IMG/VR virus record: IMGVR_UViG_3300029438_000229 | Location: 1-64,000 of that record | Length of the DNA stretch: 64,000 nucleotides | Source: a virus | Direction: 5' to 3' (one strand) | In this document: positions 1-64,000 of the stretch, piece by piece | Layout of the letters: every line of letters starts with the position of its first letter | Numbering within the stretch: the first letter of the stretch is position 1 | Position numbers and translations under genes: made by a program | The notes under the pieces: generated by a model | The model's input: only the letters and a program-made list of their open reading frames with translations | Told to the model about the DNA's origin: nothing | Databases searched by the model: none

Positions 1-139
1 AAAAGGGCGGACCTCCTGTGATTAGGAAGTCCGCCCTTAAAGCGAAACTATGAATTGTTGTACGAAAGATATTTTTCTTTCCGTGTGAATGTTATCTATC
101 GTACATCTTTCATTCTATGCAACTCGCACAACTTGGCAA
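1..139 (-). promoter_or_regulatory. Promoter-leader-terminator cassette, copy A (transcribes leftwards out of the window)
   Basis: Minus strand: -35 TTGCCA (134-139), 16-nt spacer with GCGAG, -10 TAGAAT (112-117). Then TGTACGATAGATAAC, hairpin GAAAGA/TCTTTC (64-81), TCGTACAAC..TTTCGCTTTAAGG. Ends with hairpin GGGCGGACTTCC/GGAGGTCCGCCC (5-36) plus T-run (1-4). Confidence 0.7.
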
Positions 140-487
140 CTGTTCATTTTGCGTGGTGCAGTGTTTTTTCGCTGCGGCGCACAATTGCTTGATGTCAGCG
201 GCGGAGTATCCAAAGTCGAAATACGCCATCGGCAGCTTCTTGTCATCGTGCTGCCACTCGCTGCGCAGAGCAATCCTGTCTTCATCAGCATAAACGAACA
301 TGTCCGGAAATTTCGTTACAATCTCATGTAGCGCATCATCGCCGGTGTCGCTGAAGATATACCTGTCTGTGGCGTTTGCCATCAGTCTTACAATTTGCTG
401 CAAATCATCCGGTGAAAACGAATAAGTCTTGCAAGTGTTTAGACAGTTCGCCAGCAGCGTTTCAGTATCAATTTTCAGACAACACAT
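110..487 (-). CDS. Hypothetical protein (125 aa)
   Basis: ORF with GGAGA 6 nt upstream of the ATG at 487. Own GCGAA-type promoter at 526-553. No family recognised. Confidence 0.6.
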   Translation of the reverse strand: MCCLKIDTETLLANCLNTCKTYSFSPDDLQQIVRLMANATDRYIFSDTGDDALHEIVTKFPDMFVYADEDRIALRSEWQHDDKKLPMAYFDFGYSAADIKQLCAAAKKHCTTQNEQLPSCASCIE

Positions 488-525
488 ATGGATTCTCCTT
501 TCGGTGCTTGGCTTCTACATTTCCA

Positions 526-553
526 AATATACTCATTTCGCACGAATTGACAA
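526..553 (-). promoter_or_regulatory. GCGAA-spacer promoter (short leader)
   Basis: Minus strand TTGTCA-attcgtGCGAAatgag-TATATT with a 16-nt spacer. Confidence 0.6.
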
Positions 554-584
554 CAAAAAAGAGCCCTGCATTTCTGCAAGGCTC
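554..584 (-). terminator. Intrinsic terminator closing the 4899->585 transcription unit
   Basis: Minus strand GAGCCTTGCA-gaaa-TGCAGGGCTC followed by TTTTTTG. Confidence 0.65.
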
Positions 585-1068
585 AAATGGAACGAATCGT
601 GTGTCAGCACAATTCATTCTGATAGCAAGCCATCCTCGTGGAGGATGTCAAAAACCTGCTACCCGTCGCTTCAGGATGACCCTGATTGACTACTCCTCTG
701 CACCGGGAGTGAAGTCCAACGCCGATTCTCAGACAAGAATCACCGATATGGCGTTATACGAGCTCGGCATATCACCTAGGTTATGTATTCCCTGTTGGTG
801 CCCTCGTACTGGCGCAATGAGTGCTCACTGTATAAGTACAGCTTCTTTCTACAGCCAGAAAATTCTGGTGCAGGACGTCCCATTGCCGACTGTCCTGACT
901 TTTGAGATATAGCCTCATATTGCAATCCATCGTTTTGATAGAGCTGGTGTGACCCGATGGTGGATATTCAGTCACGCTCTACGTTGCCGTTAACCCAAGC
1001 AATCTCGGAACACCTTTTTTAGTACCTGTATCGTTCAGGAGGCAAGTGCTGCCTAAGGGGTGGTGCGG
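585..1068 (-). ncRNA. Candidate large structured non-coding RNA or 3' UTR (family unknown)
   Basis: About 480 nt lie between the stop of 1069-1386 and the terminator at 554-584 with no convincing ORF or RBS. There are many local hairpins: CCAGAA/TTCTGG, CAGGAC..GTCCTG, CTGTA..TACAG, nested AACGCC(..GATTCT..AGAATC..)GGCGTT, and CATCCT..AGGATG. Confidence 0.3.
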
Positions 1069-1386
1069 TTAGACGCGACCGAGGCTCTTGCACCCCACGA
1101 TGCGTCCTTCCGCGTCGCGGATAGGCTCATTGGGGATGAAGACATCGGTACGGTCCTTGCACCGTGCGGCGACGAGGCTGCTCACGATGAGCAGAGTGTC
1201 GTCGCGCTGGGCGGGAAGGTTCTGCACCTCGCCGTAGACGGTGGTCGTCAGCGGGATAGTGGTCCCGTTGAAGTCCACCGAGCCAGCATCGGCAGTCGCT
1301 GCGGAGACGCGAGCGACTATGCCGGAAGGCTCGATGGTGATGCCGGCCACGGTCACGCTATGCGGGGTCAAGTTGCGGATGTACAT
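1069..1386 (-). CDS. Hypothetical protein (105 aa)
   Basis: ATG at 1386 is preceded by AGGAGG. The longer ORF-track extension to 1644 has no RBS. Confidence 0.6.
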   Translation of the reverse strand: MYIRNLTPHSVTVAGITIEPSGIVARVSAATADAGSVDFNGTTIPLTTTVYGEVQNLPAQRDDTLLIVSSLVAARCKDRTDVFIPNEPIRDAEGRIVGCKSLGRV

Positions 1387-1463
1387 GTGTGACCTCCTTC
1401 GTTGTCTGCAAAACAAAAAGCAGACAGTTACAAGTTTACGCAACTCGCATAATGCGTCAACAA

Positions 1464-2135
1464 TCACTCGGTATCGGCAACGCCCATATAGAGATGGTAG
1501 GTGGCGTTTGCCGTCTGGCAGACCCAGTGATTGTAGAACGAATTGTACGGCTCGGATGTGACAACATCTTCGTCCGCGTAATAAATAGCAGCCTCGCACC
1601 ACGAAGGACCATCCTTGCGCGGGACGCAGCGCACATCCATGCACATACCATCGGCAAAGGTAACGGACTCGAACTCAATCTCGTCCTGCTTTTTGCCTCC
1701 GTCGGTGTACTGCTTGATTTCGTTCATGCGCTCTTTGCTGATAACAAGGCGCTCAACAAAAACCTTACGAAAATTGGTGAGATTCTCATAGGTGGCGCAG
1801 ATACGCATGATTGCGCTTGCCAGAGAGTGTACGGAACCGATGTCATAGCACAGGGCCGTTTTGTCGAAACAGCCGATACCATGACCCGTCCAGAAACCGC
1901 CCTCAAACAAATGGATGGAGGCGGCGTAGCAAGGACAGGCATCGATTTTGCAAAGCTGGATATCAAGCGTGCAGCCATTGTACATACTATCTACCGCAAC
2001 CCGGCAAATTTCAAAGATTACTTCGGAAGGAACTTTGCCGCTGCCATCCCAATAGGTGGGATTGTAGCGGGAAAGATACATCTCGGCAATCTGCTTTGCG
2101 TTGTTCTCGGTCATACCGATGGATTGTTTAAGCAT
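1464..2135 (-). CDS. Hypothetical protein (223 aa)
   Basis: Long ORF with AAGAGG upstream of the ATG at 2135. Confidence 0.65.
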   Translation of the reverse strand: MLKQSIGMTENNAKQIAEMYLSRYNPTYWDGSGKVPSEVIFEICRVAVDSMYNGCTLDIQLCKIDACPCYAASIHLFEGGFWTGHGIGCFDKTALCYDIGSVHSLASAIMRICATYENLTNFRKVFVERLVISKERMNEIKQYTDGGKKQDEIEFESVTFADGMCMDVRCVPRKDGPSWCEAAIYYADEDVVTSEPYNSFYNHWVCQTANATYHLYMGVADTE

Positions 2136-2184
2136 TCTTTATACCTCTTTTCAGATTGTCAGCACATATTAGATGCCTCTGGCA

Positions 2185-3225
2185 TTACGTGGTCGGGTTG
2201 GTCCACAGAACCTTCTCTCCAGCCCGGATACGCGTGATACAATCGATTGGAAAAACGAAGACATCGAACATATTGGTTCCCTTTTCAACCTGTTTGATGA
2301 GGTTGGGATGCTTGCAAACAAATCGCTGAGTGTCTTCCGGCTTTGCGAAGGCGCTGATACGAGTCACGGAGATTCCTTTCCTGCGCAGTACATCCGCATC
2401 GCGAATAAGGTGGCTGGGACAATCCACTTCGAGATGCTCACCCATTTTCTTGTCGTCAATATAGTCCATGACGAGAGTGACGACTTTATAAGGTTCGACA
2501 GCATCCATCATGCTTTTGCACACATTGGTGATGTCCTTAGGGTCGGCACTGTCGTACTCATAAAACGTAAGGAATAGTTCCGACATCCTATCAATGGCAA
2601 TCAGTCGGGCCATGTAATAAATTCTGGATGCCGTTCCGTTGCTTGCCGTAATGACAGAACTTGTCTCTTCAGCCCAATCCGATGGAGATGACAAATAGTG
2701 AATCACATCGTCATCGTTCAGAGGATACATAGTTCGAATCAGGTTGGAGAACTCATTGCATCGAGTTCCAAAAAGAAAGGCGGAGCAAGCATTGCGGACT
2801 GCTTTATCCACTGTATCCTTATCCTGAAACATTGCGGGGTCTGCCGGAATGTTCTTTCGGAACAGCGGAATACGGATACTGTCCAGTTTCTCGAAGACAT
2901 CCATATCGTCGATGAAATCGCTGCTTTGAAGCAACGCTTTTACGGGTTTGGAGGCCATGTAAATAGTTTTGCTATCCACAATGAAGCCGCCAAATTCCCA
3001 TTTTGCGAATCGTGAAAAGGATGGCTTCTTATTGTCCGACGAATCCCGGTTCTGAACCATAACATAGAGCGATTCAACTTGATGTTCTCTAACCAAAACC
3101 GGATGTTTGAAAAACGAGTAATAGCGGGAAAACACAATGTCACCGCTGCGTTTTGCTCCCTCAAAAAAGGTCATGGTCCAGTTTGAGAGAAAACGAATCA
3201 GTTCCTCAACAGTAAAAGTCAACAT
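2185..3225 (-). CDS. Hypothetical protein (346 aa)
   Basis: Long ORF with AGAGAGG upstream of the ATG at 3225. Confidence 0.7.
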   Translation of the reverse strand: MLTFTVEELIRFLSNWTMTFFEGAKRSGDIVFSRYYSFFKHPVLVREHQVESLYVMVQNRDSSDNKKPSFSRFAKWEFGGFIVDSKTIYMASKPVKALLQSSDFIDDMDVFEKLDSIRIPLFRKNIPADPAMFQDKDTVDKAVRNACSAFLFGTRCNEFSNLIRTMYPLNDDDVIHYLSSPSDWAEETSSVITASNGTASRIYYMARLIAIDRMSELFLTFYEYDSADPKDITNVCKSMMDAVEPYKVVTLVMDYIDDKKMGEHLEVDCPSHLIRDADVLRRKGISVTRISAFAKPEDTQRFVCKHPNLIKQVEKGTNMFDVFVFPIDCITRIRAGEKVLWTNPTT

Positions 3226-3243
3226 AGTTTATACTACCTCTCT

Positions 3244-3549
3244 TTAGATGGTCAGCACAGCAGAATCGAAGTTTTCCAAACAGTCGCAACTCAAGAACTG
3301 CCCTCCACAAATGGGGCACTTCTCAATGTCGCAGCCGTAGTGGTGGTAGTAGCCAATTTTGGCTCCACAATCTCCACAGCGGATATCTTTCTCTTCCGGA
3401 GTACCAACGAACTCTTCGTACCAGTCGCCGGGGTCGCCGACTTTGATGCGCTTGAAAGTTTCCTTGTGTGCGCCTTTAACGACTACGCGCTTATACGAGC
3501 AGCCGTTAGCAGTCAGCATTTCGCGCCCACAACAGTTACATTTTGCCAT
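3244..3549 (-). CDS. Small Cys-rich (zinc-ribbon-like) protein
   Basis: 101 aa with paired Cys motifs (CNCC, CGDC, CPIC, CDC). The start overlaps the stop of the upstream DUF262 gene by 14 nt. Confidence 0.6.
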   Translation of the reverse strand: MAKCNCCGREMLTANGCSYKRVVVKGAHKETFKRIKVGDPGDWYEEFVGTPEEKDIRCGDCGAKIGYYHHYGCDIEKCPICGGQFLSCDCLENFDSAVLTI

Positions 3550-4348
3550 TGTCCGTCTCCCCTTTCAGAAGCTCGCGTGCATGGTCGAGGACTTCCTTTG
3601 CGACAGGCTTACCGCCTTCGTTCAGAGCGAGGAAGACTTCCAGAACCTCTGCACGGGTCGTATTCTGGTCAAGTTCAGCAACACCAATGGAAGCATCCAT
3701 GAACCAGTTTTTATCCAGAACGGAAAGGTCGTTGTAAAATACGCCTTTGTACGGGAATCGGTTCTCGTAAAAAGCAAGCAGGGTCAACATACGCTGCTTG
3801 CCATCGACGATTTCGTAGTAGTTGCCATCGTCGTTTGTGCGATTAAAGGGCAACTGCTTGAAGACGAAACGACCAATTTCGCGTCCTGCGAAGATGCTGT
3901 CCAGCAGTTTCTCTCTGTCCTCCTCATCCCAAACAGAACCGCGCTGATAATCGGGTTTGAAATCAACGCCGAACAGGTAATGGAAGCTGAGTAGAGAGTA
4001 CATGCTACGATTTGAGTAGTGCAGACGGGATAGTGCAGAGTCACGCTTTGCGAAATGCGTGTCTTTGTCGTCATCCAACGGTCGAACACTCGTCCAAGCC
4101 CAGCAAGAATATTCGACATTGTTCTTGGTGGTGACGCGGATGAGATACATTGCGCCATCATCCATCACTTCTTCGACAACACAGTTAGGAAGATGTCCAA
4201 CCTGCACCCTGTCTCCCACAGCAAAATGGTATGTGGGTGTTCCAGAGTTCTTTGCTGCGTTACAGGCTTTCTCGTAAGAGTAGCTATCCTTTACGCGTTC
4301 CTGCGGAGTTTTCTCCCGAGCAATTTCTTTAGTACGGCTTTTTGCCAT
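3536..4348 (-). CDS. DUF262 / ParB-Srx-like nuclease-domain protein
   Basis: Motifs DYQRGSVW....GRFVF....YEIVDGKQR are typical of the DUF262 N-terminal module. GTGAGG lies before the ATG at 4348. Confidence 0.7.
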   Translation of the reverse strand: MAKSRTKEIAREKTPQERVKDSYSYEKACNAAKNSGTPTYHFAVGDRVQVGHLPNCVVEEVMDDGAMYLIRVTTKNNVEYSCWAWTSVRPLDDDKDTHFAKRDSALSRLHYSNRSMYSLLSFHYLFGVDFKPDYQRGSVWDEEDREKLLDSIFAGREIGRFVFKQLPFNRTNDDGNYYEIVDGKQRMLTLLAFYENRFPYKGVFYNDLSVLDKNWFMDASIGVAELDQNTTRAEVLEVFLALNEGGKPVAKEVLDHARELLKGETDNGKM

Positions 4349-4398
4349 GGTAATGCCTCACTTTCTTTTTTGGCGGTCGTTGAGAAACGTCCCAACCG

Positions 4399-4899
4399 TC
4401 AGTTGTTTTCTTTTTCGTGCCTCTCGTCGTCGCGCAGAAGGTCGTTTGCCACTGCTACGGTATCACAGGTGTAGTAGCGTCCGCAGGTGTATTCGCACTG
4501 AGTCAATGTGGCGGAGCAACCGTTGATGCAGCCCATGAAGACATCCTTATTGCCGTTCTCGTCGGTGAAAATGCCGCCGGTCGCGGTGATGCTCTCAACA
4601 TAGGGCAAGCACGGCTCGTCCGTGTCCTCACTCAAGTTCCAGACAATCTCCCAAAAGCTGATGAAGGTGTCATTGTACAAGAAAGAGGGGCGGTTACCGC
4701 TGTCTTTCCGAACCAGTTCTTCAAGGGCATCCCAAGGAACTTCATCTGCAATGAAGATGCCAAATGCGCCACAGGAAAAAACGATTTTTCCAATGTGGCC
4801 GCAGATACGGACATAGTCACCCACATGAAGCTCGTTGTCATTGGCATCGATGAAACCTGTGTCGAAGCCTTTCTGTGCCATTTCATTTGCGTTAGTCAT
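4399..4899 (-). CDS. Hypothetical protein (166 aa)
   Basis: ATG at 4899 is preceded by AAAAGGAG, directly after the terminator of cassette B. The ORF-track extension to 4950 would run through the hairpin. Confidence 0.65.
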   Translation of the reverse strand: MTNANEMAQKGFDTGFIDANDNELHVGDYVRICGHIGKIVFSCGAFGIFIADEVPWDALEELVRKDSGNRPSFLYNDTFISFWEIVWNLSEDTDEPCLPYVESITATGGIFTDENGNKDVFMGCINGCSATLTQCEYTCGRYYTCDTVAVANDLLRDDERHEKENN

Positions 4900-4928
4900 T
4901 TTAATACACTCCTTTTTGAAATTGACGC

Positions 4929-5062
4929 AAAAAAGCGGACCTCCCAACATCGGGAAGTCCGCCTTAAAGCGAAATTGTGAATTGTACGAGCGCAGTCAGC
5001 GCCTTAGTAGAATGGTATCTATCGTACAATCTCAATTATATCCGACTCGCACGAAGATGCAA
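4929..5062 (-). promoter_or_regulatory. Promoter-leader-terminator cassette, copy B
   Basis: -35 TTGCAT (5057-5062), 16-nt spacer with GCGAG, -10 TATAAT (5035-5040). Then ATTGTACGATAGATACC, hairpin GGCGC/GCGCU, TCGTACAATTCACAATTTCGCTTTAAGG. Ends with hairpin GCGGACTTCCC/GGGAGGTCCGC (4935-4962) plus T-run. Confidence 0.75.
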
Positions 5063-5066
5063 ATGT

Positions 5067-5285
5067 TTAATTGCCCTCATGGAAAAATGTATGCGTGAAT
5101 TCCGGATGCCCAGCAAACACCTTCTCAACGACCTGAGGCAAGTCATGGATATCGTCCAGAATGAGCCGTCCTTGTCTATCGCGATACGGTGCCACTGCTG
5201 CGGTTTTCTCTGCAAAATAAGCGTTAAACGCCTCTTCGCTGTCAAATTCCGGCATTAACGCAATTTCCCGGCTGCGGTCCTTCAT
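5067..5285 (-). CDS. Small hypothetical protein (~72 aa)
   Basis: ORF immediately after the stop of 5302-5739. The ATG at 5285 has GAGG upstream. Confidence 0.45.
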   Translation of the reverse strand: MKDRSREIALMPEFDSEEAFNAYFAEKTAAVAPYRDRQGRLILDDIHDLPQVVEKVFAGHPEFTHTFFHEGN

Positions 5286-5301
5286 AATTTGCACCGCCTC
5301 G

Positions 5302-5739
5302 TCAAACGCCGAGAAGCTCGCGTTCTTCGGCAGTCAGTTTATCGAGAACCTTCTGCCTGCGCTTTTCGCGCGATTCCTGCTTGGTGCTGATGATGAAGGT
5401 ATCGGCGTGGTCGCCATTCCGCACAAAGACGGGACGGTCTTTCAGCATATTCCGCATCGCGTCCAAACGCTCTTCCTTTGTCATGTCATACATGCCGGAT
5501 GCGCCGTAAATGGAAATGTTGATTTCATCCTTTTTCGGGGTCTTATCATAGGCGGTGGGGTCTACGGCGGTGAAATAGAGGGTGTAATAGTAGCACCTGT
5601 CGGCGAGCGCCAACGCGATGGTATCGATATTTCCCTCAAAGACACCAAGGTCGGTGATGGAGCGACCCTCGCAGTCACCCTCCGTGGTGACATGCCAGAA
5701 TCCGTAGGCTTTGTCGTAAGGTTTGTTGAATTCAATCAT
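5302..5739 (-). CDS. Hypothetical protein (145 aa)
   Basis: ORF with protein-like composition but no clear SD. Confidence 0.5.
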   Translation of the reverse strand: MIEFNKPYDKAYGFWHVTTEGDCEGRSITDLGVFEGNIDTIALALADRCYYYTLYFTAVDPTAYDKTPKKDEINISIYGASGMYDMTKEERLDAMRNMLKDRPVFVRNGDHADTFIISTKQESREKRRQKVLDKLTAEERELLGV

Positions 5740-5791
5740 TGTAAATCAGGGCAAGGAGACCCGCGACTTTAGGCGTGGGAGGAATTGCCCT

Positions 5792-6512
5792 TCACATCCT
5801 TTCTATTAGATAATTTGTTGCAGGTTCTAATAGCTGCAACTTTTTGAATGAAATACTGTTTGTAACGACAGTGCCATCAAGCTTTCTGAGAGCAAAGCTT
5901 CCTGATGCACGACGACCGGAAACGAAGCACTCTTGCCCCTTGTAGAGAACCTTATCCCAAAGACGATAGCCTTCGACAACATAAGGCATTTGGCTTCTTT
6001 TGCGAATGCTACCTTTTGAGAAGTTTGCTTTATGGGTTTGACGATTGTGATGCCTTATAGCTTTTGTGCGATAGCAAACACTGCATGGTTCAGCAAATGG
6101 ATGCTTGCTGATACAACGGGCATCGTTTACATGGCTTTTCTTGATGTCATTTTTCTCTCGCAGATTCAACCGTAATGTGATTTCCTTCTTGCCCTTTTTC
6201 AACTTCTTTTGGAAGCAGTTTGCCATCCATATCGAAAGCTTCGACAAGACAAATTCCGTTTTTTTGCAAACTTGAAGCAAGTCTTTGAATGTTGCAATAC
6301 AGCTTACACCGGGGATTGCTACAAACAAATCACCAGACAGATGACTTGCAACAGATGCTTTCAAACCACCTTCTGTAATAAAGATAGTCTTTTCATCTTT
6401 TAAAGGTCTGCTCCAAAACAGTGCTGTATTTTTAGCGGAAGAACCGTTAGGATATCCGGCAGATGTTGCCCAACGGTATCGTTGCTGTTTAAGCTCTGAT
6501 GCTTCTTTCCAT
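5792..6512 (-). pseudogene. Chimeric, frameshifted ORF: Toprim N-terminal part fused to an IscB/RRXRR-type RuvC-III + C-terminal part
   Basis: AAGGAGAG-ATG at 6512 opens only a 7-codon frame. The adjacent frame reads ..FWSRPLKDEKTIFITEGGLKASVASHLSGDLFVAIPGV (Toprim). The expected LVEAFDMDG motif is in the -1 frame after an A7 run. From ~6150 the sequence reads KKSHVNDA (RuvC-III-like) plus ..GYRLWDKVLYKGQECFVSGRRASGSFALRKLDG. Confidence 0.5.
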
Positions 6513-6558
6513 TTTTACTCTCCTTGATTTTTGGCTGAAACAACTTGAAATCGCAGTT

Positions 6559-7173
6559 TTAGTTAATATCCCAAATATTCGGGTTATCGTACTTGTTAAA
6601 GAACTGCATAAATTTGTCTTCCGGCATCTGAGCCTCAGCTTTGTCTAGCATATCGCAAATCTCGGTCTGGTTTGTATTCCCATTCAAGACCTTAACATAG
6701 GTAGCACTTCCGGGATTGGCTCCGATAAAATCAGCAATTGCTGTACGGTTGTGTTCGATGGAATTTTTTAGTTCCCACCAACGCCAAGAACGGATGCACT
6801 GAGTCAGCGACATTCCATCCACTGCTTCCCAGTAATCGCCGCTTTTTTCGACGGCACTGTACTCTTCAATAGGATTCATTCCACCATCTTGGAGTGCTTC
6901 ATCAATCATTTCAAGAATCTGGAACGGATAGAGTTTTCCATCAACCTCAACTTCTGCATAATCTAGGTCTTCGTATACCTCAAAGAGAGTGGCTTCTTCG
7001 TCACTATCAAAGGAAAAATCATCATCCTCGACTAATTCCTTCACGAGCTGCGTTTTTCCACTGATGTCAAAGACTTCATGCGTCTGTTTGTTTACTTTGC
7101 AGGGCAAAGTGTGAATACCATCGGAAAAGTGATACTTAACCATTGCATTAACGATATTAGAATTATTAACCAT
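6559..7173 (-). CDS. Acidic hypothetical protein (204 aa)
   Basis: AAGGAGAA upstream of the ATG at 7173. The central part is rich in D/E. Confidence 0.65.
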   Translation of the reverse strand: MVNNSNIVNAMVKYHFSDGIHTLPCKVNKQTHEVFDISGKTQLVKELVEDDDFSFDSDEEATLFEVYEDLDYAEVEVDGKLYPFQILEMIDEALQDGGMNPIEEYSAVEKSGDYWEAVDGMSLTQCIRSWRWWELKNSIEHNRTAIADFIGANPGSATYVKVLNGNTNQTEICDMLDKAEAQMPEDKFMQFFNKYDNPNIWDIN

Positions 7174-7217
7174 TTTGTCTGTTCTCCTTAATTTTTTATT
7201 TTTTTCACCATTGCGTT

Positions 7218-7553
7218 TTAATCAAAAGCGTGAAGAAGCAAATACTCCTTCTTTTTGACTGTGTTTGGATTCATATAATTGCGTGACATCAAAGGAGGAA
7301 TTTCTCGTTCCTCTTGTATAACATCTCCAAACAAAGTCATTTGCCCCGCGATGGGAATATTTTTGTTAGCTTTGCTTCTTTTCTTTCGAAGCCAGATAAT
7401 ATCTGACCTCAGCATATTGAGGACAACGCCATCTGAAACGAAAGATGTTCCATTGCTCCCTTTCAGATATATAGTGTCCCATTTTTTGAAGCACTTTTCG
7501 ATTTCCTTTTGTAACTGATTAAAATCTGTCACATCTGAGTAATCTCTGCGCAT
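7218..7553 (-). CDS. Hypothetical protein (111 aa)
   Basis: ATG at 7553 with GAGGG upstream. The longer ORF-track form overlaps the upstream ORF. Confidence 0.5.
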   Translation of the reverse strand: MRRDYSDVTDFNQLQKEIEKCFKKWDTIYLKGSNGTSFVSDGVVLNMLRSDIIWLRKKRSKANKNIPIAGQMTLFGDVIQEEREIPPLMSRNYMNPNTVKKKEYLLLHAFD

Positions 7554-7557
7554 TTTC

Positions 7558-7836
7558 TTACCCTCTGTATGGGATATTGATAATTTTGAACACCGATTCT
7601 TCTTTTTTTGGCACAGGCGGAAGCGGAATCTGAATATCATCATCTTTTTCTACCTTCTTCGGAGTCATAATAGGAACCATAACATGAGCAGACTTTGCAG
7701 GCTTTACATCGTCTACCCAGTGCGTGACACCGCCAATTTTGGATTGCGCATACAGATAGTCATCAATTCCTTTGTACTCAGGGTCCCAAGTCCACGGAAT
7801 CATTTCAACTCCTTCTTCTTTGGCACTGTTGTACAT
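7558..7836 (-). CDS. Small ORF resembling the C-terminal end of a Toprim/DUF3854-type protein (possible remnant)
   Basis: ..EEGVEMIPWTWDPEYKGIDDYL. The frame stays open upstream to ~7965 (..ENRVVKQSVKDAIAK..) without a start codon. Confidence 0.35.
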   Translation of the reverse strand: MYNSAKEEGVEMIPWTWDPEYKGIDDYLYAQSKIGGVTHWVDDVKPAKSAHVMVPIMTPKKVEKDDDIQIPLPPVPKKEESVFKIINIPYRG

Positions 7837-7879
7837 TTTGGCAATAGCATCTTTGACACTCTGCTTTACGACTCGATTT

Positions 7880-8190
7880 TCACCAGAAGGAGCATTTTTG
7901 TGATATAGCCATAAGCCCTTGGACAGGGATAGGCAGTTCCTCGCGTAATCGAGCCATTAAGGTTTTGCGCATAATGCCCATAAAAGCGGCATCTCGCAGC
8001 GGCTTGCCGCGTTTCTCGCCATCAAGAGATACTTTTCCCTTGTGAAGCGCACCATGGCAAGTAGTACACAAAGTAATAAGATTACTTGGCGCATTCCCGC
8101 CTACCTTACGGCTTTCGAGATGATGTACATGCAGCTTGACAGACTTCTTTGCGGTAGTATGTGCTCCGCAACACTGGCAGCTATAGTTGT
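7880..8190 (-). pseudogene. HNH endonuclease fragment (IscB/RRXRR-like), N-terminally truncated
   Basis: The frame opens right after a stop with no start codon: KRDNYSCQCCG...KLHVHHLESRKVGGNAPSNLITLCTTCHGALH. No RuvC-I/II part is present upstream. Confidence 0.55.
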
Positions 8191-8196
8191 CACGCT

Positions 8197-8469
8197 TTAA
8201 TACATGAGTTCAAAAGTTTCAGGCGAAACGGTGAAAAGGCTGTCTTTCTTGCCCTCCACCAGATATTCGTAGGGCTTGATGCGCAGTACAATCATGCCAA
8301 AGCTGCGAATGATGATGTTGTCGCTGGCGTCGTTACGGACAATGTTATCTGCCTTCCAGCCAATACCGGGATTTTCGGCAATCAGCTTCTTGATGCCCTC
8401 GAAGCTCTGCGCGTTTTCGGGGTCCCACTGGACCGCACGGATGCTGTTCCTTTTGTGATAATTAGCCAT
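8197..8469 (-). CDS. Hypothetical protein (90 aa)
   Basis: AAAAGGAGAA upstream of the ATG at 8469. Confidence 0.6.
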   Translation of the reverse strand: MANYHKRNSIRAVQWDPENAQSFEGIKKLIAENPGIGWKADNIVRNDASDNIIIRSFGMIVLRIKPYEYLVEGKKDSLFTVSPETFELMY

Positions 8470-8491
8470 TGTGATTTCTCCTTTTTTGGTG

Positions 8492-9397
8492 TTATTTATT
8501 TTCGAAAAATGCAAGCATAGCCGTATTAACTGCCTGCGCATACCGCGTTTCAGGATGCCGTGCAGCAAAACTTTCTTTCGCAAAGAGATTGTTTGCGGAA
8601 TGTACCGAATACCTTGTACCCTTCAATTTTAACTGCCAAGCCAGCTGGTTCGTGTCACGTTTATGAGCATCGGTAATGCTTGTGACGAGTAAACACGGAG
8701 GCAGCATCTTGGCGTAAGTCTTAGGTGACAGGCACTCAGCGTAGCTGGTCTTCTTCCAATCCTTTTCGATGAGATAAGGCGCGATAGCGTTCATCTTTCT
8801 GCTGGAAAGGTCAAGAATACCATTCTGCAAGCAGACAGCCTTGAACGTGAGTTTTGCTTCCTGCGGTACATCAAACGGAAGTTCATCTTCGAGATGCTGC
8901 ATGGATACAGGGTTCCAGAGAAGAGCGTATACGAGGCAAGCCAGTGCAGCACCTGCACCGTCACCTACCAGATACATTCTGGACATATCTGCGCCATACC
9001 GTTCTGCACAGCGGTGGATGACAACGAACGCCTTCAAAAGGTCGCCGAGTTGCCCGAACAGATTCGTTTCGGGAACCGGGGTGTATTCCGGAATAAAGGT
9101 CAGATAGCCATGCTCCGCACACCACGTTCCGAAATTCCGGTTCAGGGCACTGCGTCCTGCAACGAAATCGCCGCCGTAGATGTCGATGATGACAGGGAAT
9201 TTCTTGTCGTCTCCTTCTTTGTGCTTCGGAACATACGCAGAGATGGGCAGGCACTCATCACTTCTTTTCGTGATGATGTGATGTGTGACCTGCGTCTCGC
9301 TGCAAACTCCGATTGCGGTGGTATTGGGTTTCGGTTGCTTGCTTATGATTTTCTGCAAGGAGCGCTCCTTGCAAAGTGCGTAACGGTTGATATTCAA
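8492..9397 (-). CDS. Alpha/beta-hydrolase-fold protein, esterase/lipase-like, probably catalytically inactive
   Basis: Paralogue of 9873-10754. The nucleophile elbow reads GDGAG rather than GDSAG. The His position of the paralogue (DHAF) reads KESF. TTG start overlaps the upstream stop, with GGAGG upstream. Confidence 0.7.
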   Translation of the reverse strand: MNINRYALCKERSLQKIISKQPKPNTTAIGVCSETQVTHHIITKRSDECLPISAYVPKHKEGDDKKFPVIIDIYGGDFVAGRSALNRNFGTWCAEHGYLTFIPEYTPVPETNLFGQLGDLLKAFVVIHRCAERYGADMSRMYLVGDGAGAALACLVYALLWNPVSMQHLEDELPFDVPQEAKLTFKAVCLQNGILDLSSRKMNAIAPYLIEKDWKKTSYAECLSPKTYAKMLPPCLLVTSITDAHKRDTNQLAWQLKLKGTRYSVHSANNLFAKESFAARHPETRYAQAVNTAMLAFFENK

Positions 9398-9849
9398 ATT
9401 TCTTCCTCCTCGTTCTCGCCGCAGTCAAAAGGAGAGTCTTTCCAGTCCCTTTCAACGGTAACTCCGTAAGCCTTTTTGTACTGCTCCTCGAATCTCTGCA
9501 GGACTGCATCGTACTGACTCTGCGTCATAACAATATCGAGTCCTAGGTCGTCATCGTCGTTAGAGTTGTCGTAGTGGTACAGCCGCATTTCAAATTGTCT
9601 GCCGAAAACATCCTTGTTCGGATACCAGCATGAATACAAAATTACATAGTCGTCAGCACTTCTTTTGCAGACATTGAGTCCAAACACTTTGTCGATGTCG
9701 AACTGTATGGGAATGAGAATGCTGATATAGTTGGCATCAAATGTCCGCATATCGTATTCGTAGATAACGAAGCGAAGGAACTCATCGAGGTCTTTGATGG
9801 TTACTTGACCCTGTTTCTTCACAGAGTCGATAATTTTTTTGTGTGCCAT
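9394..9849 (-). CDS. Hypothetical protein (151 aa)
   Basis: AAGGAAAAA upstream of the ATG at 9849. Confidence 0.6.
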   Translation of the reverse strand: MAHKKIIDSVKKQGQVTIKDLDEFLRFVIYEYDMRTFDANYISILIPIQFDIDKVFGLNVCKRSADDYVILYSCWYPNKDVFGRQFEMRLYHYDNSNDDDDLGLDIVMTQSQYDAVLQRFEEQYKKAYGVTVERDWKDSPFDCGENEEEEI

Positions 9850-9872
9850 GATTTTTCCTTATCTTATCGTGC

Positions 9873-10754
9873 TTAGCAGTAAAAGAACGCCAGCATCTCA
9901 TCGTTTGCCATCTGCCCCCATGCCGTTTCCGGATGAAGTGCGGCAAAAGCGTGGTCGGCTTCTTTTACATTGCAGAATACGAATTGATGGTACTGGTGGT
10001 TGGTTTTCAGCAGCTTCACATAACGTTTTGTCTGTCCTTTCAGGAAATCTCCTTTTCCGGAACAAAGAAAGCACGGCGGCAGCAGCTTGCAATAGTATTC
10101 GGGACGAATATTGGAAGCGTACTTCTCTTTGCGCCATCCCTTCTGCATGTAGTTGTCCGCCAGCAATCCAACCTGACCTTTGTAAAGGTAGAACATCCCA
10201 CTCTGAAAACCCATGGCAGTCACGCGGAGAGCCTGAACCTTTTGCGGGATATACCTTTCAAGGCGGCGGATGACCGGCTGCATCTCGGCAGGATGGTGTA
10301 GTGAAGCAACGGCCATAGAGGCCAAGAAAGCACCGGCACTGTCTGCGGTAACGAAGAGTTTTTCGATGTTGCCGCCGAACTCTGCCGCTTTCGCTTCAAT
10401 GACTGCGAGCGCATCGAGAATATCCGAGATTTGTCCGAAGATATCCGTTTCGGGAACCAGACGGTAATCGGGGATAAAAACGATATAGCCTCTTCTTGCC
10501 AGTTGGATACCAAGATTCCTGTTCTGTTCTTTGCGGCCGGCAATCAAGCCCCCGCTATGAACATCCAGGATGATGGGTAGTGGTTCTTTGACCTCTCCGA
10601 CTGGTTTGTAGACATCCATAGAAAGTCCTAAACATTTTCGAACCGGGATGGTAACAATATCGACAAGGCCGCTGTTGTGCATATGCGGCTGGCTGCGAAT
10701 GATTTGTTCGACATGGATGCGCTCCTTTACGGAAGCACGAGTAATGATATTCAA
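9873..10754 (-). CDS. Alpha/beta hydrolase (HSL-type esterase/lipase-like)
   Basis: HSGG oxyanion motif, ADSAG nucleophile elbow and a C-terminal DHAF. I chose the TTG start at 10754 (AAAGGAG 9 nt upstream) because the longer form would run through the terminator at 10773-10810. Confidence 0.75.
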   Translation of the reverse strand: MNIITRASVKERIHVEQIIRSQPHMHNSGLVDIVTIPVRKCLGLSMDVYKPVGEVKEPLPIILDVHSGGLIAGRKEQNRNLGIQLARRGYIVFIPDYRLVPETDIFGQISDILDALAVIEAKAAEFGGNIEKLFVTADSAGAFLASMAVASLHHPAEMQPVIRRLERYIPQKVQALRVTAMGFQSGMFYLYKGQVGLLADNYMQKGWRKEKYASNIRPEYYCKLLPPCFLCSGKGDFLKGQTKRYVKLLKTNHQYHQFVFCNVKEADHAFAALHPETAWGQMANDEMLAFFYC

Positions 10755-10772
10755 AAAAATCAACTCCTTTAA

Positions 10773-10810
10773 CAAAAAACGCGGCTGCTGCTCTTCTTGA
10801 ACAGCAGCCG
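10773..10810 (-). terminator. Intrinsic terminator inside an apparent operon
   Basis: Minus strand CGGCTGCTG-ttcaagaagag-CAGCAGCCG followed by CGTTTTTTGTT, immediately followed by the SD of 9873-10754. Confidence 0.65.
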
Positions 10811-10822
10811 TATTTGGTGAAA

Positions 10823-11065
10823 TCAACGGAACTCGAATGTGTATTCGGTCCCGGTAACGGTTGAGACGAAAATGTTCACGCCAATCACGCCGAGGCGCTT
10901 TGTCGTGGCAGTCGTAAAAGAGCGAGCGTTCTCATTTGACCCCACGACAAACCGAAGAGGCTCGCCGTTTACGACATGCAAGGCACCCTTGCAGCCGATA
11001 AGAGACTTGACTCTTTCGTCGTTGCTATTGGTGGCGGTTAAAATACACCCTTCCCGAATTCGCAT
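10823..11065 (-). CDS. Hypothetical protein (80 aa)
   Basis: AAGGAGG upstream of the ATG at 11065. Confidence 0.6.
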   Translation of the reverse strand: MRIREGCILTATNSNDERVKSLIGCKGALHVVNGEPLRFVVGSNENARSFTTATTKRLGVIGVNIFVSTVTGTEYTFEFR

Positions 11066-11092
11066 TTGTAAATTCCTCCTTAATCAGAAATC

Positions 11093-11389
11093 TCAAGCCG
11101 AAGCTTGCGGGTACTGGTCAAGAACATCGTTGAATCGGGAATCTAGGTGCCGGTCATTTTCGTCACGGGCGGGATAACTGAACGCGTTCTCGTCTGCAGC
11201 AGCATCCGTGAATCCGTCCATCATGGTCAGGATACCCTCCATCCAGGCAGCGGCTCTGCCAAACATACCGTTTTCCTGTTCCTTGTTGCGGTGTAGGTAA
11301 TCGGTAAGGCTTTCAAGAGCCATCTTCTGCTGATAGAAGGTATCCCAGTTAATGTCTTTGATAGTGTCGAGGTAAGCGTTATCGTCCAT
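11093..11389 (-). CDS. Hypothetical protein (98 aa)
   Basis: AAGGAG 10 nt upstream of the ATG at 11389. First gene after cassette C. Confidence 0.6.
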   Translation of the reverse strand: MDDNAYLDTIKDINWDTFYQQKMALESLTDYLHRNKEQENGMFGRAAAWMEGILTMMDGFTDAAADENAFSYPARDENDRHLDSRFNDVLDQYPQASA

Positions 11390-11461
11390 TTTGAACAAAC
11401 TCCTTAAAAAATAAATTTACGATGCATACACCGAAAGGCTCCTGCAATCAAATTCCAAAAC

Positions 11462-11589
11462 AAAAAGGCAGGCTCTCCATGTGACTGGAAAGTCTGCCTT
11501 AACGGTTCAGAACTGTGAATGTGTGAATTACCTTTCGGTTGGTATCCATCGTACATTTTTCATTGTATGCGGTTCGCACATTCGCGCAA
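11462..11589 (-). promoter_or_regulatory. Promoter-leader-terminator cassette, copy C (divergent leader)
   Basis: TTGCGC (11584-11589), 16-nt spacer with GCGAA, TACAAT (11562-11567). Then TGTACGATGGATACC and ..ATTCACA... Ends with hairpin GGCAGACTTTCC/GGAGAGCCTGCC (11467-11498) plus T-run. Confidence 0.65.
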
Positions 11590-11615
11590 GGGCTTAAAGG
11601 TGAAATCTGAGAAAA

Positions 11616-12836
11616 TTATTGGACAGTGACAGAAGAATTTACAGCCTCAGACGATGAATCGGTGCTCTCACTCGCGGCTGCATCAGAATTCGCAGCGTTT
11701 TCATCATCAGATGCAGCACCGGACTCGGTTGCTGTATCAGATTCCGGAACAGCGGCAGCGTCCTCAGCAGGTGCGCCGGGCATAGTCGCATACAGACCCG
11801 TCAGACGGACAGGCGCGTCACCGTAGCCAAGATACCCCCAGAAAGTATCAGTGCTGGCTTCATTGATGTACTCGGTGCCCTGCAATACCGGGAACTCATA
11901 GATATCGGTGATAGCCGTGCCCTTCACATCGGCACTGTCAAACTGGTCGCTGCAGGATGCCACAACGGTGCAGTCCTCGTAGTTCCAGACGAGGTAGAAG
12001 GACTTGGTACCGGTCTCTTTGTTGTACTCCGCGTCACGGAACTCATCAAAGGAAGTATACTGCGTGCCGGTCGGGCTGTTCTTCCAATAAAGGCCATTCG
12101 GGGTACCGAATACCGCATAGAGGGCGTTGAACTTCTCCTCGGGCGTGCCGTCAACAGGAAAATCCTTCAGAGCGGAAGGCTTCATCGTCGAATAGAAAAG
12201 GCCATTCTCAAAGGCGTTCCCGATAGTCATGCCGTCAGAAGCAGCCGTGGTGCTGTCCATGACATTCGATACCGGACCACCATTGAAGCCAATCTGGTAG
12301 TAGTTGGCGGATTCCCCATTCTCACCCTCGGTACAGACACAGAAATCCGAGATATCTTTTTCCAGACCTTCTCCGGTCACGGCATCCTCAATACTGTCGA
12401 TGACCGTTTCCCCCGTTTCCAGAACGGACAATTTCAGGTATCCGGAAATCGGCATCTCGTTCAAATCCTTCACGGACACGCTCTTGATTTGTGTAGAGCT
12501 GCCGGATGCAGAGGAATAGAGTCCTGAAACGAATGCGCCATCCTCATAGGTCAGAGGATTTACACCCAAAGGCAACCCATCCGTCCATGTCATATCGGGC
12601 TTATCCAGAGTTCCTACAGCGAACTCTGGAAGATTGTCAAGCAATGACCATGCATTGATGGGCTCTGGCGTAGGTGCAGGAGTCGGTGCCGGTGTGGCAG
12701 TGGGCTGTGCGGCGGCGATAGCCGCTGCCTCAGAAGCCGCTTTCCGGTTCTGAATCTCCTGAGATGCACAGCCGGTAAACATCACTGCGGATGCCATCAT
12801 GACAGCTGCGGCGAATAGAATTTTCTTGTGTTGCAT
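11616..12836 (-). CDS. Secreted lipoprotein, function unknown (406 aa)
   Basis: N-terminal signal with lipobox (..VMFTGCAS), a Pro/Ala/Thr linker and an acidic C-terminal tail. Confidence 0.7.
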   Translation of the reverse strand: MQHKKILFAAAVMMASAVMFTGCASQEIQNRKAASEAAAIAAAQPTATPAPTPAPTPEPINAWSLLDNLPEFAVGTLDKPDMTWTDGLPLGVNPLTYEDGAFVSGLYSSASGSSTQIKSVSVKDLNEMPISGYLKLSVLETGETVIDSIEDAVTGEGLEKDISDFCVCTEGENGESANYYQIGFNGGPVSNVMDSTTAASDGMTIGNAFENGLFYSTMKPSALKDFPVDGTPEEKFNALYAVFGTPNGLYWKNSPTGTQYTSFDEFRDAEYNKETGTKSFYLVWNYEDCTVVASCSDQFDSADVKGTAITDIYEFPVLQGTEYINEASTDTFWGYLGYGDAPVRLTGLYATMPGAPAEDAAAVPESDTATESGAASDDENAANSDAAASESTDSSSEAVNSSVTVQ

Positions 12837-12856
12837 ACTGTTTTTGCACTGTCTTA

Positions 12857-13123
12857 TTATTTAGGCAGTGCTTTGCCTCCTTTTACATATCGTTTGTGCT
12901 GAATATGACCAATGACCGCAAGCCCCAAAAAGCCAACGGCAATGAGCATCGAACTGCCTCCGAGAAGAAACGCGCAATAACCGGCTACATCGCGCCACTG
13001 TGCGGCTTTTGCGAGCGTGCAGATGACGCAGGCAATAAAGCAAAGCCAGCCAAAGAGATAGCCAGCCATTCCGATGGTAGCTATCTTCCCTAATACGGAT
13101 TCTAAAATCTTCAAAGCAACCAC
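12857..13123 (-). CDS. Small membrane protein (about 85-88 aa, start uncertain)
   Basis: Two or three hydrophobic helices. GTG or TTG start after AGGAAGG. Confidence 0.5.
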   Translation of the reverse strand: MVALKILESVLGKIATIGMAGYLFGWLCFIACVICTLAKAAQWRDVAGYCAFLLGGSSMLIAVGFLGLAVIGHIQHKRYVKGGKALPK

Positions 13124-13141
13124 ATCCTTCCTACGAGTTTA

Positions 13142-13169
13142 ATTTTATGCGATTCGCAAGTATTGGCAA
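13142..13169 (-). promoter_or_regulatory. GCGAA-spacer promoter
   Basis: TTGCCA-atacttGCGAAtcgca-TAAAAT with a 16-nt spacer. Confidence 0.6.
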
Positions 13170-13185
13170 CAGGAAAATATCGTTA

Positions 13186-13221
13186 TAAAAAGAAAAAGCT
13201 GCCCAACCGAAGTTGGACAGC
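13186..13221 (-). terminator. Intrinsic terminator
   Basis: GCTGTCCAAC-ttcg-GTTGGGCAGC followed by TTTTTCTTTTT (minus strand). Confidence 0.65.
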
Positions 13222-13238
13222 GAAAATGCTATTGAATT

Positions 13239-13622
13239 TTACTGTTTTTTGTTTTGTTCTGCTCTTCTGCGCTCGCGTTCCTCGTACTCCTTCTTCTGAT
13301 ACTTCAAGCGTTCGTTCAGCAGAAAGGAGTTTTCATCGCGGGTCATGGTGAGTTTGGCTCTGTACACGATATAAATGACGATAAGTGCCAAAATGCCGTA
13401 GGTGAAGATGAGACTCAGAAGATTGCCAACAACCGTTACGATAATAGGCGAAATGAGATGGAGAATACCAATGACGAGCAGGAACATGCCACCAAAGACG
13501 ATGACTCTTGCAGCGGTCTGAACGGCAGGCGGGTAGCCATCAAGAAAAGTGGATATAGTATCGTTGATTTTCGTGAAAATATCATTTCTCTTTTTGCCAT
13601 TGCTATTATTATTTTCAGCCAT
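13239..13622 (-). CDS. Membrane protein (127 aa)
   Basis: AAAAGGAGGG upstream of the ATG. Hydrophobic helices followed by a basic/acidic tail. Confidence 0.65.
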   Translation of the reverse strand: MAENNNSNGKKRNDIFTKINDTISTFLDGYPPAVQTAARVIVFGGMFLLVIGILHLISPIIVTVVGNLLSLIFTYGILALIVIYIVYRAKLTMTRDENSFLLNERLKYQKKEYEERERRRAEQNKKQ

Positions 13623-13728
13623 ACCGGACCCTCCTTTTTATGCCCATTATAGCACGTATTTGAACAAAATGCTATACCTCGCATTATATTGTGGGAGAAC
13701 AGGAAGCACTTTGTTTGTCAGATGACAA

Positions 13729-13759
13729 CAAAAAAAGCCGCCACCCCAAAGGGCAACGG
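13729..13759 (-). terminator. Intrinsic terminator
   Basis: GCCGTTGCCC-tttg-GGGTGGCGGC followed by TTTTTTTG (minus strand). Confidence 0.65.
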
Positions 13760-13777
13760 CTAAGTGTGTTGGTGTGA

Positions 13778-15343
13778 TTAGCGAGGCAGGTTCTTGTCTA
13801 CCACGATTTCGAGGTTGTAGTGAGGCAGTTTCGCAACATCACCCTTCGCAACCTTGAGAGCCGCCTTCATCTTGTCATCAGGCATGGACTGGATAAGGCT
13901 GTTCAGTTCCTCACAGGTGTGGCTGAGCATCGGACCGCGACTGGTGGTGAACATCGTAGCGGAAACCGGCTGGCAACCCTGAGAGACCATACCGTCCCAA
14001 TGCGTGCGCAGTTCAGCAACAGACTTCATGTTAGCAGCAGTGCTCATGAAATCATAGATGTTGCAGTGGTTCTCGTCGATGTATTCAAGGACATCGATGC
14101 GAGTGCGGTTCGCATATACAGGGAACTGGAGCTCGACCTTGTTGCCGGTGTTGTTCATGATACGCTCAGCAAACTGCTTGGCGTACTCCACGAGGGGGCA
14201 GGTCTTGTCTTCCACGACAGGAACAGCATCCTTCACAGCATCGAAGATGGCACGCCAGCCCTCATCGCTCAAATCGATGTTGGACTTGTTTGCGAGGGTG
14301 TTCAGGAACCCACGCGGCAGGTCAGAGATATCGATGGCGATGGTGCCGGTGAACAGGTTGAAGGAAGGATGACGAGCACGGTCCCAGATGGTATCCAACT
14401 GTGCGGTAGCGATAACGCGGTCGCCGAGCTGGATATCCACACCTTGGGTGCTCATATTTCCCTGATAATAGTGCTTCAGGGCGTAACCACCGGTCACTGC
14501 ACGAGTCTGAGTAGCGGCTGCGTTGAGCAGACCGACCTCAACGGAAACAGGGATATCGTGACCATTGTAGTTCACGCTCAGATGATGCGTCCCGGTCACA
14601 GCCTTGTAGCGCTGGAAGATAGGCTTGACGAAAACATCGCAAGTCTTGCCGTTCGCCATCTGATAGTCGGGAATCAGGATACGGGCGGGAGCGGCACCGG
14701 AATCATCGGGCTTGAGGTAGTTGCGATACTTGACGCCGAAATGCTCCGCAATGGAACGGCGCAGCACATTGAGGCTGGAAACCTTGCTCGGAGCGCAGCT
14801 ACCATTCTGGGTCAGCATAGTGCTTGCGGTGCTCTTGTCCATCTCCACATAGATGATGGTGGAGGGAGCGCCGAGAGGCTTGTAAGCATCACGCATGACG
14901 ATGTCGGCAAGAGGGATATCCTGCTGTTCAACAATCTTCATCTTGGTGTCGAAGGGGCCGTCAACGAGGTGGTAGGAATCTTCTTCCGGCTTCTTGGTGG
15001 CGATGAACCACGGATACTTGTTCCGGGTAGCGACCAGCAGGAAGTTGTTGAGACCTACGCCGTGGATGCACAGAGGACCCTCATCGGTGTGACGAGAGCC
15101 AAACTGCAGGCTTTCGCTCACCTCGTTGATGTCCATACCGTTGCCCCAGTCGGCAGTAACCATGCCGATTAGGTCCTTCTCGGAGCCTGGTACGAACGCA
15201 ACCAGAGCGTTTACAGGGCCGGTGCTGTTCGACAGGATGTTGTCCATGGGCTCGCAAGCGGCGCTGTGCATCGGGAGAAACTGGTTGGAAACGGCATTGA
15301 AGTAGTTCTTGGTAATACCAACATTGAGAATATGTGCCTTCAT
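13778..15343 (-). CDS. GHKL (Bergerat-fold) ATPase-like protein, MORC/HATPase_c_3-like N-terminus
   Basis: Ordered motifs E-PMDN-ILSNS (N box), TADWGNGMD (DxGxG) and HGVGLNN (G2). I chose the ATG at 15343 (MKAHILNVG) rather than the ORF-track start at 15469. Confidence 0.6.
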   Translation of the reverse strand: MKAHILNVGITKNYFNAVSNQFLPMHSAACEPMDNILSNSTGPVNALVAFVPGSEKDLIGMVTADWGNGMDINEVSESLQFGSRHTDEGPLCIHGVGLNNFLLVATRNKYPWFIATKKPEEDSYHLVDGPFDTKMKIVEQQDIPLADIVMRDAYKPLGAPSTIIYVEMDKSTASTMLTQNGSCAPSKVSSLNVLRRSIAEHFGVKYRNYLKPDDSGAAPARILIPDYQMANGKTCDVFVKPIFQRYKAVTGTHHLSVNYNGHDIPVSVEVGLLNAAATQTRAVTGGYALKHYYQGNMSTQGVDIQLGDRVIATAQLDTIWDRARHPSFNLFTGTIAIDISDLPRGFLNTLANKSNIDLSDEGWRAIFDAVKDAVPVVEDKTCPLVEYAKQFAERIMNNTGNKVELQFPVYANRTRIDVLEYIDENHCNIYDFMSTAANMKSVAELRTHWDGMVSQGCQPVSATMFTTSRGPMLSHTCEELNSLIQSMPDDKMKAALKVAKGDVAKLPHYNLEIVVDKNLPR

Positions 15344-15710
15344 AGTATACCCCGTATCGTGGGGCCAACGTGCTGCTCTTGAAATCATCTCCACAGCAGG
15401 TAGAGCCCCAAGATAGGGGGTTATTGTTATTTGTTTGTGTGTTTGTCTGTTATTACAGGAAGCAGACAAGCGTAAAAGATTGCTATCGCAAGTATCGCAA
15501 TTACAATCACGATAATTACGGGGACTGGGATTTGTTCGATGAGCGCAAGTATCACGCGTTTTAACAGCAGCTAGAGAAGACGACGTAGCATCTTATGATT
15601 GCTGAAAAAAGCGCTTACTTGCTAAAACATCTTCTTGAAATATGTCATGATAATTCTCCTTTTTTGATTGATATTCGTTTTATGCTAACGCACTTTATCG
15701 TTGTACCCAC

Positions 15711-15776
15711 GGCTGGAACATGTATAAAAGATGCTCTAACGCGGCGTTCGCGGCTGGGATATGTATAAAGGATGCT
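15711..15776. repeat. Two 25-nt imperfect direct repeats in the long leader of the GHKL gene
   Basis: GGCTGGAACATGTATAAAAGATGCT (15711-15735) and GGCTGGGATATGTATAAAGGATGCT (15752-15776). Confidence 0.7.
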
Positions 15777-15933
15777 TTGCTGTATTTGCAGCAAAACAAC
15801 GATTTTCGCATTAACGCAGCGTGTACGTCCCGCTTTTTAGGCAGGAAATCTATTATAATCACCGTATCGTGGTGTACTACGATGCAGGAATGTTCCCGCA
15901 TGACCAAAAACAGATAGTCCGCAAAAACCTCCA

Positions 15934-16083
15934 AAAGAAAAAGGACAGACACCCATGACGAGTGTCTGTCCTTTTCAAGAAAAGAGGATTGTGAATATGG
16001 CTATTGTTGCACTACCTATACAGGTAATGATACTGGTATCTTTGGTACGATTATTATTCTATGCCGTTCGCAAGCGCTGTCAA
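15934..16083 (-). promoter_or_regulatory. Promoter-leader-terminator cassette, copy D (divergent leader)
   Basis: TTGACA (16078-16083), 16-nt spacer with GCGAA, TAGAAT (16056-16061). Then CGTACCAAAGATACC, hairpin TACCT/AGGTA and ..ATTCACAAT... Ends with hairpin GGACAGACAC/GTGTCTGTCC (15943-15971) plus T-run. Confidence 0.65.
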
Positions 16084-16140
16084 CACTAATTTCTGATTTT
16101 TCCAAGCAAAAAGCCAACTGTGTGTCAGATAGTTTTTCTG

Positions 16141-17055
16141 TTATTCGTTGATGTTTTTCTGGTTGTGGTGAAGGGCACCACGGACAAATTGGTTCCAGCG
16201 AGCATGGTACAGGACGAACCCGTCCTCGAACTCCACCGTGATGTTGTTGACACCATGATAAGCAATACAGGTGGCTTTGCTGCCATTTTTCATCGTCATC
16301 GTAGTGCCAACAGATTTCACATAATCGTGCTCATCCTTGCGAGCTGCACTGATAGTACGCATCCGCATTTTGCAGTCGGGACAGCAGGTAGCACCGGATG
16401 CAATAGCCCGCGTCATGGCGCGAACGCTTGTCACGAACTCTTTTTTGCAATCCGGGCATACGAAGATAGCTCTTCTTTCCGAACGAGCGGAAATTTCGCT
16501 GGGAGTGTAATCGTTCTTGTCGCTCCACATAGGAACAACCTTAGGACACTGGGTAGCCAAATCATTGATACCAGAAACAACCTTGCGACCTGCGCAAACA
16601 GGGCAACCTGTGCTGCCATTTTGTACGGTATGAACTACATTGCAGATAGAAGCTTCAAACTCCTGCTTACAATCTGGGCATACGAACCACGCTTTCTTGT
16701 TATTGCCTGCAGATGCTTCGCTGGGGGTGTATGTGTTCTTTGCACTCCACATAGCGAAAATCTTAGGACACTTGGTAGCCAAATCATTGATGCCAGGGAC
16801 GACCTTGATACCTGCACAAACAGGGCAACCGGTATTACCACGCATCAAGGACCTTGCGATATGGAAAGCACGGGCTTCAAACTCCTGCTTACAATCGGGG
16901 CATACGAACCACGCTTTCTTGTTGCTGCCTACAGATACTTCGCTAGGGGTGTATGTGTTCTTGGAACTCCACATAGCGGAAATCTTAGGACACTTGGTAG
17001 CCAAATCGTTGACGCCGGAAATGACATTCTTGGAATTGATAGTGTTAGTATTCAT
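16141..17055 (-). CDS. Protein with three tandem treble-clef zinc-ribbon repeats
   Basis: Three 74-aa repeats of the form INDLATKCPK..MWS.KN.YTPSE.S.....KAWFVCPDCKQEF........G.TGCPVCAG. GAGGAGAAAGAG upstream of the ATG. Confidence 0.75.
   Translation of the reverse strand: MNTNTINSKNVISGVNDLATKCPKISAMWSSKNTYTPSEVSVGSNKKAWFVCPDCKQEFEARAFHIARSLMRGNTGCPVCAGIKVVPGINDLATKCPKIFAMWSAKNTYTPSEASAGNNKKAWFVCPDCKQEFEASICNVVHTVQNGSTGCPVCAGRKVVSGINDLATQCPKVVPMWSDKNDYTPSEISARSERRAIFVCPDCKKEFVTSVRAMTRAIASGATCCPDCKMRMRTISAARKDEHDYVKSVGTTMTMKNGSKATCIAYHGVNNITVEFEDGFVLYHARWNQFVRGALHHNQKNINE
16360..17013 (-). repeat. Three tandem ~222-nt coding repeats
   Basis: DNA-level repeat underlying the three zinc-ribbon modules. 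The first two copies are nearly identical. Confidence 0.75.
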
Positions 17056-17118
17056 GGTAAACTCTCTTTCTCCTCGTATTTTCGAGGCTTGTAATAAATA
17101 AAAATGAGCGACTTGTAG

Positions 17119-17274
17119 TCACAATGTCTTAAACTTATGGCAGCAACGCATCATGGTGCGGATACGAACCAAGTCAATCTCGATTGCCAATGCGTTGATG
17201 GCTTCGAGCAGTGCATAGACAGCCATTGCGGGAATCGCTACAAGTAAAATAATGATGGATTTAATGGCTTTCAT
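17119..17274 (-). CDS. Small membrane protein (51 aa), below the ORF-track cutoff
   Basis: MKAIKSIIILLVAIPAMAVYALL.. with GGAGAAAGAGAG upstream. First ORF after cassette E. Confidence 0.4.
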   Translation of the reverse strand: MKAIKSIIILLVAIPAMAVYALLEAINALAIEIDLVRIRTMMRCCHKFKTL

Positions 17275-17312
17275 TTCAGACTCTCTTTCTCCGCATTTGC
17301 GCGGTCTTGCAA

Positions 17313-17432
17313 CAAAAAAAGACAGGTCACCCGGTTGGTGCCTGTCTGAATTTTGTCAGGTTGTAAATGGTTGGTCGTGGTTTGGTATCTATTGTACAAT
17401 ACTCATTCTATACTGTTCGCAAACGCCGTCAA
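17313..17432 (-). promoter_or_regulatory. Promoter-leader-terminator cassette, copy E (divergent leader)
   Basis: TTGACG (17427-17432), 16-nt spacer with GCGAA, TAGAAT (17405-17410). Then ATTGTACAATAGATACC. Ends with hairpin GACAGGCACC/GGTGACCTGTC (17321-17346) plus T-run. Confidence 0.65.
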
Positions 17433-17443
17433 GACAACATTTC

Positions 17444-17481
17444 AAAAGAAAAAGCCGCCCCACCCTGAGAGGTGGAACGGC
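17444..17481 (-). terminator. Intrinsic terminator after the ligA operon
   Basis: GCCGTTCCACC-tctcag-GGTGGGGCGGC followed by TTTTTCTTTTG (minus strand). Confidence 0.65.
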
Positions 17482-17489
17482 TGATGAGA

Positions 17490-17735
17490 TTAGTGCTTGA
17501 TGTAAAGCGAGGTGTCCCTGAACGGATTCAGGATACCAGGCTTATACTTGGTGCTGACATAATCAGCAATCTGAGTATCCGTCATACCGTTAAGCACATC
17601 GAGCCAGCATTCAGCGTTGATAGCCATGAGTCCGCCCATACCAAGTGCATTGTCGCAGCGTCTCATATCCTCTGCGAACGCCTCATGGTATGCGCAAGGC
17701 TCAGCAGCATGGATAAACCGATTGGTGTCGTACAT
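17490..17735 (-). CDS. Hypothetical protein (81 aa)
   Basis: GAGGTGG upstream of the ATG at 17735, 10 nt after the ligA stop. Confidence 0.55.
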   Translation of the reverse strand: MYDTNRFIHAAEPCAYHEAFAEDMRRCDNALGMGGLMAINAECWLDVLNGMTDTQIADYVSTKYKPGILNPFRDTSLYIKH

Positions 17736-17744
17736 AGTGCCACC

Positions 17745-19814
<2,070 letters not shown>

Positions 19815-19840
19815 TCAGTTCCTTTCAGTGCAGCCGCCAT

Positions 19841-19857
19841 AGTATCTATCATACAAT
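19841..19857 (-). promoter_or_regulatory. Decayed copy of the cassette leader start in front of ligA
   Basis: Minus strand ATTGTATGATAGATACT is preceded by degenerate promoter elements (GCTAA instead of GCGAA). There is no leader terminator. Confidence 0.35.
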
Positions 19858-19930
19858 ACATTTGGCGGCATTAGCAATATCGAACATCAGAAAAAGCAAG
19901 CCACAAAATGTGCTGAGACATGCTTTGCAT

Positions 19931-20320
19931 TTACTTTCTCTTCACCTTATCGTATTTCACGCCGAGAATCTCAGCGGCAGCGTTAAGGGTTTCGAGAGAA
20001 ATATTGTTAAAGTCATTTTGTGCTGCCATATACAGCGCTTTTGTGCATCTGACGGCGTCACAAATATCGTAGATGGTATCCTTGTTTTCGAAAATCAGCA
20101 AATACTGCTCATAGCCGACTGTGGTATCTTCTCGATACTCGACACCGTTGGCATCGAACTCATATAAGCGGTTTGCGGTTCCGGAAGTCGGGATGCATTC
20201 AAAACGGTTGGTATCAGAATCCGTGTGTGTGACCACCATTTTGCGAATCGTCTCGGGATAAGGAACCCCAAAGCGAAACTCGACCATCCAGAGATAATCG
20301 CCTGCCTTAACAGAAAGCAT
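19931..20320 (-). CDS. Hypothetical protein (129 aa)
   Basis: GAAAGGAAG upstream of the ATG. Confidence 0.6.
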   Translation of the reverse strand: MLSVKAGDYLWMVEFRFGVPYPETIRKMVVTHTDSDTNRFECIPTSGTANRLYEFDANGVEYREDTTVGYEQYLLIFENKDTIYDICDAVRCTKALYMAAQNDFNNISLETLNAAAEILGVKYDKVKRK

Positions 20321-20387
20321 TTCAAATCTTCCTTTCAGTGTTAATTTTTATTGTTTATTCGTACCCTTCAAAGCTTCGATGGCAATC

Positions 20388-21173
20388 TCAAATTTTCAGT
20401 TCGAGCGCAACTTTTTCTTCTGCGCTCTTATCGTTCATCCCATCGACGAGAACGTAAATGTCTACGTTCCTTAAAACAAGTCCTTTCGCTTGCCAGTCGG
20501 TTTTTTTGCGAATCTTTTCTGGCAAAAGACGAAGTGCCTGCTTTTTGAGGTTGTCGATTTTTTCTTCTGTTGCGTACATCTCTTGGCTGAAGGTAAATTC
20601 TGCAGTTTGGTATGTTGTAGTCCATGCACGAACCTTTACCGTTACTGTGCTTTCCGAAACGTTGTAGTCTTTAAATGGGATTAAAGACTCACTCAGTTCC
20701 CCAATTCTCGCATTGAAGAAATTGGTTATACGAGCGAGTTCCTTTTGGTAGATTACCTTTGCTTGTCGCACCTGTTCACGGTAGCATTTTACGCAGTCTT
20801 CAACCGTGTAGAAGATGTTTACAGACTCACCCGTGTATCCCCGATAGCCTGTATTATCCATTGGAGCAATTACCTTGGACATAATATGACCGTTCTTTAC
20901 AGGTCGGAAATAAATAGGAGAATAATAAATAATCTTATTCGTCTCCTTGGCATCCGTTACCACCACCGGAGTGGGCTCAATTCCACGAATTGGCTTTTTG
21001 GTCGGGTCTGCGTTTGCTCGATAGTCGCAAATCCAAACCATCTTTCCCGTAATGTTTTCCAGCCCTTCTGCGTAATCAAAATCCGCAAGAGATTTCGTCT
21101 TTTGAGGTCCTAATGCACGGTTATTTCGCCAAAGGGTTACATTGTTATTTTGTAGATATTCTTCGAGTTCCAT
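20388..21173 (-). CDS. Hypothetical protein (261 aa)
   Basis: Long ORF in a visibly AT-richer stretch. AAAGGAAAAAGG lies upstream. Confidence 0.65.
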   Translation of the reverse strand: MELEEYLQNNNVTLWRNNRALGPQKTKSLADFDYAEGLENITGKMVWICDYRANADPTKKPIRGIEPTPVVVTDAKETNKIIYYSPIYFRPVKNGHIMSKVIAPMDNTGYRGYTGESVNIFYTVEDCVKCYREQVRQAKVIYQKELARITNFFNARIGELSESLIPFKDYNVSESTVTVKVRAWTTTYQTAEFTFSQEMYATEEKIDNLKKQALRLLPEKIRKKTDWQAKGLVLRNVDIYVLVDGMNDKSAEEKVALELKI

Positions 21174-21177
21174 TTTT

Positions 21178-21582
21178 TCACCTTTTTCCTTTCAGAGCTT
21201 CGATAACCAATTCTTCGTAGTCCTCGATGGCGTAATAGATTTCAGAAAACCCATTTGCATGACCACGCTCATACGCCTTTTCCCAGACCATTTCTGCCGT
21301 CTCTTGACTGATAAGAACAGAGGAAGCGCTTTTTACATCCATCTGAATAAGGGCAAGAATGTCAACCATGACATCCGAAATAGCTTTGTTGCGGTCTGTC
21401 ACAAGTTTGGTTACTTCATCGTTCCATTGCTGCTGAAGCTGCCGCACCTTCTTTTTATTCCAATCGAGGGAATGTGCGCTGCTGATGATATCACCGGTTT
21501 TAGGACGCTTGGTTTTAGGGGTTATGCGCATATTCCAAGCAGCTTCCATGCGAATCTGAAGATTTTTCCAACTACTGTCCAT
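21178..21582 (-). CDS. Hypothetical protein (134 aa)
   Basis: ATG at 21582 with AAAGGAAA upstream. The ORF-track extension overlaps the upstream gene. Confidence 0.55.
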   Translation of the reverse strand: MDSSWKNLQIRMEAAWNMRITPKTKRPKTGDIISSAHSLDWNKKKVRQLQQQWNDEVTKLVTDRNKAISDVMVDILALIQMDVKSASSVLISQETAEMVWEKAYERGHANGFSEIYYAIEDYEELVIEALKGKR

Positions 21583-21613
21583 GTTTCGTTTCCTTTCTAT
21601 GTGTTTTTTTACA

Positions 21614-21916
21614 TCAGAATTTGAAGTCCTGACACACTTCGATGCTGTTTTTGTCATAGCCGACAGCGTACAGTTCATTGAGCAGCGGCGTATACTCCTC
21701 GACCGTTGCAGGAACGCCTGTCTTCAGATACCCGTAAGACGCATTCACATGCTGCCCATTGTGGACATACGCATCGAAATACAGGTTTGGGTCCTTCAAT
21801 TTGAGTCTTTTGCAAAACTCGAGGGTTCCCGGTATCTTGTCAAGAAACACACAGGTGAGTTCGGAACCGGCTTCTGGATTGAGTTCGTCGGTACAGTTAA
21901 GAAAAGCTACTTTCAT
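21614..21916 (-). CDS. Hypothetical protein (100 aa)
   Basis: AAAAGGAGAA upstream of the ATG at 21916. First gene after cassette F. Confidence 0.6.
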   Translation of the reverse strand: MKVAFLNCTDELNPEAGSELTCVFLDKIPGTLEFCKRLKLKDPNLYFDAYVHNGQHVNASYGYLKTGVPATVEEYTPLLNELYAVGYDKNSIEVCQDFKF

Positions 21917-21939
21917 TTTCGTTCTCCTTTTTTGAGCGC

Positions 21940-22072
21940 AAAAAGGCGGGCCTCCCAAAATCGGGAAGTCCGCCTTAAAGCAAAATTGTGAATTGTACGA
22001 ACGCAGTTAGCGTCTTAGTAGATGGTATCTATCGTACAATTCTTATTTTATTCGGTTCGCATATCGCGTCAA
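21940..22072 (-). promoter_or_regulatory. Promoter-leader-terminator cassette, copy F
   Basis: TTGACG (22067-22072), 16-nt spacer with GCGAA, TAAAAT (22045-22050). Then ATTGTACGATAGATACC, hairpin GACGC/GCGUU, TCGTACAATTCACAATTTTGCTTTAAGG. Ends with hairpin GGCGGACTTCCC/GGGAGGCCCGCC (21945-21974) plus T-run. Confidence 0.75.
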
Positions 22073-22115
22073 CAATTATGTTCAAGGGGCTGAAATTATA
22101 GCGGAAAACGACCGT

Positions 22116-22148
22116 ATAAAAGCGGACCTCCCGCTTCGGAAAGTCCGC
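22116..22148 (-). terminator. Intrinsic terminator with the same stem sequence as the cassette terminators
   Basis: GCGGACTTTCC-gaag-CGGGAGGTCCGC followed by TTTTAT (minus strand), just after the stop of 22170-22811. Confidence 0.65.
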
Positions 22149-22169
22149 TATAGCCGCAATTATCTGATT

Positions 22170-22811
22170 TTACTGAGCCTGGTTATCGGTCGGCTGCTGC
22201 GGTGCAGCGGGCTGCTGAGGCTGAACCGGCGCGGCAGGCTGCTTGGGCTGTGCAGGAGCCTGATAGGTCATGTTGGGGTTCTGGGTCTGTTCCTGAGTCG
22301 GCTGCTGGTACTGAGGCTGAGCCTGAGCAGGATGCGCAGCCTTGTAGGTATCATACTTCTGCTTCATCTGGTCGTAAGAATAGCCATCCTGCGGGATACC
22401 GAAGTACCGGCACTGACCGAATGCCAGAATCATGTTGAAGATGGGGTTCAGGAAGAACAGGCCAATGGTGAAGCCAATCCCCTGCCCAAACGCGACACTC
22501 TGTTTGTACAGGGTTACGATGTTGATGATGACGCCAACGATGACCAGCAGCGTGCCGAGCAGCGGGATGCCGCCAAGTACAGTGCAGACGATGGGGACAA
22601 AGAACAGCCAGCCGTTGCCCCAGAAGATTTTGTACCGGATGTAGCTGTTGTAAAACGGGACGATGGACGCCCATCCGGGTTGACCGGCCTTTTCGAAGAT
22701 TTTCCAGCCAGCCACAATGTTGAGAACGAAGAATGCCAGGATGATGAGCCAAAATCCAGCAAAGATGCTGAGAAGTGCATTGAGGGCCGCCGCCTCTGAA
22801 CCGTAAGACAT
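22170..22811 (-). CDS. Membrane protein with Q/P-rich C-terminal tail (DUF5684-like)
   Basis: Motif GWKIFEKAGQPGWASIVPFYN, several TM helices and a PQQPAAP-type tail. AGGAGGAA upstream of the ATG. Confidence 0.65.
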   Translation of the reverse strand: MSYGSEAAALNALLSIFAGFWLIILAFFVLNIVAGWKIFEKAGQPGWASIVPFYNSYIRYKIFWGNGWLFFVPIVCTVLGGIPLLGTLLVIVGVIINIVTLYKQSVAFGQGIGFTIGLFFLNPIFNMILAFGQCRYFGIPQDGYSYDQMKQKYDTYKAAHPAQAQPQYQQPTQEQTQNPNMTYQAPAQPKQPAAPVQPQQPAAPQQPTDNQAQ

Positions 22812-22856
22812 AATGATTCCTCCTAAAAATACTTTATATTATAAAGCCAATCGGCC

Positions 22857-23198
22857 TTATTCCTTTTCCTGCACGGCTTTGCGTGCCGCTTTTTCTTTCG
22901 ACAGTGCTGCGAGTTTCTTGCCGCTTTCGACCAGGATTGCTCGGCGTTCTTCAGAGATAAACATGGGAGGACGAATTTTTACCCACTTTTTCGGAAATTC
23001 CGCTTCTACGCAATCTTCTTTGTCGATGGTCAGCTTCACCTCATCGGGATGCTCTGTTGCAAGTTTTCGCAACTCGTTCATCCGCGAATAATTTCGCGTA
23101 TAGTACGAGCAGGTTTTCTCTGCATCGCAGAAATTGATGATGGTCTCGCGCTCGTAGGCACCATCGGCGCTTTGAGGCGTTTGGTTGATGGGACGCAT
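22857..23198 (-). CDS. Hypothetical protein (113 aa)
   Basis: ATG at 23198 after GAAAGGAGATG. Confidence 0.55.
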   Translation of the reverse strand: MRPINQTPQSADGAYERETIINFCDAEKTCSYYTRNYSRMNELRKLATEHPDEVKLTIDKEDCVEAEFPKKWVKIRPPMFISEERRAILVESGKKLAALSKEKAARKAVQEKE

Positions 23199-23212
23199 TT
23201 TTTCATCTCCTT

Positions 23213-23428
23213 TCAGTCGAACAACACTGCCTTCTTCGATGGTCCGTCCGGCGTGAGGCTGCACGCATAAGCCCAACGCGGAAGCATAATACGACCGCGA
23301 ACGCTAACAACGGTCATTTCCCGCGCCGTGGCTTGTTCGAATTCCGATGCGTCCAAAGCATTCCGGGTCAGCAGAATGGCGTCGTCCGGCATATCGTTGA
23401 GCATCATTTTCAGTTCTTTAACTGTCAT
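23213..23428 (-). CDS. Hypothetical protein (71 aa)
   Basis: ATG at 23428 after AAAAGGAGA. Confidence 0.5.
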   Translation of the reverse strand: MTVKELKMMLNDMPDDAILLTRNALDASEFEQATAREMTVVSVRGRIMLPRWAYACSLTPDGPSKKAVLFD

Positions 23429-23714
23429 AGATTGTCTCCTTTTGCATGACCTCATCCAGCGCCTCTAGGAACAAGACAGATTCGGTGTTCTGCGTCCCAG
23501 CTGCAACGATACCGGAAATCTCGTTCGGCTCGATGAGGAAAACGCTGTCACCGTCAATGAATCCTTGCGGCCATGGCGCAGCATAATAGGCGTAGGGCAC
23601 GATGTCGGTTGCATAACCGATAATTATATATTTCTGGTCGGCGTCCTGCCGAACCTTAACGATTGTCCCGAGTGAAAACGCGGATTTGAGTGTAGGCGTT
23701 GCTGTAACAGGCAT
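23418..23714 (-). CDS. Hypothetical protein (98 aa), DUF4176-like
   Basis: ATG at 23714. The stretch YIIIGYATDIVPYAYYAAPWPQGFIDGDSVFLIEPNEI resembles DUF4176. The 247-aa ORF-track form spans promoter and terminator and was rejected. Confidence 0.45.
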   Translation of the reverse strand: MPVTATPTLKSAFSLGTIVKVRQDADQKYIIIGYATDIVPYAYYAAPWPQGFIDGDSVFLIEPNEISGIVAAGTQNTESVLFLEALDEVMQKETIYDS

Positions 23715-23757
23715 TTCTCTTTTAATTTTCAATGATGAAAACACCTCCCTAAACACC

Positions 23758-23785
23758 AGTCTATGCGGTTCGCAAGAATGTGCAA
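23758..23785 (-). promoter_or_regulatory. GCGAA-spacer promoter
   Basis: TTGCAC-attcttGCGAAccgca-TAGACT with a 16-nt spacer. Confidence 0.6.
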
Positions 23786-23798
23786 CGAAAAAAGGCAC

Positions 23799-23827
23799 AA
23801 AAAAAGGAGCTGCCCGAAGGCAACTCC
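23799..23827 (-). terminator. Intrinsic terminator
   Basis: GGAGTTGCC-ttcg-GGCAGCTCC followed by TTTTTTT (minus strand). Confidence 0.7.
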
Positions 23828-23862
23828 CTGTCATACATAAATTTGCTGTAGCAAAAGCGAAC

Positions 23863-24366
23863 TCAGCGATTCTGAGCGACCTCGACATTGAAGTCAAACA
23901 GTTCCTTGCTGGTCGAGCACCGGGAAGAAAACTCTCCGTCACGGTTCTGGATGACATCGGATGCCGGGACAGGCTTTCCGAAACCGTCGTCCACAAACAC
24001 AGGATGCTTGCTGTCATCATTGTCAGAACGGGGCGAGAAGCTTGCGGCTGCGAACCAGTCTTCCTCATCGCTGCCCTGCTCGTCATACAGACGGCAGAAC
24101 GGAGCGGGGATTTCGGGCGTCGGAAGCTGGAACATTGCTGCCTGCATTTCCTTGCCGCCATTCTTCACATTTACATCGATAAGGGGGCAAATCGTATCGC
24201 CTGCGCACTCCCACTTGGTATAGGACTGAGCGGCAATTGCGGTATTGCCGTCAGATACCTCAATACCGAGCGAAAGAATGTCTGATTTGAGGCCGAGCTT
24301 TTCCTGAAGCATTTCCGGGGTGAGAGTCAGAAACTGACCGCCGACCGTGTTAATGATAAGGTTCAT
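23863..24366 (-). CDS. Hypothetical protein (167 aa)
   Basis: AAAAGGAGAA upstream of the ATG. Confidence 0.6.
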   Translation of the reverse strand: MNLIINTVGGQFLTLTPEMLQEKLGLKSDILSLGIEVSDGNTAIAAQSYTKWECAGDTICPLIDVNVKNGGKEMQAAMFQLPTPEIPAPFCRLYDEQGSDEEDWFAAASFSPRSDNDDSKHPVFVDDGFGKPVPASDVIQNRDGEFSSRCSTSKELFDFNVEVAQNR

Positions 24367-24389
24367 CGTTCACATTCTCCTTTTTAATT

Positions 24390-24938
24390 TTAGTAAATAT
24401 AGTTCTCGCTTCGAAGCGCTGCCTGAACGGCGCGGATTTCCTTTTCGGTGAGTTGGTAGCTGCCAATCGGCGTGTTCGCGGAACCAAAGTAAGCGGAATC
24501 GAACACCATGCAGGCTTCTCCGTTCTCATTGAGCCGATAGAGGAATGCTTCCTTTGTCCGTGCATCAGTAGGATGGTCTACCAGCGATACGAGAGGAAGA
24601 CCTGTTGTCGAGTTCTTAACCATCTGCCACTCGGATGCGTTCCGGTCACAGTACCCAGCAATGTAGATGTGCGGCTCGGAGATAAGGCGCAGGTCACGCT
24701 TCATCAATTCGAGCAGTGAATTGGCGGGCTTGCAACTGTAAGTATTGGTCAATTCGGCGTTTAGCTCGAAATTGAGCGAAACACAGAAAACACGGTATCC
24801 GCGCTTATCCAAGTCATCGAGCATTGCGGTGCCAGCGCCCGAAGACAGGAACGAAACCATCTTGGTGTCCATGTTTTTAGGCAGGTAAAGCACAGCTGTA
24901 ATGAGGTATTTTTCCGAACGCACCAGATTCTTAAACAT
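24390..24938 (-). CDS. Hypothetical protein (182 aa)
   Basis: ATG at 24938 with GGAGG 10 nt upstream. It abuts the stop of the upstream gene. Confidence 0.6.
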   Translation of the reverse strand: MFKNLVRSEKYLITAVLYLPKNMDTKMVSFLSSGAGTAMLDDLDKRGYRVFCVSLNFELNAELTNTYSCKPANSLLELMKRDLRLISEPHIYIAGYCDRNASEWQMVKNSTTGLPLVSLVDHPTDARTKEAFLYRLNENGEACMVFDSAYFGSANTPIGSYQLTEKEIRAVQAALRSENYIY

Positions 24939-25195
24939 CACGCATCATCCTCCGTCTTGGTAGTCATGCCATGGACTTTGTCGATGGCGGCGGCAATCGT
25001 GTTGTTCTCCAGTTCAGTCATCTGTGTGCAAAGGTAACCCCAGTCGATGGCATCGTGGACCTTGCGGACAAACGCATCGTAGGTGCCAGCAGTTTTCATC
25101 ATTTCGATTTCCGATTCATAGCAGCCGGATTCCTCGAGCAGATGCTGGATGTCATCGATGGGGTTCATTTCGATAGTTGGTACAGTTTTGTTCAT
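24938..25195 (-). CDS. Hypothetical protein (85 aa)
   Basis: AAAGGAG upstream of the ATG. First gene after cassette G. Confidence 0.55.
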   Translation of the reverse strand: MNKTVPTIEMNPIDDIQHLLEESGCYESEIEMMKTAGTYDAFVRKVHDAIDWGYLCTQMTELENNTIAAAIDKVHGMTTKTEDDA

Positions 25196-25226
25196 GATAC
25201 AAACTCCTTTAAGTGTTTTGGATGCG

Positions 25227-25364
25227 AAAAGAGCGGACCTCTCAGAATCGAGAAGTCCGCCCTTTAAGCGAAATTGTGAATGTACGAAAGGCAGAAAGCC
25301 TTTTTGATTTGGAATGGTATCTATCGTACAATACCCATTCTACTTAGTTCGCATATTTTGGCAA
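25227..25364 (-). promoter_or_regulatory. Promoter-leader-terminator cassette, copy G
   Basis: TTGCCA (25359-25364), 16-nt spacer with GCGAA, TAGAAT (25337-25342). Then ATTGTACGATAGATACC, hairpin AAAGGC/GCCTTT, TCGTACATTCACAATTTCGCTTAAAGG. Ends with hairpin GCGGACTTCTC/GAGAGGTCCGC plus TCTTTTCGC. Confidence 0.75.
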
Positions 25365-25474
25365 GTAAAAAATGTTGCTCATTCGAAGGCGAGTGGTGAA
25401 GAGTGTAATTTTAGATGTGGAGAACAGTCCACTCACTCCTTATTCTGTAATGTGTAATTGTAGCGTAGATTTCT

Positions 25475-25516
25475 AAAAAAAGCCGCCCACCAAATTATGT
25501 TGTGGGCGGTTTTTTT
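25475..25516 (-). terminator. Intrinsic terminator (A-run and T-run on both sides)
   Basis: CCGCCCAC-aacataatttg-GTGGGCGG followed by CTTTTTTT (minus strand). Confidence 0.65.
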
Positions 25517-25520
25517 GTTG

Positions 25521-26543
25521 TTAGTTTTCGAAATCTGGATTCTTCCAGACCGTTTTCTTTCCGTAATGGATATCCGAAATGTACTTGAATGGAATCTTAT
25601 CCTGGTTTTTAAGAAGAGCATCGTTTTCCTCTAAAAATTCCTCAATGCGTTCCTCTTCACTACGCGGAGCAATGTTCCATGTATCGAGATATCCATCATA
25701 CATGGCATCCATATTGAAAATACTGTCAACGGGGTACTTGACAGAGTCAATTTCTCCGTTGACGTCCAAGCCAAGGTGGACGTTCTTATAGTTCTTGATG
25801 CTGTCTGTCAAGGATTTGAATTTCCCTTCAGGAGTATCGGGATTGCTGTACTTTTTCACGTACTCTTCCGTCAACTCTTCCACCACAGCCAATGTAATCC
25901 CGTATAGGCGTCCATGCTGCCCGGAATTTGCCTTTTTGATTTTCTCCATCGTCCGTTCAGCCCAGCCGGTGGGATTAGCAAGATAATCCACTACCAGTTC
26001 ATCGGCATTTGTGGATGTCAGGCCAAAGCAAGACCCTTTTCCAATCTCATCGACAATGCTGTCAATAGGGCTGCGATAATTCTTATACCCCTTTATTATG
26101 CGACAGAAAGCGTTCTGTCGTGCTATCTTGTCGTAATGACTGCCCTTGAGAATTTTCTTCTTGTCTTCTTCCGTCACATTCTCTCGGAACATATCGAACA
26201 GCTTCTGTGCCATTTCCTCTATGACAGAATCCGAGGTAAAAGAAGAACGGCAGAAAATCGTTTTGAAGTCACATGTTTCATTGACGGTTTTGGCATTATC
26301 GACAACGAGGCAAAGGAAGCGTATCTCCTGATTGAATGTTACGGGTTTCTTTTCCAAGGTTCCATAAAACCGCTGCCCGTACAAGGCATCTACCTTGTGC
26401 TCGCCATTGGCGAGCGGCACACGAATGAAACGGTAGTAGCGCCCGGACGGTTTTCCGGTATCGGGAATTGTGTTGCCTTCGAACACGGATGCGCCGGATT
26501 TGATAGCCTGCTCAAAATCCTCACGAGTTAAATTGATAGTCAT
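25521..26543 (-). CDS. Hypothetical protein (340 aa), downstream partner of the radical SAM gene
   Basis: ATG at 26543 after GAAAGGAAGAA. No family recognised. Confidence 0.65.
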   Translation of the reverse strand: MTINLTREDFEQAIKSGASVFEGNTIPDTGKPSGRYYRFIRVPLANGEHKVDALYGQRFYGTLEKKPVTFNQEIRFLCLVVDNAKTVNETCDFKTIFCRSSFTSDSVIEEMAQKLFDMFRENVTEEDKKKILKGSHYDKIARQNAFCRIIKGYKNYRSPIDSIVDEIGKGSCFGLTSTNADELVVDYLANPTGWAERTMEKIKKANSGQHGRLYGITLAVVEELTEEYVKKYSNPDTPEGKFKSLTDSIKNYKNVHLGLDVNGEIDSVKYPVDSIFNMDAMYDGYLDTWNIAPRSEEERIEEFLEENDALLKNQDKIPFKYISDIHYGKKTVWKNPDFEN

Positions 26544-26581
26544 AATTTCTTCCTTTCTATTTTTGGGGTATTTATTATTTT

Positions 26582-27334
26582 TCAGCTGTTTTCTTCGATG
26601 CACAATTTGCTGCTACGAATGTTTTCCAACCATTTTTCATCCATAACATTGCCGATGCGATACTTTTTCTGGGATTCGTAGGACCAATCGCAGCCAACGA
26701 CAACATCGCCGACAGTGTTCAAGTACAGTTCTCCCTCGTTGATGTTGATGCCGATTTTGTCGTTACCGGTATAATCAACCACGAGTTCCGGGGTACGAGG
26801 TTCTCTTTTCAAAGACCAGTCGTCGTTGAGGGTTTTTGCACGTCCCTCGTTGAGAAGATACTTTTCGTGAAAGTCTGTCACCATATCATCACGGTTGTAT
26901 TTTAAACCACTGAGGATACTTGCGCTTTCGTCAGAAATCTCTTCGTGGAAGTTATCGCTGCTGATACAAAGGCCGCACAAATATTCGTCCTTTTCATCGC
27001 AGTAATTCCACCATTCGAGACTTGCCAAAGCGAGGTCTTCCATCTTATCGACAGCTTTTCCGTTGGTCACCATATAAAAGCTTCCAACCGAAATGTTTCG
27101 TTCTTTCACGGCTTTCAGGGTATAGCGGATGGCAGGTATGTTCAGAGAAATTTCGCCACCGGTAAAGACAATTGTACCGATGTATCTCCTACCGGAAAAA
27201 CTGTCGAGAAATGCGTTGATGTACTTCTCCTGAATATCTACATTCTCCGCATCACCGCGCAGGCAATGCGCACAGCACATATTGCAGCGCCGGGTGATTT
27301 CGATTACTACATTGTTGGCGTCAGAAATGTACAT
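26582..27334 (-). CDS. Radical SAM domain protein (compact, 250 aa)
   Basis: CxxxCxxC cluster motif (RRCNMCCAHC) near the N-terminus and a GGE-type motif (FTGGEISL). No SPASM-like Cys cluster. Confidence 0.8.
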   Translation of the reverse strand: MYISDANNVVIEITRRCNMCCAHCLRGDAENVDIQEKYINAFLDSFSGRRYIGTIVFTGGEISLNIPAIRYTLKAVKERNISVGSFYMVTNGKAVDKMEDLALASLEWWNYCDEKDEYLCGLCISSDNFHEEISDESASILSGLKYNRDDMVTDFHEKYLLNEGRAKTLNDDWSLKREPRTPELVVDYTGNDKIGININEGELYLNTVGDVVVGCDWSYESQKKYRIGNVMDEKWLENIRSSKLCIEENS

Positions 27335-27361
27335 TTTACCTTTTCTCCTTTCCTCGGATTA

Positions 27362-27673
27362 TCAGTTCCCATCCACAAGACTCTCGTCGTGGTTGACAAC
27401 AGCATCTATCTCCGGAGTTGCGACCTTCAAAAGACCATAACCCGCAAAGAACGAATCAGGAATGTCATACACATCGCCCCAGTCAAAGCAACCGAAGTTG
27501 TCGTCAAGTGCCTTTTTGCCGTCTTCGGTTTTTAGGTAATCCCCGACGGCGCGGCGCACCTGTGTGAGAACATCAGATACCTGTTCATGGTCATACTTGA
27601 ATTGCAAAATGGTCGTTCCTGAGTTGTGCAGACCAAAATACTCTCTGACGGCGATAGTAAAAATCTTTTCCAT
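27362..27673 (-). CDS. Hypothetical protein (103 aa)
   Basis: AAAAGGAGCG upstream of the ATG at 27673. First gene after cassette H. Confidence 0.6.
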   Translation of the reverse strand: MEKIFTIAVREYFGLHNSGTTILQFKYDHEQVSDVLTQVRRAVGDYLKTEDGKKALDDNFGCFDWGDVYDIPDSFFAGYGLLKVATPEIDAVVNHDESLVDGN

Positions 27674-27703
27674 GTTATTACGCTCCTTTTTGTTATTGGA
27701 CAC

Positions 27704-27841
27704 AAAAAAGGCGGGCTTCTCATCTGAGAAGTCCGCCCTTTAAGCGAAATTGTGAATTGTACGAAAGGCATAAAACCCTTTCGATATGGGATGTTATCTA
27801 TCGTACAATACCCATTCTATTCAGTTCGCACATTTTGGCAA
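27704..27841 (-). promoter_or_regulatory. Promoter-leader-terminator cassette, copy H
   Basis: TTGCCA (27836-27841), 16-nt spacer with GCGAA, TAGAAT (27814-27819). Then ATTGTACGATAGATAAC, hairpin GAAAGG/CCTTTC, TCGTACAATTCACAATTTCGCTTAAAGG. Ends with hairpin GGGCGGACTTCTC/GAGAAGCCCGCC (27710-27738) plus TTTTTTG. Confidence 0.75.
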
Positions 27842-27842
27842 G

Positions 27843-27874
27843 AAAAAATCACCACCTACTTGCATAGGCGGCGA
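27843..27874 (-). terminator. Intrinsic terminator abutting the -35 of cassette H
   Basis: CGCCGCCTA-tgcaag-TAGGTGGTG (with G-U pairs) followed by ATTTTTTC (minus strand). Confidence 0.55.
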
Positions 27875-28022
27875 CTGATTTACTTGCTATCGTTTTAGTA
27901 CCTTATTGGGGTTTTCCGTTTCCGAATCAGCCAAGGCGCGTTCCTGAACCCAGTTCGTCCAGAGCGGGACATTTCGTGTACTACTCAAATAGGCTTATAT
28001 GGATTGGATGCTGATTGGATAT

Positions 28023-29171
28023 TTATGGCTTGCAGTATCCACAAGGCGTATATCCCTGTTTGATAAGTTCCTCTCTTGTGCCGGTGTACTTCTCTCTATT
28101 TGCATCGCTTATCTGAGATGCAGAGGAGCAATCAGGGCGGTGGAACTTGCGAGAGTTCGTGTTCAGGATGTATGTCTCGGAAATTGTGTCAGGCTGCTGT
28201 GGTTCTTCCACCTCGGTGCCAGAGACATCAACATCCTTGTGGTATTCCCCATACGAGAAGGTGACTTCCGTACCGTCAGAGGTGCAGTAAATATCACCGA
28301 GTTCGTCCGTTCTGAACACCTCAACTCCCGCGCTGGCCAGCTTTGCGAGGGTTTCGCTGTGCGGGTGTCCGTAGCTGTTGTCCTTGCCGCAGGATATGAC
28401 CGCATAAGTAGGGCTCACAGCATCCAGAAATGCCTGAGAGGTGGAGGTACTGGACCCGTGATGCCCGACCTTTAAGACGGTGGATTCGATGTCTTGTTCG
28501 GATTCGAGTATCTTCTCTTCTGTTTCCTGTTCGGCATCACCGGTGAACAGGAAAGATGTATCTCCGTAGACAATGCGAATTACAATGGAAGTATTGTTCG
28601 TGTCCTCAGGCACGGAATTGACGGCCACAACGGTGACGGTGGCTTCCCCTAGGGTGAATGTATCCCCAACTGCCGGGACGGTAATGCCACCGCCTCTCTC
28701 GTCCGCACGAGCCTTAAAGTTCCGGAATGCCTTGCTGTCATATTCTGTCACAGGACAGAATGTGACATCGGCTGTGTCAGCCTCGAAAGCACCCGAAAGA
28801 CCTCCGATGTGGTCTTCGTGGGCGTGTGTTCCTACGACATAGTCTAAGTGTCCCTCTGTCTCGCGCTGTAATACTGAGTATACAAGGTTCGAGTCATCGG
28901 CATTGCCGCCGTCAATGAGCATCGAGTGCCCATCGCAGGTGACGAGGGCGGAATCTGCCTGCCCGACATCGATAAAGTGGATGGTAAAGCTGCCGCCTTC
29001 CGATACGCCAGCCGTCTCCTGACCGCTTTGTGCGGTAGTTTCTGAGACGACCCCGGATACAGGAAGGCTTCCCGGAGATTCCGGTGTCTGACCGCAGCCT
29101 GTGAATGTCAGTGTGAAGAACGCGGCAATTACCGCTGCAGTTCTCCGAAGAAATTCGTGTTTGGTTTGCAT
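28023..29171 (-). CDS. Secreted ComEC/Rec2-type metallo-beta-lactamase-fold hydrolase with C-terminal Ada-like Zn domain
   Basis: Lipobox signal (FTGCGQ). MBL motifs HFIDVGQADS, HAHEDHIGG and VGHHGS. C-terminal KFHRPDC....CGYC. Confidence 0.85.
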   Translation of the reverse strand: MQTKHEFLRRTAAVIAAFFTLTFTGCGQTPESPGSLPVSGVVSETTAQSGQETAGVSEGGSFTIHFIDVGQADSALVTCDGHSMLIDGGNADDSNLVYSVLQRETEGHLDYVVGTHAHEDHIGGLSGAFEADTADVTFCPVTEYDSKAFRNFKARADERGGGITVPAVGDTFTLGEATVTVVAVNSVPEDTNNTSIVIRIVYGDTSFLFTGDAEQETEEKILESEQDIESTVLKVGHHGSSTSTSQAFLDAVSPTYAVISCGKDNSYGHPHSETLAKLASAGVEVFRTDELGDIYCTSDGTEVTFSYGEYHKDVDVSGTEVEEPQQPDTISETYILNTNSRKFHRPDCSSASQISDANREKYTGTREELIKQGYTPCGYCKP

Positions 29172-29192
29172 GGGTTTTGTCTCCTTTCAAAT

Positions 29193-29310
29193 AAAAAAAG
29201 CGGGCCCATCCCCCGAAAGGGATAAGTCCGCTAAAAACGAAATTGTGAATTGTAAGATATCTGGTATCTATCGTACAATTCTATTCTACCGGTATCGCAA
29301 GAACATGCAA
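29193..29310 (-). promoter_or_regulatory. Promoter-leader-terminator cassette, copy I (short leader)
   Basis: TTGCAT (29305-29310), 16-nt spacer with GCGAT, TAGAAT (29283-29288). Then ATTGTACGATAGATACC..TTACAATTCACAATTTCG. Ends with hairpin GCGGACTTATCCC/GGGATGGGCCCGC (29200-29231) plus T-run. Confidence 0.7.
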
Positions 29311-29313
29311 CAC

Positions 29314-29544
29314 TCAAACCGTATCCGAAACCTCATGACACAGCATCCTGTCCGCATAAATACAGCAGAGAACCAAGCCAAGGCTCGCAACGCAGCCGAA
29401 CGCGACATGTTTCGGGGAAAGAAGGAGCCATTCGATGTCGTTCATTACTTTCACCCAAAACAAAACGCCCATCATAGCAATGATGAGCGGAATAAAGACA
29501 GTTCCTGTGTAATGCAGGAATTTTCGGATTTTTCTTTTTTGCAT
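29314..29544 (-). CDS. Small membrane protein (76 aa)
   Basis: ATG at 29544 just after the sortase stop. Two hydrophobic helices. Confidence 0.4.
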   Translation of the reverse strand: MQKRKIRKFLHYTGTVFIPLIIAMMGVLFWVKVMNDIEWLLLSPKHVAFGCVASLGLVLCCIYADRMLCHEVSDTV

Positions 29545-29563
29545 CCTAAAACTACATCTCCAA

Positions 29564-30328
29564 TCATGCTTGCAAAACAGCCTGAACCACATATCTCTGA
29601 TTCGTTGGGCTGTAATACCCAAACGGATAGCAGGTATACATGATAAGTTTATCGATTCCGTCTGTGAAATTAACGAGGACAGTGCCGTCATCCGCAATCA
29701 CGGTGCTCGCGTCCGAGGACACATAACCGGGCATTGCTAGGGTGACGGAATACACATATTCCCCGTAATCGGTGTCTACCACAAAGTCATCTCCTATGCT
29801 GACATATTGCAGCAGAGAAAACACGCTGTCGTTATGAGAGCAAAGCAGATGCCCTCCGGTCACACCGACTTGGTAAGAACCCGGATACTGATATACCCCG
29901 CCGCGTTGATTCAAAAGACTCTGGTCATCGCCCCAGATAAGAGAAGCGTTCAGGCCAATCGCGTCACAGGTAATCGTGCCGTAGGCTTGACCCCAGGCAG
30001 CAGGTACAACATCGCCCCAGACAGAGGTCGCTGCACTAACAGGTTCAGGCGTCGGTTCAGGAGTCGGACCCGGGGAGGGTTCGGGTTGCGGTGTAGGAGA
30101 CGGTTCAAAAGGCGCAGCGGGTTCCGGGCCTGGTTCCGGTATGCCGGATAGGTCCGAGATTTGCTGTTCTTCTTCTGCTGTTTCTTGCGTCGCAGATTCA
30201 GAGGTATTGAGAGAGGATTCGGATTGTGCTGATTCGGCAGGCAGAGGTTCCGCTTGCCATGAACAGCCTGCAACACTGGTCAGCACAGCCAATGTTGCAA
30301 CGAGTATCAGTGCTTTGGTTCGCCGCAT
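29564..30328 (-). CDS. Sortase-family transpeptidase
   Basis: N-terminal signal/anchor and a Pro-rich linker. His motif GGHLLCSHND, LIMYTCYP (TLxTC-like Cys) and a C-terminal NQRYVV Arg. ATG at 30328 with AAAGGA upstream. Confidence 0.7.
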   Translation of the reverse strand: MRRTKALILVATLAVLTSVAGCSWQAEPLPAESAQSESSLNTSESATQETAEEEQQISDLSGIPEPGPEPAAPFEPSPTPQPEPSPGPTPEPTPEPVSAATSVWGDVVPAAWGQAYGTITCDAIGLNASLIWGDDQSLLNQRGGVYQYPGSYQVGVTGGHLLCSHNDSVFSLLQYVSIGDDFVVDTDYGEYVYSVTLAMPGYVSSDASTVIADDGTVLVNFTDGIDKLIMYTCYPFGYYSPTNQRYVVQAVLQA

Positions 30329-30375
30329 TTGAGTTTGTCCTTTCTTAAACAAAAAAATATATAAAAAAGCTGCCC

Positions 30376-31041
30376 TCAGTTCTTGTCGAACCGGGGCAGC
30401 CTTTTAGCAACGGACAGAATCAGCCATTTTTGTGTGCTTTCCGAAAGAATTTGTGGCTTACACTCCTTCACCTTTCGGATTCCGCATGTACTCATGCCGT
30501 CATAATAGAGCAGGACACCAATATCTTCTGGTATCTCTCCTTTGACCTTCTTATATAACTCAGTGGGCATCGCATAGTAGTTGCAATGCCCGACGAAATT
30601 GTGCCCGTGTGCCGAGTGAAAATCGCTCACAGAAATCTTGATTTCCACACAAGTGATGACGGCATCGAGCGTATACAGATGATTCGTCTTGTGGAAGTGG
30701 CACCATTGCTCGGAACAGTGCTCCCTGCAAAAATCCGGCGATGAAATATTCTTGACGCAGGTTGCTGCTTTCGCCTTTTCCTGTATCACAGCAGGTGCAA
30801 CATCCGTATCCGTTTCGATGAGCGAGGCCAGTTTGCAGGTCCCATATTTGGTTTCGGAGGTAAAGCATTCCTGAACCCTGACGAAATCGACCAATCCGGA
30901 TTTGACAGACCCGCATTCTACCGGCACTTCTATGGCATCGAACCCTTGACGAAACGAATCCACCCGATACCCGCCGTAGCTGGAAGGATGCCACGCATGA
31001 AGCGCGGCTTCAATATCGCGGGTCAGCTGAGTTTTCGCCAT
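30376..31041 (-). CDS. MmcB-like PD-(D/E)xK-fold protein
   Basis: ..GLVDFVRV.. and VEIKISVSDFHS..HCNYYAMPTELY..IPEDIGVLLY resemble the MmcB/DUF1052 core. Confidence 0.55.
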   Translation of the reverse strand: MAKTQLTRDIEAALHAWHPSSYGGYRVDSFRQGFDAIEVPVECGSVKSGLVDFVRVQECFTSETKYGTCKLASLIETDTDVAPAVIQEKAKAATCVKNISSPDFCREHCSEQWCHFHKTNHLYTLDAVITCVEIKISVSDFHSAHGHNFVGHCNYYAMPTELYKKVKGEIPEDIGVLLYYDGMSTCGIRKVKECKPQILSESTQKWLILSVAKRLPRFDKN

Positions 31042-31047
31042 CAGGTA

Positions 31048-31167
31048 TCACCGGAAAATCTGCTGACCAATCTCTACCATCTTACGGCGTTTGCGGTGCA
31101 GCGAAACAAGCTGGTACACAGCGACGGCAAATGCCGCAGCGGAAAGTAATTTCAGAATCTTTTTCAT
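31048..31167 (-). CDS. Small membrane protein (39 aa), below the ORF-track cutoff
   Basis: MKKILKLLSAAAFAVAVYQLV.. preceded by AAGGAGGA. Confidence 0.4.
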   Translation of the reverse strand: MKKILKLLSAAAFAVAVYQLVSLHRKRRKMVEIGQQIFR

Positions 31168-31206
31168 AGTGGTCCTCCTTCGTTATTTTTGCAGTTTTGT
31201 ACTTTT

Positions 31207-31713
31207 CTATTGTTCGGCGGTATATTGCCGCAGCATAAGTTCCTGTACCGTCATGACCGTAAACCCTTCCTTTTCCGCCTCATTGAGGGCTTCGTAGTAG
31301 TCGTCTACATACAGAGCCTGCGCAGCATTCAGACCGGCAGCTTGGGTCAGAAGTTTCATGACGGAGGTCTTCCGTTCTGGGGTGGCAGTCCCGATGACAT
31401 CGAGGAACTGTCCCGGATAGTGCATTTCAAGCCACTGCTTTTTATACGGTAGGGTCATACTGTCCTGCACACGGGTGATGCAGTATTTCGGGACACCGTC
31501 GCAGCTCTCGAGGAAATGCTGGACAAGCGTATTGGCTTCCCCAATTTCGTCGAATACCCTATACCCGCCCCGGTTCTCAGCCTCATACCGCAGTAGCCGT
31601 GCCCTGTGTGCATCAGCAGTCGCGTCGAGTTTCTGTTCCCGATAATGGATGAGAAGGGTATCGTCGAAATCGAAGAACATCATACGAATTTTAGAGAAAT
31701 TCACTAATATCAC
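31207..31713 (-). CDS. HAD-superfamily hydrolase-like protein (start uncertain)
   Basis: Motif I FFDFDDTLL near the N-terminus and YVDD near the C-terminus. Confidence 0.5.
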   Translation of the reverse strand: MILVNFSKIRMMFFDFDDTLLIHYREQKLDATADAHRARLLRYEAENRGGYRVFDEIGEANTLVQHFLESCDGVPKYCITRVQDSMTLPYKKQWLEMHYPGQFLDVIGTATPERKTSVMKLLTQAAGLNAAQALYVDDYYEALNEAEKEGFTVMTVQELMLRQYTAEQ

Positions 31714-31719
31714 CCTTCC

Positions 31720-32010
31720 TCAATTTCTCGCCGATGCAATTTCGTGTCGAACGACCTCGGCTTCGGTATAGAACTCATCGGTGTAGTCATTATCGTTCGT
31801 CTCCTGATAGACCTTGTGCCGGTACGGCGCGGAGCCTTCCTGCTCGATGAAAATGCGCCAGCCGCCGGAGGAGAAGCAGACAAAGAGAATCGTGCCGTCA
31901 TCTAAATAAAGCCGGACTCCGGCAACATCGAAACACCCGATTTCATCCTCGAAGTATCGAGAATTTTCGATACAAACGATATCATCGCTATAGCCGTAAA
32001 TCTTGACCAT
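31720..32010 (-). CDS. Hypothetical protein (96 aa)
   Basis: AAGGGGG upstream of the ATG. Confidence 0.55.
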   Translation of the reverse strand: MVKIYGYSDDIVCIENSRYFEDEIGCFDVAGVRLYLDDGTILFVCFSSGGWRIFIEQEGSAPYRHKVYQETNDNDYTDEFYTEAEVVRHEIASARN

Positions 32011-32026
32011 TCTTTTACCGCCCCCT

Positions 32027-32485
32027 TTACTCGATTACAAAATCCTTTGTAGCATCCTCTGCCTCACTGTACCGGCTCGCATTGTGCCGAGCAGCCTGCA
32101 AGAGAACATCACGCTCGGCATCGAGCGCCGCCTGCATTGAAGTCTGCTGTACCTGCTTGGCATGGGATGTGCGAGTGTTCTTGTACTGCGGATACTCTGC
32201 GACGATTTTATCCATCAAAGCCCAGCGCTCTTTGTCGGAAAGTGCGTTCAGGTTGATGTTATCGCGGCGCAGCCGTTCAATCGCATAGTCTAAATACGCG
32301 AATTCATCCGCAGACGGGATAGCTTCTATATAGTCCCGCATCGTGGCGGGAGGGCCGTTGTAGGTCGCCATGGCTTCATTGTACAGCGTTTCTGCAACCT
32401 CTGACCCGTACCACTTATCCGGCTCATAGCCATGATTCCGGTACACTTCCGCTACCCATAAAGGGAACGCTTCGCTGTAGGTCAT
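32027..32485 (-). CDS. Hypothetical protein (152 aa)
   Basis: GAAGGAGGG upstream of the ATG at 32485. Confidence 0.6.
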   Translation of the reverse strand: MTYSEAFPLWVAEVYRNHGYEPDKWYGSEVAETLYNEAMATYNGPPATMRDYIEAIPSADEFAYLDYAIERLRRDNINLNALSDKERWALMDKIVAEYPQYKNTRTSHAKQVQQTSMQAALDAERDVLLQAARHNASRYSEAEDATKDFVIE

Positions 32486-32499
32486 ATAGTCCCTCCTTC

Positions 32500-35238
32500 T
32501 CAAAAATCCCCGAACGAGAGCTGACGGCTCTGTGAGACCGGGATATTGGTTTTTGGCTTTGACGAGTGCTTAACTTCCCCGTACTTGGTGAGATTCCGGC
32601 ATTTATATCCGTAGCCCTTCTGTGCGGCAGAAATCGACTTGTATCCGTATCCGCTTGCATCGTCCAGCACCTGGTCCTTGTCGTTCAGATTGACGACAAT
32701 ATACCGCACATCGTTGGGCTTAGAGAGCCGGGACGAACGAATAACGGTATAGGGGATGCGCTTATCGAATTGAGGCTTTTCTTCTTCCGGGTCCGGTTCG
32801 GGCTTTGCGACCTTCTCCTCTTCCGGCATTTCAAGCTGGACATCGACCCCTGCCTTAACGAGGGATTCGAGCGTAGAGGCAAGGGTCTCGTACCGCGTAT
32901 TCTCCACGGTATTCGTATCCTGCTTCTTCCGCTCCTTCCAGACCTTCAACAGCTGACGTTCGCTGAAATTGATGATAAGACCACGGTCTTTGAGCATCTT
33001 ACGAACAACATAGGTAGAAAGAGAAGCGTAGTTCGCATATTCGCCGATATGGTGCTTGATATCCACCTCGGTCTTGGACATAGCTGCTTCGAAATCCCTG
33101 TGATTGTCGAGCCAATCCTCAATAACGCTGAGCAGTTCCTTCTTGGACATGGATTCCTCTGCCAGCTGCTTGTTTTTCCGGACATAATCCTCACAGGCAG
33201 CGAGAATCGAATCGTAGCCGTTCATGGCGCTGTTATCGATGATTTGACGGTTTGCAGCATCCACAATGATGTACTGCTCACCACGGCGGATGATAGAGAT
33301 ACCTTCATCAGCCGTCTTCTTTTCTTCCTTGACATTGCCGCCGACATCGAATTCCGGCAGAGAATCATCGGTCATGATTTGCTCGATGATGGTATCGAGG
33401 TCCTGCGTATAGTCCTTGGAAATCGTATAGCTTTCTGCCTTGGCAAAGACCTGCTTCGTGATACAGGTGATTACCGCGTCCAGGAACTTGTCAGGGTCCG
33501 GAATCTCGATTTCATACATCATGTTATCGCGGATATTCCAGACAACACCCTGCTTTAACCCGGTTGCCAGCATATAGCAGGCACATTGCAGGAAATGCTT
33601 GTGCGCGAGCGAAGACACGAATTTCAGCAAATAGACCTTGTTGTCCTTCACGACATCCGCCATGCCGCTGATAACAAGTTTCTTCTTCGCCTTGGTATCT
33701 ACCACGGCAGTCAACTCACAGCGTTCCTGTACGGACTCGTCGGGAGTGAACACCATAGACAAGCGCTTGTTCAGGTCGGTTTCCTGCGCTCTCGTAATAA
33801 AGGGCAACTCAACCTGCTTCACATACCGGTCCTGACTCGTCATCAGCATCGTCAGGAACAGGACCTTCTCCTCCACGGATTTCCAGCTGGAAGGCAGCGC
33901 CACCTTCTTGTCGTTATGCAGGTACATGTAGAAGGCAATCGCACTGTCGATATCGTAATAATCGAAGAAGTTCGCCTGCTGGTAGATGCCGATGCAGGGA
34001 GCCAAATCAATCATCGCATCCGAATGCTTGATTTCGATTTCATGTACATCCTTATGGAAGACCGGCGTCGTATTGATAAGCTGGTAGCAGTGCTCCACAT
34101 CCTCATCGAACTTGAAATCGAACATCTCAGAGATATCGAACTTTGTATTGAACTCCTGATTTATCTTGACGGGAGTCATCAGAGTCTTATCGCTGACCAG
34201 CCCAAATCTGTCCTCTTTTTTCGGAGGCTCTACAAAGATGACCTCATCCTTACCGCGACTCGCCGCAACGCAGAAAAGGTTTCTCAGAATCTCATACCGC
34301 GCCATAGGCTGAAATACACGAGAGCACCAGTAGGATTCCGTGAAATCAAAGACAACACAGATGGGGCGCTCCATGCCTTTACTGCCGTCAAAGGTCGTAA
34401 AGATACCAACGTCTGCACCGGGTGCTACATGCTTTTCGCCATCAGGTTCCTTGATGCTGGCATATACATGGTTCTTGTCATAGAGGTTGCCGGGTCTTGC
34501 TTCAAGTTCATTCAGAACCTTTACCATAGACCCCGTTCTGGCACCGAGACACAGGACATCCTTCGGGTTCTTGGTATCCAGATAGTCTATCACCTGCTCA
34601 CGGGACATGGTCGATACCTTACAGTTCTTGTTCACGCCGTTGATATCCTTGCCCCAGATGTTTCCGAGCCGCTGTGCGAGGTCATGGGACAGGCGGAAAC
34701 ATTGCGTGAAATTGACCTGTGTGTGCTTGCCTAAGAACTTATGGATGAACGACCAGATATCCAGCGAGGTCTGGTCATAGATTTTCTGCTTCATGTCCCC
34801 AACCGCGATGATTTGAAGGCCTGGGTTCGATTCCTTGATGTATTCGAGCATCTTCGAGATTTCCTCGTTGATGTCCTGATACTCGTCGATGATAAGCACA
34901 TCAAAGTGCCCGACAGGAACGCGCTTCCTCAAGACCATCCCAATCTGCTCGCCCTGTCCGACATTCTTGATGCCGCGCCGGTACAGGATTTTCGAGGCAA
35001 ATCCATGATAGTTCTGGACCGTGACATTATCGTTTAGAATCTTTTCCTGCGCATCGAGTTTCAAAAGCCGGTTATAGGTCAGGTACAGAATCTCCTTAGA
35101 GGAATCAAACTCGTTGCACAAAACATTGATGGTGGACGTCTTACCGCTTCCGATACAGGCATCGCACAACACGTTTTTCCCGTCAAGCGCCAGCCGTACA
35201 AGGTCCTGCTGTTCGCTGGACAAGTCATTGAGCGTCAT
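32500..35238 (-). CDS. SF1 (UvrD/Rep-like) helicase with ~500-aa C-terminal extension
   Basis: Walker A CIGSGKTST, motif II VLIIDEYQD, TFDGSKGMERPICVV and VAASRGKDE. ATG at 35238 after GGAGGGA. The C-terminal extension carries two similar short modules (..YIIVDAANRQIIDNSAMNGYDS.. and ..YIVVNLNDKDQVLDDASGYGYKS..). Confidence 0.85.
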   Translation of the reverse strand: MTLNDLSSEQQDLVRLALDGKNVLCDACIGSGKTSTINVLCNEFDSSKEILYLTYNRLLKLDAQEKILNDNVTVQNYHGFASKILYRRGIKNVGQGEQIGMVLRKRVPVGHFDVLIIDEYQDINEEISKMLEYIKESNPGLQIIAVGDMKQKIYDQTSLDIWSFIHKFLGKHTQVNFTQCFRLSHDLAQRLGNIWGKDINGVNKNCKVSTMSREQVIDYLDTKNPKDVLCLGARTGSMVKVLNELEARPGNLYDKNHVYASIKEPDGEKHVAPGADVGIFTTFDGSKGMERPICVVFDFTESYWCSRVFQPMARYEILRNLFCVAASRGKDEVIFVEPPKKEDRFGLVSDKTLMTPVKINQEFNTKFDISEMFDFKFDEDVEHCYQLINTTPVFHKDVHEIEIKHSDAMIDLAPCIGIYQQANFFDYYDIDSAIAFYMYLHNDKKVALPSSWKSVEEKVLFLTMLMTSQDRYVKQVELPFITRAQETDLNKRLSMVFTPDESVQERCELTAVVDTKAKKKLVISGMADVVKDNKVYLLKFVSSLAHKHFLQCACYMLATGLKQGVVWNIRDNMMYEIEIPDPDKFLDAVITCITKQVFAKAESYTISKDYTQDLDTIIEQIMTDDSLPEFDVGGNVKEEKKTADEGISIIRRGEQYIIVDAANRQIIDNSAMNGYDSILAACEDYVRKNKQLAEESMSKKELLSVIEDWLDNHRDFEAAMSKTEVDIKHHIGEYANYASLSTYVVRKMLKDRGLIINFSERQLLKVWKERKKQDTNTVENTRYETLASTLESLVKAGVDVQLEMPEEEKVAKPEPDPEEEKPQFDKRIPYTVIRSSRLSKPNDVRYIVVNLNDKDQVLDDASGYGYKSISAAQKGYGYKCRNLTKYGEVKHSSKPKTNIPVSQSRQLSFGDF

Positions 35239-35270
35239 TGTAATCCCTCCGAATAGTAGATTGGCAGGCA

Positions 35271-35310
35271 ACAAAAAGACCCTGACAGCTATCACAACAG
35301 CCATCAGGGT
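35271..35310 (-). terminator. Leader terminator between promoter 35334-35361 and the helicase gene
   Basis: ACCCTGATGGCTGT-tgtgat-AGCTGTCAGGGT followed by CTTTTTGTT (minus strand). Confidence 0.55.
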
Positions 35311-35333
35311 ACATTTTTTAGTCTATAATTTAG

Positions 35334-35361
35334 ATTGTATGCAGTTCGCACAAATGTGCAA
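35334..35361 (-). promoter_or_regulatory. GCGAA-spacer promoter
   Basis: TTGCAC-atttgtGCGAActgca-TACAAT with a 16-nt spacer. Confidence 0.65.
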
Positions 35362-35456
35362 GGGGCTGTTGATAAAAATCGCTGTTTGTATATTTTATTT
35401 TATGTGCTAACCGCTAGCAGAAAGGGGATTAGAGGAGCATGGGTGATGTAGTGTCC

Positions 35457-35885
35457 CTATACCAACTCGATAGATTCCGCCTCGATACGATGCCATTTAT
35501 CGGTGCTTGCATCGTATTCCAGCACATCTTTTCCGACCATTTCCCCGTTTTCGATATACTCTAAAATGTGTCGGACCCGCATTTGCGGATTATCGTTCCT
35601 CGCGTGCCACAACGCGATATCCTTGTTGTCGATGACGAACGCATGTTTATAGCTGACAAAGGGGCTACCGAGAGGCTGCGTTTGTCTACTTGCCTCGTAG
35701 TATGATTTCACATAGCCATCACGGGAAGTGTTGCGAATAGCGCGGGCACCTTCCTTGTCGCCTTGCTCGTCCAAGGTTTGTGCAATTTCGTCCACACACC
35801 GACAAAAATGCGTGGGGTCTTGACTGTATTTGGCAAAAATCAGTTTTCTGATTAACCGCATTGTGTCTTGCTGCGTCACAAGCAT
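35457..35885 (-). CDS. Hypothetical protein (142 aa)
   Basis: ATG at 35885 after GAAGGGAG, which is short spacing. Confidence 0.5.
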   Translation of the reverse strand: MLVTQQDTMRLIRKLIFAKYSQDPTHFCRCVDEIAQTLDEQGDKEGARAIRNTSRDGYVKSYYEASRQTQPLGSPFVSYKHAFVIDNKDIALWHARNDNPQMRVRHILEYIENGEMVGKDVLEYDASTDKWHRIEAESIELV

Positions 35886-35892
35886 GCTCCCT

Positions 35893-36228
35893 TCACTTTT
35901 CTGTCGAAACCAAAAAGATTTTCTTAGAGAAAGTTCCCTTCTCTGCTGCTTTCTGGCTCCGTACCTGTTCAATTTCTCGTTTGGAAACAGCGCAAGTCTT
36001 GCCCATAGCGTACATGACCTCCATCACATCTGCCATTTCTTCCGCGCAGTCAAGAGCACTCCGCTCCTTGGCAGTGTAGGCTTCCAGCAATTCGGCGACC
36101 TCTTCCTGCAGTTTGTTCATCAGAGCGTCCTCGTACTCTTTGTCAGACAGCGTGCGCGTAACACAGGTCTCCCCGTTCTTCTCAATGATAGCCGGGATAT
36201 TATCTCGGACAAGTTTCTGGTACATCAT
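35893..36228 (-). CDS. MazG-like all-alpha NTP pyrophosphohydrolase
   Basis: KLVRDNIPAIIEKNG...KLQEEVAELLE...EEMADVMEV...KAAEKGTFSKKIFL. GGAAGGAG upstream of the ATG at 36228. Confidence 0.8.
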   Translation of the reverse strand: MMYQKLVRDNIPAIIEKNGETCVTRTLSDKEYEDALMNKLQEEVAELLEAYTAKERSALDCAEEMADVMEVMYAMGKTCAVSKREIEQVRSQKAAEKGTFSKKIFLVSTEK

Positions 36229-36232
36229 GGCT

Positions 36233-36649
36233 TTATGCTCCTTCCAATTTACAGTGCCGCAGCGGTATGCGCAGCTCACGACAGGTGTTTTCGATTTCTC
36301 GTTCGTTTTCGGCTCCATCAAACACTACACATCCTTTTTGCTGCTGTTTGGCGAGGTATGTGGACAAATCATCGTTTGTGACGGGAATGAAAGAGTATCC
36401 CCGCTCGCTGGCGTACATAGCCGCCAAAGCAGCCATCTTCTTACCAGATTCTGCTGCAATGACGACCTTTTCCCGTTTTGCCAGCATCTTATCGATGCAC
36501 TCTGACATTTGCTTGCGGGACTTCGTCATCGATAACGGCGTTCCCGCAACTCCGCAAAAGAACCAATCCTTTTCGCAGATTTTGTCCTCACACTCTTGGC
36601 ATTTTAGGTAGACGACATTGCCGTTTGTATACGGACAATAATTCCCCAT
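36233..36649 (-). CDS. Hypothetical protein with N-terminal Cys cluster (138 aa)
   Basis: CPYT..CQEC..C motifs. ATG at 36649. Confidence 0.5.
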   Translation of the reverse strand: MGNYCPYTNGNVVYLKCQECEDKICEKDWFFCGVAGTPLSMTKSRKQMSECIDKMLAKREKVVIAAESGKKMAALAAMYASERGYSFIPVTNDDLSTYLAKQQQKGCVVFDGAENEREIENTCRELRIPLRHCKLEGA

Positions 36650-36651
36650 GC

Positions 36652-36870
36652 TCAAACCTTTTTGAAATATTTCTCGACAAACTCATCCGGCAGTGTAATG
36701 TGCATCTTATCTGGTCCGGTGAATTCCTTGAAACTCTGCTCGCCGCCGCACCATTCCAAGCGCCAGATGGTCCCGCGCTTTACCCGATATGGAATTTTCT
36801 TGCCATCTGGACCAATAGCATCAAGCCATACATCGAACGGCTTGACGCATTTATAGTTTGTATTGTACAT
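36652..36870 (-). CDS. Hypothetical protein (72 aa)
   Basis: GAGGGG upstream of the ATG. Confidence 0.5.
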   Translation of the reverse strand: MYNTNYKCVKPFDVWLDAIGPDGKKIPYRVKRGTIWRLEWCGGEQSFKEFTGPDKMHITLPDEFVEKYFKKV

Positions 36871-36879
36871 ACTGACCCC

Positions 36880-37344
36880 TCACTTTTTGGGCAGTACCCA
36901 AATCTCAACGTTCACATTCCAAGCGTTGGCAGCTTCCTCGATAAGGTTCAGCACTGTCACCCAGTTTCCGCCTGCCAACCCGCAGCCGAGACCGTAAGGA
37001 ACGCGGAAAGTTGCGTCAGGGTGTTCTTTCATTGCTCTGAAAAGAGCCGTTCCCAGCGCCGCGTAGTTCGTCTGACGCTTATCTCTGCCGAAACTCAATT
37101 GCCCGAACAGGTTAGCAACATACAGCTGCGGGGCGACCTGAACCACCTGAAAGTCACCGAGTTTCTTTGGACTGCAAACTTTCACATATTCGTCGAACAC
37201 GACGGGCCACTTATCCCGAATCTGTCTGGCAAGACCCGCACCCATTGCGGCACGACAGTTCACCTGATGGCAGATGATAGTATTCTCGTTACGAGTCGGC
37301 GGTGTTAAGATATTGCCCTCAATAAGGTTGACACTCATAGTCAT
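36880..37344 (-). CDS. Macrodomain protein (DarG/TARG1-like ADP-ribose hydrolase-like)
   Basis: IICHQVNCRAAMGAGLARQIRDKWP...YGLGCGLAGG. ATGA start/stop overlap with the upstream gene. Confidence 0.7.
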   Translation of the reverse strand: MTMSVNLIEGNILTPPTRNENTIICHQVNCRAAMGAGLARQIRDKWPVVFDEYVKVCSPKKLGDFQVVQVAPQLYVANLFGQLSFGRDKRQTNYAALGTALFRAMKEHPDATFRVPYGLGCGLAGGNWVTVLNLIEEAANAWNVNVEIWVLPKK

Positions 37345-37961
37345 TCACCAATGTCTAAGATTTCGTATTTTCTCGCTGCAAACCCCAGCAGCTCATTGTA
37401 AATGCGAGTCGCGATTTCAAAAAACTCGGTATCGCAGATTTCTTTTCTGCGCAGGAAACGGTTGTCCTTCTGCATTTCCGCAGCGGTATTTGTTACGATA
37501 GCCCAGATGCAGCTGTTAATGACAACGGGTGGCACAATGTCGTCTGCCCAATTCTCAACCGCATATTCGCTGACCGCATATTGCGTGTCATACACCCCAT
37601 CGTTAAGTTTCGCGCTATAAAACTTTGCCTGTCTCTCGCCCATGATGGAGTTTGTGATGCTCCGGGCAGTCTGGATATCTTTGCCCTCCACATTGCAGAT
37701 TTCAGGACCAAAGAAGCCTTTCGTCTTGTTGCTGAGAAGGACAAGCTGCATTGCCAATGCCGTAGCGCACTTGGAGAATTTCTTGGCATAAGTATCCGGT
37801 ATCTCAACAGGAATATATTCAGCCGCAGGACCCTGCAGATAGTATTTCTGTGTATTTTTTTTGTCGTGCGAACTCTCGAACAAAATCGAGGGCAACGCAA
37901 CCATAATTGCTTCATTTACATTTGCTTTAACAGTTCGTAAAACTGCGATATTTGCCAGCAT
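37341..37961 (-). CDS. Hypothetical protein (206 aa)
   Basis: GGAGGG upstream of the ATG. Confidence 0.55.
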   Translation of the reverse strand: MLANIAVLRTVKANVNEAIMVALPSILFESSHDKKNTQKYYLQGPAAEYIPVEIPDTYAKKFSKCATALAMQLVLLSNKTKGFFGPEICNVEGKDIQTARSITNSIMGERQAKFYSAKLNDGVYDTQYAVSEYAVENWADDIVPPVVINSCIWAIVTNTAAEMQKDNRFLRRKEICDTEFFEIATRIYNELLGFAARKYEILDIGE

Positions 37962-37981
37962 TCTTTTACCCTCCTCGCTTT

Positions 37982-38398
37982 TTACTGAGCCTGATATTTT
38001 GCGATAATTCGCCTTGCTTCCCTTTTCGGTACGCCGAACAGAGATACAGCAATTCGACTCAGTTTGTCTTTCTGTGTAGTGTCTGTCAGGACCACAATGC
38101 GATGCATATCATGGATATCAGTAGCGACAACCACCTGAGCAAACCCGATTTTATCTTCAACGAACAGTCGCTTTAATTCTTTTGCAAACTCTTCCTTGCT
38201 CAGTTTAAGCATATAATCACTGTTGATGAACATGTCGAGTGGGAAAATATGCTCGTTATCGAACTCCTTCGGATGCGCATTTGCAAGGTCGAGTTCCGGG
38301 CGGAACATGGTTTTATCATGCACCAAGCCATAAATAATACCGGCTGCTTCGCCACTTTTGCAATCAATTACAAATTGCCCTCGCTGTGCATCAGCCAT
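37982..38398 (-). CDS. Hypothetical protein (138 aa)
   Basis: ATG at 38398 after GGAGGGGA. Confidence 0.55.
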   Translation of the reverse strand: MADAQRGQFVIDCKSGEAAGIIYGLVHDKTMFRPELDLANAHPKEFDNEHIFPLDMFINSDYMLKLSKEEFAKELKRLFVEDKIGFAQVVVATDIHDMHRIVVLTDTTQKDKLSRIAVSLFGVPKREARRIIAKYQAQ

Positions 38399-38834
38399 AA
38401 GTTGTCCCCTCCGCAAGTTTTTCGTATATATTCTGTGTGCGTGTGTTGTTTTCGTCTTTGTGCATGAGCACGACATTTGCCATGCTTGTATAATAGCTGG
38501 CATCACTGTTACCTTCTACGGTAAATTTTATGTTCTGCCCGTTATCGACTACCTCGTAGCTGATGAGTTTACCCGTGACCCACTGATTATTGTACCGGAA
38601 GTATATGTAGTTGTATTCCGTGGCGGCTGTCTCGGGCGTCATGTTTATATCCGAACCAGCCGTCTCAGTAGTCTCTGGGGTTGCCATATGAATGATTTGC
38701 GCAGGCAAGTCCTTGATGCCGTCCATGGTCTTGTCTGCCACCTCACTGCATCCCTCGAACGCTACAGAAATGGTTGCGACAGCAAGAAGGAAGAGCGTTT
38801 TGTGGATGAACGAGAGAAATCGCTTCATAGACAT
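38391..38834 (-). CDS. Putative lipoprotein (147 aa)
   Basis: Signal peptide with a FEGC lipobox-like site. Confidence 0.5.
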   Translation of the reverse strand: MSMKRFLSFIHKTLFLLAVATISVAFEGCSEVADKTMDGIKDLPAQIIHMATPETTETAGSDINMTPETAATEYNYIYFRYNNQWVTGKLISYEVVDNGQNIKFTVEGNSDASYYTSMANVVLMHKDENNTRTQNIYEKLAEGTTYG

Positions 38835-38887
38835 GCCCCTGAAATATCTTCGATGATACGGAATGTTTTGCTTGTTTTGATACTTGC

Positions 38888-38936
38888 ATTATACCATGAA
38901 GTTGTATTGAATACAACGATGAACGCTATATGTTCA
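38888..38936 (-). promoter_or_regulatory. Consensus-type promoter without the GCGAA spacer motif, with upstream inverted repeat
   Basis: TTGTAT-17 nt-TATAAT (38888-38916) and inverted repeat TGAAC-atatagc-GTTCA (38920-36). Confidence 0.5.
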
Positions 38937-38975
38937 CGGATTAGATACATTTTTAGCAAAGCAAAAAACGCCCGC

Positions 38976-39012
38976 AAAAAGAAAAGACCCGCCTGTTAGC
39001 CGCAGGCAGGTC
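38976..39012 (-). terminator. Intrinsic terminator
   Basis: GACCTGCCTG-cggctaa-CAGGCGGGTC followed by TTTTCTTTTT (minus strand). Confidence 0.65.
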
Positions 39013-39199
39013 TTTCTTCGCAGTGAGCGTTTAAGGTCGGCTCAGGACCCTATTCGTCTCTACCGAAGCAACGTCATCAACGCTGTTCAGTATGTTTTAT
39101 TGTATGCCAGTCGCACGGGTCGTCAACTATGTTTTGCAGCGACACAGCAAAAAAGGAGTCTCACCCGCTGATGCAGGCAAGACTCCTAATTGGCTCAGC

Positions 39200-39520
39200 T
39201 TAATCTTCGAGGTCGAAGCTATACCCTTTCTTGTCCATTGTCACGAAGCCATTGCGGGTCTGACATATGCTGTCACCGAAATAAGCTTCGAGGGTCATGC
39301 CGGTGTCCTCGCCATCCAGCCACTGCGGGCGCATATAGGCCGCAAGGTCATACAATACGCCGACTGCGTAGGCAATCAGTTCATCGCTGTTCATCGCTTC
39401 GTTGACCGCATCGTCATCGGCCTCGACAGGGATACCGATGGAGGCGGTAATGGTGTCCGGTGTGTTGTCGTCTAAGTGACGAGTAGCGGTGAGCTCAAAT
39501 TTTAGGATGTTAGTTTCCAT
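39200..39520 (-). CDS. Acidic hypothetical protein (106 aa)
   Basis: ATG at 39520 after AAAGGAGAA. The ORF-track extension to 39847 crosses promoter and terminator. Confidence 0.55.
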   Translation of the reverse strand: METNILKFELTATRHLDDNTPDTITASIGIPVEADDDAVNEAMNSDELIAYAVGVLYDLAAYMRPQWLDGEDTGMTLEAYFGDSICQTRNGFVTMDKKGYSFDLED

Positions 39521-39563
39521 AATATGTTCTCCTTTGTATTGATGTGTGCTTGCTACACTTTCA

Positions 39564-39591
39564 ATTCTAGGCCGTTCGCATAGCTGGTCAA
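39564..39591 (-). promoter_or_regulatory. GCGAA-spacer promoter
   Basis: TTGACC-agctatGCGAAcggcc-TAGAAT with a 16-nt spacer. Confidence 0.65.
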
Positions 39592-39607
39592 CTGCCCAAT
39601 CATCCTG

Positions 39608-39628
39608 AAATCCGACTAGGTCGGATTT
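39608..39628. repeat. Near-perfect 21-nt palindrome just upstream of the promoter
   Basis: AAATCCGAC-TAG-GTCGGATTT. Confidence 0.7.
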
Positions 39629-39650
39629 TCCGAAAATTTCTTTTGGAAAC

Positions 39651-39688
39651 AAAAAAATAGCCCGCACAGAACTGAATCTGTACGGGCT
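39651..39688 (-). terminator. Intrinsic terminator
   Basis: AGCCCGTACAG-attcagtt-CTGTGCGGGCT followed by ATTTTTTTG (minus strand). Confidence 0.65.
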
Positions 39689-39692
39689 GGTA

Positions 39693-40157
39693 TTAGTCAT
39701 GAGGATGTTCGTGGCAGGGTTCAGGCGGCATACCATGCGGGTCAGGCTCAGGGAAGCGGCCATGGTCCCCGATGATTTCCGAAGTACGGATACCGTTCGC
39801 TTTCCGACATGCCTCGATGGTCTTAGAAAGCACTTCCTTGACATCACGCGGATTCTTGATGCGGCGGATGTCGATTTCCGGTGTCATAGCATCCGTAGAG
39901 CAGAGATGGATGCTGCCGACACGGCAAAGGCGCTCATAAAAGTTCTGCTTGAACGCGATGTCCCGGACGCGGTACAGCTGAATCTCATCCTCGCGCAGGT
40001 TAAAGCAGCCACGCTGGATGATGAGTTTGGTCTCGGTCAGGGTGTACTTTGTAAATGACAGTGGCAGAGAAAAGATGGTGTGGCGTTTGCGGTCGGTCCA
40101 GAGAATCTTCTCCTTGTCCAAGTCGATGCCGAACTCGCCGTTTTTGAGGGTGGACAT
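39693..40157 (-). CDS. Bacterial PH-domain (bPH_2/YdbT-like) protein
   Basis: ..KYTLTETKLIIQRG.....EIQLYRVRDIAFKQNFYERLCRVGSIHL.. AAAGGAG upstream of the ATG. Confidence 0.6.
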   Translation of the reverse strand: MSTLKNGEFGIDLDKEKILWTDRKRHTIFSLPLSFTKYTLTETKLIIQRGCFNLREDEIQLYRVRDIAFKQNFYERLCRVGSIHLCSTDAMTPEIDIRRIKNPRDVKEVLSKTIEACRKANGIRTSEIIGDHGRFPEPDPHGMPPEPCHEHPHD

Positions 40158-40316
40158 GGTATGGCTCCTTTCGTTATGGGATTTGTTTGGGTTGTTGGTA
40201 TTTATTAGTTGGTACTGAGATGATTTGAATTATTAACATTATACCATTTGTTTTTGCAATTTTCAATTGTACAAGAGATGGCACAAGGAATTTTCGTTTG
40301 TTCTTATGTTTTTTAT

Positions 40317-41054
40317 TTACATGTTATCTTTATTATCAAAATAATCTGTCACCTTTTTCAAGCTCTCTATACTGGCTACGGTAGAATAAATTTTGTATCC
40401 ATAAGTTTTGTAATCTTGTGGAGCCGGATAGTCAAGCTGTATAAAATTTCCAACTCCTTCGAAAATTGCATAGCAAATAATAGGAATCCCAATTTCAATC
40501 AGCATGTGTTTGTTATCAATTATCTTTCCAGATGCGTTTGAAATCGTCAGTTTGAAATCGTATCCACTTGTTGTATTTTCATGCAAAATTTTATTTCTTA
40601 GATAGTAACATTTTTCCCCAGTAAATCCGTTGTCTGCGAGTGCTTTTCCATCCGGACCACCATTCTCTATTACATATTCATCAAACCATTTTTCATATCG
40701 ATTTCTTACCTCAGTTTTGCCAAAATGGGCATATGCGATTGCTCCACATGTATCGGGCAACGTAAGTGCCAGCTGTAATGCTGCCCCATAAAGACCGAAT
40801 TCCAAGCATAGATGTGCTTCCTTTGCTTTGGCGGCAATCGTATAATAAGTGTACCCATCCGGGCAGTCCAAGCCTGTAATACGCTCTTGACTTTTCAGTT
40901 CATTATAAAACGCATATTCGTTTGGTGCGAAGGGTCCATTTTTGTTTTCGCAGTACATTTCATGATTAACTCTTTGTAACTTTTCGTAGTATTCCGTACA
41001 TATCACGAAGATTCCATCTTTTGTCAATCCCATCCTTTTATCTTTCCCGTCCAT
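40317..41054 (-). CDS. HEPN/DUF4145-like protein (possible Abi-type effector)
   Basis: 245 aa in a visibly AT-rich stretch. Carries an Rx4H motif in the context YYLRNKILHEN. Confidence 0.45.
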   Translation of the reverse strand: MDGKDKRMGLTKDGIFVICTEYYEKLQRVNHEMYCENKNGPFAPNEYAFYNELKSQERITGLDCPDGYTYYTIAAKAKEAHLCLEFGLYGAALQLALTLPDTCGAIAYAHFGKTEVRNRYEKWFDEYVIENGGPDGKALADNGFTGEKCYYLRNKILHENTTSGYDFKLTISNASGKIIDNKHMLIEIGIPIICYAIFEGVGNFIQLDYPAPQDYKTYGYKIYSTVASIESLKKVTDYFDNKDNM

Positions 41055-41081
41055 CTTAGAACCCCCTATCTATATTAAACC

Positions 41082-41178
41082 AAAAACCTCCCACCGCAGT
41101 CAGCATGCTACTGATTACGATGGGAGGCTCAAACCTTTTGTGATAGTCTTATTATACCACGCTTCGTGAATTACTCAA
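41082..41178 (-). promoter_or_regulatory. Promoter plus leader terminator in front of the HEPN-like gene
   Basis: TTGAGT-aattcaCGAAGcgtgg-TATAAT (41151-41178, 16-nt spacer). Then hairpin CCTCCCA...TGGGAGG plus TTTTTGG (41082-41127), then the start codon. Confidence 0.5.
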
Positions 41179-41381
41179 GACCAATCTCAATAATTCAGTC
41201 AATATCCAAGTTGTCAAATTCTTTGTGAGGACGAAGATGCTCTGGACGGATGTATTGGGGTTGGTTCAGGACATCTGTCTCGGCGTTGAGTGCTGATAAG
41301 GACTGCTATAGTTTTTGGGGTGATGGTGGTTACGATGTCATGGTGAGCGCTTGTTACGGTTTTGTTCGTTACTGTGGCATA

Positions 41382-41501
41382 TCAATCGTCGTCATCATCA
41401 TTCTTATCATAGCCACTGCACTCTTCACGATGTTCGCAAAAATCGCAACAGCAATCATCTGTAAACTCACCGGTTTCCCAGCATAAGTCGGTAGGATACA
41501 T
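41382..41501 (-). CDS. Small Cys/Asp-rich protein (39 aa), below the ORF-track cutoff
   Basis: GAAAGGAGG upstream of the ATG. Sequence MYPTDLCWETGEFTDDCCCDFCEHREECSGYDKNDDDDD. Confidence 0.35.
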   Translation of the reverse strand: MYPTDLCWETGEFTDDCCCDFCEHREECSGYDKNDDDDD

Positions 41502-41756
41502 TACAAGACCTCCTTTCACATATCTCTAATTTTTCTCTTCTGATTTGCTCACAAGTTTTTTCGCGACAGATATTCTTCCAATTTTAGATAATCCATAGTT
41601 ATTATACACCATTTCTGTCCTTTTCAAAATGGTTTAGTATATTCTTAGCTTTCTCCTTCACCTTCCTCATATATTCTTCCATATACACCCAGTCAGGCTG
41701 ACCGGTCTTGTCTATGGGAAGCATAATTCTTGCAACATAAAAACAACATCGGTATG

Positions 41757-42893
41757 TCAATTATCCGACTTCACCGCATTGCACTTTTTGCACAGCATCT
41801 GCAGGTTGTTGTCGGTGGTATGCCCGCCCTTGCTCCAAGGAATGATGTGGTCGCCTTCCATATCCTTAAAGGCGTACTCGGTGTTGATGCCATTTGCAAC
41901 GCACAAGGGACACTTGTGACCTTGCCGCTCATAGGCGCGGAGTTTCTGCGACTCAGTGAATGCGCGAAGGGACAGGTGCTTCTCATCGCGCCAAGTACGG
42001 TCAGAGAGGATAAACGGGATGATGCCTGCCTTCTTGGTTACGTCATCATCCAGCACGAGTTTCTTGATGTCAGCTTCCAGAGCGTTGCTGTTGTACTGCT
42101 TTGCATGATACTTGTTGTAGAGCAGTCCCCATGCCTGTGCATCCGTAATTCCCTTCCGTTTCGTCGGGAACAACATCTTCGCCCAGTTGATGACAGACTG
42201 GAAGTAAAGCCAGAGGTCATTGGCATCCTCGTCATGCTGGTGAACCGCCATGTACATCTGCCCGGATTCCAGACCGTCACGGTCAGCAATCCATGCCAGT
42301 GCTTTTTCCAGCAACTCCTGCCGAATCGGGTTGCCTTTCAGGTATCCGTCCGCCATCTTCGCAGCAACGCAGTTGCGTTTCGAAAAGTAGTTTTTGGCAT
42401 CAGCCAGCCACGGTCCTGTGTATGTAGCGTTCAGAAGCTCCTGCGGAGTCAGAACTTCGCCAGCAATGTTAATGCGCTTGAACCATTCCAATTTCTCGGC
42501 TTCAGTGCCTTCGCAGACATAGACCGTCAGCTCATAGTCCAGAATTGCCTGCTTTTCCTCGTTGGTCAAGTTTTGGAAGAACTTGTCGTTGCCATTGATT
42601 TTGATAGGAAAATCCTTGTTAATGTACTGGGCAATAGAGACGGTACGCTGCTGCCCATCAAGAACCTCGTATGTGTCAGCCCCGGTCTTAGACCAGTACA
42701 TGACATTCAGCGGAAATCCGTTCATTACGGAATCGATGACGGCTGCACGCTGCTTCTCCCCGTAAATAAACTCACGCTGGAAGGATGGGCGAATCGTAAG
42801 ACGGTCATTGTAGCCAAAGACACCGCCATCGCCATTATCCTTGTAGTTTTCGACAAGGTCAGATACCTTGATTTTCGTTTCTGTGATTTTCAT
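41757..42893 (-). CDS. DUF262 (ParB-like) + HNH nuclease, GmrSD-like type IV restriction-type architecture
   Basis: N-terminal FQREFIYGEKQR...YEVLDGQQR. C-terminal HNH DHIIPWSKGGHTTDNNLQMLCKKCN. ATGA overlap with the upstream gene. Confidence 0.85.
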   Translation of the reverse strand: MKITETKIKVSDLVENYKDNGDGGVFGYNDRLTIRPSFQREFIYGEKQRAAVIDSVMNGFPLNVMYWSKTGADTYEVLDGQQRTVSIAQYINKDFPIKINGNDKFFQNLTNEEKQAILDYELTVYVCEGTEAEKLEWFKRINIAGEVLTPQELLNATYTGPWLADAKNYFSKRNCVAAKMADGYLKGNPIRQELLEKALAWIADRDGLESGQMYMAVHQHDEDANDLWLYFQSVINWAKMLFPTKRKGITDAQAWGLLYNKYHAKQYNSNALEADIKKLVLDDDVTKKAGIIPFILSDRTWRDEKHLSLRAFTESQKLRAYERQGHKCPLCVANGINTEYAFKDMEGDHIIPWSKGGHTTDNNLQMLCKKCNAVKSDN

Positions 42894-43648
42894 AGTTGTT
42901 TACGACCTTTCTTCTTTTGAGGCGTACACTCTTTTTTAATCTGCTTACGGAGCTTAGCCTCTTGTTGCTCTCGTAATTTCCGTAATGCATCTGACGGTGC
43001 AGCTGTATCCGGTTTTACATCGCCGCCATCCTGATACCACCCGGCAGAATCATGCATTATATCGACGATATATGTTTGACACTCCCCGCCGATACTTTGT
43101 TCTGCGTGATATTGGAATACATCGATGTTCTCAAGAAGGCACCCACGAGTTAATGAAATAGCGTTAGCGAGCGAAAGATTCTTATAGTCGATTCCGGAAT
43201 TCATTATGGCGTGTGCAACATCAGTAATACCGTTATATGAGGCTCCATAAGAGCCAATTTCTGTTGATAAAACAATAGATGATTTGGCAGTGTCGATAGT
43301 GTAAGTACAAGCCATTCTCCCAAATTCTAAATACCCACTAATCTTAAATATTGTGCAGCCGTTACCATTGACGCGGAAGTATTCATTCAATATTTTTAAC
43401 GGCAAATCATCAATGGTGGCTTGCTTCCCATATTTTTTACGTATATCATATAAGAATTGCATTACGGTCAGGTTTTCTCTTACTTTTGCATCGCCACAAT
43501 GGCTTACAACGATACGATTTGGAAAAGGTACTATTTTTTCGGCAGTGTCATCGTATTGAACATGCCCTTTACCATCCCTGCGAGTAGTGCGCGTATCAGC
43601 GCAGACAACAATGCCTTCAGGAACAATAGTATGTATAATCAGTGACAT
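42890..43648 (-). CDS. Proteasome-beta/HslV-like Ntn-hydrolase-fold protein
   Basis: MSLIIH-TIVPEGIVVCADTRTT..., EKIVPF.NRIVVSHCGDA, ..YGASYNG... and ..SIGGECQTYIVD follow the order of proteasome beta-subunit motifs. The start lies 1 nt after the methyltransferase stop. Confidence 0.55.
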   Translation of the reverse strand: MSLIIHTIVPEGIVVCADTRTTRRDGKGHVQYDDTAEKIVPFPNRIVVSHCGDAKVRENLTVMQFLYDIRKKYGKQATIDDLPLKILNEYFRVNGNGCTIFKISGYLEFGRMACTYTIDTAKSSIVLSTEIGSYGASYNGITDVAHAIMNSGIDYKNLSLANAISLTRGCLLENIDVFQYHAEQSIGGECQTYIVDIMHDSAGWYQDGGDVKPDTAAPSDALRKLREQQEAKLRKQIKKECTPQKKKGRKQL

Positions 43649-43649
43649 A

Positions 43650-44693
43650 TCACGCCTCGGCTTTCTTTTGAATGAAAATCCGCTGATAAACCGAATGTAA
43701 GTATTTTCCGTGCTTACTAACACTGTAATCGCATTTACCTTTACCCGGAATTTTTGGGGACATTTTATCTCTCAATGCGCCGGACCCAGAAGGCGAAACT
43801 CCGTCAGTCTTCAAAAATGTGTATTCGCCGTCAGGATAATACACTTCAATTCGGCAAGGCGTATCATCGAACATGGAACCACCAACAATCTCAAACTCAT
43901 CCGGGTTATACTTATCCAGAAATGTGATAGGTACGCCCATAACACCCTTGTAATCCACCGGGATATCCGCAACCCTGTCTACATTGATGGCATCGTAGTT
44001 ATCGTAGTGGGGGTAGCGCTCCTCCGCATCCGGCAAAGGATTCCCGTCATCGTCATAGTACCGCTGCCAGAGAATCAGCTTTTCGTGGCGCTTCTGGATA
44101 TCGAGGTTGGTATACCACAATTTATTCCCGAATTTTTTGATTGTCCCGTCAGGTTGTACGAATTCTTTTACAGAAGAATATCCAAGCCAGACTTCATTGT
44201 TCTTTAGCATCGGGAAAATTTCTTTGTAAGTAATCCAGTTGAGGTCTCCGATGATAACAAATTGCTTGCCATGCTCGCGTAAACACTGGACATAAGCCCT
44301 TGCAAGGGAAAAGGGCGGATTCGTTACCACAATATCGCTCTCATCCAGCAAGTCGAGACATTCCTTGTTTCGGAAATCGCCGTTACCTTCCAGCGGGGTC
44401 TTAACTCCGACTTCCACATTGTTGTCGTCCCCACCCTCGTATTCCATCTTGTAGGTGGGCTCGGTGCGGTCGTAGTGTGTGGAAATCAGCTTCTTTAAGC
44501 CGAGCTCAGCGAAGTTCAGGTGGAAATACCGCCAGAAAGCAGACCAAGTGGGGTCGTCACAGTTACAGAATACAACCTTGCCCGCAAAATGCTTTTTGTA
44601 GTGCCGCAGTTCCTCCGCGACATCCTCGATTCTGGTATAGAACTCGTCGTTCTTAGCGTCTTTCGCTTTATGCAAATTATCGTTCTTTGCCAT
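43650..44693 (-). CDS. N6-adenine DNA methyltransferase (EcoRI-methylase-like family)
   Basis: N-terminal KNDEFYT and catalytic VVTNPPF. GGAGGA upstream of the ATG at 44693. Confidence 0.85.
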   Translation of the reverse strand: MAKNDNLHKAKDAKNDEFYTRIEDVAEELRHYKKHFAGKVVFCNCDDPTWSAFWRYFHLNFAELGLKKLISTHYDRTEPTYKMEYEGGDDNNVEVGVKTPLEGNGDFRNKECLDLLDESDIVVTNPPFSLARAYVQCLREHGKQFVIIGDLNWITYKEIFPMLKNNEVWLGYSSVKEFVQPDGTIKKFGNKLWYTNLDIQKRHEKLILWQRYYDDDGNPLPDAEERYPHYDNYDAINVDRVADIPVDYKGVMGVPITFLDKYNPDEFEIVGGSMFDDTPCRIEVYYPDGEYTFLKTDGVSPSGSGALRDKMSPKIPGKGKCDYSVSKHGKYLHSVYQRIFIQKKAEA

Positions 44694-44706
44694 CTCCGTA
44701 TCCTCC

Positions 44707-44740
44707 AAAAACAAAACCCCCGATGCCGTAACATCGGAGG
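44707..44740 (-). terminator. Intrinsic terminator directly upstream of the methyltransferase SD
   Basis: CCTCCGATG-ttacgg-CATCGGGGG followed by TTTTGTTTTT (minus strand). Confidence 0.65.
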
Positions 44741-44752
44741 CGTAAAAATCAA

Positions 44753-46066
44753 TTATTTATCGTTAAGAATCGCCAGCAACTCATCGAGGCTGGTCACATA
44801 CTGGTATTTTCTCGCCATCTCACCAGGCACTGGAATCAACTCGCTCATGTAATAAAGAACCTGCACTCCGTTGCTGGTGCATTCGTTATACTTGTCGGTA
44901 TCCCGCTGCTTTCGTGCCTCGAAATCCCCGTCATCGCTGCCGTAGGGGTAAAAGTGCTGCACACCCTGACACTCGATGGCGATGTTCTTGCCTGGCAGGA
45001 AGAAATCCAGACGCTTCTTCCCCATCCACGGAAACATCTTTTCCCGCTGATACTCGATACCGTTGCATTTGAGCATCATGAGCACATCGTTTTCGAGGTA
45101 GGACTTCTCGCGCAGGAAATCTTCCGTATTTCGGTAGATTACCGGCTTGGCAGTCTGACTGATAGCTTTGTTGGGGTTCAGTTTCTTGTAATGCACGGTC
45201 GTCGGTCGGACATAGACGACCTTGCCGCTTTGCAGATGCCGGAAATGTCCGCAACGCTCAGATTGGAGCACGCAGAACCCGGCAAACGCCCGTTTCCCAG
45301 CACCGTCATTCACATAGACGACGATGCCCTTTTTGAGGTCCACGATAGTCTGCTTGGAGGTATTCAGGCATTCTCTGACATCCTTGACCGTTTCCTGCTC
45401 CCCGTTCGCGTGTACGATGCGCTGCTCGACCTTCCGACTCAAACGCCGCCGTTTCCAAAGGCATATCGTGTGCAGCCAGATTTGCAGTATCAGCGCCGCT
45501 GAGCTTGGAGCCGTCACGGTGTTCCGTTCATGTAGGGAATCGCGCTCGGTTCGCAGCCACCGTTCCAGCATGTTGCCAGACTCGTTCAGAACGGAAAGGT
45601 AGCCGTATACCCCATTCCGGGTGTTCACTGCCATCATCAGCCCGTCCACGCCGAATTCCTTCTCTGCCCTTTTCAGCTCGACAAATACCGCCATTTCCCG
45701 CATCCGCCAGTTGTCGGTAGGCATGACCATAGCACAGGTATTCTCGCCCTCAAAGCCTACGAGAATCGGGCATAGGAAAGTTGTGTCAGCCCTTCTGTGG
45801 ACAATGATATATAATGACGCACCGTAGGTATCATCTACCTTGATAGCGTACTCATCGTAGGGCTCAAGCCCATACTCGCCGCGATTCAATCGAAAGTCAC
45901 CGATGACCGATTCGTTGTCGGTCGTGAGTTTCGCAATGGTAGGCAGCTGCAGGATACGAGTAAGACCCTTGACGACCTTATAGCATTCTGCGCTCTTCCC
46001 TTGCATTTGGTACTTGTCATGCGTCAAGTAGAATTCGCGTTGCCATTCGGCGCTATTATTATTCAT
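44753..46066 (-). CDS. Protein with C-terminal DUF559/Vsr-like PD-(D/E)xK endonuclease domain
   Basis: C-terminal ..KKRLDFFLPGKNIAIECQGVQHFYP....RKQRDTDKYNEC..NGVQVLYY. The N-terminal ~330 aa are unrecognised. Confidence 0.6.
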   Translation of the reverse strand: MNNNSAEWQREFYLTHDKYQMQGKSAECYKVVKGLTRILQLPTIAKLTTDNESVIGDFRLNRGEYGLEPYDEYAIKVDDTYGASLYIIVHRRADTTFLCPILVGFEGENTCAMVMPTDNWRMREMAVFVELKRAEKEFGVDGLMMAVNTRNGVYGYLSVLNESGNMLERWLRTERDSLHERNTVTAPSSAALILQIWLHTICLWKRRRLSRKVEQRIVHANGEQETVKDVRECLNTSKQTIVDLKKGIVVYVNDGAGKRAFAGFCVLQSERCGHFRHLQSGKVVYVRPTTVHYKKLNPNKAISQTAKPVIYRNTEDFLREKSYLENDVLMMLKCNGIEYQREKMFPWMGKKRLDFFLPGKNIAIECQGVQHFYPYGSDDGDFEARKQRDTDKYNECTSNGVQVLYYMSELIPVPGEMARKYQYVTSLDELLAILNDK

Positions 46067-46089
46067 GTAAAATCCTCGCTCCCGGCTAC

Positions 46090-47202
46090 TTAGTGCCGAG
46101 AATCTGTAGGTATGTTATTTTCTGAATCAAGTGCTTTTAGCATCTGTTCAGCTAATGCCACCGAAAGCAGCGGCGGGACCGCGTTGCCGATTTCTAAGCG
46201 TTTCAGGCAATCCGAGCCGTAGAACTGATAGCTGTCAGGAAAACTCTGCAACCGTGCTCCTTCACGTATCGTAAGTGCCCTCGAATCTCTCGGATGGATG
46301 CATCTTGATGAGGACGGACAGGCAAAGTTCCGTGTGATGGTAGTGGCGGGTTTCTCCCACCAGAGTTTCGCGTAGGTGTTCTTGAACCCGCTCTTTGGTC
46401 TGAGTTCTTCCGGCAAATCATCTTTGCCTTGCCCATCTTTGAGCGCCGCCATGATTCTGCGAAGATGGGCGCTGTTGTTCGGGGCTTTATGCTCCGTGAG
46501 CGTAGCGGATTCACTCTGCCGGACCCATTGAAGGAATGTATTGCCGGGAGGAGCGGCATACACGGTGCTTTCCTCCCCGCACGAGAGCGCAGGCAGGTCT
46601 TTAAGTGCATCTTGCAGCGTCACATACGGTAGTAGTCCTTCTCCGTGGGTAGGTTCCGGGTATTGAAAGTCATTCTCGCCCAAGAACCCAACCAGAATGA
46701 CCCGTTCCCGCAGCTGCGGTACACCGTAGTCTACGGCATTGAGGATTTTGTATTGGAGGCTGTACCCAATATCCTCGAATTCTTTGCGGACATGCTCAAA
46801 CAGGGCTCCTTTATCCATGCTCAGAATGCCTTTGACATTCTCGAACAAGAAGGCTCTCGGATGCAGGATACAGAGAACGCGCTTGTATTCCATGAAAAGA
46901 TTTGCCCGCGCATCCATTTGGCGTTTACCAAGCGTGGAGTACGACTGACACGGCGGACCACCGACCACGACATCCACTGTACGGTTTCCTATCGCTTGAC
47001 GGAGGATATCTTCAGACAGGTCTTTGATGTCGCCCTGCAGCATATTGACCGAAGGGTGGTTTAGGGTATATGCTTTCGCAATATCCTTTTGCATCTCGTT
47101 CGCCAAGATGATTTCAAAGCGGTCGTTTCTTGAAAACCCGTAACTCAATCCGCCTACACCTGCGAACAGGTCAACGACGGTGTATTTTCTTGTCTCTGGC
47201 AT
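46090..47202 (-). CDS. DNA (cytosine-5) methyltransferase
   Basis: Motifs DLFAGVGG, GGPPCQSYS, ENVKG, QLRERV and GNAVPP. ATG at 47202. Confidence 0.92.
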   Translation of the reverse strand: MPETRKYTVVDLFAGVGGLSYGFSRNDRFEIILANEMQKDIAKAYTLNHPSVNMLQGDIKDLSEDILRQAIGNRTVDVVVGGPPCQSYSTLGKRQMDARANLFMEYKRVLCILHPRAFLFENVKGILSMDKGALFEHVRKEFEDIGYSLQYKILNAVDYGVPQLRERVILVGFLGENDFQYPEPTHGEGLLPYVTLQDALKDLPALSCGEESTVYAAPPGNTFLQWVRQSESATLTEHKAPNNSAHLRRIMAALKDGQGKDDLPEELRPKSGFKNTYAKLWWEKPATTITRNFACPSSSRCIHPRDSRALTIREGARLQSFPDSYQFYGSDCLKRLEIGNAVPPLLSVALAEQMLKALDSENNIPTDSRH

Positions 47203-47235
47203 GATGACTCCAATAAAAAATCCGGCACGAATCAC

Positions 47236-48213
47236 TCATGCCGGACAATGACTTTCTTGCTCTTCAATTTTGCTCAAGATACGGTACAGTTCCGTTCCCA
47301 CGACTCTTGCAAGTTCGCAAGGCACTGCATTACCGATTTGCTTATACTTGCTCGTCAGATTCCCGCAAAAAACCATATCTTTCGGGAATGTCTGGATAGC
47401 AGCTGCTTCTTTATAGGACAAGCGCCTTGTACTGCCTTTCTCCCCGAACTGCCAATGGTCTTTGCCGACCTTCACCATGTCTGGTGACCCGGGCCAGAGA
47501 GGCACTTGCTTTGCCATAGCGGGAATTGTGAACGATACGCTGTCCCATCCGCGTTTCCGGTTCCGGGACATGTAGCGCGAGGAGTAGGCTTCTTTGCAAA
47601 TTTCATCTTCTGCCGCCGGTGCTAAACTCTCTAACGCCTGTCGGATACTGATACGGTCAGGAAAAGGTGTAGGAACCTTGAACTTTACGCCATACCTCTC
47701 AGCAAGGTCTTTTCGGATGCCCACAAGGAGGATTCGCTGTCTATCTTCCGGGACATGATAGTCCGCAGCATTGACAAGGTTGATAGACACTACATATCCC
47801 TTGCTCTCGAAATCCGCGATGATAGCGTCCTTGATTTTCCCGCCACCAAGCGTCAGCAAGCCTTTGACGTTCTCGGCGAGGAACAACTTTGGCTGCTTCT
47901 TTTCGACCAGCTTGACGCAATGCCGGTAGAGCACATTCCGGCTATCGTCGATTTTCCTTGGTCCCGACAGGCTGAAACCCTGGCACGGGAATCCAAAGGA
48001 AGCAATATCGCAATCTGGGATGGTATCGTAGTCCACTTTGCCGATGTCGCCTTCTACCACCGTGGCATTGCTCCACAGCCTATGTGTCTCACAGGCATCA
48101 TGGTTGAAGTCGTTCGCCCATACCGGGCGAAACCCGGCTTGCTCTAAGCCGATATCGAGTCCCCCTGCACCGGAAAACAGAGAGACATGCGTGTATACTT
48201 TGTTCTTATTCAT
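47236..48213 (-). CDS. DNA (cytosine-5) methyltransferase (second copy)
   Basis: Motifs SLFSGAGGLDIG, FGFPCQGFS, ENVKGL, RQRILLVG and GNAVP. ATG at 48213. Confidence 0.92.
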   Translation of the reverse strand: MNKNKVYTHVSLFSGAGGLDIGLEQAGFRPVWANDFNHDACETHRLWSNATVVEGDIGKVDYDTIPDCDIASFGFPCQGFSLSGPRKIDDSRNVLYRHCVKLVEKKQPKLFLAENVKGLLTLGGGKIKDAIIADFESKGYVVSINLVNAADYHVPEDRQRILLVGIRKDLAERYGVKFKVPTPFPDRISIRQALESLAPAAEDEICKEAYSSRYMSRNRKRGWDSVSFTIPAMAKQVPLWPGSPDMVKVGKDHWQFGEKGSTRRLSYKEAAAIQTFPKDMVFCGNLTSKYKQIGNAVPCELARVVGTELYRILSKIEEQESHCPA

Positions 48214-48255
48214 TTTGGCCCTATAAAAAATGAGCGATAAATGCGCGGAATGCAC

Positions 48256-48295
48256 AAAAAACACACGCGCTCATTTATCGAATGCACGCGTGTGT
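48256..48295 (-). terminator. Intrinsic terminator between two methyltransferase genes
   Basis: ACACACGCG-17-nt loop-CGCGTGTGT followed by TTTTTTG (minus strand). Confidence 0.6.
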
Positions 48296-48343
48296 TTAAG
48301 ATGCTTTTTGTTGGTCTTTGTGCGAAAACAAATAGCGGTATCT

Positions 48344-49201
48344 TCAACGGCTTTGCGCCGCATCGGCGATTCGCTCTTTTGCAACATCAAAAAAATCGGC
48401 ATCCTTTTCGATGCCGATAAAGTTTCTATTCGTATTCATTGCCGCCACGCCGGTCGAGCCGCTGCCCATGCAGAAATCGAGGACCGTATCGCCCTCGTTT
48501 GTGTAGCTTTTTATAAGCCACTCACACAACGCCACGGGTTTCTGTGTGCCGTGCGCTGCGCATTTCTGCTTATCTGTGGCAAAGGTCAAAACGCTCGTAG
48601 GAAATCTCTCAGTGCTGTCGTAGCTTTTTGCCTTGTATTTGCCGTAATCCTCAGTCATCTTGGAGTTCCGCTTATGCTCCGCCGTTGAGACTTTTCTTGG
48701 ATGCCCTGAGGTCTTCTGTGGGTTGTAGGTTGGCAGCTTCTTGTAAAAGACCAGGATGTCTTCATGCGCCCTTAGCGGCATCCGGTTCGCGTTGAGGAAT
48801 CCTACCGGAGATGTCTTCTGCCAGATGAGGTTGTATCGCCACGGAATGGTCTTGCCATCCATCAGGGTCTTGGTGTACGCTCCCGCCGAAAATAGAATCA
48901 CTGCGCCGTTCTCTGTCAGGATTCTATCCAGCTGCTTCCAAATCCCCTGCTGTTTATTTTCAGTCCAGATAGACATAGCATCAGCATAGGAAATCCCCGC
49001 CTTGTAGCAGGAAAGAAGAAACTCTGTCAGGCTTAGTCGCTTCCCGTCCTTCATGATGAAATCCTCAAACGGCAATACCGTATCCCAAGCCTGATGTGTG
49101 ATACCGTAGGGCGGGTCCGCTAAGACAAGGTTCACGGAATGTGCCGGAATTTCGTTCAGTTTCTCGCAGCAGTCTCCCTGCATCAGCGTAACGGTGCTCA
49201 T
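48344..49201 (-). CDS. N4/N6 DNA methyltransferase (beta class)
   Basis: LADPPYG near the N-terminus and the AdoMet motif DFCMGSGSTG near the C-terminus. ATGA overlap with the upstream gene. Confidence 0.85.
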   Translation of the reverse strand: MSTVTLMQGDCCEKLNEIPAHSVNLVLADPPYGITHQAWDTVLPFEDFIMKDGKRLSLTEFLLSCYKAGISYADAMSIWTENKQQGIWKQLDRILTENGAVILFSAGAYTKTLMDGKTIPWRYNLIWQKTSPVGFLNANRMPLRAHEDILVFYKKLPTYNPQKTSGHPRKVSTAEHKRNSKMTEDYGKYKAKSYDSTERFPTSVLTFATDKQKCAAHGTQKPVALCEWLIKSYTNEGDTVLDFCMGSGSTGVAAMNTNRNFIGIEKDADFFDVAKERIADAAQSR

Positions 49202-49686
49202 GCTTTACCTCGGAACAGTTCCTTCAAGGCATCCAGCTGGTCAGCCTGAACCCTGCCGTCTCGGATGATGGTGAAGAATCCGCCATCATCGAGCAAAGCC
49301 CGGTCCTGCTGCCCGTACATCGTCACGATGCCCATGTGCCGGCCTTTGAGGTAGTTCAGCATATCCTTTTCCGGGAACTCTTCCCGGAACCGCCACGAAC
49401 AGATACTGAACGGAGCGTACTTATTGATGAAATCCTCGCTGTCACTGTGAAATGCCTCGTCCCGATTCTGGTATCTGTGATGCCGTGCCGTAGTCGCAAG
49501 GATATCTACCCCGTGGACTGTGGGTGCATCGGTATCGACCAGAGGCCCGAACACGACCAATTCCTGTACCTGAAACACAAAAGGTCTTTCCGCCTCGCTC
49601 TTATTGATGAGAATCGCTCGCTCAATCGCTTCCAAGCATCGCTTCTGTGCGAGCGCTCGTGAATATTGCCGCTTCTTTTCCGCCAT
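49198..49686 (-). CDS. Hypothetical protein (162 aa), weak nucleotidyltransferase-like motif
   Basis: GGAGGA upstream of the ATG. The motif is ..VFGPLVDTDAPTVHGVDI... Confidence 0.5.
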   Translation of the reverse strand: MAEKKRQYSRALAQKRCLEAIERAILINKSEAERPFVFQVQELVVFGPLVDTDAPTVHGVDILATTARHHRYQNRDEAFHSDSEDFINKYAPFSICSWRFREEFPEKDMLNYLKGRHMGIVTMYGQQDRALLDDGGFFTIIRDGRVQADQLDALKELFRGKA

Positions 49687-49699
49687 GATTTCCTCCGCA

Positions 49700-49741
49700 A
49701 AACAAAAAAGCCCCGCGCAGACATTTCATCCACGCGGGGCT
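49700..49741 (-). terminator. Intrinsic terminator
   Basis: GCCCCGCG-tggatgaaatgtct-GCGCGGGGC followed by TTTTTTG (minus strand). Confidence 0.65.
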
Positions 49742-49759
49742 AGAACAAACTATGAGTTT

Positions 49760-49882
49760 TTAGAAAACTGCTGCCGTCTGCAAAACGACCGGCACCACCG
49801 TACCGAGCACCAGAGTCAAGGTCATCATGACTGCCATGACAAGAGAAGCAGCCTTCTGGGCTTTCTTTCGATTCCGCATCAT
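49760..49882 (-). CDS. Small membrane protein (40 aa), below the ORF-track cutoff
   Basis: MMRNRKKAQKAASLVMAVMMTLTLVLG.. with AAGAGG upstream. Confidence 0.35.
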   Translation of the reverse strand: MMRNRKKAQKAASLVMAVMMTLTLVLGTVVPVVLQTAAVF

Positions 49883-49896
49883 TGTACCTCTTTTCG

Positions 49897-49986
49897 AGAA
49901 AAATCAAGCCGCAGAGAACAAATCCCTGCGGCTTATACTAAATCACTTTATATTCTCCATTGTATCCAATTCGCACGAATGTGCAA
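49897..49986 (-). promoter_or_regulatory. GCGAA-spacer promoter plus leader terminator
   Basis: TTGCAC-attcgtGCGAAttgga-TACAAT (49959-49986). Then hairpin AAGCCGCAG..CTGCGGCTT plus GATTTTTC (49897-49934). Confidence 0.6.
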
Positions 49987-50202
49987 CTGCCAAGCGACGA
50001 ACACGAAAATTTTCAGTCACCGGGCTTGCCGCCTTCCTTTCTGCAGCCCGTTAGCAACCTACCGAGCGGCAGTAGCTAAATTCCCGGCGCGACGCCTATC
50101 CCAAACTGCTTCGTCCAGAACGGAAACAAGGCGAACCCCTTCCTGTGCCATTCGCCCTTGTATCCTTATGTACTTTTTTGTATCTTTTTGTTGTTTTTCC
50201 TA

Positions 50203-50268
50203 TTGCAATTCCACCAGCGTTCCCGTATAATAGTTACAGAATGATACACAAAGCTACAAAATGATACA
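50203..50268 (+). promoter_or_regulatory. Plus-strand consensus promoter with two operator-like direct repeats
   Basis: TTGCAA-17 nt-TATAAT (50203-50231). Then ACAGAATGATACA (50236-48) and ACAAAATGATACA (50256-68) with 20-nt periodicity, then AAAGGAG and the ATG at 50287. Confidence 0.65.
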
Positions 50269-50286
50269 TGCGAAAGGAGTCGCTAT

Positions 50287-52164
50287 ATGTTCTCTGTCAA
50301 GCTGAACGCCCCTGTCCTGCTTCGCAAGCAGCTGCCGGTGATTGCCAAGGCATTGCATGTTGATGAGAAGGTCCTTGACGATTTTCTATCCGTTTCGGCT
50401 TTCTATGGCGTTAAAGATGGCAAAGGAACAATTGTCCCTATAAAGAAAACGGATACCGTTGTCCATATCGATTATAAGGCATATGATAGCTACTATTTTG
50501 TTGTCGAAGCTATCCTGCAATACGCTAAAGACATCGATGCCTCTGTTACTCTACCTGTCATCACTGAAATCGAACTCGGTACAGATGTTTTCAAAAAGAT
50601 GGCTCCTGACCAGCTTTCAGATATTGTATATCTGGCAAAACTGCTCCGCGACAGCAACGGCCGCATTCCAAGGCTAAAAGAGTTGAATGCGCCGTACATT
50701 CTTGTTGCCAGCGAGTGCGCACACCTGTGCAAAAAGGTGGAGTGCCTTGAAGACAACGCACACATGCCGTCCCCCTCCAAAGACTTAGACGGACATGTAT
50801 ATGCTTCCTTGCATGATATCGGTTATTCGATTCTTGACGGCTGGCTGAACAAGGATGACAGTTCCGAGTATAATGATAAGGAGAATGCGGGATATGACCC
50901 CGATAAGCTGGCGGCGCTCGTCAAGAAAGCCATCGGTACGCGGACACAGGAGCAGTTTTCCCAGACATCGCATCTCGGCCGCGTATATGTGAACCGTCTT
51001 GCGAACGGCAAAACACAGTCTCAGCCTACCGAGGTTACCTTGAAGAAAATCGCCAAGGCAACGGATGCCGTGACAGAAAACGAGCTTCGTCAGGCATGCG
51101 GTTATGAGCCGCTTCCGGGTGAGGATGTCGTGGAGTCTAAGAAACGCATCGAAACCGTGGACGACTACACATGGATTCACGAGAACGTCAATTATTTCCT
51201 TGAATTCTTGAAAGCGCAGATTCCGATGGCGTTGCCGCTGTATAATCTCGTCATCCTCGAGAATCAGTACATGAGCATCCACAAGGACGGCTATGACCTT
51301 TTCGGTATTCATCGCTGCTCGGCTCCCGTCGAGTATTCTGAGGACGGTATTGTTGCGAATGTCATTTACCCCGTTACTTTCGATTTGACAAATTTTCAGC
51401 GTGGCATCCGCCTTTCTGTGGCCGTCGGGCTCTTGGGTCATTACAGCAAAAACAATGAGCTGTACATTACCGACTACATCACCGATGTCGATGCACTGTA
51501 CAAGTATGCACCCTTCTTGCGCAAGGCTATCGACAAAGTAGGAGAGAATTTCAGGGAAAGCGGTGTAGATATTCAAGACTTCCCTGTTTTTTACTATACT
51601 ATAAACCTGAAGAAGGCATTTACAGCAAAGCATGTCTTTGCGAAAATGGAGAAGTTCCTGACCAGTCTTGTGAAAGTTCGTGTGGATGCACTCGGATTCT
51701 ATGCTGACAACCTGAGCGACGAGACCTTCATCAAGTTCCTTAAAAACCATAAGAAGGTCATGACGAACGAGTACGCCGACAACGAAATCAAGGATTTCTA
51801 CGAGAATGTTGTTGTACGGCATGGCGACATCGAGGACTTCTTTGCGGAGAACTCGGACTATAACAGTAAAGCCGCTATCGTCGCCTATGTCATCCAGAAT
51901 GAGGCTTCGGACGATACCCCCCGCCGTCTGGTAGACGGATTCACCTTTGACGATGACGACAAGGAAGATAGACCCTGTGTTGCCGCCTCGAAGCGGAAAA
52001 TCGAAGCATGGCAGAAAGAGCATCCCGGTAATGGCTTTAACCTGAAAGTGTTCTCTGACACTCTGAAAAAGTATGCCGATGAGTTGGGCTTAGAGTTCGG
52101 TGACGTATACTACTATCTGGTTGTCGAGGATGACAAGGCTGACGAGATGGGCGTTCGCGTCTAA
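50287..52164 (+). CDS. Large protein with internal XRE-type helix-turn-helix (625 aa); the only sizeable plus-strand gene
   Basis: AAAGGAG upstream of the ATG. HTH-like segment ..KKAIGTRTQEQFSQTSHLGRVYVNRLANGKTQ..TLKKIAKA. Terminator at 52205-52244. Confidence 0.75.
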   Translation: MFSVKLNAPVLLRKQLPVIAKALHVDEKVLDDFLSVSAFYGVKDGKGTIVPIKKTDTVVHIDYKAYDSYYFVVEAILQYAKDIDASVTLPVITEIELGTDVFKKMAPDQLSDIVYLAKLLRDSNGRIPRLKELNAPYILVASECAHLCKKVECLEDNAHMPSPSKDLDGHVYASLHDIGYSILDGWLNKDDSSEYNDKENAGYDPDKLAALVKKAIGTRTQEQFSQTSHLGRVYVNRLANGKTQSQPTEVTLKKIAKATDAVTENELRQACGYEPLPGEDVVESKKRIETVDDYTWIHENVNYFLEFLKAQIPMALPLYNLVILENQYMSIHKDGYDLFGIHRCSAPVEYSEDGIVANVIYPVTFDLTNFQRGIRLSVAVGLLGHYSKNNELYITDYITDVDALYKYAPFLRKAIDKVGENFRESGVDIQDFPVFYYTINLKKAFTAKHVFAKMEKFLTSLVKVRVDALGFYADNLSDETFIKFLKNHKKVMTNEYADNEIKDFYENVVVRHGDIEDFFAENSDYNSKAAIVAYVIQNEASDDTPRRLVDGFTFDDDDKEDRPCVAASKRKIEAWQKEHPGNGFNLKVFSDTLKKYADELGLEFGDVYYYLVVEDDKADEMGVRV

Positions 52165-52204
52165 TACTTAACCTATAGCCTCTGACTATCCCAGACAAAA
52201 AATA

Positions 52205-52244
52205 ATGCTGCTACCCGTTAGCTGGGCGGCAGCATTTTTGTTTT
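52205..52244 (+). terminator. Intrinsic terminator of the plus-strand gene
   Basis: ATGCTGCTACCC-gttagc-TGGGCGGCAGCAT followed by TTTTGTTTT. Confidence 0.7.
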
Positions 52245-52482
52245 CCGTTCTGAACATGCATTATCCCGCACTGGCATCCGCACCGGGGGCCTTTCTGCTG
52301 GGGTTCCGGTGAGTACCCTGCTTGCTGGCGGCAGGCGGCAAGTAGTGCCGGTGCTCTGTGGGCCCTGCGAAAATTCGGGCAAAAAGAAAACGAGAACTGC
52401 GCCATTAGCGGAGTCCTCGCAAAAGATAATTCTTTTTGATTACAGGGTTAGTATACCTCGAGCCGCACGGATGTGCAAGAGG

Positions 52483-53235
52483 TCATTTGCGATTCTTTTG
52501 GGCAGGTTTCTGGCATCCTAAGCGCATCGCCTTGCAGTAAATAGCAGTGCCTGTTCGGTTCAGGGTTTTCTGCAGGGATTCGCTCGCACCTTCCACGGGA
52601 AAGCGTTCCCGGAGCACCTTTTCCTCATCAGCCGTCCAGGTCGAGCGTTTCTGGCACACAAGGCCCATGATGCTCGTATGGTTCAAGACAGAAGCGCGGC
52701 TGCGGTTGAGGTCTTTCAAAAGAGCCTCGCTTGCACCTTCCCAAGGATATCTCTCAATGAGAATATCCTCCTCTTCCTCGGTCCACCGGTGTTTATTTTC
52801 GCATCGGAGCCCCAATACGTTAGCCTTGATACCGATAAGATAGGCACTGCGCTGAAACAGTTGCACCAGTTCCTGGCTTGCTCCCTCTTTCGGGTATCGT
52901 TCAGCCAGAATCTTCAACTCCTCCTCGGTCCAATAATGCCGAGTGCCTTTTATGCCGAGCAGACGAGCCTTTCTGTTAATGGTCGCGGCGCTTCTGCAGA
53001 GCAGTTTCTGGAGGTCTTTGCTGGCACCCTCGTTCGGATACCGCTCTCTCAGAATCTCGATGTCCTCGTCAGTGAATCTCTTTCGTTTCACATTGCGAAG
53101 CCCAACTTGCTGGGCCTTGAAACGAATCGCTTGCTTTGTGCGACCTAAAGTCTTTACGAGCGAATCACTTGCGCCCTCCTTCGGATACCGCTGATTTAAA
53201 ATCGTTAATTCTTCTGCTGTCCATGGTTTTTCCAT
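52483..53235 (-). CDS. Protein made of five tandem SANT/Myb-like helix-turn-helix repeats
   Basis: Five ~49-aa repeats of the form WT.EE..IL.ERYP.EGAS..L...L.R....I..KA..LG. AAGAGGTG upstream of the ATG. Confidence 0.75.
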   Translation of the reverse strand: MEKPWTAEELTILNQRYPKEGASDSLVKTLGRTKQAIRFKAQQVGLRNVKRKRFTDEDIEILRERYPNEGASKDLQKLLCRSAATINRKARLLGIKGTRHYWTEEELKILAERYPKEGASQELVQLFQRSAYLIGIKANVLGLRCENKHRWTEEEEDILIERYPWEGASEALLKDLNRSRASVLNHTSIMGLVCQKRSTWTADEEKVLRERFPVEGASESLQKTLNRTGTAIYCKAMRLGCQKPAQKNRK

Positions 53236-53265
53236 GATTTTACACCTCTTTCGTTCGTTGGCAAC

Positions 53266-53396
53266 AAAAAAAGAGCAGACGCACCACTGGGGTGAATCTG
53301 CTCTTCTTCGTCAGAATGTGAATTGTACGGAAGTCGTTTATTATGCTGCTATCTATCGTACAATTATAAGTGTATGCTATTCGCACAGCCTGGCAA
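53266..53396 (-). promoter_or_regulatory. Promoter-leader-terminator cassette, copy J
   Basis: TTGCCA (53391-96), 16-nt spacer with GCGAA, TACACT (53369-74). Then ATTGTACGATAGATAGC...CCGTACAATTCACATTC. Ends with hairpin AGAGCAGA..TCTGCTCT (53272-53304) plus T-run. Confidence 0.7.
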
Positions 53397-53400
53397 GAGG

Positions 53401-53426
53401 AAACTGTGCTCAGAACGAAAATGGCG
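53401..53426. repeat. Copy 1 of a ~36-nt repeat containing the CAGAACGAAAAT core
   Basis: TGGCAAGAGGAAACTGTGCTCAGAACGAAAATGGCG, which starts inside the -35 of cassette J. Copy 2 is at 53717-53743. Confidence 0.7.
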
Positions 53427-53561
53427 CTGGCTGCGCTGCATCATTTAGTTGTCGTATATCGGTATGCCGATATAGTGCGGGCGTGCCCATTTTTTTGAGC
53501 GTGGCGAAGAAAACTCTCAGTATTGTGTACGAGTTGCAACTCCTACCAGTTTTGTGTCCTT

Positions 53562-53615
53562 GCACATTTTCCCAACGAGTTTTTGCTGAAATCCGCACTT
53601 TTTCCAGCGAGTTTT
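53562..53615. repeat. Two ~22-nt direct repeats
   Basis: GCACATTTTCCCAACGAGTTTT (53562-84) and GCACTTTTTCCAGCGAGTTTT (53595-615). Confidence 0.65.
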
Positions 53616-53716
53616 CGGTTGTATTCCATGTTTTTCTGTGGATGAGCCTATTGAGAGAAATTTTCTGCACCACTTTTTTAAAAAATCGCATGTCGTTGAC
53701 ACAACCCAGGCAAGGG

Positions 53717-53743
53717 CAAACTGTGTTCAGAACGAAAATAGCG
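53717..53743. repeat. Copy 2 of the ~36-nt repeat
   Basis: AGGCAAGGGCAAACTGTGTTCAGAACGAAAATAGCG. Confidence 0.7.
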
Positions 53744-53908
53744 AGACCCACGCTTTGTGCGCATCTTGTGTATGGATTGCAACAAGCCGATGCAACCCCA
53801 ATAATAGCAAGCTCCGGGAGCAATACAGCCCCCGGAGCTTATTTGATGTCACCTTTTAAAAAAGATTATTTAGATTGTGCGGCAGACACCTTGAACAAAA
53901 CCAGCCTG

Positions 53909-53970
53909 TCGGAACAATGCATCGGAACAATGTCGATTTGGTTTTGATATTGTTCCGCATATCGTTCCGA
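53909..53970. repeat. Composite inverted repeat built from four CGGAACAAT-type half-sites
   Basis: TCGGAACAATG twice in tandem (53909-19 and 53922-32) faces ATTGTTCCG (53949-57) and ATCGTTCCGA (53961-70). Confidence 0.7.
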
Positions 53971-53984
53971 GCCTATCCCCCACA

Positions 53985-54025
53985 AACAAAAAAGCCCTGC
54001 ACACACCAAAGCAGCATGTGCAGGG
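53985..54025 (-). terminator. Intrinsic terminator
   Basis: CCCTGCACA-tgctgctttgg-TGTGTGCAGGG followed by CTTTTTTGTTTG (minus strand). Confidence 0.65.
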
Positions 54026-54033
54026 TCATTCTT

Positions 54034-54666
54034 TTATCCGAGAGGCCTCTCCAACACTTCAAGGATGTAGGTGAAGAAATAGAACGCGAGGTTTCCGATT
54101 TTATCGGAGTCGTGCTCGACATTTGCCATGATACGGCTCAAAGACCCGTTTTTCAGGGACTTCATGGCAGCATAGACGAGCAGATAGATGTTTACATAGG
54201 TCATCTGCTCCTTGGGCTTGTAGCCCTCGAACGCTTTCAGCTGGCACTCTCTGGAAATCTTCTGAGCCAGCGAATACCAGCTGCGCAGATAAAACTGTCC
54301 TCCCTCTTGGTTCATCTCCTGCTGTACTCGGACCTGATATTTCGGATAGTTGTTGTTGACGACCTCGGCGAACTCCGTATCCTTGAACTTATTCTGGTGA
54401 TAATACAGCCACAGAGTCGAGTTTGCCAAGTCCATGCATGCTGCAGCCAGAAGCTGCGCCTTGTCATCTTCCAGCGGCACAGTATGCGTCACAGACTCCT
54501 CTAAAGGCTTGCCGTTGAACAAGTCTACATGCTTATAGGAATCCTTGTCAGCCTTAACTGTTGTATCGATGAATTCCTTAAAATCCTCGACCAGTGCCAC
54601 ATACGCCTGATACTGAATATCTTCAGTAGAATCCTGAGTATCTTCAACGAAATTTTGCTCGTTCAT
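54034..54666 (-). CDS. Hypothetical protein (210 aa)
   Basis: GAAAGGAAAG upstream of the ATG. Confidence 0.6.
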   Translation of the reverse strand: MNEQNFVEDTQDSTEDIQYQAYVALVEDFKEFIDTTVKADKDSYKHVDLFNGKPLEESVTHTVPLEDDKAQLLAAACMDLANSTLWLYYHQNKFKDTEFAEVVNNNYPKYQVRVQQEMNQEGGQFYLRSWYSLAQKISRECQLKAFEGYKPKEQMTYVNIYLLVYAAMKSLKNGSLSRIMANVEHDSDKIGNLAFYFFTYILEVLERPLG

Positions 54667-54728
54667 AGTCTTTCCTTTCTCTGTTCGGCAGTCGTTTTCA
54701 GCGGTAATATCGCTTGCCTGTATACTTC

Positions 54729-54756
54729 ATAGTACGCAATTCGCACGAATGGGCAA
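54729..54756 (-). promoter_or_regulatory. GCGAA-spacer promoter
   Basis: TTGCCC-attcgtGCGAAttgcg-TACTAT with a 16-nt spacer. Confidence 0.6.
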
Positions 54757-54770
54757 CAATTTTTGCGAAA

Positions 54771-54800
54771 TAAAAAGGCAGGCTCCGGAAAGAACCTGCC
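54771..54800 (-). terminator. Intrinsic terminator
   Basis: GGCAGGTTC-tttcc-GGAGCCTGCC followed by TTTTTATTT (minus strand). Confidence 0.6.
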
Positions 54801-54807
54801 TATCGCA

Positions 54808-56973
54808 TTAAAGATTAAAGATGCCCAGCCAGCGCCGAAACTTGATGCCGAACAATTCCTGTGCCTGCTCGTAGTTCATGATAAGCTGGTTGCCGCCAGA
54901 AATCTCTGCTTCGAGGGAGTTCGGCAGCTCGTCTGCAATGTATTTCAGTTCGTACCAGGGTCCATCCTGCGGGTAGGTATAAATGAGCCGGTTCTGCTTC
55001 TTATCCACCCGGAACTTGCTCGGGTCTGCCTGCCATGCCAGTTCGATTTTCTCAATCGCAGCACGGCCAATGCTCTCATCACCCATGTAGTCGTTGTAAT
55101 ACAGGATGCGCACATAGTCCGGCAAATCGATTCCGCAAGCCTCGAAGATATCTGCAATGACACTGGACGAAGCGTGGAAGATATCCGGGAAGTATTCCTT
55201 GCCATTCGCATTTTCACGCATTTCCGTCGTCATCTCATCGATGCTAACAAGCATTCGGCGGACATACTCCCCATAGAACGCGGTAGTCAGCTCCGACATA
55301 CTCTCATTCACACGCTTCGAGTTCTTGGCACCGCGCTCGTTGTCGATTTTAGCACCGATTCGACAGATGATAGCGCGTTTCGAGAGGTCTTTCGTCAACG
55401 AAGTGATTTTATTGGATGTGATAGATACAGCAGGATAGTTCACGAGCCTATCAGAGATTCCCCATTCATCGTTCTTGATTACCCGTTCTGAATGGTTCTG
55501 GAACTGGGTCTTGGCGAGGTCGTCGATGTTCAGCGGCAGTCCCTCACATACTCGTTTGAGGCCATCGATTCTTGTGGCTGTAAAATCCTCCGTTGTGTTC
55601 ATCTTGACGGTCTCGCCGCACATGAGTTTGACAAGAAATTTTATAAAGGTCGTCTTGCCGCCGTTTGAGTCGCCGTATATAACGCCATACATCGGGAACA
55701 GTTTGGTGTCGTAATTGTTCCTTGATGCAAAATACCGTAGATACGCCATGAACGGAGTAGCCAGATACCAGGTCATGTACTTAAAGTAGTCTTTCTTAGC
55801 CTGCTCGACATCGCCGTAAAAGTAGTCCATGCCTGAGAAGAACTTCTGGATGCTCTTGATGTTCTTTGCCACCTCGCTGAGATTCGGATTGAGGTCGATA
55901 TTCTCGTCGTTGAAGGTCATGGTCCCTGCATCATAGTCGATATGCAGTTTCGGAAGCTGCTTAACAGCCTCAGCTGCTACACGCCGAACCTCGGTATATC
56001 GTTTCGTAAAAACACGCATCGGTTCCGCTGCCACCACAATACGATTCGCCTGTACCGGCATCTTAGGCATAATCGGCTTGACGAGCTCCTGCATCTTCTT
56101 GACATCGGCGACTATTTCGTATTCTACCTCGTCCTCAGGTTGCGCCTGTTCCAAAAAGATAAGCTTCTGCTTTTCAATGGATTGGAAGACGGGCACTTCT
56201 TTGATGTTCTCTTTCAGATAATCTTCCTGATTCATGGTGTTCACGACTGCCTTATACGAAACGTTGTCGGAGCAGGTCTCCTTGAAGGTCTCGAACAGAG
56301 CCTTATAATGCGAAAATGCCGCCTCGTCATCGAAGCAAACGATATTCTCTCGCTGGATGCCGCAAAACGCCGATGCCGACATATTCGCACTGCCAGTGAT
56401 GACTCGGACCCGCTTACGGTCAGCGCTCTCCAAGATGAAGATTTTCTCGTGCGATTTCGTGTCCCGCGATACATACAGTTGTAAGGACCCGTCATCGAGG
56501 CGGTTCGCAAGGATTCCTGCCGACTTAGACTTAGCGAGCTGCTGCACGCTGTCGATTTGCACCGACATGATGGCAGCGATGTCGGTGGCGATGATTTTCT
56601 CGCATCCGAACACGACTTCCGCATACGAGAACTTGTTGATGACCTTATTCACGAACTCGATTCCGGACGAAAAAGTGATAGCATAGAGTCTGTCGAACCC
56701 GTCAAACAACTCTTCCCAATTCGTTTCGACCGTATCGGCATATATCGCCTTCACAACACTCAGCGCCTGCGTGGAGATGCTCGCCTTTGCCTTCGTGGTA
56801 TTGTTCGCCACGAGTTTGAATGGTTTATCCGTCTGCCCTTCACTGTCCCCTGTATCTTCACCGGGGTCCAAGAGTTCTTCCGGGCCTTCTTCGGTATATT
56901 CGGGGCTTTCCGATGCCATCATGTCCATGAGCGACATCTGATTTTCCAAGTCGTTTGCTTTCCTTCGTGCCAT
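54808..56973 (-). CDS. PLD-family (NgoFVII/BfiI-like) nuclease domain fused to a P-loop NTPase (SF3/D5-like)
   Basis: HxK..(x)n..GSxN motif SHEKIFILESADRKRVRVITGSANMS. Walker A YGDSNGGKTTF and Walker B-like LPLNIDDL. AGGAAGGA upstream of the ATG. Confidence 0.75.
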   Translation of the reverse strand: MARRKANDLENQMSLMDMMASESPEYTEEGPEELLDPGEDTGDSEGQTDKPFKLVANNTTKAKASISTQALSVVKAIYADTVETNWEELFDGFDRLYAITFSSGIEFVNKVINKFSYAEVVFGCEKIIATDIAAIMSVQIDSVQQLAKSKSAGILANRLDDGSLQLYVSRDTKSHEKIFILESADRKRVRVITGSANMSASAFCGIQRENIVCFDDEAAFSHYKALFETFKETCSDNVSYKAVVNTMNQEDYLKENIKEVPVFQSIEKQKLIFLEQAQPEDEVEYEIVADVKKMQELVKPIMPKMPVQANRIVVAAEPMRVFTKRYTEVRRVAAEAVKQLPKLHIDYDAGTMTFNDENIDLNPNLSEVAKNIKSIQKFFSGMDYFYGDVEQAKKDYFKYMTWYLATPFMAYLRYFASRNNYDTKLFPMYGVIYGDSNGGKTTFIKFLVKLMCGETVKMNTTEDFTATRIDGLKRVCEGLPLNIDDLAKTQFQNHSERVIKNDEWGISDRLVNYPAVSITSNKITSLTKDLSKRAIICRIGAKIDNERGAKNSKRVNESMSELTTAFYGEYVRRMLVSIDEMTTEMRENANGKEYFPDIFHASSSVIADIFEACGIDLPDYVRILYYNDYMGDESIGRAAIEKIELAWQADPSKFRVDKKQNRLIYTYPQDGPWYELKYIADELPNSLEAEISGGNQLIMNYEQAQELFGIKFRRWLGIFNL

Positions 56974-57314
56974 TTTGTGTCTATCCTTCCTAAACAGATT
57001 TGGGTCATTTCTTTTGGTCGGGTATATAAGCGAGCAGTTACGTTTTTAGCAACTAATCATTCATGTTTTTTTGCTTTTTCGGTTAAATCTGATTTTAGGT
57101 ATTCCTAGTTTCATTCTACCACTTTAGCTGTCCCATTGTTCGGACTTCAAACTACTCGGTGCAAGTTTTATCCGCCTCAGCCGGATTTTATTCGTCTTTT
57201 CTTGTATCCTCTTCGCGTTTCGTTTAATTTCGTGTTGTTCCGTGAATACCAAAAACAGCAGCCATATTTATTGCAAATACATCCTTGCATCGCTCTTTTT
57301 GTTCTCCAATTCCC

Positions 57315-57342
57315 ATTGTATGCAATTCGCACGGCTGTGCAA
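57315..57342 (-). promoter_or_regulatory. GCGAA-spacer promoter with a ~340-nt leader
   Basis: TTGCAC-agccgtGCGAAttgca-TACAAT with a 16-nt spacer. Confidence 0.65.
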
Positions 57343-57347
57343 CTGCC

Positions 57348-57398
57348 CGTAGAATATCAAATTGCCGGAAATCATACCGCAGAATATCAAACTGCTGG
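57348..57398. repeat. Two 21-nt direct repeats immediately upstream of the -35
   Basis: CGTAGAATATCAAATTGCCGG (57348-68) and CGCAGAATATCAAACTGCTGG (57378-98), with a 30-nt period. Confidence 0.7.
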
Positions 57399-57436
57399 TA
57401 AAATCAGCTTGCTATTCCCTCAGATTTCTGTATTTA

Positions 57437-57473
57437 CAAAATATAAAGCCGTCCACCAGAAAAGGTGAACGGC
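57437..57473 (-). terminator. Intrinsic terminator
   Basis: GCCGTTCACC-ttttct-GGTGGACGGC followed by TTTATATTTTG (minus strand). Confidence 0.6.
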
Positions 57474-57490
57474 ATGTATTTTGTAGGGGG

Positions 57491-57700
57491 TTATGCTTGA
57501 ACTGCTTCTGCTTTCTTTCCGTTGTACAAGGCGGCGACCATATCGACCGCCTCATCCATCGAGCGACACTGGTAGCTGATGACAGTGCCGTTTCCGACCA
57601 ACATGTTCCCGCTACGCCAGAATGCCTTGGAGTCTGTTGTGTAAATGATGCTGCTTTCCACGCGCAGTTCTACGCCGCTGTTCGTCATGACCGTTTCCAT
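57491..57700 (-). CDS. Small protein, paralogue 1 of 3 (69 aa)
   Basis: GGGAGG upstream of the ATG. Shares the pattern ..SGV.L......I.ASD...Y...G.....G..ISY.C.S.DEA...V..LY.G with the next two ORFs. Confidence 0.55.
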   Translation of the reverse strand: METVMTNSGVELRVESSIIYTTDSKAFWRSGNMLVGNGTVISYQCRSMDEAVDMVAALYNGKKAEAVQA

Positions 57701-57711
57701 AGTGTACCTCC

Positions 57712-57903
57712 CTAAAACCTTCTACCGCCGTACAGCCCCACGACCGTACCCAGCGCTTCGTCTTTCGATTGGCAGTTGTAGCTGATGATTTTGCCGCTGC
57801 AGGTCAGCATCCTGCCGCAGAGGTTGTAGGTCTTGCCGTCCGATGCAATCAGGAGATTACCGCAGCAATTCACCGTCACGCCTGATTTCGTATACACTAC
57901 CAT
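57712..57903 (-). CDS. Small protein, paralogue 2 of 3 (63 aa)
   Basis: I chose the ATG at 57903 (MVVYTKSGVTV..) by alignment with the paralogues. Confidence 0.45.
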   Translation of the reverse strand: MVVYTKSGVTVNCCGNLLIASDGKTYNLCGRMLTCSGKIISYNCQSKDEALGTVVGLYGGRRF

Positions 57904-58142
57904 GCTCTTACCGCCTTTATTGGTTTTGTTTGTCTTGCGCTGTTTCCCTTTAGCCCGCCGTACTTTGCCAAGACGAGGCACAGGGCGTCTCGAATAGTCT
58001 CGGCATGCCCATAGACATGCCCATCGTCACCAATGACTTTTGCCCCTTGCAGCCAGTAGGATGTATCGTCCGAGGCAAAGACCGTGTTGCCATTGAGGAC
58101 CAGCGTTACGCCTGATGCAGTTTCGATTTTTGCTATGCTCAT
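57897..58142 (-). CDS. Small protein, paralogue 3 of 3 (81 aa)
   Basis: MSIAKIETASGVTLVLNGNTVFASDDTSYWLQG... Confidence 0.5.
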   Translation of the reverse strand: MSIAKIETASGVTLVLNGNTVFASDDTSYWLQGAKVIGDDGHVYGHAETIRDALCLVLAKYGGLKGNSARQTKPIKAVRAW

Positions 58143-58276
58143 ATTCGTTCTGCCGCTTTCCTGTGCCGTTCTTCGATTTTGTACTGTTTGTCAGTAGTAT
58201 TATTATTAACTGCGCGAGCATGTTCAATAGATTCAATGCAGGCTTTTTCTGCATCTTCTCGTGAATAAAGTGGCAT
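58139..58276 (-). CDS. Small protein (45 aa), below the ORF-track cutoff
   Basis: AAAGGAGGAA upstream of the ATG. ATGA overlap with the downstream paralogue gene. Confidence 0.45.
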   Translation of the reverse strand: MPLYSREDAEKACIESIEHARAVNNNTTDKQYKIEERHRKAAERI

Positions 58277-58304
58277 AGCTGTTTCCTCCTTTCAATTTGT
58301 TCTC

Positions 58305-58649
58305 TTATCTTCCGTGCGCTGCATACCAAGCATAGAAACCATCGTATTGTTCACATCCCGGTCTGCCTTCGCTTAGGCTTGACGGAGCCTGCAGATGGCT
58401 GTGTCGTCCCGCGTTTAAGCCGTTACCGTAGGCTTTTTTCACTGCTTCTTTGCGTTTTTCAGAAAATTCTCGCTCTTCTCGTTCGTTTTCTTGGAATGCT
58501 TCTGCAAACGCCTTGTACAAGTCGTAGGTCTCTTTGTCGGGGTTAAACGGTGCGGTTCTGTAGTATTCTGTTACGAACCACTTCTTACCGTCGATGCTAG
58601 TCAGATAAAATCTGGTATTTGGAATCGGAATACTTCCCATCATAGTCAT
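58305..58649 (-). CDS. Hypothetical protein (114 aa)
   Basis: ATGA overlap with the upstream interrupted ORF. Confidence 0.5.
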   Translation of the reverse strand: MTMMGSIPIPNTRFYLTSIDGKKWFVTEYYRTAPFNPDKETYDLYKAFAEAFQENEREEREFSEKRKEAVKKAYGNGLNAGRHSHLQAPSSLSEGRPGCEQYDGFYAWYAAHGR

Positions 58650-59014
58650 TCACACATCAGCCATTCGTTTAATTCATGGAGAATTTCATCCGCATCTCGA
58701 AAACCACCTGACCCGTGATATTGGTTCTGTTCCCGCTCATCCTCCAACGTTTTTACCGTGGCGAGCAGCTTATCTTCTCTGCCTTTCGCTTCGCCTCTGG
58801 CAAAAGCTGCTTTTTCAGCTTCGCCAATGCGCTGGTATCTGCTCTTTCGTTCCTTTTCGATATAAAGCAGGCCATTGGCTACTGCATCAAGGAACGCTTA
58901 CATCTCAGGTTCCGGGATAGGTTCTTGGCTTTCTCTGCTTTTGGATATACAGCAAAAGCCCTCATCGTCGTAATGGATGAAATAGGGAGAGTTCGGGACC
59001 TGTTGTACTCGCAT
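58646..59014 (-). pseudogene. ORF interrupted by one in-frame TAA (38 + 83 codons)
   Basis: GGAAGGAGGAAG upstream of the ATG at 59014. TAA at 58898-58900. The same frame stays open to a TGA that overlaps the next start. The downstream part has no start codon of its own. Confidence 0.4.
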
Positions 59015-59133
59015 AGGGCACTTCCTCCTTCCGTCTCAAAGACAATTTGCCGGGACTGTTTCCCGTTGCCCGCTGCTCGCCGCGTGGAGGCTGTCTTTTG
59101 GAACAGCTGCGCGGACAAAACCGCGCTTTTGAG

Positions 59134-60828
59134 TTACATCTCTGCATTGAACAGATTGCGGAGCTTATAGGTAATATCCTCGCTGTTACCGACGATAGCT
59201 GCCGCCTCGTTGATGGAAGCGAGCTCCGAAAGACTATCCGCTGCGTAGTTGTAGCTGATGGTGTAAATGGGGATATCCATACCGGCAATGATGTTCTTCG
59301 TATCGGAGAAGTCATATCCGGTATTGTTGTCACCGTCCGTGAGCACAAAGATGATGGGCGTGCAATTCCCACCCAGTTCCTGAGATTTCTGGTAGATGCG
59401 GTCCATTGCCACACAAAGACCGTTGTACATCGCTGTGCTGCCGTTTGCATCGAGGGAGTTCACAGCACCCTTGTACAGGGTTTTCTGGGTCAGGGAGAAC
59501 TGGTCGATGGGCAGGTATTCCCTGACATCCGAATCAAAGCCAATAATGCCAATATAGTTGTCGTCATTGATATACTGGATGGTGTTTATCATCGCGGTTT
59601 TCAGGGCATTCAGGGGTTCGCCGCGCATCGAGCCTGAAGTATCGACAACGAACTCCGCCACGATAGGAATACCGGAATCTTTCTCTTCTTTCCAGACACT
59701 TTGAGCCTGTGCGATGGTGTTGCCGTCATATACCTTGCCAGTATAAGCATAGTCATCGAGGCCATTGAACCCGTCCTTCGTTGCCTCGGCCTGGTTCTGA
59801 GCGCAGAAGGAAACGAAGGCAGCAATAACTTCCTTCTTCTCCGCAGAGACATTCCCGATGGAATACAGAGGATTATCGTGCCGGACACCGAACGGGATGA
59901 ACTCGTAGTTGCGCTGTAATGTCGGGTCATTCTGGTAGGACTGATACTCCATCACGACACCGTCCACGATGCCCTTGTCTGCCGACTGGACCATCTGCTG
60001 GGTCGTGAAGGATACGAGCGGCACGTTCGCCTGAAATTTCTGGAAATTCTCAACAGCAGCCGTATCGACAATCGTGTCGCTGCCGCTGCTTGCAAGGGCC
60101 GCAAGAAGGAAGTTGAGACCCGTTGCACTCGTATAAGGGTTCGAGTATCCCATCATGAGTTTGCCATCGATGGTTGCGTTCAGAACGGAAGAAACAGACG
60201 CTTCACCGTATTCAGAGCGGAGCATATCCCCTGTCTTCTTCGATACGAGAATACCCGCCACATTGCCGGCCAGACGGTCAGCCTCAACGGTCAACTCTAC
60301 GCCCTCGTTCTTCACCAGTTCGCCAAAGAGCGTGTTTGAAGGTGTATAGCACTCAGGCTGATACTTTCCCGTCGAGATGTACTCAGCTGCCGTACCGGAC
60401 GGAACGGAGCGCAGAGAGACGCTCATAGTCTTGTCTCCGGAAGTCTTATTGTGCTGGGCGTTGAACTTCTTTGCCATGCTGGTCAGGAAAGAATCAGAAC
60501 CGGATTCTGCTGCTTTCTCGCCGGAAGAGAAGATTTCAATGTTGACATCACCGTTCCCCTCTACCACAAACGGGTAGGAGGAGTCGATATCCGGCAACTC
60601 ATCTTTTGCATCCAGAAATTCGGACACATCGAGCTGCTGCGGATTGACGGATACTTCCTGTACCCCGATGCGTTTCATTTTTCCGCTCAAATCCGCATAC
60701 GCCTGTTCTGTCGTCATGGTATTGGTGCTGATATTCGAGTCCCGCATCACCGTCTGGGAGAACACCGCCAATACTACGCCGACGACCGCCAAGGTCGCCA
60801 CTATCGGGAACACACCTTTTCTTGCCAT
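59134..60828 (-). CDS. Membrane-anchored extracellular protein with C-terminal von Willebrand factor A domain
   Basis: N-terminal TM helix. MIDAS VVDTSGSM....FVLTDGDNN. GGAGG 9 nt upstream of the ATG at 60828. Confidence 0.8.
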   Translation of the reverse strand: MARKGVFPIVATLAVVGVVLAVFSQTVMRDSNISTNTMTTEQAYADLSGKMKRIGVQEVSVNPQQLDVSEFLDAKDELPDIDSSYPFVVEGNGDVNIEIFSSGEKAAESGSDSFLTSMAKKFNAQHNKTSGDKTMSVSLRSVPSGTAAEYISTGKYQPECYTPSNTLFGELVKNEGVELTVEADRLAGNVAGILVSKKTGDMLRSEYGEASVSSVLNATIDGKLMMGYSNPYTSATGLNFLLAALASSGSDTIVDTAAVENFQKFQANVPLVSFTTQQMVQSADKGIVDGVVMEYQSYQNDPTLQRNYEFIPFGVRHDNPLYSIGNVSAEKKEVIAAFVSFCAQNQAEATKDGFNGLDDYAYTGKVYDGNTIAQAQSVWKEEKDSGIPIVAEFVVDTSGSMRGEPLNALKTAMINTIQYINDDNYIGIIGFDSDVREYLPIDQFSLTQKTLYKGAVNSLDANGSTAMYNGLCVAMDRIYQKSQELGGNCTPIIFVLTDGDNNTGYDFSDTKNIIAGMDIPIYTISYNYAADSLSELASINEAAAIVGNSEDITYKLRNLFNAEM

Positions 60829-60830
60829 GG

Positions 60831-61631
60831 TCAATTACCTCCATTCAAAGTGTCATATCGTTTCAAAGCCTCTCGGCTGATTTCCTCGTCCTGTTCAAGG
60901 TCTTGATTCGTCTTAGTGATGACATCATCGAGTCTTGACATTGCCAGGACCACATCGGTATCCCACGGATTCTGTGCTGAGCGCTGATTGAGTGCATAGG
61001 CAAGAGAATCTAAGCGCAGGATAAGACGCTCATTATCATGGACCACATTGTTTATCGTCTTGATGATACCGGCGTATATCTCCTGCTTCTTTTTAGCGGT
61101 ATCGGTATCTCCGAACGAGATAATGCCTTGTTGGAAAGCTTTGTATTCTGTCTCATCGAACATCGATGCCGAGCGGATAGCGTCATCCAGCCGGTCATAG
61201 AATATTCGTTCTGCCGATGCCAACAGCGTTAGGCACTTCGCCTGCTCTCCAGAAGTCTTGCTGTCCTGTGTCATGCTGTATGCTACCGCCATCTTCTGCC
61301 CGAACCGCATGACCTGATACAGCATCTGGTCGGCATTGTCTGAGAACACGGCTTTCGTTTTTACGGTCGCGTTAATTTTCTCCGCATAGACTTCTTCTCG
61401 GTTTTCTGGCTTATCTTGCGCAGGCTTTTCCGATTCCCGCCGCTTCTCCCTGTATCTGAATACAAAGTACCCGCACAGGAGCAAAAACAGCACTGGTGCC
61501 GCGTATTTTGCCAGAAGCACAAAGAACAGCGGTGCGCCGTGCATATACTCAATCGCATAGTAGGTATGGATATACGCCTCGACCATATACACGGCAGCTG
61601 CTGCTATGATAAGTACGCATATACAAAACAT
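60831..61631 (-). CDS. Membrane protein with helical cytoplasmic domain (266 aa)
   Basis: Two N-terminal TM helices followed by a helical region. Confidence 0.6.
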   Translation of the reverse strand: MFCICVLIIAAAAVYMVEAYIHTYYAIEYMHGAPLFFVLLAKYAAPVLFLLLCGYFVFRYREKRRESEKPAQDKPENREEVYAEKINATVKTKAVFSDNADQMLYQVMRFGQKMAVAYSMTQDSKTSGEQAKCLTLLASAERIFYDRLDDAIRSASMFDETEYKAFQQGIISFGDTDTAKKKQEIYAGIIKTINNVVHDNERLILRLDSLAYALNQRSAQNPWDTDVVLAMSRLDDVITKTNQDLEQDEEISREALKRYDTLNGGN

Positions 61632-61640
61632 CTCTGCCCC

Positions 61641-62522
61641 TCACCCTTTCTTCCGCAGACAATCCTCACATACGGTTCGGAAACAGTCTGCGGATGGTCT
61701 CTCGTGTTTCGGAAGCGGCTTTACCGCCTGTATATGAAGTTTCGCGCCTTGTTCCGGAGTCCTGCCGCAGACAACACACCGAAACCTGTCACGCTGCAAG
61801 ACTTCGTACTTGATTTGCGAGGATGCCTGCCTCCGCTCGTTTTCCCGCTGCTGACGTTCCCGTTCGTGTGCCTTAGCGAGTCTTACGAATTCCTTAGCTT
61901 CTGCCATCGAATAGGTCTTAGACTCCTCCATCGGTCGGCCCTTATGCGTGACATACTGCTTCACCGCAATAAAAGTCGTCTCTATCACGGGAGTGCCGAA
62001 CACCGCTGCATTGACCAGCTTCTTCTCATAGTGCTTATACAGCCAGAAAGGGATTCTTCTTCCGCAATCATCGTCCTTCTCGGTCCAGTTGGGGATGCTT
62101 TTGAGCTCTTCCTTATATGCCGCAAACTGAATCACATTCGACTGCGCCCATCCGAAAACCTCTTCAAACTGGGGAATCTTTTTCCGAACAGTGCTCATGA
62201 ACAGCTTATCGAGGGAAGCCCCCTTGAACTCTTCAAGGGATTCGAGCGGGTATTCGAGACGAATTTCTTCGTCCACATCATAGAACTCATATCCCTGATT
62301 GATTTCCTCAACGCCCGCCAGAATCTCGCTGGTATTGCGCACATCTTTTTTGGCGGCAGAGACGACGAGAAGCCATATACCGGCCAAAACAGCCAATGCG
62401 ACAACAATTACCACGGCAATCGTCACCGGCGACATTACTGCTATCTGGTCCTCTACCCAAAACGAAAACTCTTCCGGCATATCAATCAGCCAGTCTATGA
62501 AATGCATCGGTTTACCGTACAT
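61641..62522 (-). CDS. Membrane protein with C-terminal degenerate HNH/zinc-ribbon motif (293 aa)
   Basis: GGAGG upstream of the ATG. One TM helix. C-terminal RFRCVVCGR....LHIQAVKPL......CEDC. Confidence 0.6.
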   Translation of the reverse strand: MYGKPMHFIDWLIDMPEEFSFWVEDQIAVMSPVTIAVVIVVALAVLAGIWLLVVSAAKKDVRNTSEILAGVEEINQGYEFYDVDEEIRLEYPLESLEEFKGASLDKLFMSTVRKKIPQFEEVFGWAQSNVIQFAAYKEELKSIPNWTEKDDDCGRRIPFWLYKHYEKKLVNAAVFGTPVIETTFIAVKQYVTHKGRPMEESKTYSMAEAKEFVRLAKAHERERQQRENERRQASSQIKYEVLQRDRFRCVVCGRTPEQGAKLHIQAVKPLPKHERPSADCFRTVCEDCLRKKG

Positions 62523-62615
62523 CTATGATTCCTCCATAATTCCAGACGGCGTCTGGAAAATCTCTTTCTTACAATTTCTGTGCGGACAATACCGCTATGA
62601 CTGCCCTTGATTTTC

Positions 62616-62643
62616 ATTATCTTCAATTCGCACAAATCGGCAA
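62616..62643 (-). promoter_or_regulatory. GCGAA-spacer promoter
   Basis: TTGCCG-atttgtGCGAAttgaa-GATAAT with a 16-nt spacer. Confidence 0.6.
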
Positions 62644-62654
62644 CTTTTTCGCGC

Positions 62655-62692
62655 AAAAACAAAAAAAGCAGCCATCCGTGATGGATGACTGC
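62655..62692 (-). terminator. Intrinsic terminator
   Basis: GCAGTCATCC-atcac-GGATGGCTGC followed by TTTTTTTG (minus strand). Confidence 0.65.
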
Positions 62693-62868
62693 AAAAAATA
62701 TCGGTGAATTTCGGAAAAATGTTGCAAACGGCCTTGCAAACCCCCAGAAAAATGTCGCAGCGCTTAGAAATGTGCCTGGTCAATGTTGTTTTTCGTTAGA
62801 GTACGGAGATGACAGAAGAACGCTCGTGTCGAGCACATAATATTTTTCTGAGATTCGCACCTATCGTT

Positions 62869-63096
62869 TCAGGTGTTTTCTCGGATGGCATCGAGGATGT
62901 CCTTCTTTGTGCCGCGCACCGAACAGCCATTATCCTCAAAGGCCGCAAACAGCGTTTGCACGAATTTCTCGTTCTCATCTTTCGAGATATCTGGCATCCA
63001 GAAAGAGTAGTCATCATCGCCGTATTTGAAGACGATGCCTTCAATTTTCGGGTTCTTGCTCATAGTGTCCCCCTTTTTTCCGTTCTGAGCATTCAT
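62869..63096 (-). CDS. Hypothetical protein (75 aa)
   Basis: ATGA overlap with the upstream gene. Confidence 0.5.
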   Translation of the reverse strand: MNAQNGKKGDTMSKNPKIEGIVFKYGDDDYSFWMPDISKDENEKFVQTLFAAFEDNGCSVRGTKKDILDAIRENT

Positions 63097-63509
63097 TTAG
63101 CACATAGGCTCGCAGCCAGCACCCCAACAGCGATAATACCGGTCACGAACAGAAGCATACAGGCGAACATTACGCCGAAAGAAAGCGTGAGGTATGAGAT
63201 TTGTTCGACCATGCTCAGCAGATGAATTTTGTCCGTTAATTTGTCAATTTCATCTACATCCGCCAACTGCTTTTGACGCTCTCCCTCCATGACCAATGCC
63301 TCATAAGCACCGCCAAAACTGAATTCATCGTCCGACAGCGGCTTTCTCCTGGTCTGCATCATGCGGTTTATCAGTTTTTCTTCGAGTTCTGCTTCCTTTG
63401 CGCATTTTTCCGCGTCTTTCTCATCCAGCATCTTGCCCGACACCTTGTAGCAAATGAACGATGCAATGCAAAGCAGCGCTGCAATGACAAGCGAAAAAGT
63501 GAAAATCAT
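63093..63509 (-). CDS. Membrane protein (138 aa)
   Basis: TM helices at both ends. ATGA overlaps on both sides. Confidence 0.55.
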   Translation of the reverse strand: MIFTFSLVIAALLCIASFICYKVSGKMLDEKDAEKCAKEAELEEKLINRMMQTRRKPLSDDEFSFGGAYEALVMEGERQKQLADVDEIDKLTDKIHLLSMVEQISYLTLSFGVMFACMLLFVTGIIAVGVLAASLCAK

Positions 63510-63937
63510 GATTCTACCTCAAGAGGAAGCTGCTCAAACGGCAGCGTCAAGTAGTCGTACAGGGATTCGGCGGTAGGCATGTCGTAGCGCATCCGGCGAC
63601 CATCTTCGAGGTCGAACCAGATGCATTTGCGGACATCCTCATACAGCCACCAGTCAATGGTGTCTGCCTTGTCGTCCAGTTCTTCTTTGAGGATGCGGAG
63701 CAATGCAGCAAGATACAGATTGTCAGCATAGAACACTACTGCCGAGTCGCAGATTTTGCCGAGCGCATGGTCAAATTCCGAAATTTTCCGGTCTTGCTCG
63801 TCAACTACCCCCACCTGAAGGAGGGGGCTTGTAGTCCCGCAGGACTCCAATTTTTTTCCCACTCGACGGACTGTTAGGCACGGTTGCTGTCCGTGCGACC
63901 GAGTACAATGGGCGTTCACCGCTGTTGCAGGCGGCAT
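63506..63937 (-). CDS. Hypothetical protein, start uncertain
   Basis: The C-terminal ~100 aa look protein-like. The N-terminal ~45 codons do not, and there is no clear SD. Confidence 0.35.
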   Translation of the reverse strand: MPPATAVNAHCTRSHGQQPCLTVRRVGKKLESCGTTSPLLQVGVVDEQDRKISEFDHALGKICDSAVVFYADNLYLAALLRILKEELDDKADTIDWWLYEDVRKCIWFDLEDGRRMRYDMPTAESLYDYLTLPFEQLPLEVES

Positions 63938-64000
63938 AGCTGTGGTGAGAATTGGATTATGCGGGATACAGTCCCAATAACCCTACATTGCGAATGTTTA

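Follow-up and report, generated by a model that had tools for sequence, protein, structure and literature searches.

A register-locked TGCGA block in the promoter spacers of a gut phage family may be a third promoter element

In a family of tailed phages from the human gut (contigs up to 389 kb), promoters carry a five-base block, TGCGA, at -23 to -19, in the middle of a spacer of fixed length, and this block varies about as little as the -35 TTG and the -10 TA..T on either side of it. Judged from sequence, TGCGAA would be a third promoter element, held in fixed register and read by a factor coupled to RNA polymerase; this is the reading that we favor, tentatively and with somewhat less than an even chance of being right. 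Many of these promoters run directly into a structured leader RNA and an intrinsic terminator, and the promoter-leader-terminator arrangement suggests an undescribed phage-specific transcription control system.

Promoters in the window

We refer to the whole 64-kb stretch of DNA that was analysed as the window. The original prediction listed 19 minus-strand promoters in it, and all of them are real: each has a 16-nt spacer with (T/G)GCGA at spacer positions 6-10 and reads as described. The list was incomplete, in that two further sites, at 1433-1460 and 39099-39126, belong on it. A relaxed pattern, TTG-N8-TGCGA-N6-TA-N3-T with at most one mismatch, has 22 matches in the window, 21 of them on the minus strand, versus 1.40 +/- 1.25 in shuffled sequence, and none of 100 shuffles reached 22. 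A scan that used the hexamers only (TTG[AC][CA]N and TANA[AC]T, 14-20 nt apart) found 24 minus-strand sites, 18 of them with a 16-nt spacer, and 17 of these 18 have TGCGA at the identical place. TGCGAA occurs 42 times on the minus strand (about 18 of these inside promoters) versus 29 times on the plus strand; outside promoters it is thus at background level, which implies that the block acts only within the promoter frame. The promoter units, which are presumably active, occur about once per 3 kb.

Several of the minus-strand promoters lead straight into a gene: those at 526-553 (gene start at 487), 1433-1460 (1386), 23758-23785 (23732, encoding a DUF4176 protein), 39564-39591 (39520), 54729-54756 (54666) and 62616-62643 (62522; here the -10 is GATAAT). 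The untranslated regions of leader-less promoters that head genes directly are 19-56 nt long. No terminator was found downstream of the promoter at 57315-57342, the site named in the original prediction, or of that at 13142-13169, where an RBS-like sequence, read by eye, lies no more than about 10 nt past the -10 and the script called no gene start.

Beside these promoters the window holds ordinary ones (17-nt spacer, TGn-TATAAT), implying a second, host-type class. Two motif-less promoters with 17-nt spacers are as described earlier: one on the minus strand at 38888-38916 (TTGTAT-17-TGG-TATAAT) and one on the plus strand at 50203-50231, which heads an ORF (50287-52164) for a 625-aa protein with an HTH_3 domain. 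The minus-strand site at 41151-41178, previously taken for a shifted variant of the motif, makes better sense as a plain extended -10 promoter (TTGAGT-16-TGG-TATAAT) in which CGAAG is probably a chance occurrence. Another host-type extended -10 promoter on the same strand, at 40238-40266 (TTGAAA-17-TATAAT), lies at the edge of a low-GC stretch; it and the 41151 promoter both sit in this stretch (40-44 kb), adjoining a gene with a GmrSD_N match.

Base conservation and register

For base counts we took 207 unique regions upstream of the leader RNAs described below, the leaders serving as anchors that are independent of any promoter pattern. TTG is present in 205 of the 207, followed by C (154) or A (49), and the fifth and sixth positions of the -35 are weak. 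In the block, T-23, C-21 and G-20 are found in 205/207, G-22 in 199/207 and A-19 in 197/207; the -10 hexamer has T in 202, A in 207, any base, A in 191, A in 191 and T in 207. The block holds about 11 bits of information versus about 7 for the -35. A pyrimidine occupies -25 in 201/207 and C is never found at -24, whereas positions -30 to -26 and -17/-16 each carry at most 0.4 bit. The consensus proposed earlier therefore holds for its TGCGA core (-23 to -19), together with A-18, the pyrimidine at -25 and G-15 in these leader-anchored counts, but not for the rest of the spacer (ATTCG...TTGCA), which is not conserved. An extended -10 is not part of the pattern: G-15 is present in 165/207, T-16 in only 36/207, and -14 is mostly C. 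At 186 sites the leader helix starts 6 nt past the -10 and at 20 sites 5 nt past it, which marks a predicted start only.

The register is as strict as the sequence. Across related DNA, the layout TTGM-N7-TGCGA-N6-TAnAAT has 280 unique sites versus 12 for all 48 neighboring spacings combined, so that the spacer is 16 nt long in 280 of 292 sites; with the hexamers alone, a spacer of 16 still gives 243 matches versus 10-40 for other lengths. The TTG and the TATAAT-like -10 mark these as promoters of the sigma-A/sigma-70 type. The spacer departs from the usual sigma-70 arrangement of 17 +/- 1 bp of free sequence: its length is fixed and five of its bases are invariant.

Because the flanking spacer bases are randomised while TGCGA is kept, the block reflects functional constraint and is not a relic of recent duplication. 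The pattern of conservation is the signature of base-specific read-out rather than of DNA shape, and a block more informative than the -35 hexamer is more in keeping with a reader of its sequence than with passive effects of the spacer. The centers of the -35, the spacer block and the -10 are about 12 and 11.5 bp apart, which would put all three roughly on one face of the helix.

These counts also bear on the idea that conservation reflects only the spread of a mobile promoter-terminator cassette by recombination, with no read-out of the spacer. The units do recur every 3-5 kb or so, flanking small gene modules, and comparison of the window with contig DYBQ01000017.1 shows a 1.15-kb insertion adjoining the promoter at 35334 and a replaced segment at 40.2-41.1 kb; PeSLs, composite terminator/promoter repeats in variable regions, offer a precedent (PMC4122927). 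Recent copying would, however, have kept the whole unit, and the bases between the blocks are randomised over 280 unique sites. Recombination may use such cassettes, but this leaves the block unexplained, and we regard the idea as very improbable.

Distribution in phages and in bacterial genomes

A stringent, 36-bit form of the motif was scanned over 596 Gb of sequence from 185,579 bacterial and archaeal species. It gave 43 matches, about 17 being expected by chance: 15 on two contigs of one MAG, which represent this element, 2 on another fragment of the family, and 26 singletons in unrelated phyla. The concern raised with the original prediction, that the block might be common to host promoters, is thus not borne out: repeated matches occur only on contigs of this element among the species scanned, the host itself being known only from MAG labels. 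On this evidence from sequence the TGCGAA block is not a host-wide promoter feature. The host probably belongs to the Clostridia.

The family is uncultured but widespread in the human gut, and its members are jumbo phages. The sequence collection lists the exact ligase protein in 314 of its blocks, and the contigs concerned reach 272 kb. Neither a megablast search of 24 kb against cultured phages and plasmids nor a tblastn search of the 934-aa helicase against phages found a match, and a literature search returned nothing specific on the motif or on this group of phages; the occurrences of TGCGAA in PMC3130263 are primer tails.

The same data weigh on the proposal that no dedicated factor exists and that the block is a spacer element intrinsic to RNA polymerase, making these promoters exceptionally strong or fast with the unmodified host enzyme. 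The block does lie in the part of the spacer that is passed by the beta-prime zipper and zinc domain. The early promoters of T4 have "additional regions of consensus" beyond the -35, TGn and -10 (PMC2988021), and sigma-70, through R451, senses spacer sequence at -18 (PMC3130263). Yet the spacer effects described so far are small and their conservation weak, while here five adjacent bases approach the invariance of TTG and TA..T. Moreover, strong host promoters should share an intrinsic element, and no species has repeated matches outside this phage element; even the host-type promoters of the same window are without it. We consider an intrinsic element improbable.

Leader RNAs, terminators and a competing helix

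A leader RNA and terminators lie directly downstream of many of the promoters, a feature overlooked in the earlier description. In the window, a strong terminator (-15 to -26 kcal/mol) precedes the first gene at 13 of the 21 promoters, and at 10 of these 13 it is preceded by a conserved 5' leader RNA that folds as a three-way junction. Among 118 unique promoters from family loci retrieved by their promoters, 77 (65%) have a strong terminator within 150 nt.

The ten units with this leader are all on the minus strand. The promoter at 112-139 (TTGCCA-N5-TGCGAG-N5-TAGAAT) is followed by a unit at 1-105 that consists of the leader (49-105), a linker and the terminator (1-36), and the promoter at 5035-5062 by a unit at 4929-5028 with the leader at 4976-5028 (70 bits), a linker, the terminator at 4929-4962, and an RBS and an ATG at 4899. 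Similar arrangements follow the promoters at 22045-22072 (unit 21940-22038; leader 21987-22038, 74 bits; terminator 21940-21974; gene start 21916), 25337-25364 (unit 25227-25330; leader 25275-25330; terminator 25227-25262; gene start 25195), 27814-27841 (unit 27704-27807; leader 27751-27807; terminator 27704-27737; gene start 27673) and 53369-53396 (unit 53266-53362; leader 53317-53362; terminator 53266-53303; gene start 53235). At 29283-29310 the leader takes a short form (29244-29277, in a unit at 29193-29277 with the terminator at 29193-29231 and the gene start at 29171). Diverged leaders follow the promoters at 11562-11589 (unit 11462-11555; leader 11514-11555, a weak match to the model; terminator 11462-11498), 16056-16083 (unit 15938-16049; leader beginning CGTACCAAAGATACC; terminator 15938-15971) and 17405-17432 (unit 17314-17398; leader 17345-17398; terminator 17314-17345). 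The RBS and ATG come 10-25 nt past the U-tract of the terminator.

The remaining terminators follow three other promoters on this strand. At 35334-35361 a different leader and a terminator (35273-35310) precede the gene for the 934-aa helicase. The promoter at 39099-39126 would produce a non-coding RNA of about 110 nt, its end formed by the terminator at 38982-39012, and the promoter at 49959-49986, with the palindromic spacer ATTCGTGCGAAT, is followed by a terminator at 49899-49935.

The leader structure was set by hand and verified by counting pairs, and a covariance model then served for realignment; RNAalifold on a MAFFT alignment gave none. The covariance model finds 195 copies in 922 kb. 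The three-way junction is flush with the 5' end of the RNA and contains two sequence-invariant boxes, GAUAGAUACC and UUCACA, and its helix P3 has 52 double-change cells versus 12.8 +/- 2.8 in shuffles, none of 500 shuffles reaching 52. The leader matches none of 4227 Rfam models, either in a gathering-threshold scan of the whole window or in an E-value scan of 21900-29400. The sole match of the gathering scan was to the HDV-F-prausnitzii ribozyme, elsewhere in the window.

Between leader and terminator, the linker pairs and covaries with the 5' arm of the terminator (TTCGC/GCGGA, TCTGC/GCAGA, TCCGC/GTGGA). The duplex energy is -5.8 kcal/mol versus -2.9 for shuffled linkers, and 95 of 116 linkers beat their shuffled versions. 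Since TTCGCA in the linker is the reverse complement of TGCGAA, functional pairing with the promoter block was also considered; the idea was dropped because the variants TCTGC and TCCGC covary with the terminator arm instead. A covarying fold, an intrinsic terminator and an alternative helix thus all lie upstream of the RBS, as in an attenuator, and the terminators are presumably regulated.

This layout invites a Q-like interpretation, in which the block is a loading site: an antiterminator would bind the spacer, join a sigma-paused polymerase at TACGAT and read through the terminator some 60-130 nt downstream. TACGAT, a -10-like sequence, does lie 2-3 nt past the predicted start in the invariant beginning of the leader, within TGTACGATAGATACC; terminators are as frequent as given above, in the window and in the family; and lambda PR' likewise combines a DNA element in the spacer with a terminator close by. 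A pause element and a terminator after every promoter are not what we see, as TACGAT and terminators are confined to 10-13 of the 21 window sites and the other 8 run straight into genes or are terminator-free. The block is equally invariant at such leader-less, terminator-free promoters that head genes directly, and no Q-type protein family was found by Pfam among the 77 window ORFs. Leader covariation and a competing helix at the terminator point to attenuation based on RNA structure, not to a processive factor loaded at the promoter. A Q-like role for the block therefore has, in our estimation, a slim chance.

Candidates for the reader of the block

The original prediction had proposed a dedicated factor acting at the promoter. 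The register-locked block (280 versus 12 sites) and its restriction to this element speak for such a factor; against it, no gene for one was found. Pfam searches detected no sigma, HTH or antiterminator family among the 67 minus-strand window ORFs, and in searches of 67, 10 and 10 ORFs the sole regulator was the HTH_3 domain of the plus-strand ORF at 50287-52164. We found no phage sigma factor or RNA polymerase in 1.88 Mb of related loci by tblastn with regions 2 and 4 of sigma-70 and SigA or with regular expressions for DFDGD and a region-2 motif; these loci represent the genomes only in part, and such a search would overlook proteins that are short or divergent.

In another reading the block serves as an operator, bound by a global repressor of the phage or by a protein for early shut-off, at promoters that the host sigma-A polymerase uses unaided. 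A phage or host protein on the polymerase-facing side of the spacer would silence all units at once, either during carriage or at the early-to-late switch. We think this unlikely, though it deserves serious weight. With both hexamers strong, no activator would be needed; the block spans few bases and is asymmetric, its left half being weakly pseudo-palindromic (some sites read ATTCG-TG-CGAAT); and the HTH_3 gene, with its motif-less promoter, faces the TGCGAA promoter at 49959. Large elements do disperse asymmetric operators, as in phage P1 (C1) and mycobacteriophage L5, and KorA of plasmid RK2 has operators set at a fixed register relative to promoters. A repressor on its own, however, does not need strict distances of 7 nt from TTGM and 6 nt from the -10, and yet the 280 sites keep both with randomised flanks; nor are there stand-alone copies of the block outside promoters. 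The 625-aa protein has its HTH in a central position, no match in a PDB sequence search and no further Pfam domain, and neither an integrase nor a partition gene was seen in the window.

Discussion

We return to the reading of the block as a third promoter element. In it, TGCGA(A) at -23 to -18 would be the obligatory third recognition block of a promoter class specific to this phage family, laid out as TTGC(C/A) at -34, seven bases, TGCGAA, and TAnAAT at -12, and the initiation complex would read all three blocks jointly in one rigid register. In that complex, the sigma-A RNA polymerase of the host would carry, or be altered by, a DNA-reading component that the phage specifies and that touches the spacer at about -21. 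Such a component could be an adaptor or activator that docks on the polymerase, or else a sigma factor with an extra DNA-reading module. We infer that the reader is a protein coupled to RNA polymerase and that it acts positively. The block would thus mark the transcription units of the phage and distinguish them from host-type promoters. About two thirds of the promoters lead into a terminator, about half of those by way of the three-way-junction leader RNA, with a short competing (anti-terminator) helix upstream of the terminator, so that a single promoter class could serve both an immediate gene set, in the direct units, and a delayed set that requires terminator read-through.

It counts against this explanation that both hexamers are near consensus, so the host sigma-A polymerase should need no help in recognising these promoters; a poor hexamer is usual where a promoter depends on an activator. 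Furthermore, if these are the earliest promoters to be used, a phage-encoded activator could not be there in time, unless it enters together with the DNA or comes from an operon outside the window. The fullest version of our model, in which jumbo phages of gut Clostridia have a system of their own, comprising a polymerase-riding protein that reads a mid-spacer box with -35/-10 recognition intact and a genome-wide regulon of leader RNAs (three-way junctions of about 50 nt) gating terminators before most early operons, seems to us possible but doubtful.

Large phages use phage-specific promoter classes to time their program and to outcompete the host, and to our knowledge all the known classes come from work on a small number of model phages that infect E. 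coli or Bacillus. What sets the present class apart is a mid-spacer box as invariant as the hexamers, a fixed 16-bp spacing and direct coupling to a new cassette of leader RNA and terminator. If a polymerase-bound phage protein does read the box, this would be a new mode of redirecting or appropriating the host polymerase, and if the leaders form a regulon that gates terminators, they would be a new class of antitermination RNA. The motif is a ready means of annotating transcription units in genomes of the family, the 28-bp promoter with and without its five bases makes a simple test system, and the leader, with about 200 aligned copies, is a candidate new family of cis-regulatory RNA.

Comparison with known systems

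Several known boxes resemble parts of the promoter and were rejected. The Spo0A box, TGNCGAA, has a spare base that the block does not have, and when the two are aligned on CGAA the G of the 0A box falls on the invariant T. Of the LexA (Cheo) box, CGAAC-N4-GTTCG, only the left half, CGAAC, is found (109/207), and TAGAA of the -10 occupies the place of the right half. Rex (TTGTGAA-N4-TTCACAA), CcpA cre and sigma-54 (TGGCAC-N5-TTGC) sites, as well as the consensus sequences of sporulation and ECF sigma factors, were rejected on sequence; CATACAAT resembles the -10 of sigma-E, yet the invariant TTG and the 16-nt spacing fit sigma-A.

Among dispersed regulatory sites, the lambda CII box, TTGC-N6-TTGC, has a counterpart here in TTGC (-34 to -31) plus (G/T)TGC (-24 to -21), a direct repeat TTGC-N6-KTGC with a 10-bp period. 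CII-dependent promoters are without good hexamers, unlike ours; in addition, the repeat lies about 5 bp nearer the -10 than in PRE, K is T in only 27% of the sites, and the second repeat runs on as an invariant GA. The operators of P1 C1, the "stoperators" of L5 gp71 and the operators of RK2 KorA, all dispersed asymmetric sites of global repressors, share with the block the use of one short asymmetric motif at many promoters of a large element. They overlap hexamers or vary in position and also occur off promoters, whereas the block is separate from the hexamers, locked in a single register and restricted to promoters, with TGCGAA elsewhere at background.

The Q protein of lambda binds a site between the -35 and -10 of PR', which has a sigma-dependent pause and the tR' terminator. 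The likeness lies in the element between -35 and -10, the -10-like sequence transcribed early and the terminator shortly downstream. Lambda PR', which gives a short RNA unless antiterminated, is the only promoter of its kind in the lambda genome; the present class has dozens of members, of which a third are terminator-free, and RNA covariation with a competing helix points to an RNA-based mechanism. Leader elements for antitermination include lambda nut and the RAT sites of BglG/LicT. The put RNA of HK022 is another (PMC9378689). As in these, a conserved structured RNA comes right after the promoter and is followed by a terminator, and the competing helix on the 5' arm of the terminator is RAT-like; unlike them, the leader has no Rfam or sequence match and recurs about once per 5 kb, versus one or two copies in a genome.

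The PeSL cassettes of T4-like phages, which place a stem-loop upstream of a promoter (PMC4122927), are likewise repeated terminator-promoter units that flank variable small genes, and indels between relatives of our phage end near its units; here, by contrast, a structured leader and a terminator lie downstream of the promoter, inside the 5' untranslated region. The early promoters of T4, "uber" sigma-70 promoters with extra regions of consensus (PMC2988021), are similar in that a large phage has numerous strong promoters of the -35/-10 type, every one at the head of a small unit and with family-specific conserved positions beyond the hexamers. The T4 extras are UP, TGn and weak consensus, whereas here there is no TGn, the spacer is 16 nt and the mid-spacer block is an invariant five bases. 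At T4 middle promoters, a phage protein on the host sigma reads the MotA box in what is termed sigma appropriation; the box is centered at -30, at a distance of 12 +/- 1 bp from the -10, stands in for the -35 and is tolerant of changes (PMC2988021). This MotA/AsiA system is like ours in having a phage-specific box at a fixed distance from the -10, with a TGCTT core versus TGCGA here. In our promoters, by contrast, the -35 TTG is retained, and the box, at -23 to -18 and 6 bp from the -10, is invariant.

A fixed block within the promoter spacer

On reading the 19 minus-strand sites of the original prediction, we found that each part of the proposed promoter is borne out: TTGNNN, a 16-nt spacer, TAnAAT, and a fixed spacer motif, (T/G)GCGA at spacer positions 6-10. 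The relaxed pattern TTG-N8-TGCGA-N6-TA-N3-T, allowing at most one mismatch, has 22 matches in the window versus 1.40 +/- 1.25 in dinucleotide shuffles, and 21 of the 22 lie on the minus strand, where the sites at 1433-1460 and 39099-39126 are additions to the original list. A scan by hexamers only yielded 24 minus-strand candidates in the window, 18 of them with 16 nt between the hexamers; TGCGA stands at the same place in 17 of these 18. TGCGAA occurs 42 times on the minus strand (about 18 of them in promoters) versus 29 times on the plus strand, and outside promoters it stays at background level. Among the rare off-register cases is the variant promoter 52450-52478 (minus strand; TTGCAC-ATCCG-TGCGGC-TCGAGG-TATACT), which has a 17-nt spacer and TGCGG replacing TGCGA.

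The same arrangement recurs across the phage family. In 966 kb comprising the window and related loci, a hexamer-only scan found 243 matches with a 16-nt spacer versus 10-40 for each other spacer length, and 216 of the 243 have GCGA at spacer positions 7-10. Because counts based on the promoter pattern would be circular, we anchored base counts by position on the downstream leader RNA (described below), which has a -10 box 5-6 nt upstream in 207 of 224 unique leaders. Among these 207 promoters, TTG at -34 to -32 is present in 205, C at -31 in 154, a pyrimidine at -25 in 201, T at -23 in 205, G at -22 in 199, C at -21 in 205, G at -20 in 205, A at -19 in 197, A at -18 in 156 and G at -15 in 165, while the remaining spacer positions are near random. 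With about 11 bits, the TGCGA(A) block thus defined is more informative than the -35 element. TTGM-N7-TGCGA-N6-TAnAMT has 280 unique sites, versus 12 in 48 neighbouring combinations summed; the register of the block is locked relative to both -35 and -10. Between the blocks the sequence is randomised, so the pattern reflects selection on the blocks and their spacing rather than recent copying. Upstream, at -41 to -36, the tripartite promoters have a T-rich stretch (T in 99-145 of 207 sites) that in many cases belongs to the terminator of the preceding operon, as its U-tract, and could serve as an UP element too.

A phage family and its promoters

The element is one of a family of tailed jumbo phages found in the human gut. 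Minus-strand coding sequence makes up about 85% of the window. Its genes encode, among others, an NAD-dependent ligase, a UvrD-like helicase, several DNA methylases, HNH nucleases, GmrSD_N-matching proteins, esterases, a sortase and a VWA protein, and many of the genes match PHROG families. Searches of cultured phages and plasmids with 24 kb of sequence, and of phages with the 934-aa helicase, gave no match. The exact ligase protein is listed for 314 blocks of the public sequence collection, the contigs reaching 272,661 bp, and the same motifs occur on more than 100 IMG/VR stretches, on contigs of up to 389 kb. Large ORFs of related loci encode a Pol III-alpha-like polymerase, GroEL, an anaerobic ribonucleotide reductase, a topoisomerase, DnaB and major tail proteins. 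Clostridia are the probable hosts, to judge from the AGGAG ribosome-binding sites, the intrinsic terminators, MAG labels ('Clostridiales', 'Peptococcaceae') and an HDV-F-prausnitzii ribozyme. This HDV-like self-cleaving ribozyme (59038-59107, minus strand; Rfam RF02682, 57.2 bits versus a gathering score of 44) lies within an operon, directly downstream of the VWA-domain gene 59134-60834.

If the spacer motif were a taxon-wide host feature, as the original prediction allowed, it should recur in bacterial genomes. We scanned 596 Gb, one genome for each of 185,579 species of bacteria and archaea, using a stringent 36-bit form of the motif, which matches 26% of phage sites, and obtained 43 matches where about 17 are expected by chance. 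One MAG accounts for fifteen, spread over its contigs DYBQ01000001.1 (224 kb) and DYBQ01000017.1 (37 kb; 92-97% identity to the window); two are on fragments of a related element, and 26 are singletons across unrelated phyla. With this stringent pattern, and with the host known by inference only, we saw no repeated use of the motif in any taxon among the 185,579 species, and we assign the feature to the phage family. Ordinary host-type promoters (TTGnnn, 16-17 nt, TGG-TATAAT) do occur in the window, at 38888, 40238 and 41151. The extended -10 promoters 40238-40266 and 41151-41178 sit in a low-GC stretch at about 40000-44000 (GC 0.43 versus about 0.49 elsewhere) and adjoin a GmrSD_N-matching gene (probably 41757-42893); this stretch looks like horizontally acquired DNA that retained its host-type promoters.

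The block's absence from bacterial genomes, like its degree of invariance, sits poorly with a purely RNAP-intrinsic element, a reading that would fit T4 early promoters (PMC2988021) and the sensing of promoter position -18 by sigma-70 R451 (PMC3130263), and that we consider improbable.

Leader RNAs and terminators

In 10 of 21 window promoters, TGTACGATAGATACC begins 6 nt after the -10 element (13 matches in the window versus 0.9 expected), and in related phages the tripartite promoter almost always precedes it. Downstream of it there come, in order, a variable hairpin, CGTACAATTCACA, a linker, an intrinsic terminator of high strength, a ribosome-binding site and the start codon. Minus-strand leaders with conserved TGTACGATAGATACC...CGTACAATTCACA lie at 49-105, 4976-5028, 21987-22038, 25275-25330, 27751-27807, 29244-29277 and 53317-53362, with weaker copies at 11514-11555, 17345-17398 and ~16000-16049.

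The leader RNA folds into a three-way junction that sits flush against its predicted 5' end: helix P1 is UGUACG/CGUACA (99% paired), P2 is UAGAU/AUCUA, and P3 is variable, with compensatory changes in 4 of 4 pairs. On a structure-aware alignment of 90 distinct copies, P3 has 52 double-change cells versus 12.8 +/- 2.8 in shuffles, a value reached in 0 of 500, and in slid controls pairing falls from 94% to 19-55%. A covariance model finds seven strong and two weak copies in the window and 195 in 922 kb of family DNA; comparison with Rfam gave no family match. Many apparent cases of no leader are diverged leaders that still have GATAGATACC and TTCACA. The P1 inverted repeat often reaches upstream of the predicted start into discriminator regions (AATTGTACG...CGTACAATT, e.g. 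22039-22044 with 21987-21995); either the true start is a few bases further upstream, or the palindrome matters as DNA.

The linker directly after UUCACA is complementary to the terminator's 5' arm and covaries with it (TTCGC/GCGGA, TCTGC/GCAGA, TCCGC/GTGGA), for example in the linker-terminator stretches 4929-4975, 21940-21986 and 27704-27750. Its duplex energy is -5.8 kcal/mol, versus -2.9 with shuffled linkers; 95 of 116 linkers do better than shuffled ones. This duplex is a candidate competing anti-terminator helix, and given such pairing and covariation the terminators are probably regulated. A strong terminator precedes the first gene at 13 of 21 window promoters and at 77 of 118 unique promoters from loci retrieved by promoter pattern alone; the remaining third lead directly into genes through short untranslated regions. 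In the leader-terminator units, regulated read-through, governed by a protein or a ligand, would most likely let the same promoters serve a delayed set of genes. Promoter 39099-39126 and terminator 38982-39012 (both minus strand) delimit a predicted non-coding RNA about 110 nt long; this candidate small RNA gene is conserved in the related contigs L121 (DYBQ01000017.1), L173, L184, L231 and L233.

The terminators, together with TACGAT at the leader start, would suit a Q-like loader acting at the spacer block; direct units and the RNA-level evidence do not fit such a loader, and we give it little credence.

How the block may be read

Direct and attenuated units show the block with the same invariance, so it belongs to the promoter rather than to the leader system. 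That five neighbouring bases are invariant indicates that a protein domain reads them base by base. In sigma-A, no domain is placed over -23 to -18: region 3 reaches -17 to -13 and region 4 reaches -30 to -38. The double register lock argues for a reader in fixed geometry with the polymerase that is bound at -35 and -10. From these considerations our best reading, a tentative one, is a polymerase-coupled, phage-specified reader that would make these promoters a private class; this mechanism is one we infer from sequence, and we identified no factor that reads the block. The main rival is a repressor acting at an operator built into the spacer: the hexamers are strong, and repression would spare the problem of what activates the first promoters, but the register lock and the absence of stand-alone block sites speak against it and leave it rather unlikely. 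The main plus-strand ORF of the window (50287-52164, promoter 50203-50231) faces the palindromic TGCGAA promoter 49959-49986; its 625-aa product has an HTH_3 domain in the middle and is a possible regulator, for which we found no further Pfam domain and no match in a PDB sequence search.

Relation to known systems

Relative to DYBQ01000017.1, the window carries a 1.15-kb insertion (35422-36574) immediately upstream of promoter 35334-35361, and the segment around gene 40317-41054 is replaced (40201-41076). Module exchange thus seems to end near promoter/terminator units, in the manner of the PeSL cassettes of T4-like phages (PMC4122927). The units may likewise be cassettes spread by recombination, as these indel ends would suggest, although that would leave conservation of the block only unexplained. 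In the literature searched and in Rfam we found no description of an invariant mid-spacer box that keeps -35, -10 and a fixed 16-bp spacing, or of such a box paired with a three-way-junction leader about once per 5 kb; as kinds of system, phage-specific promoter classes and leader antitermination are both already known.
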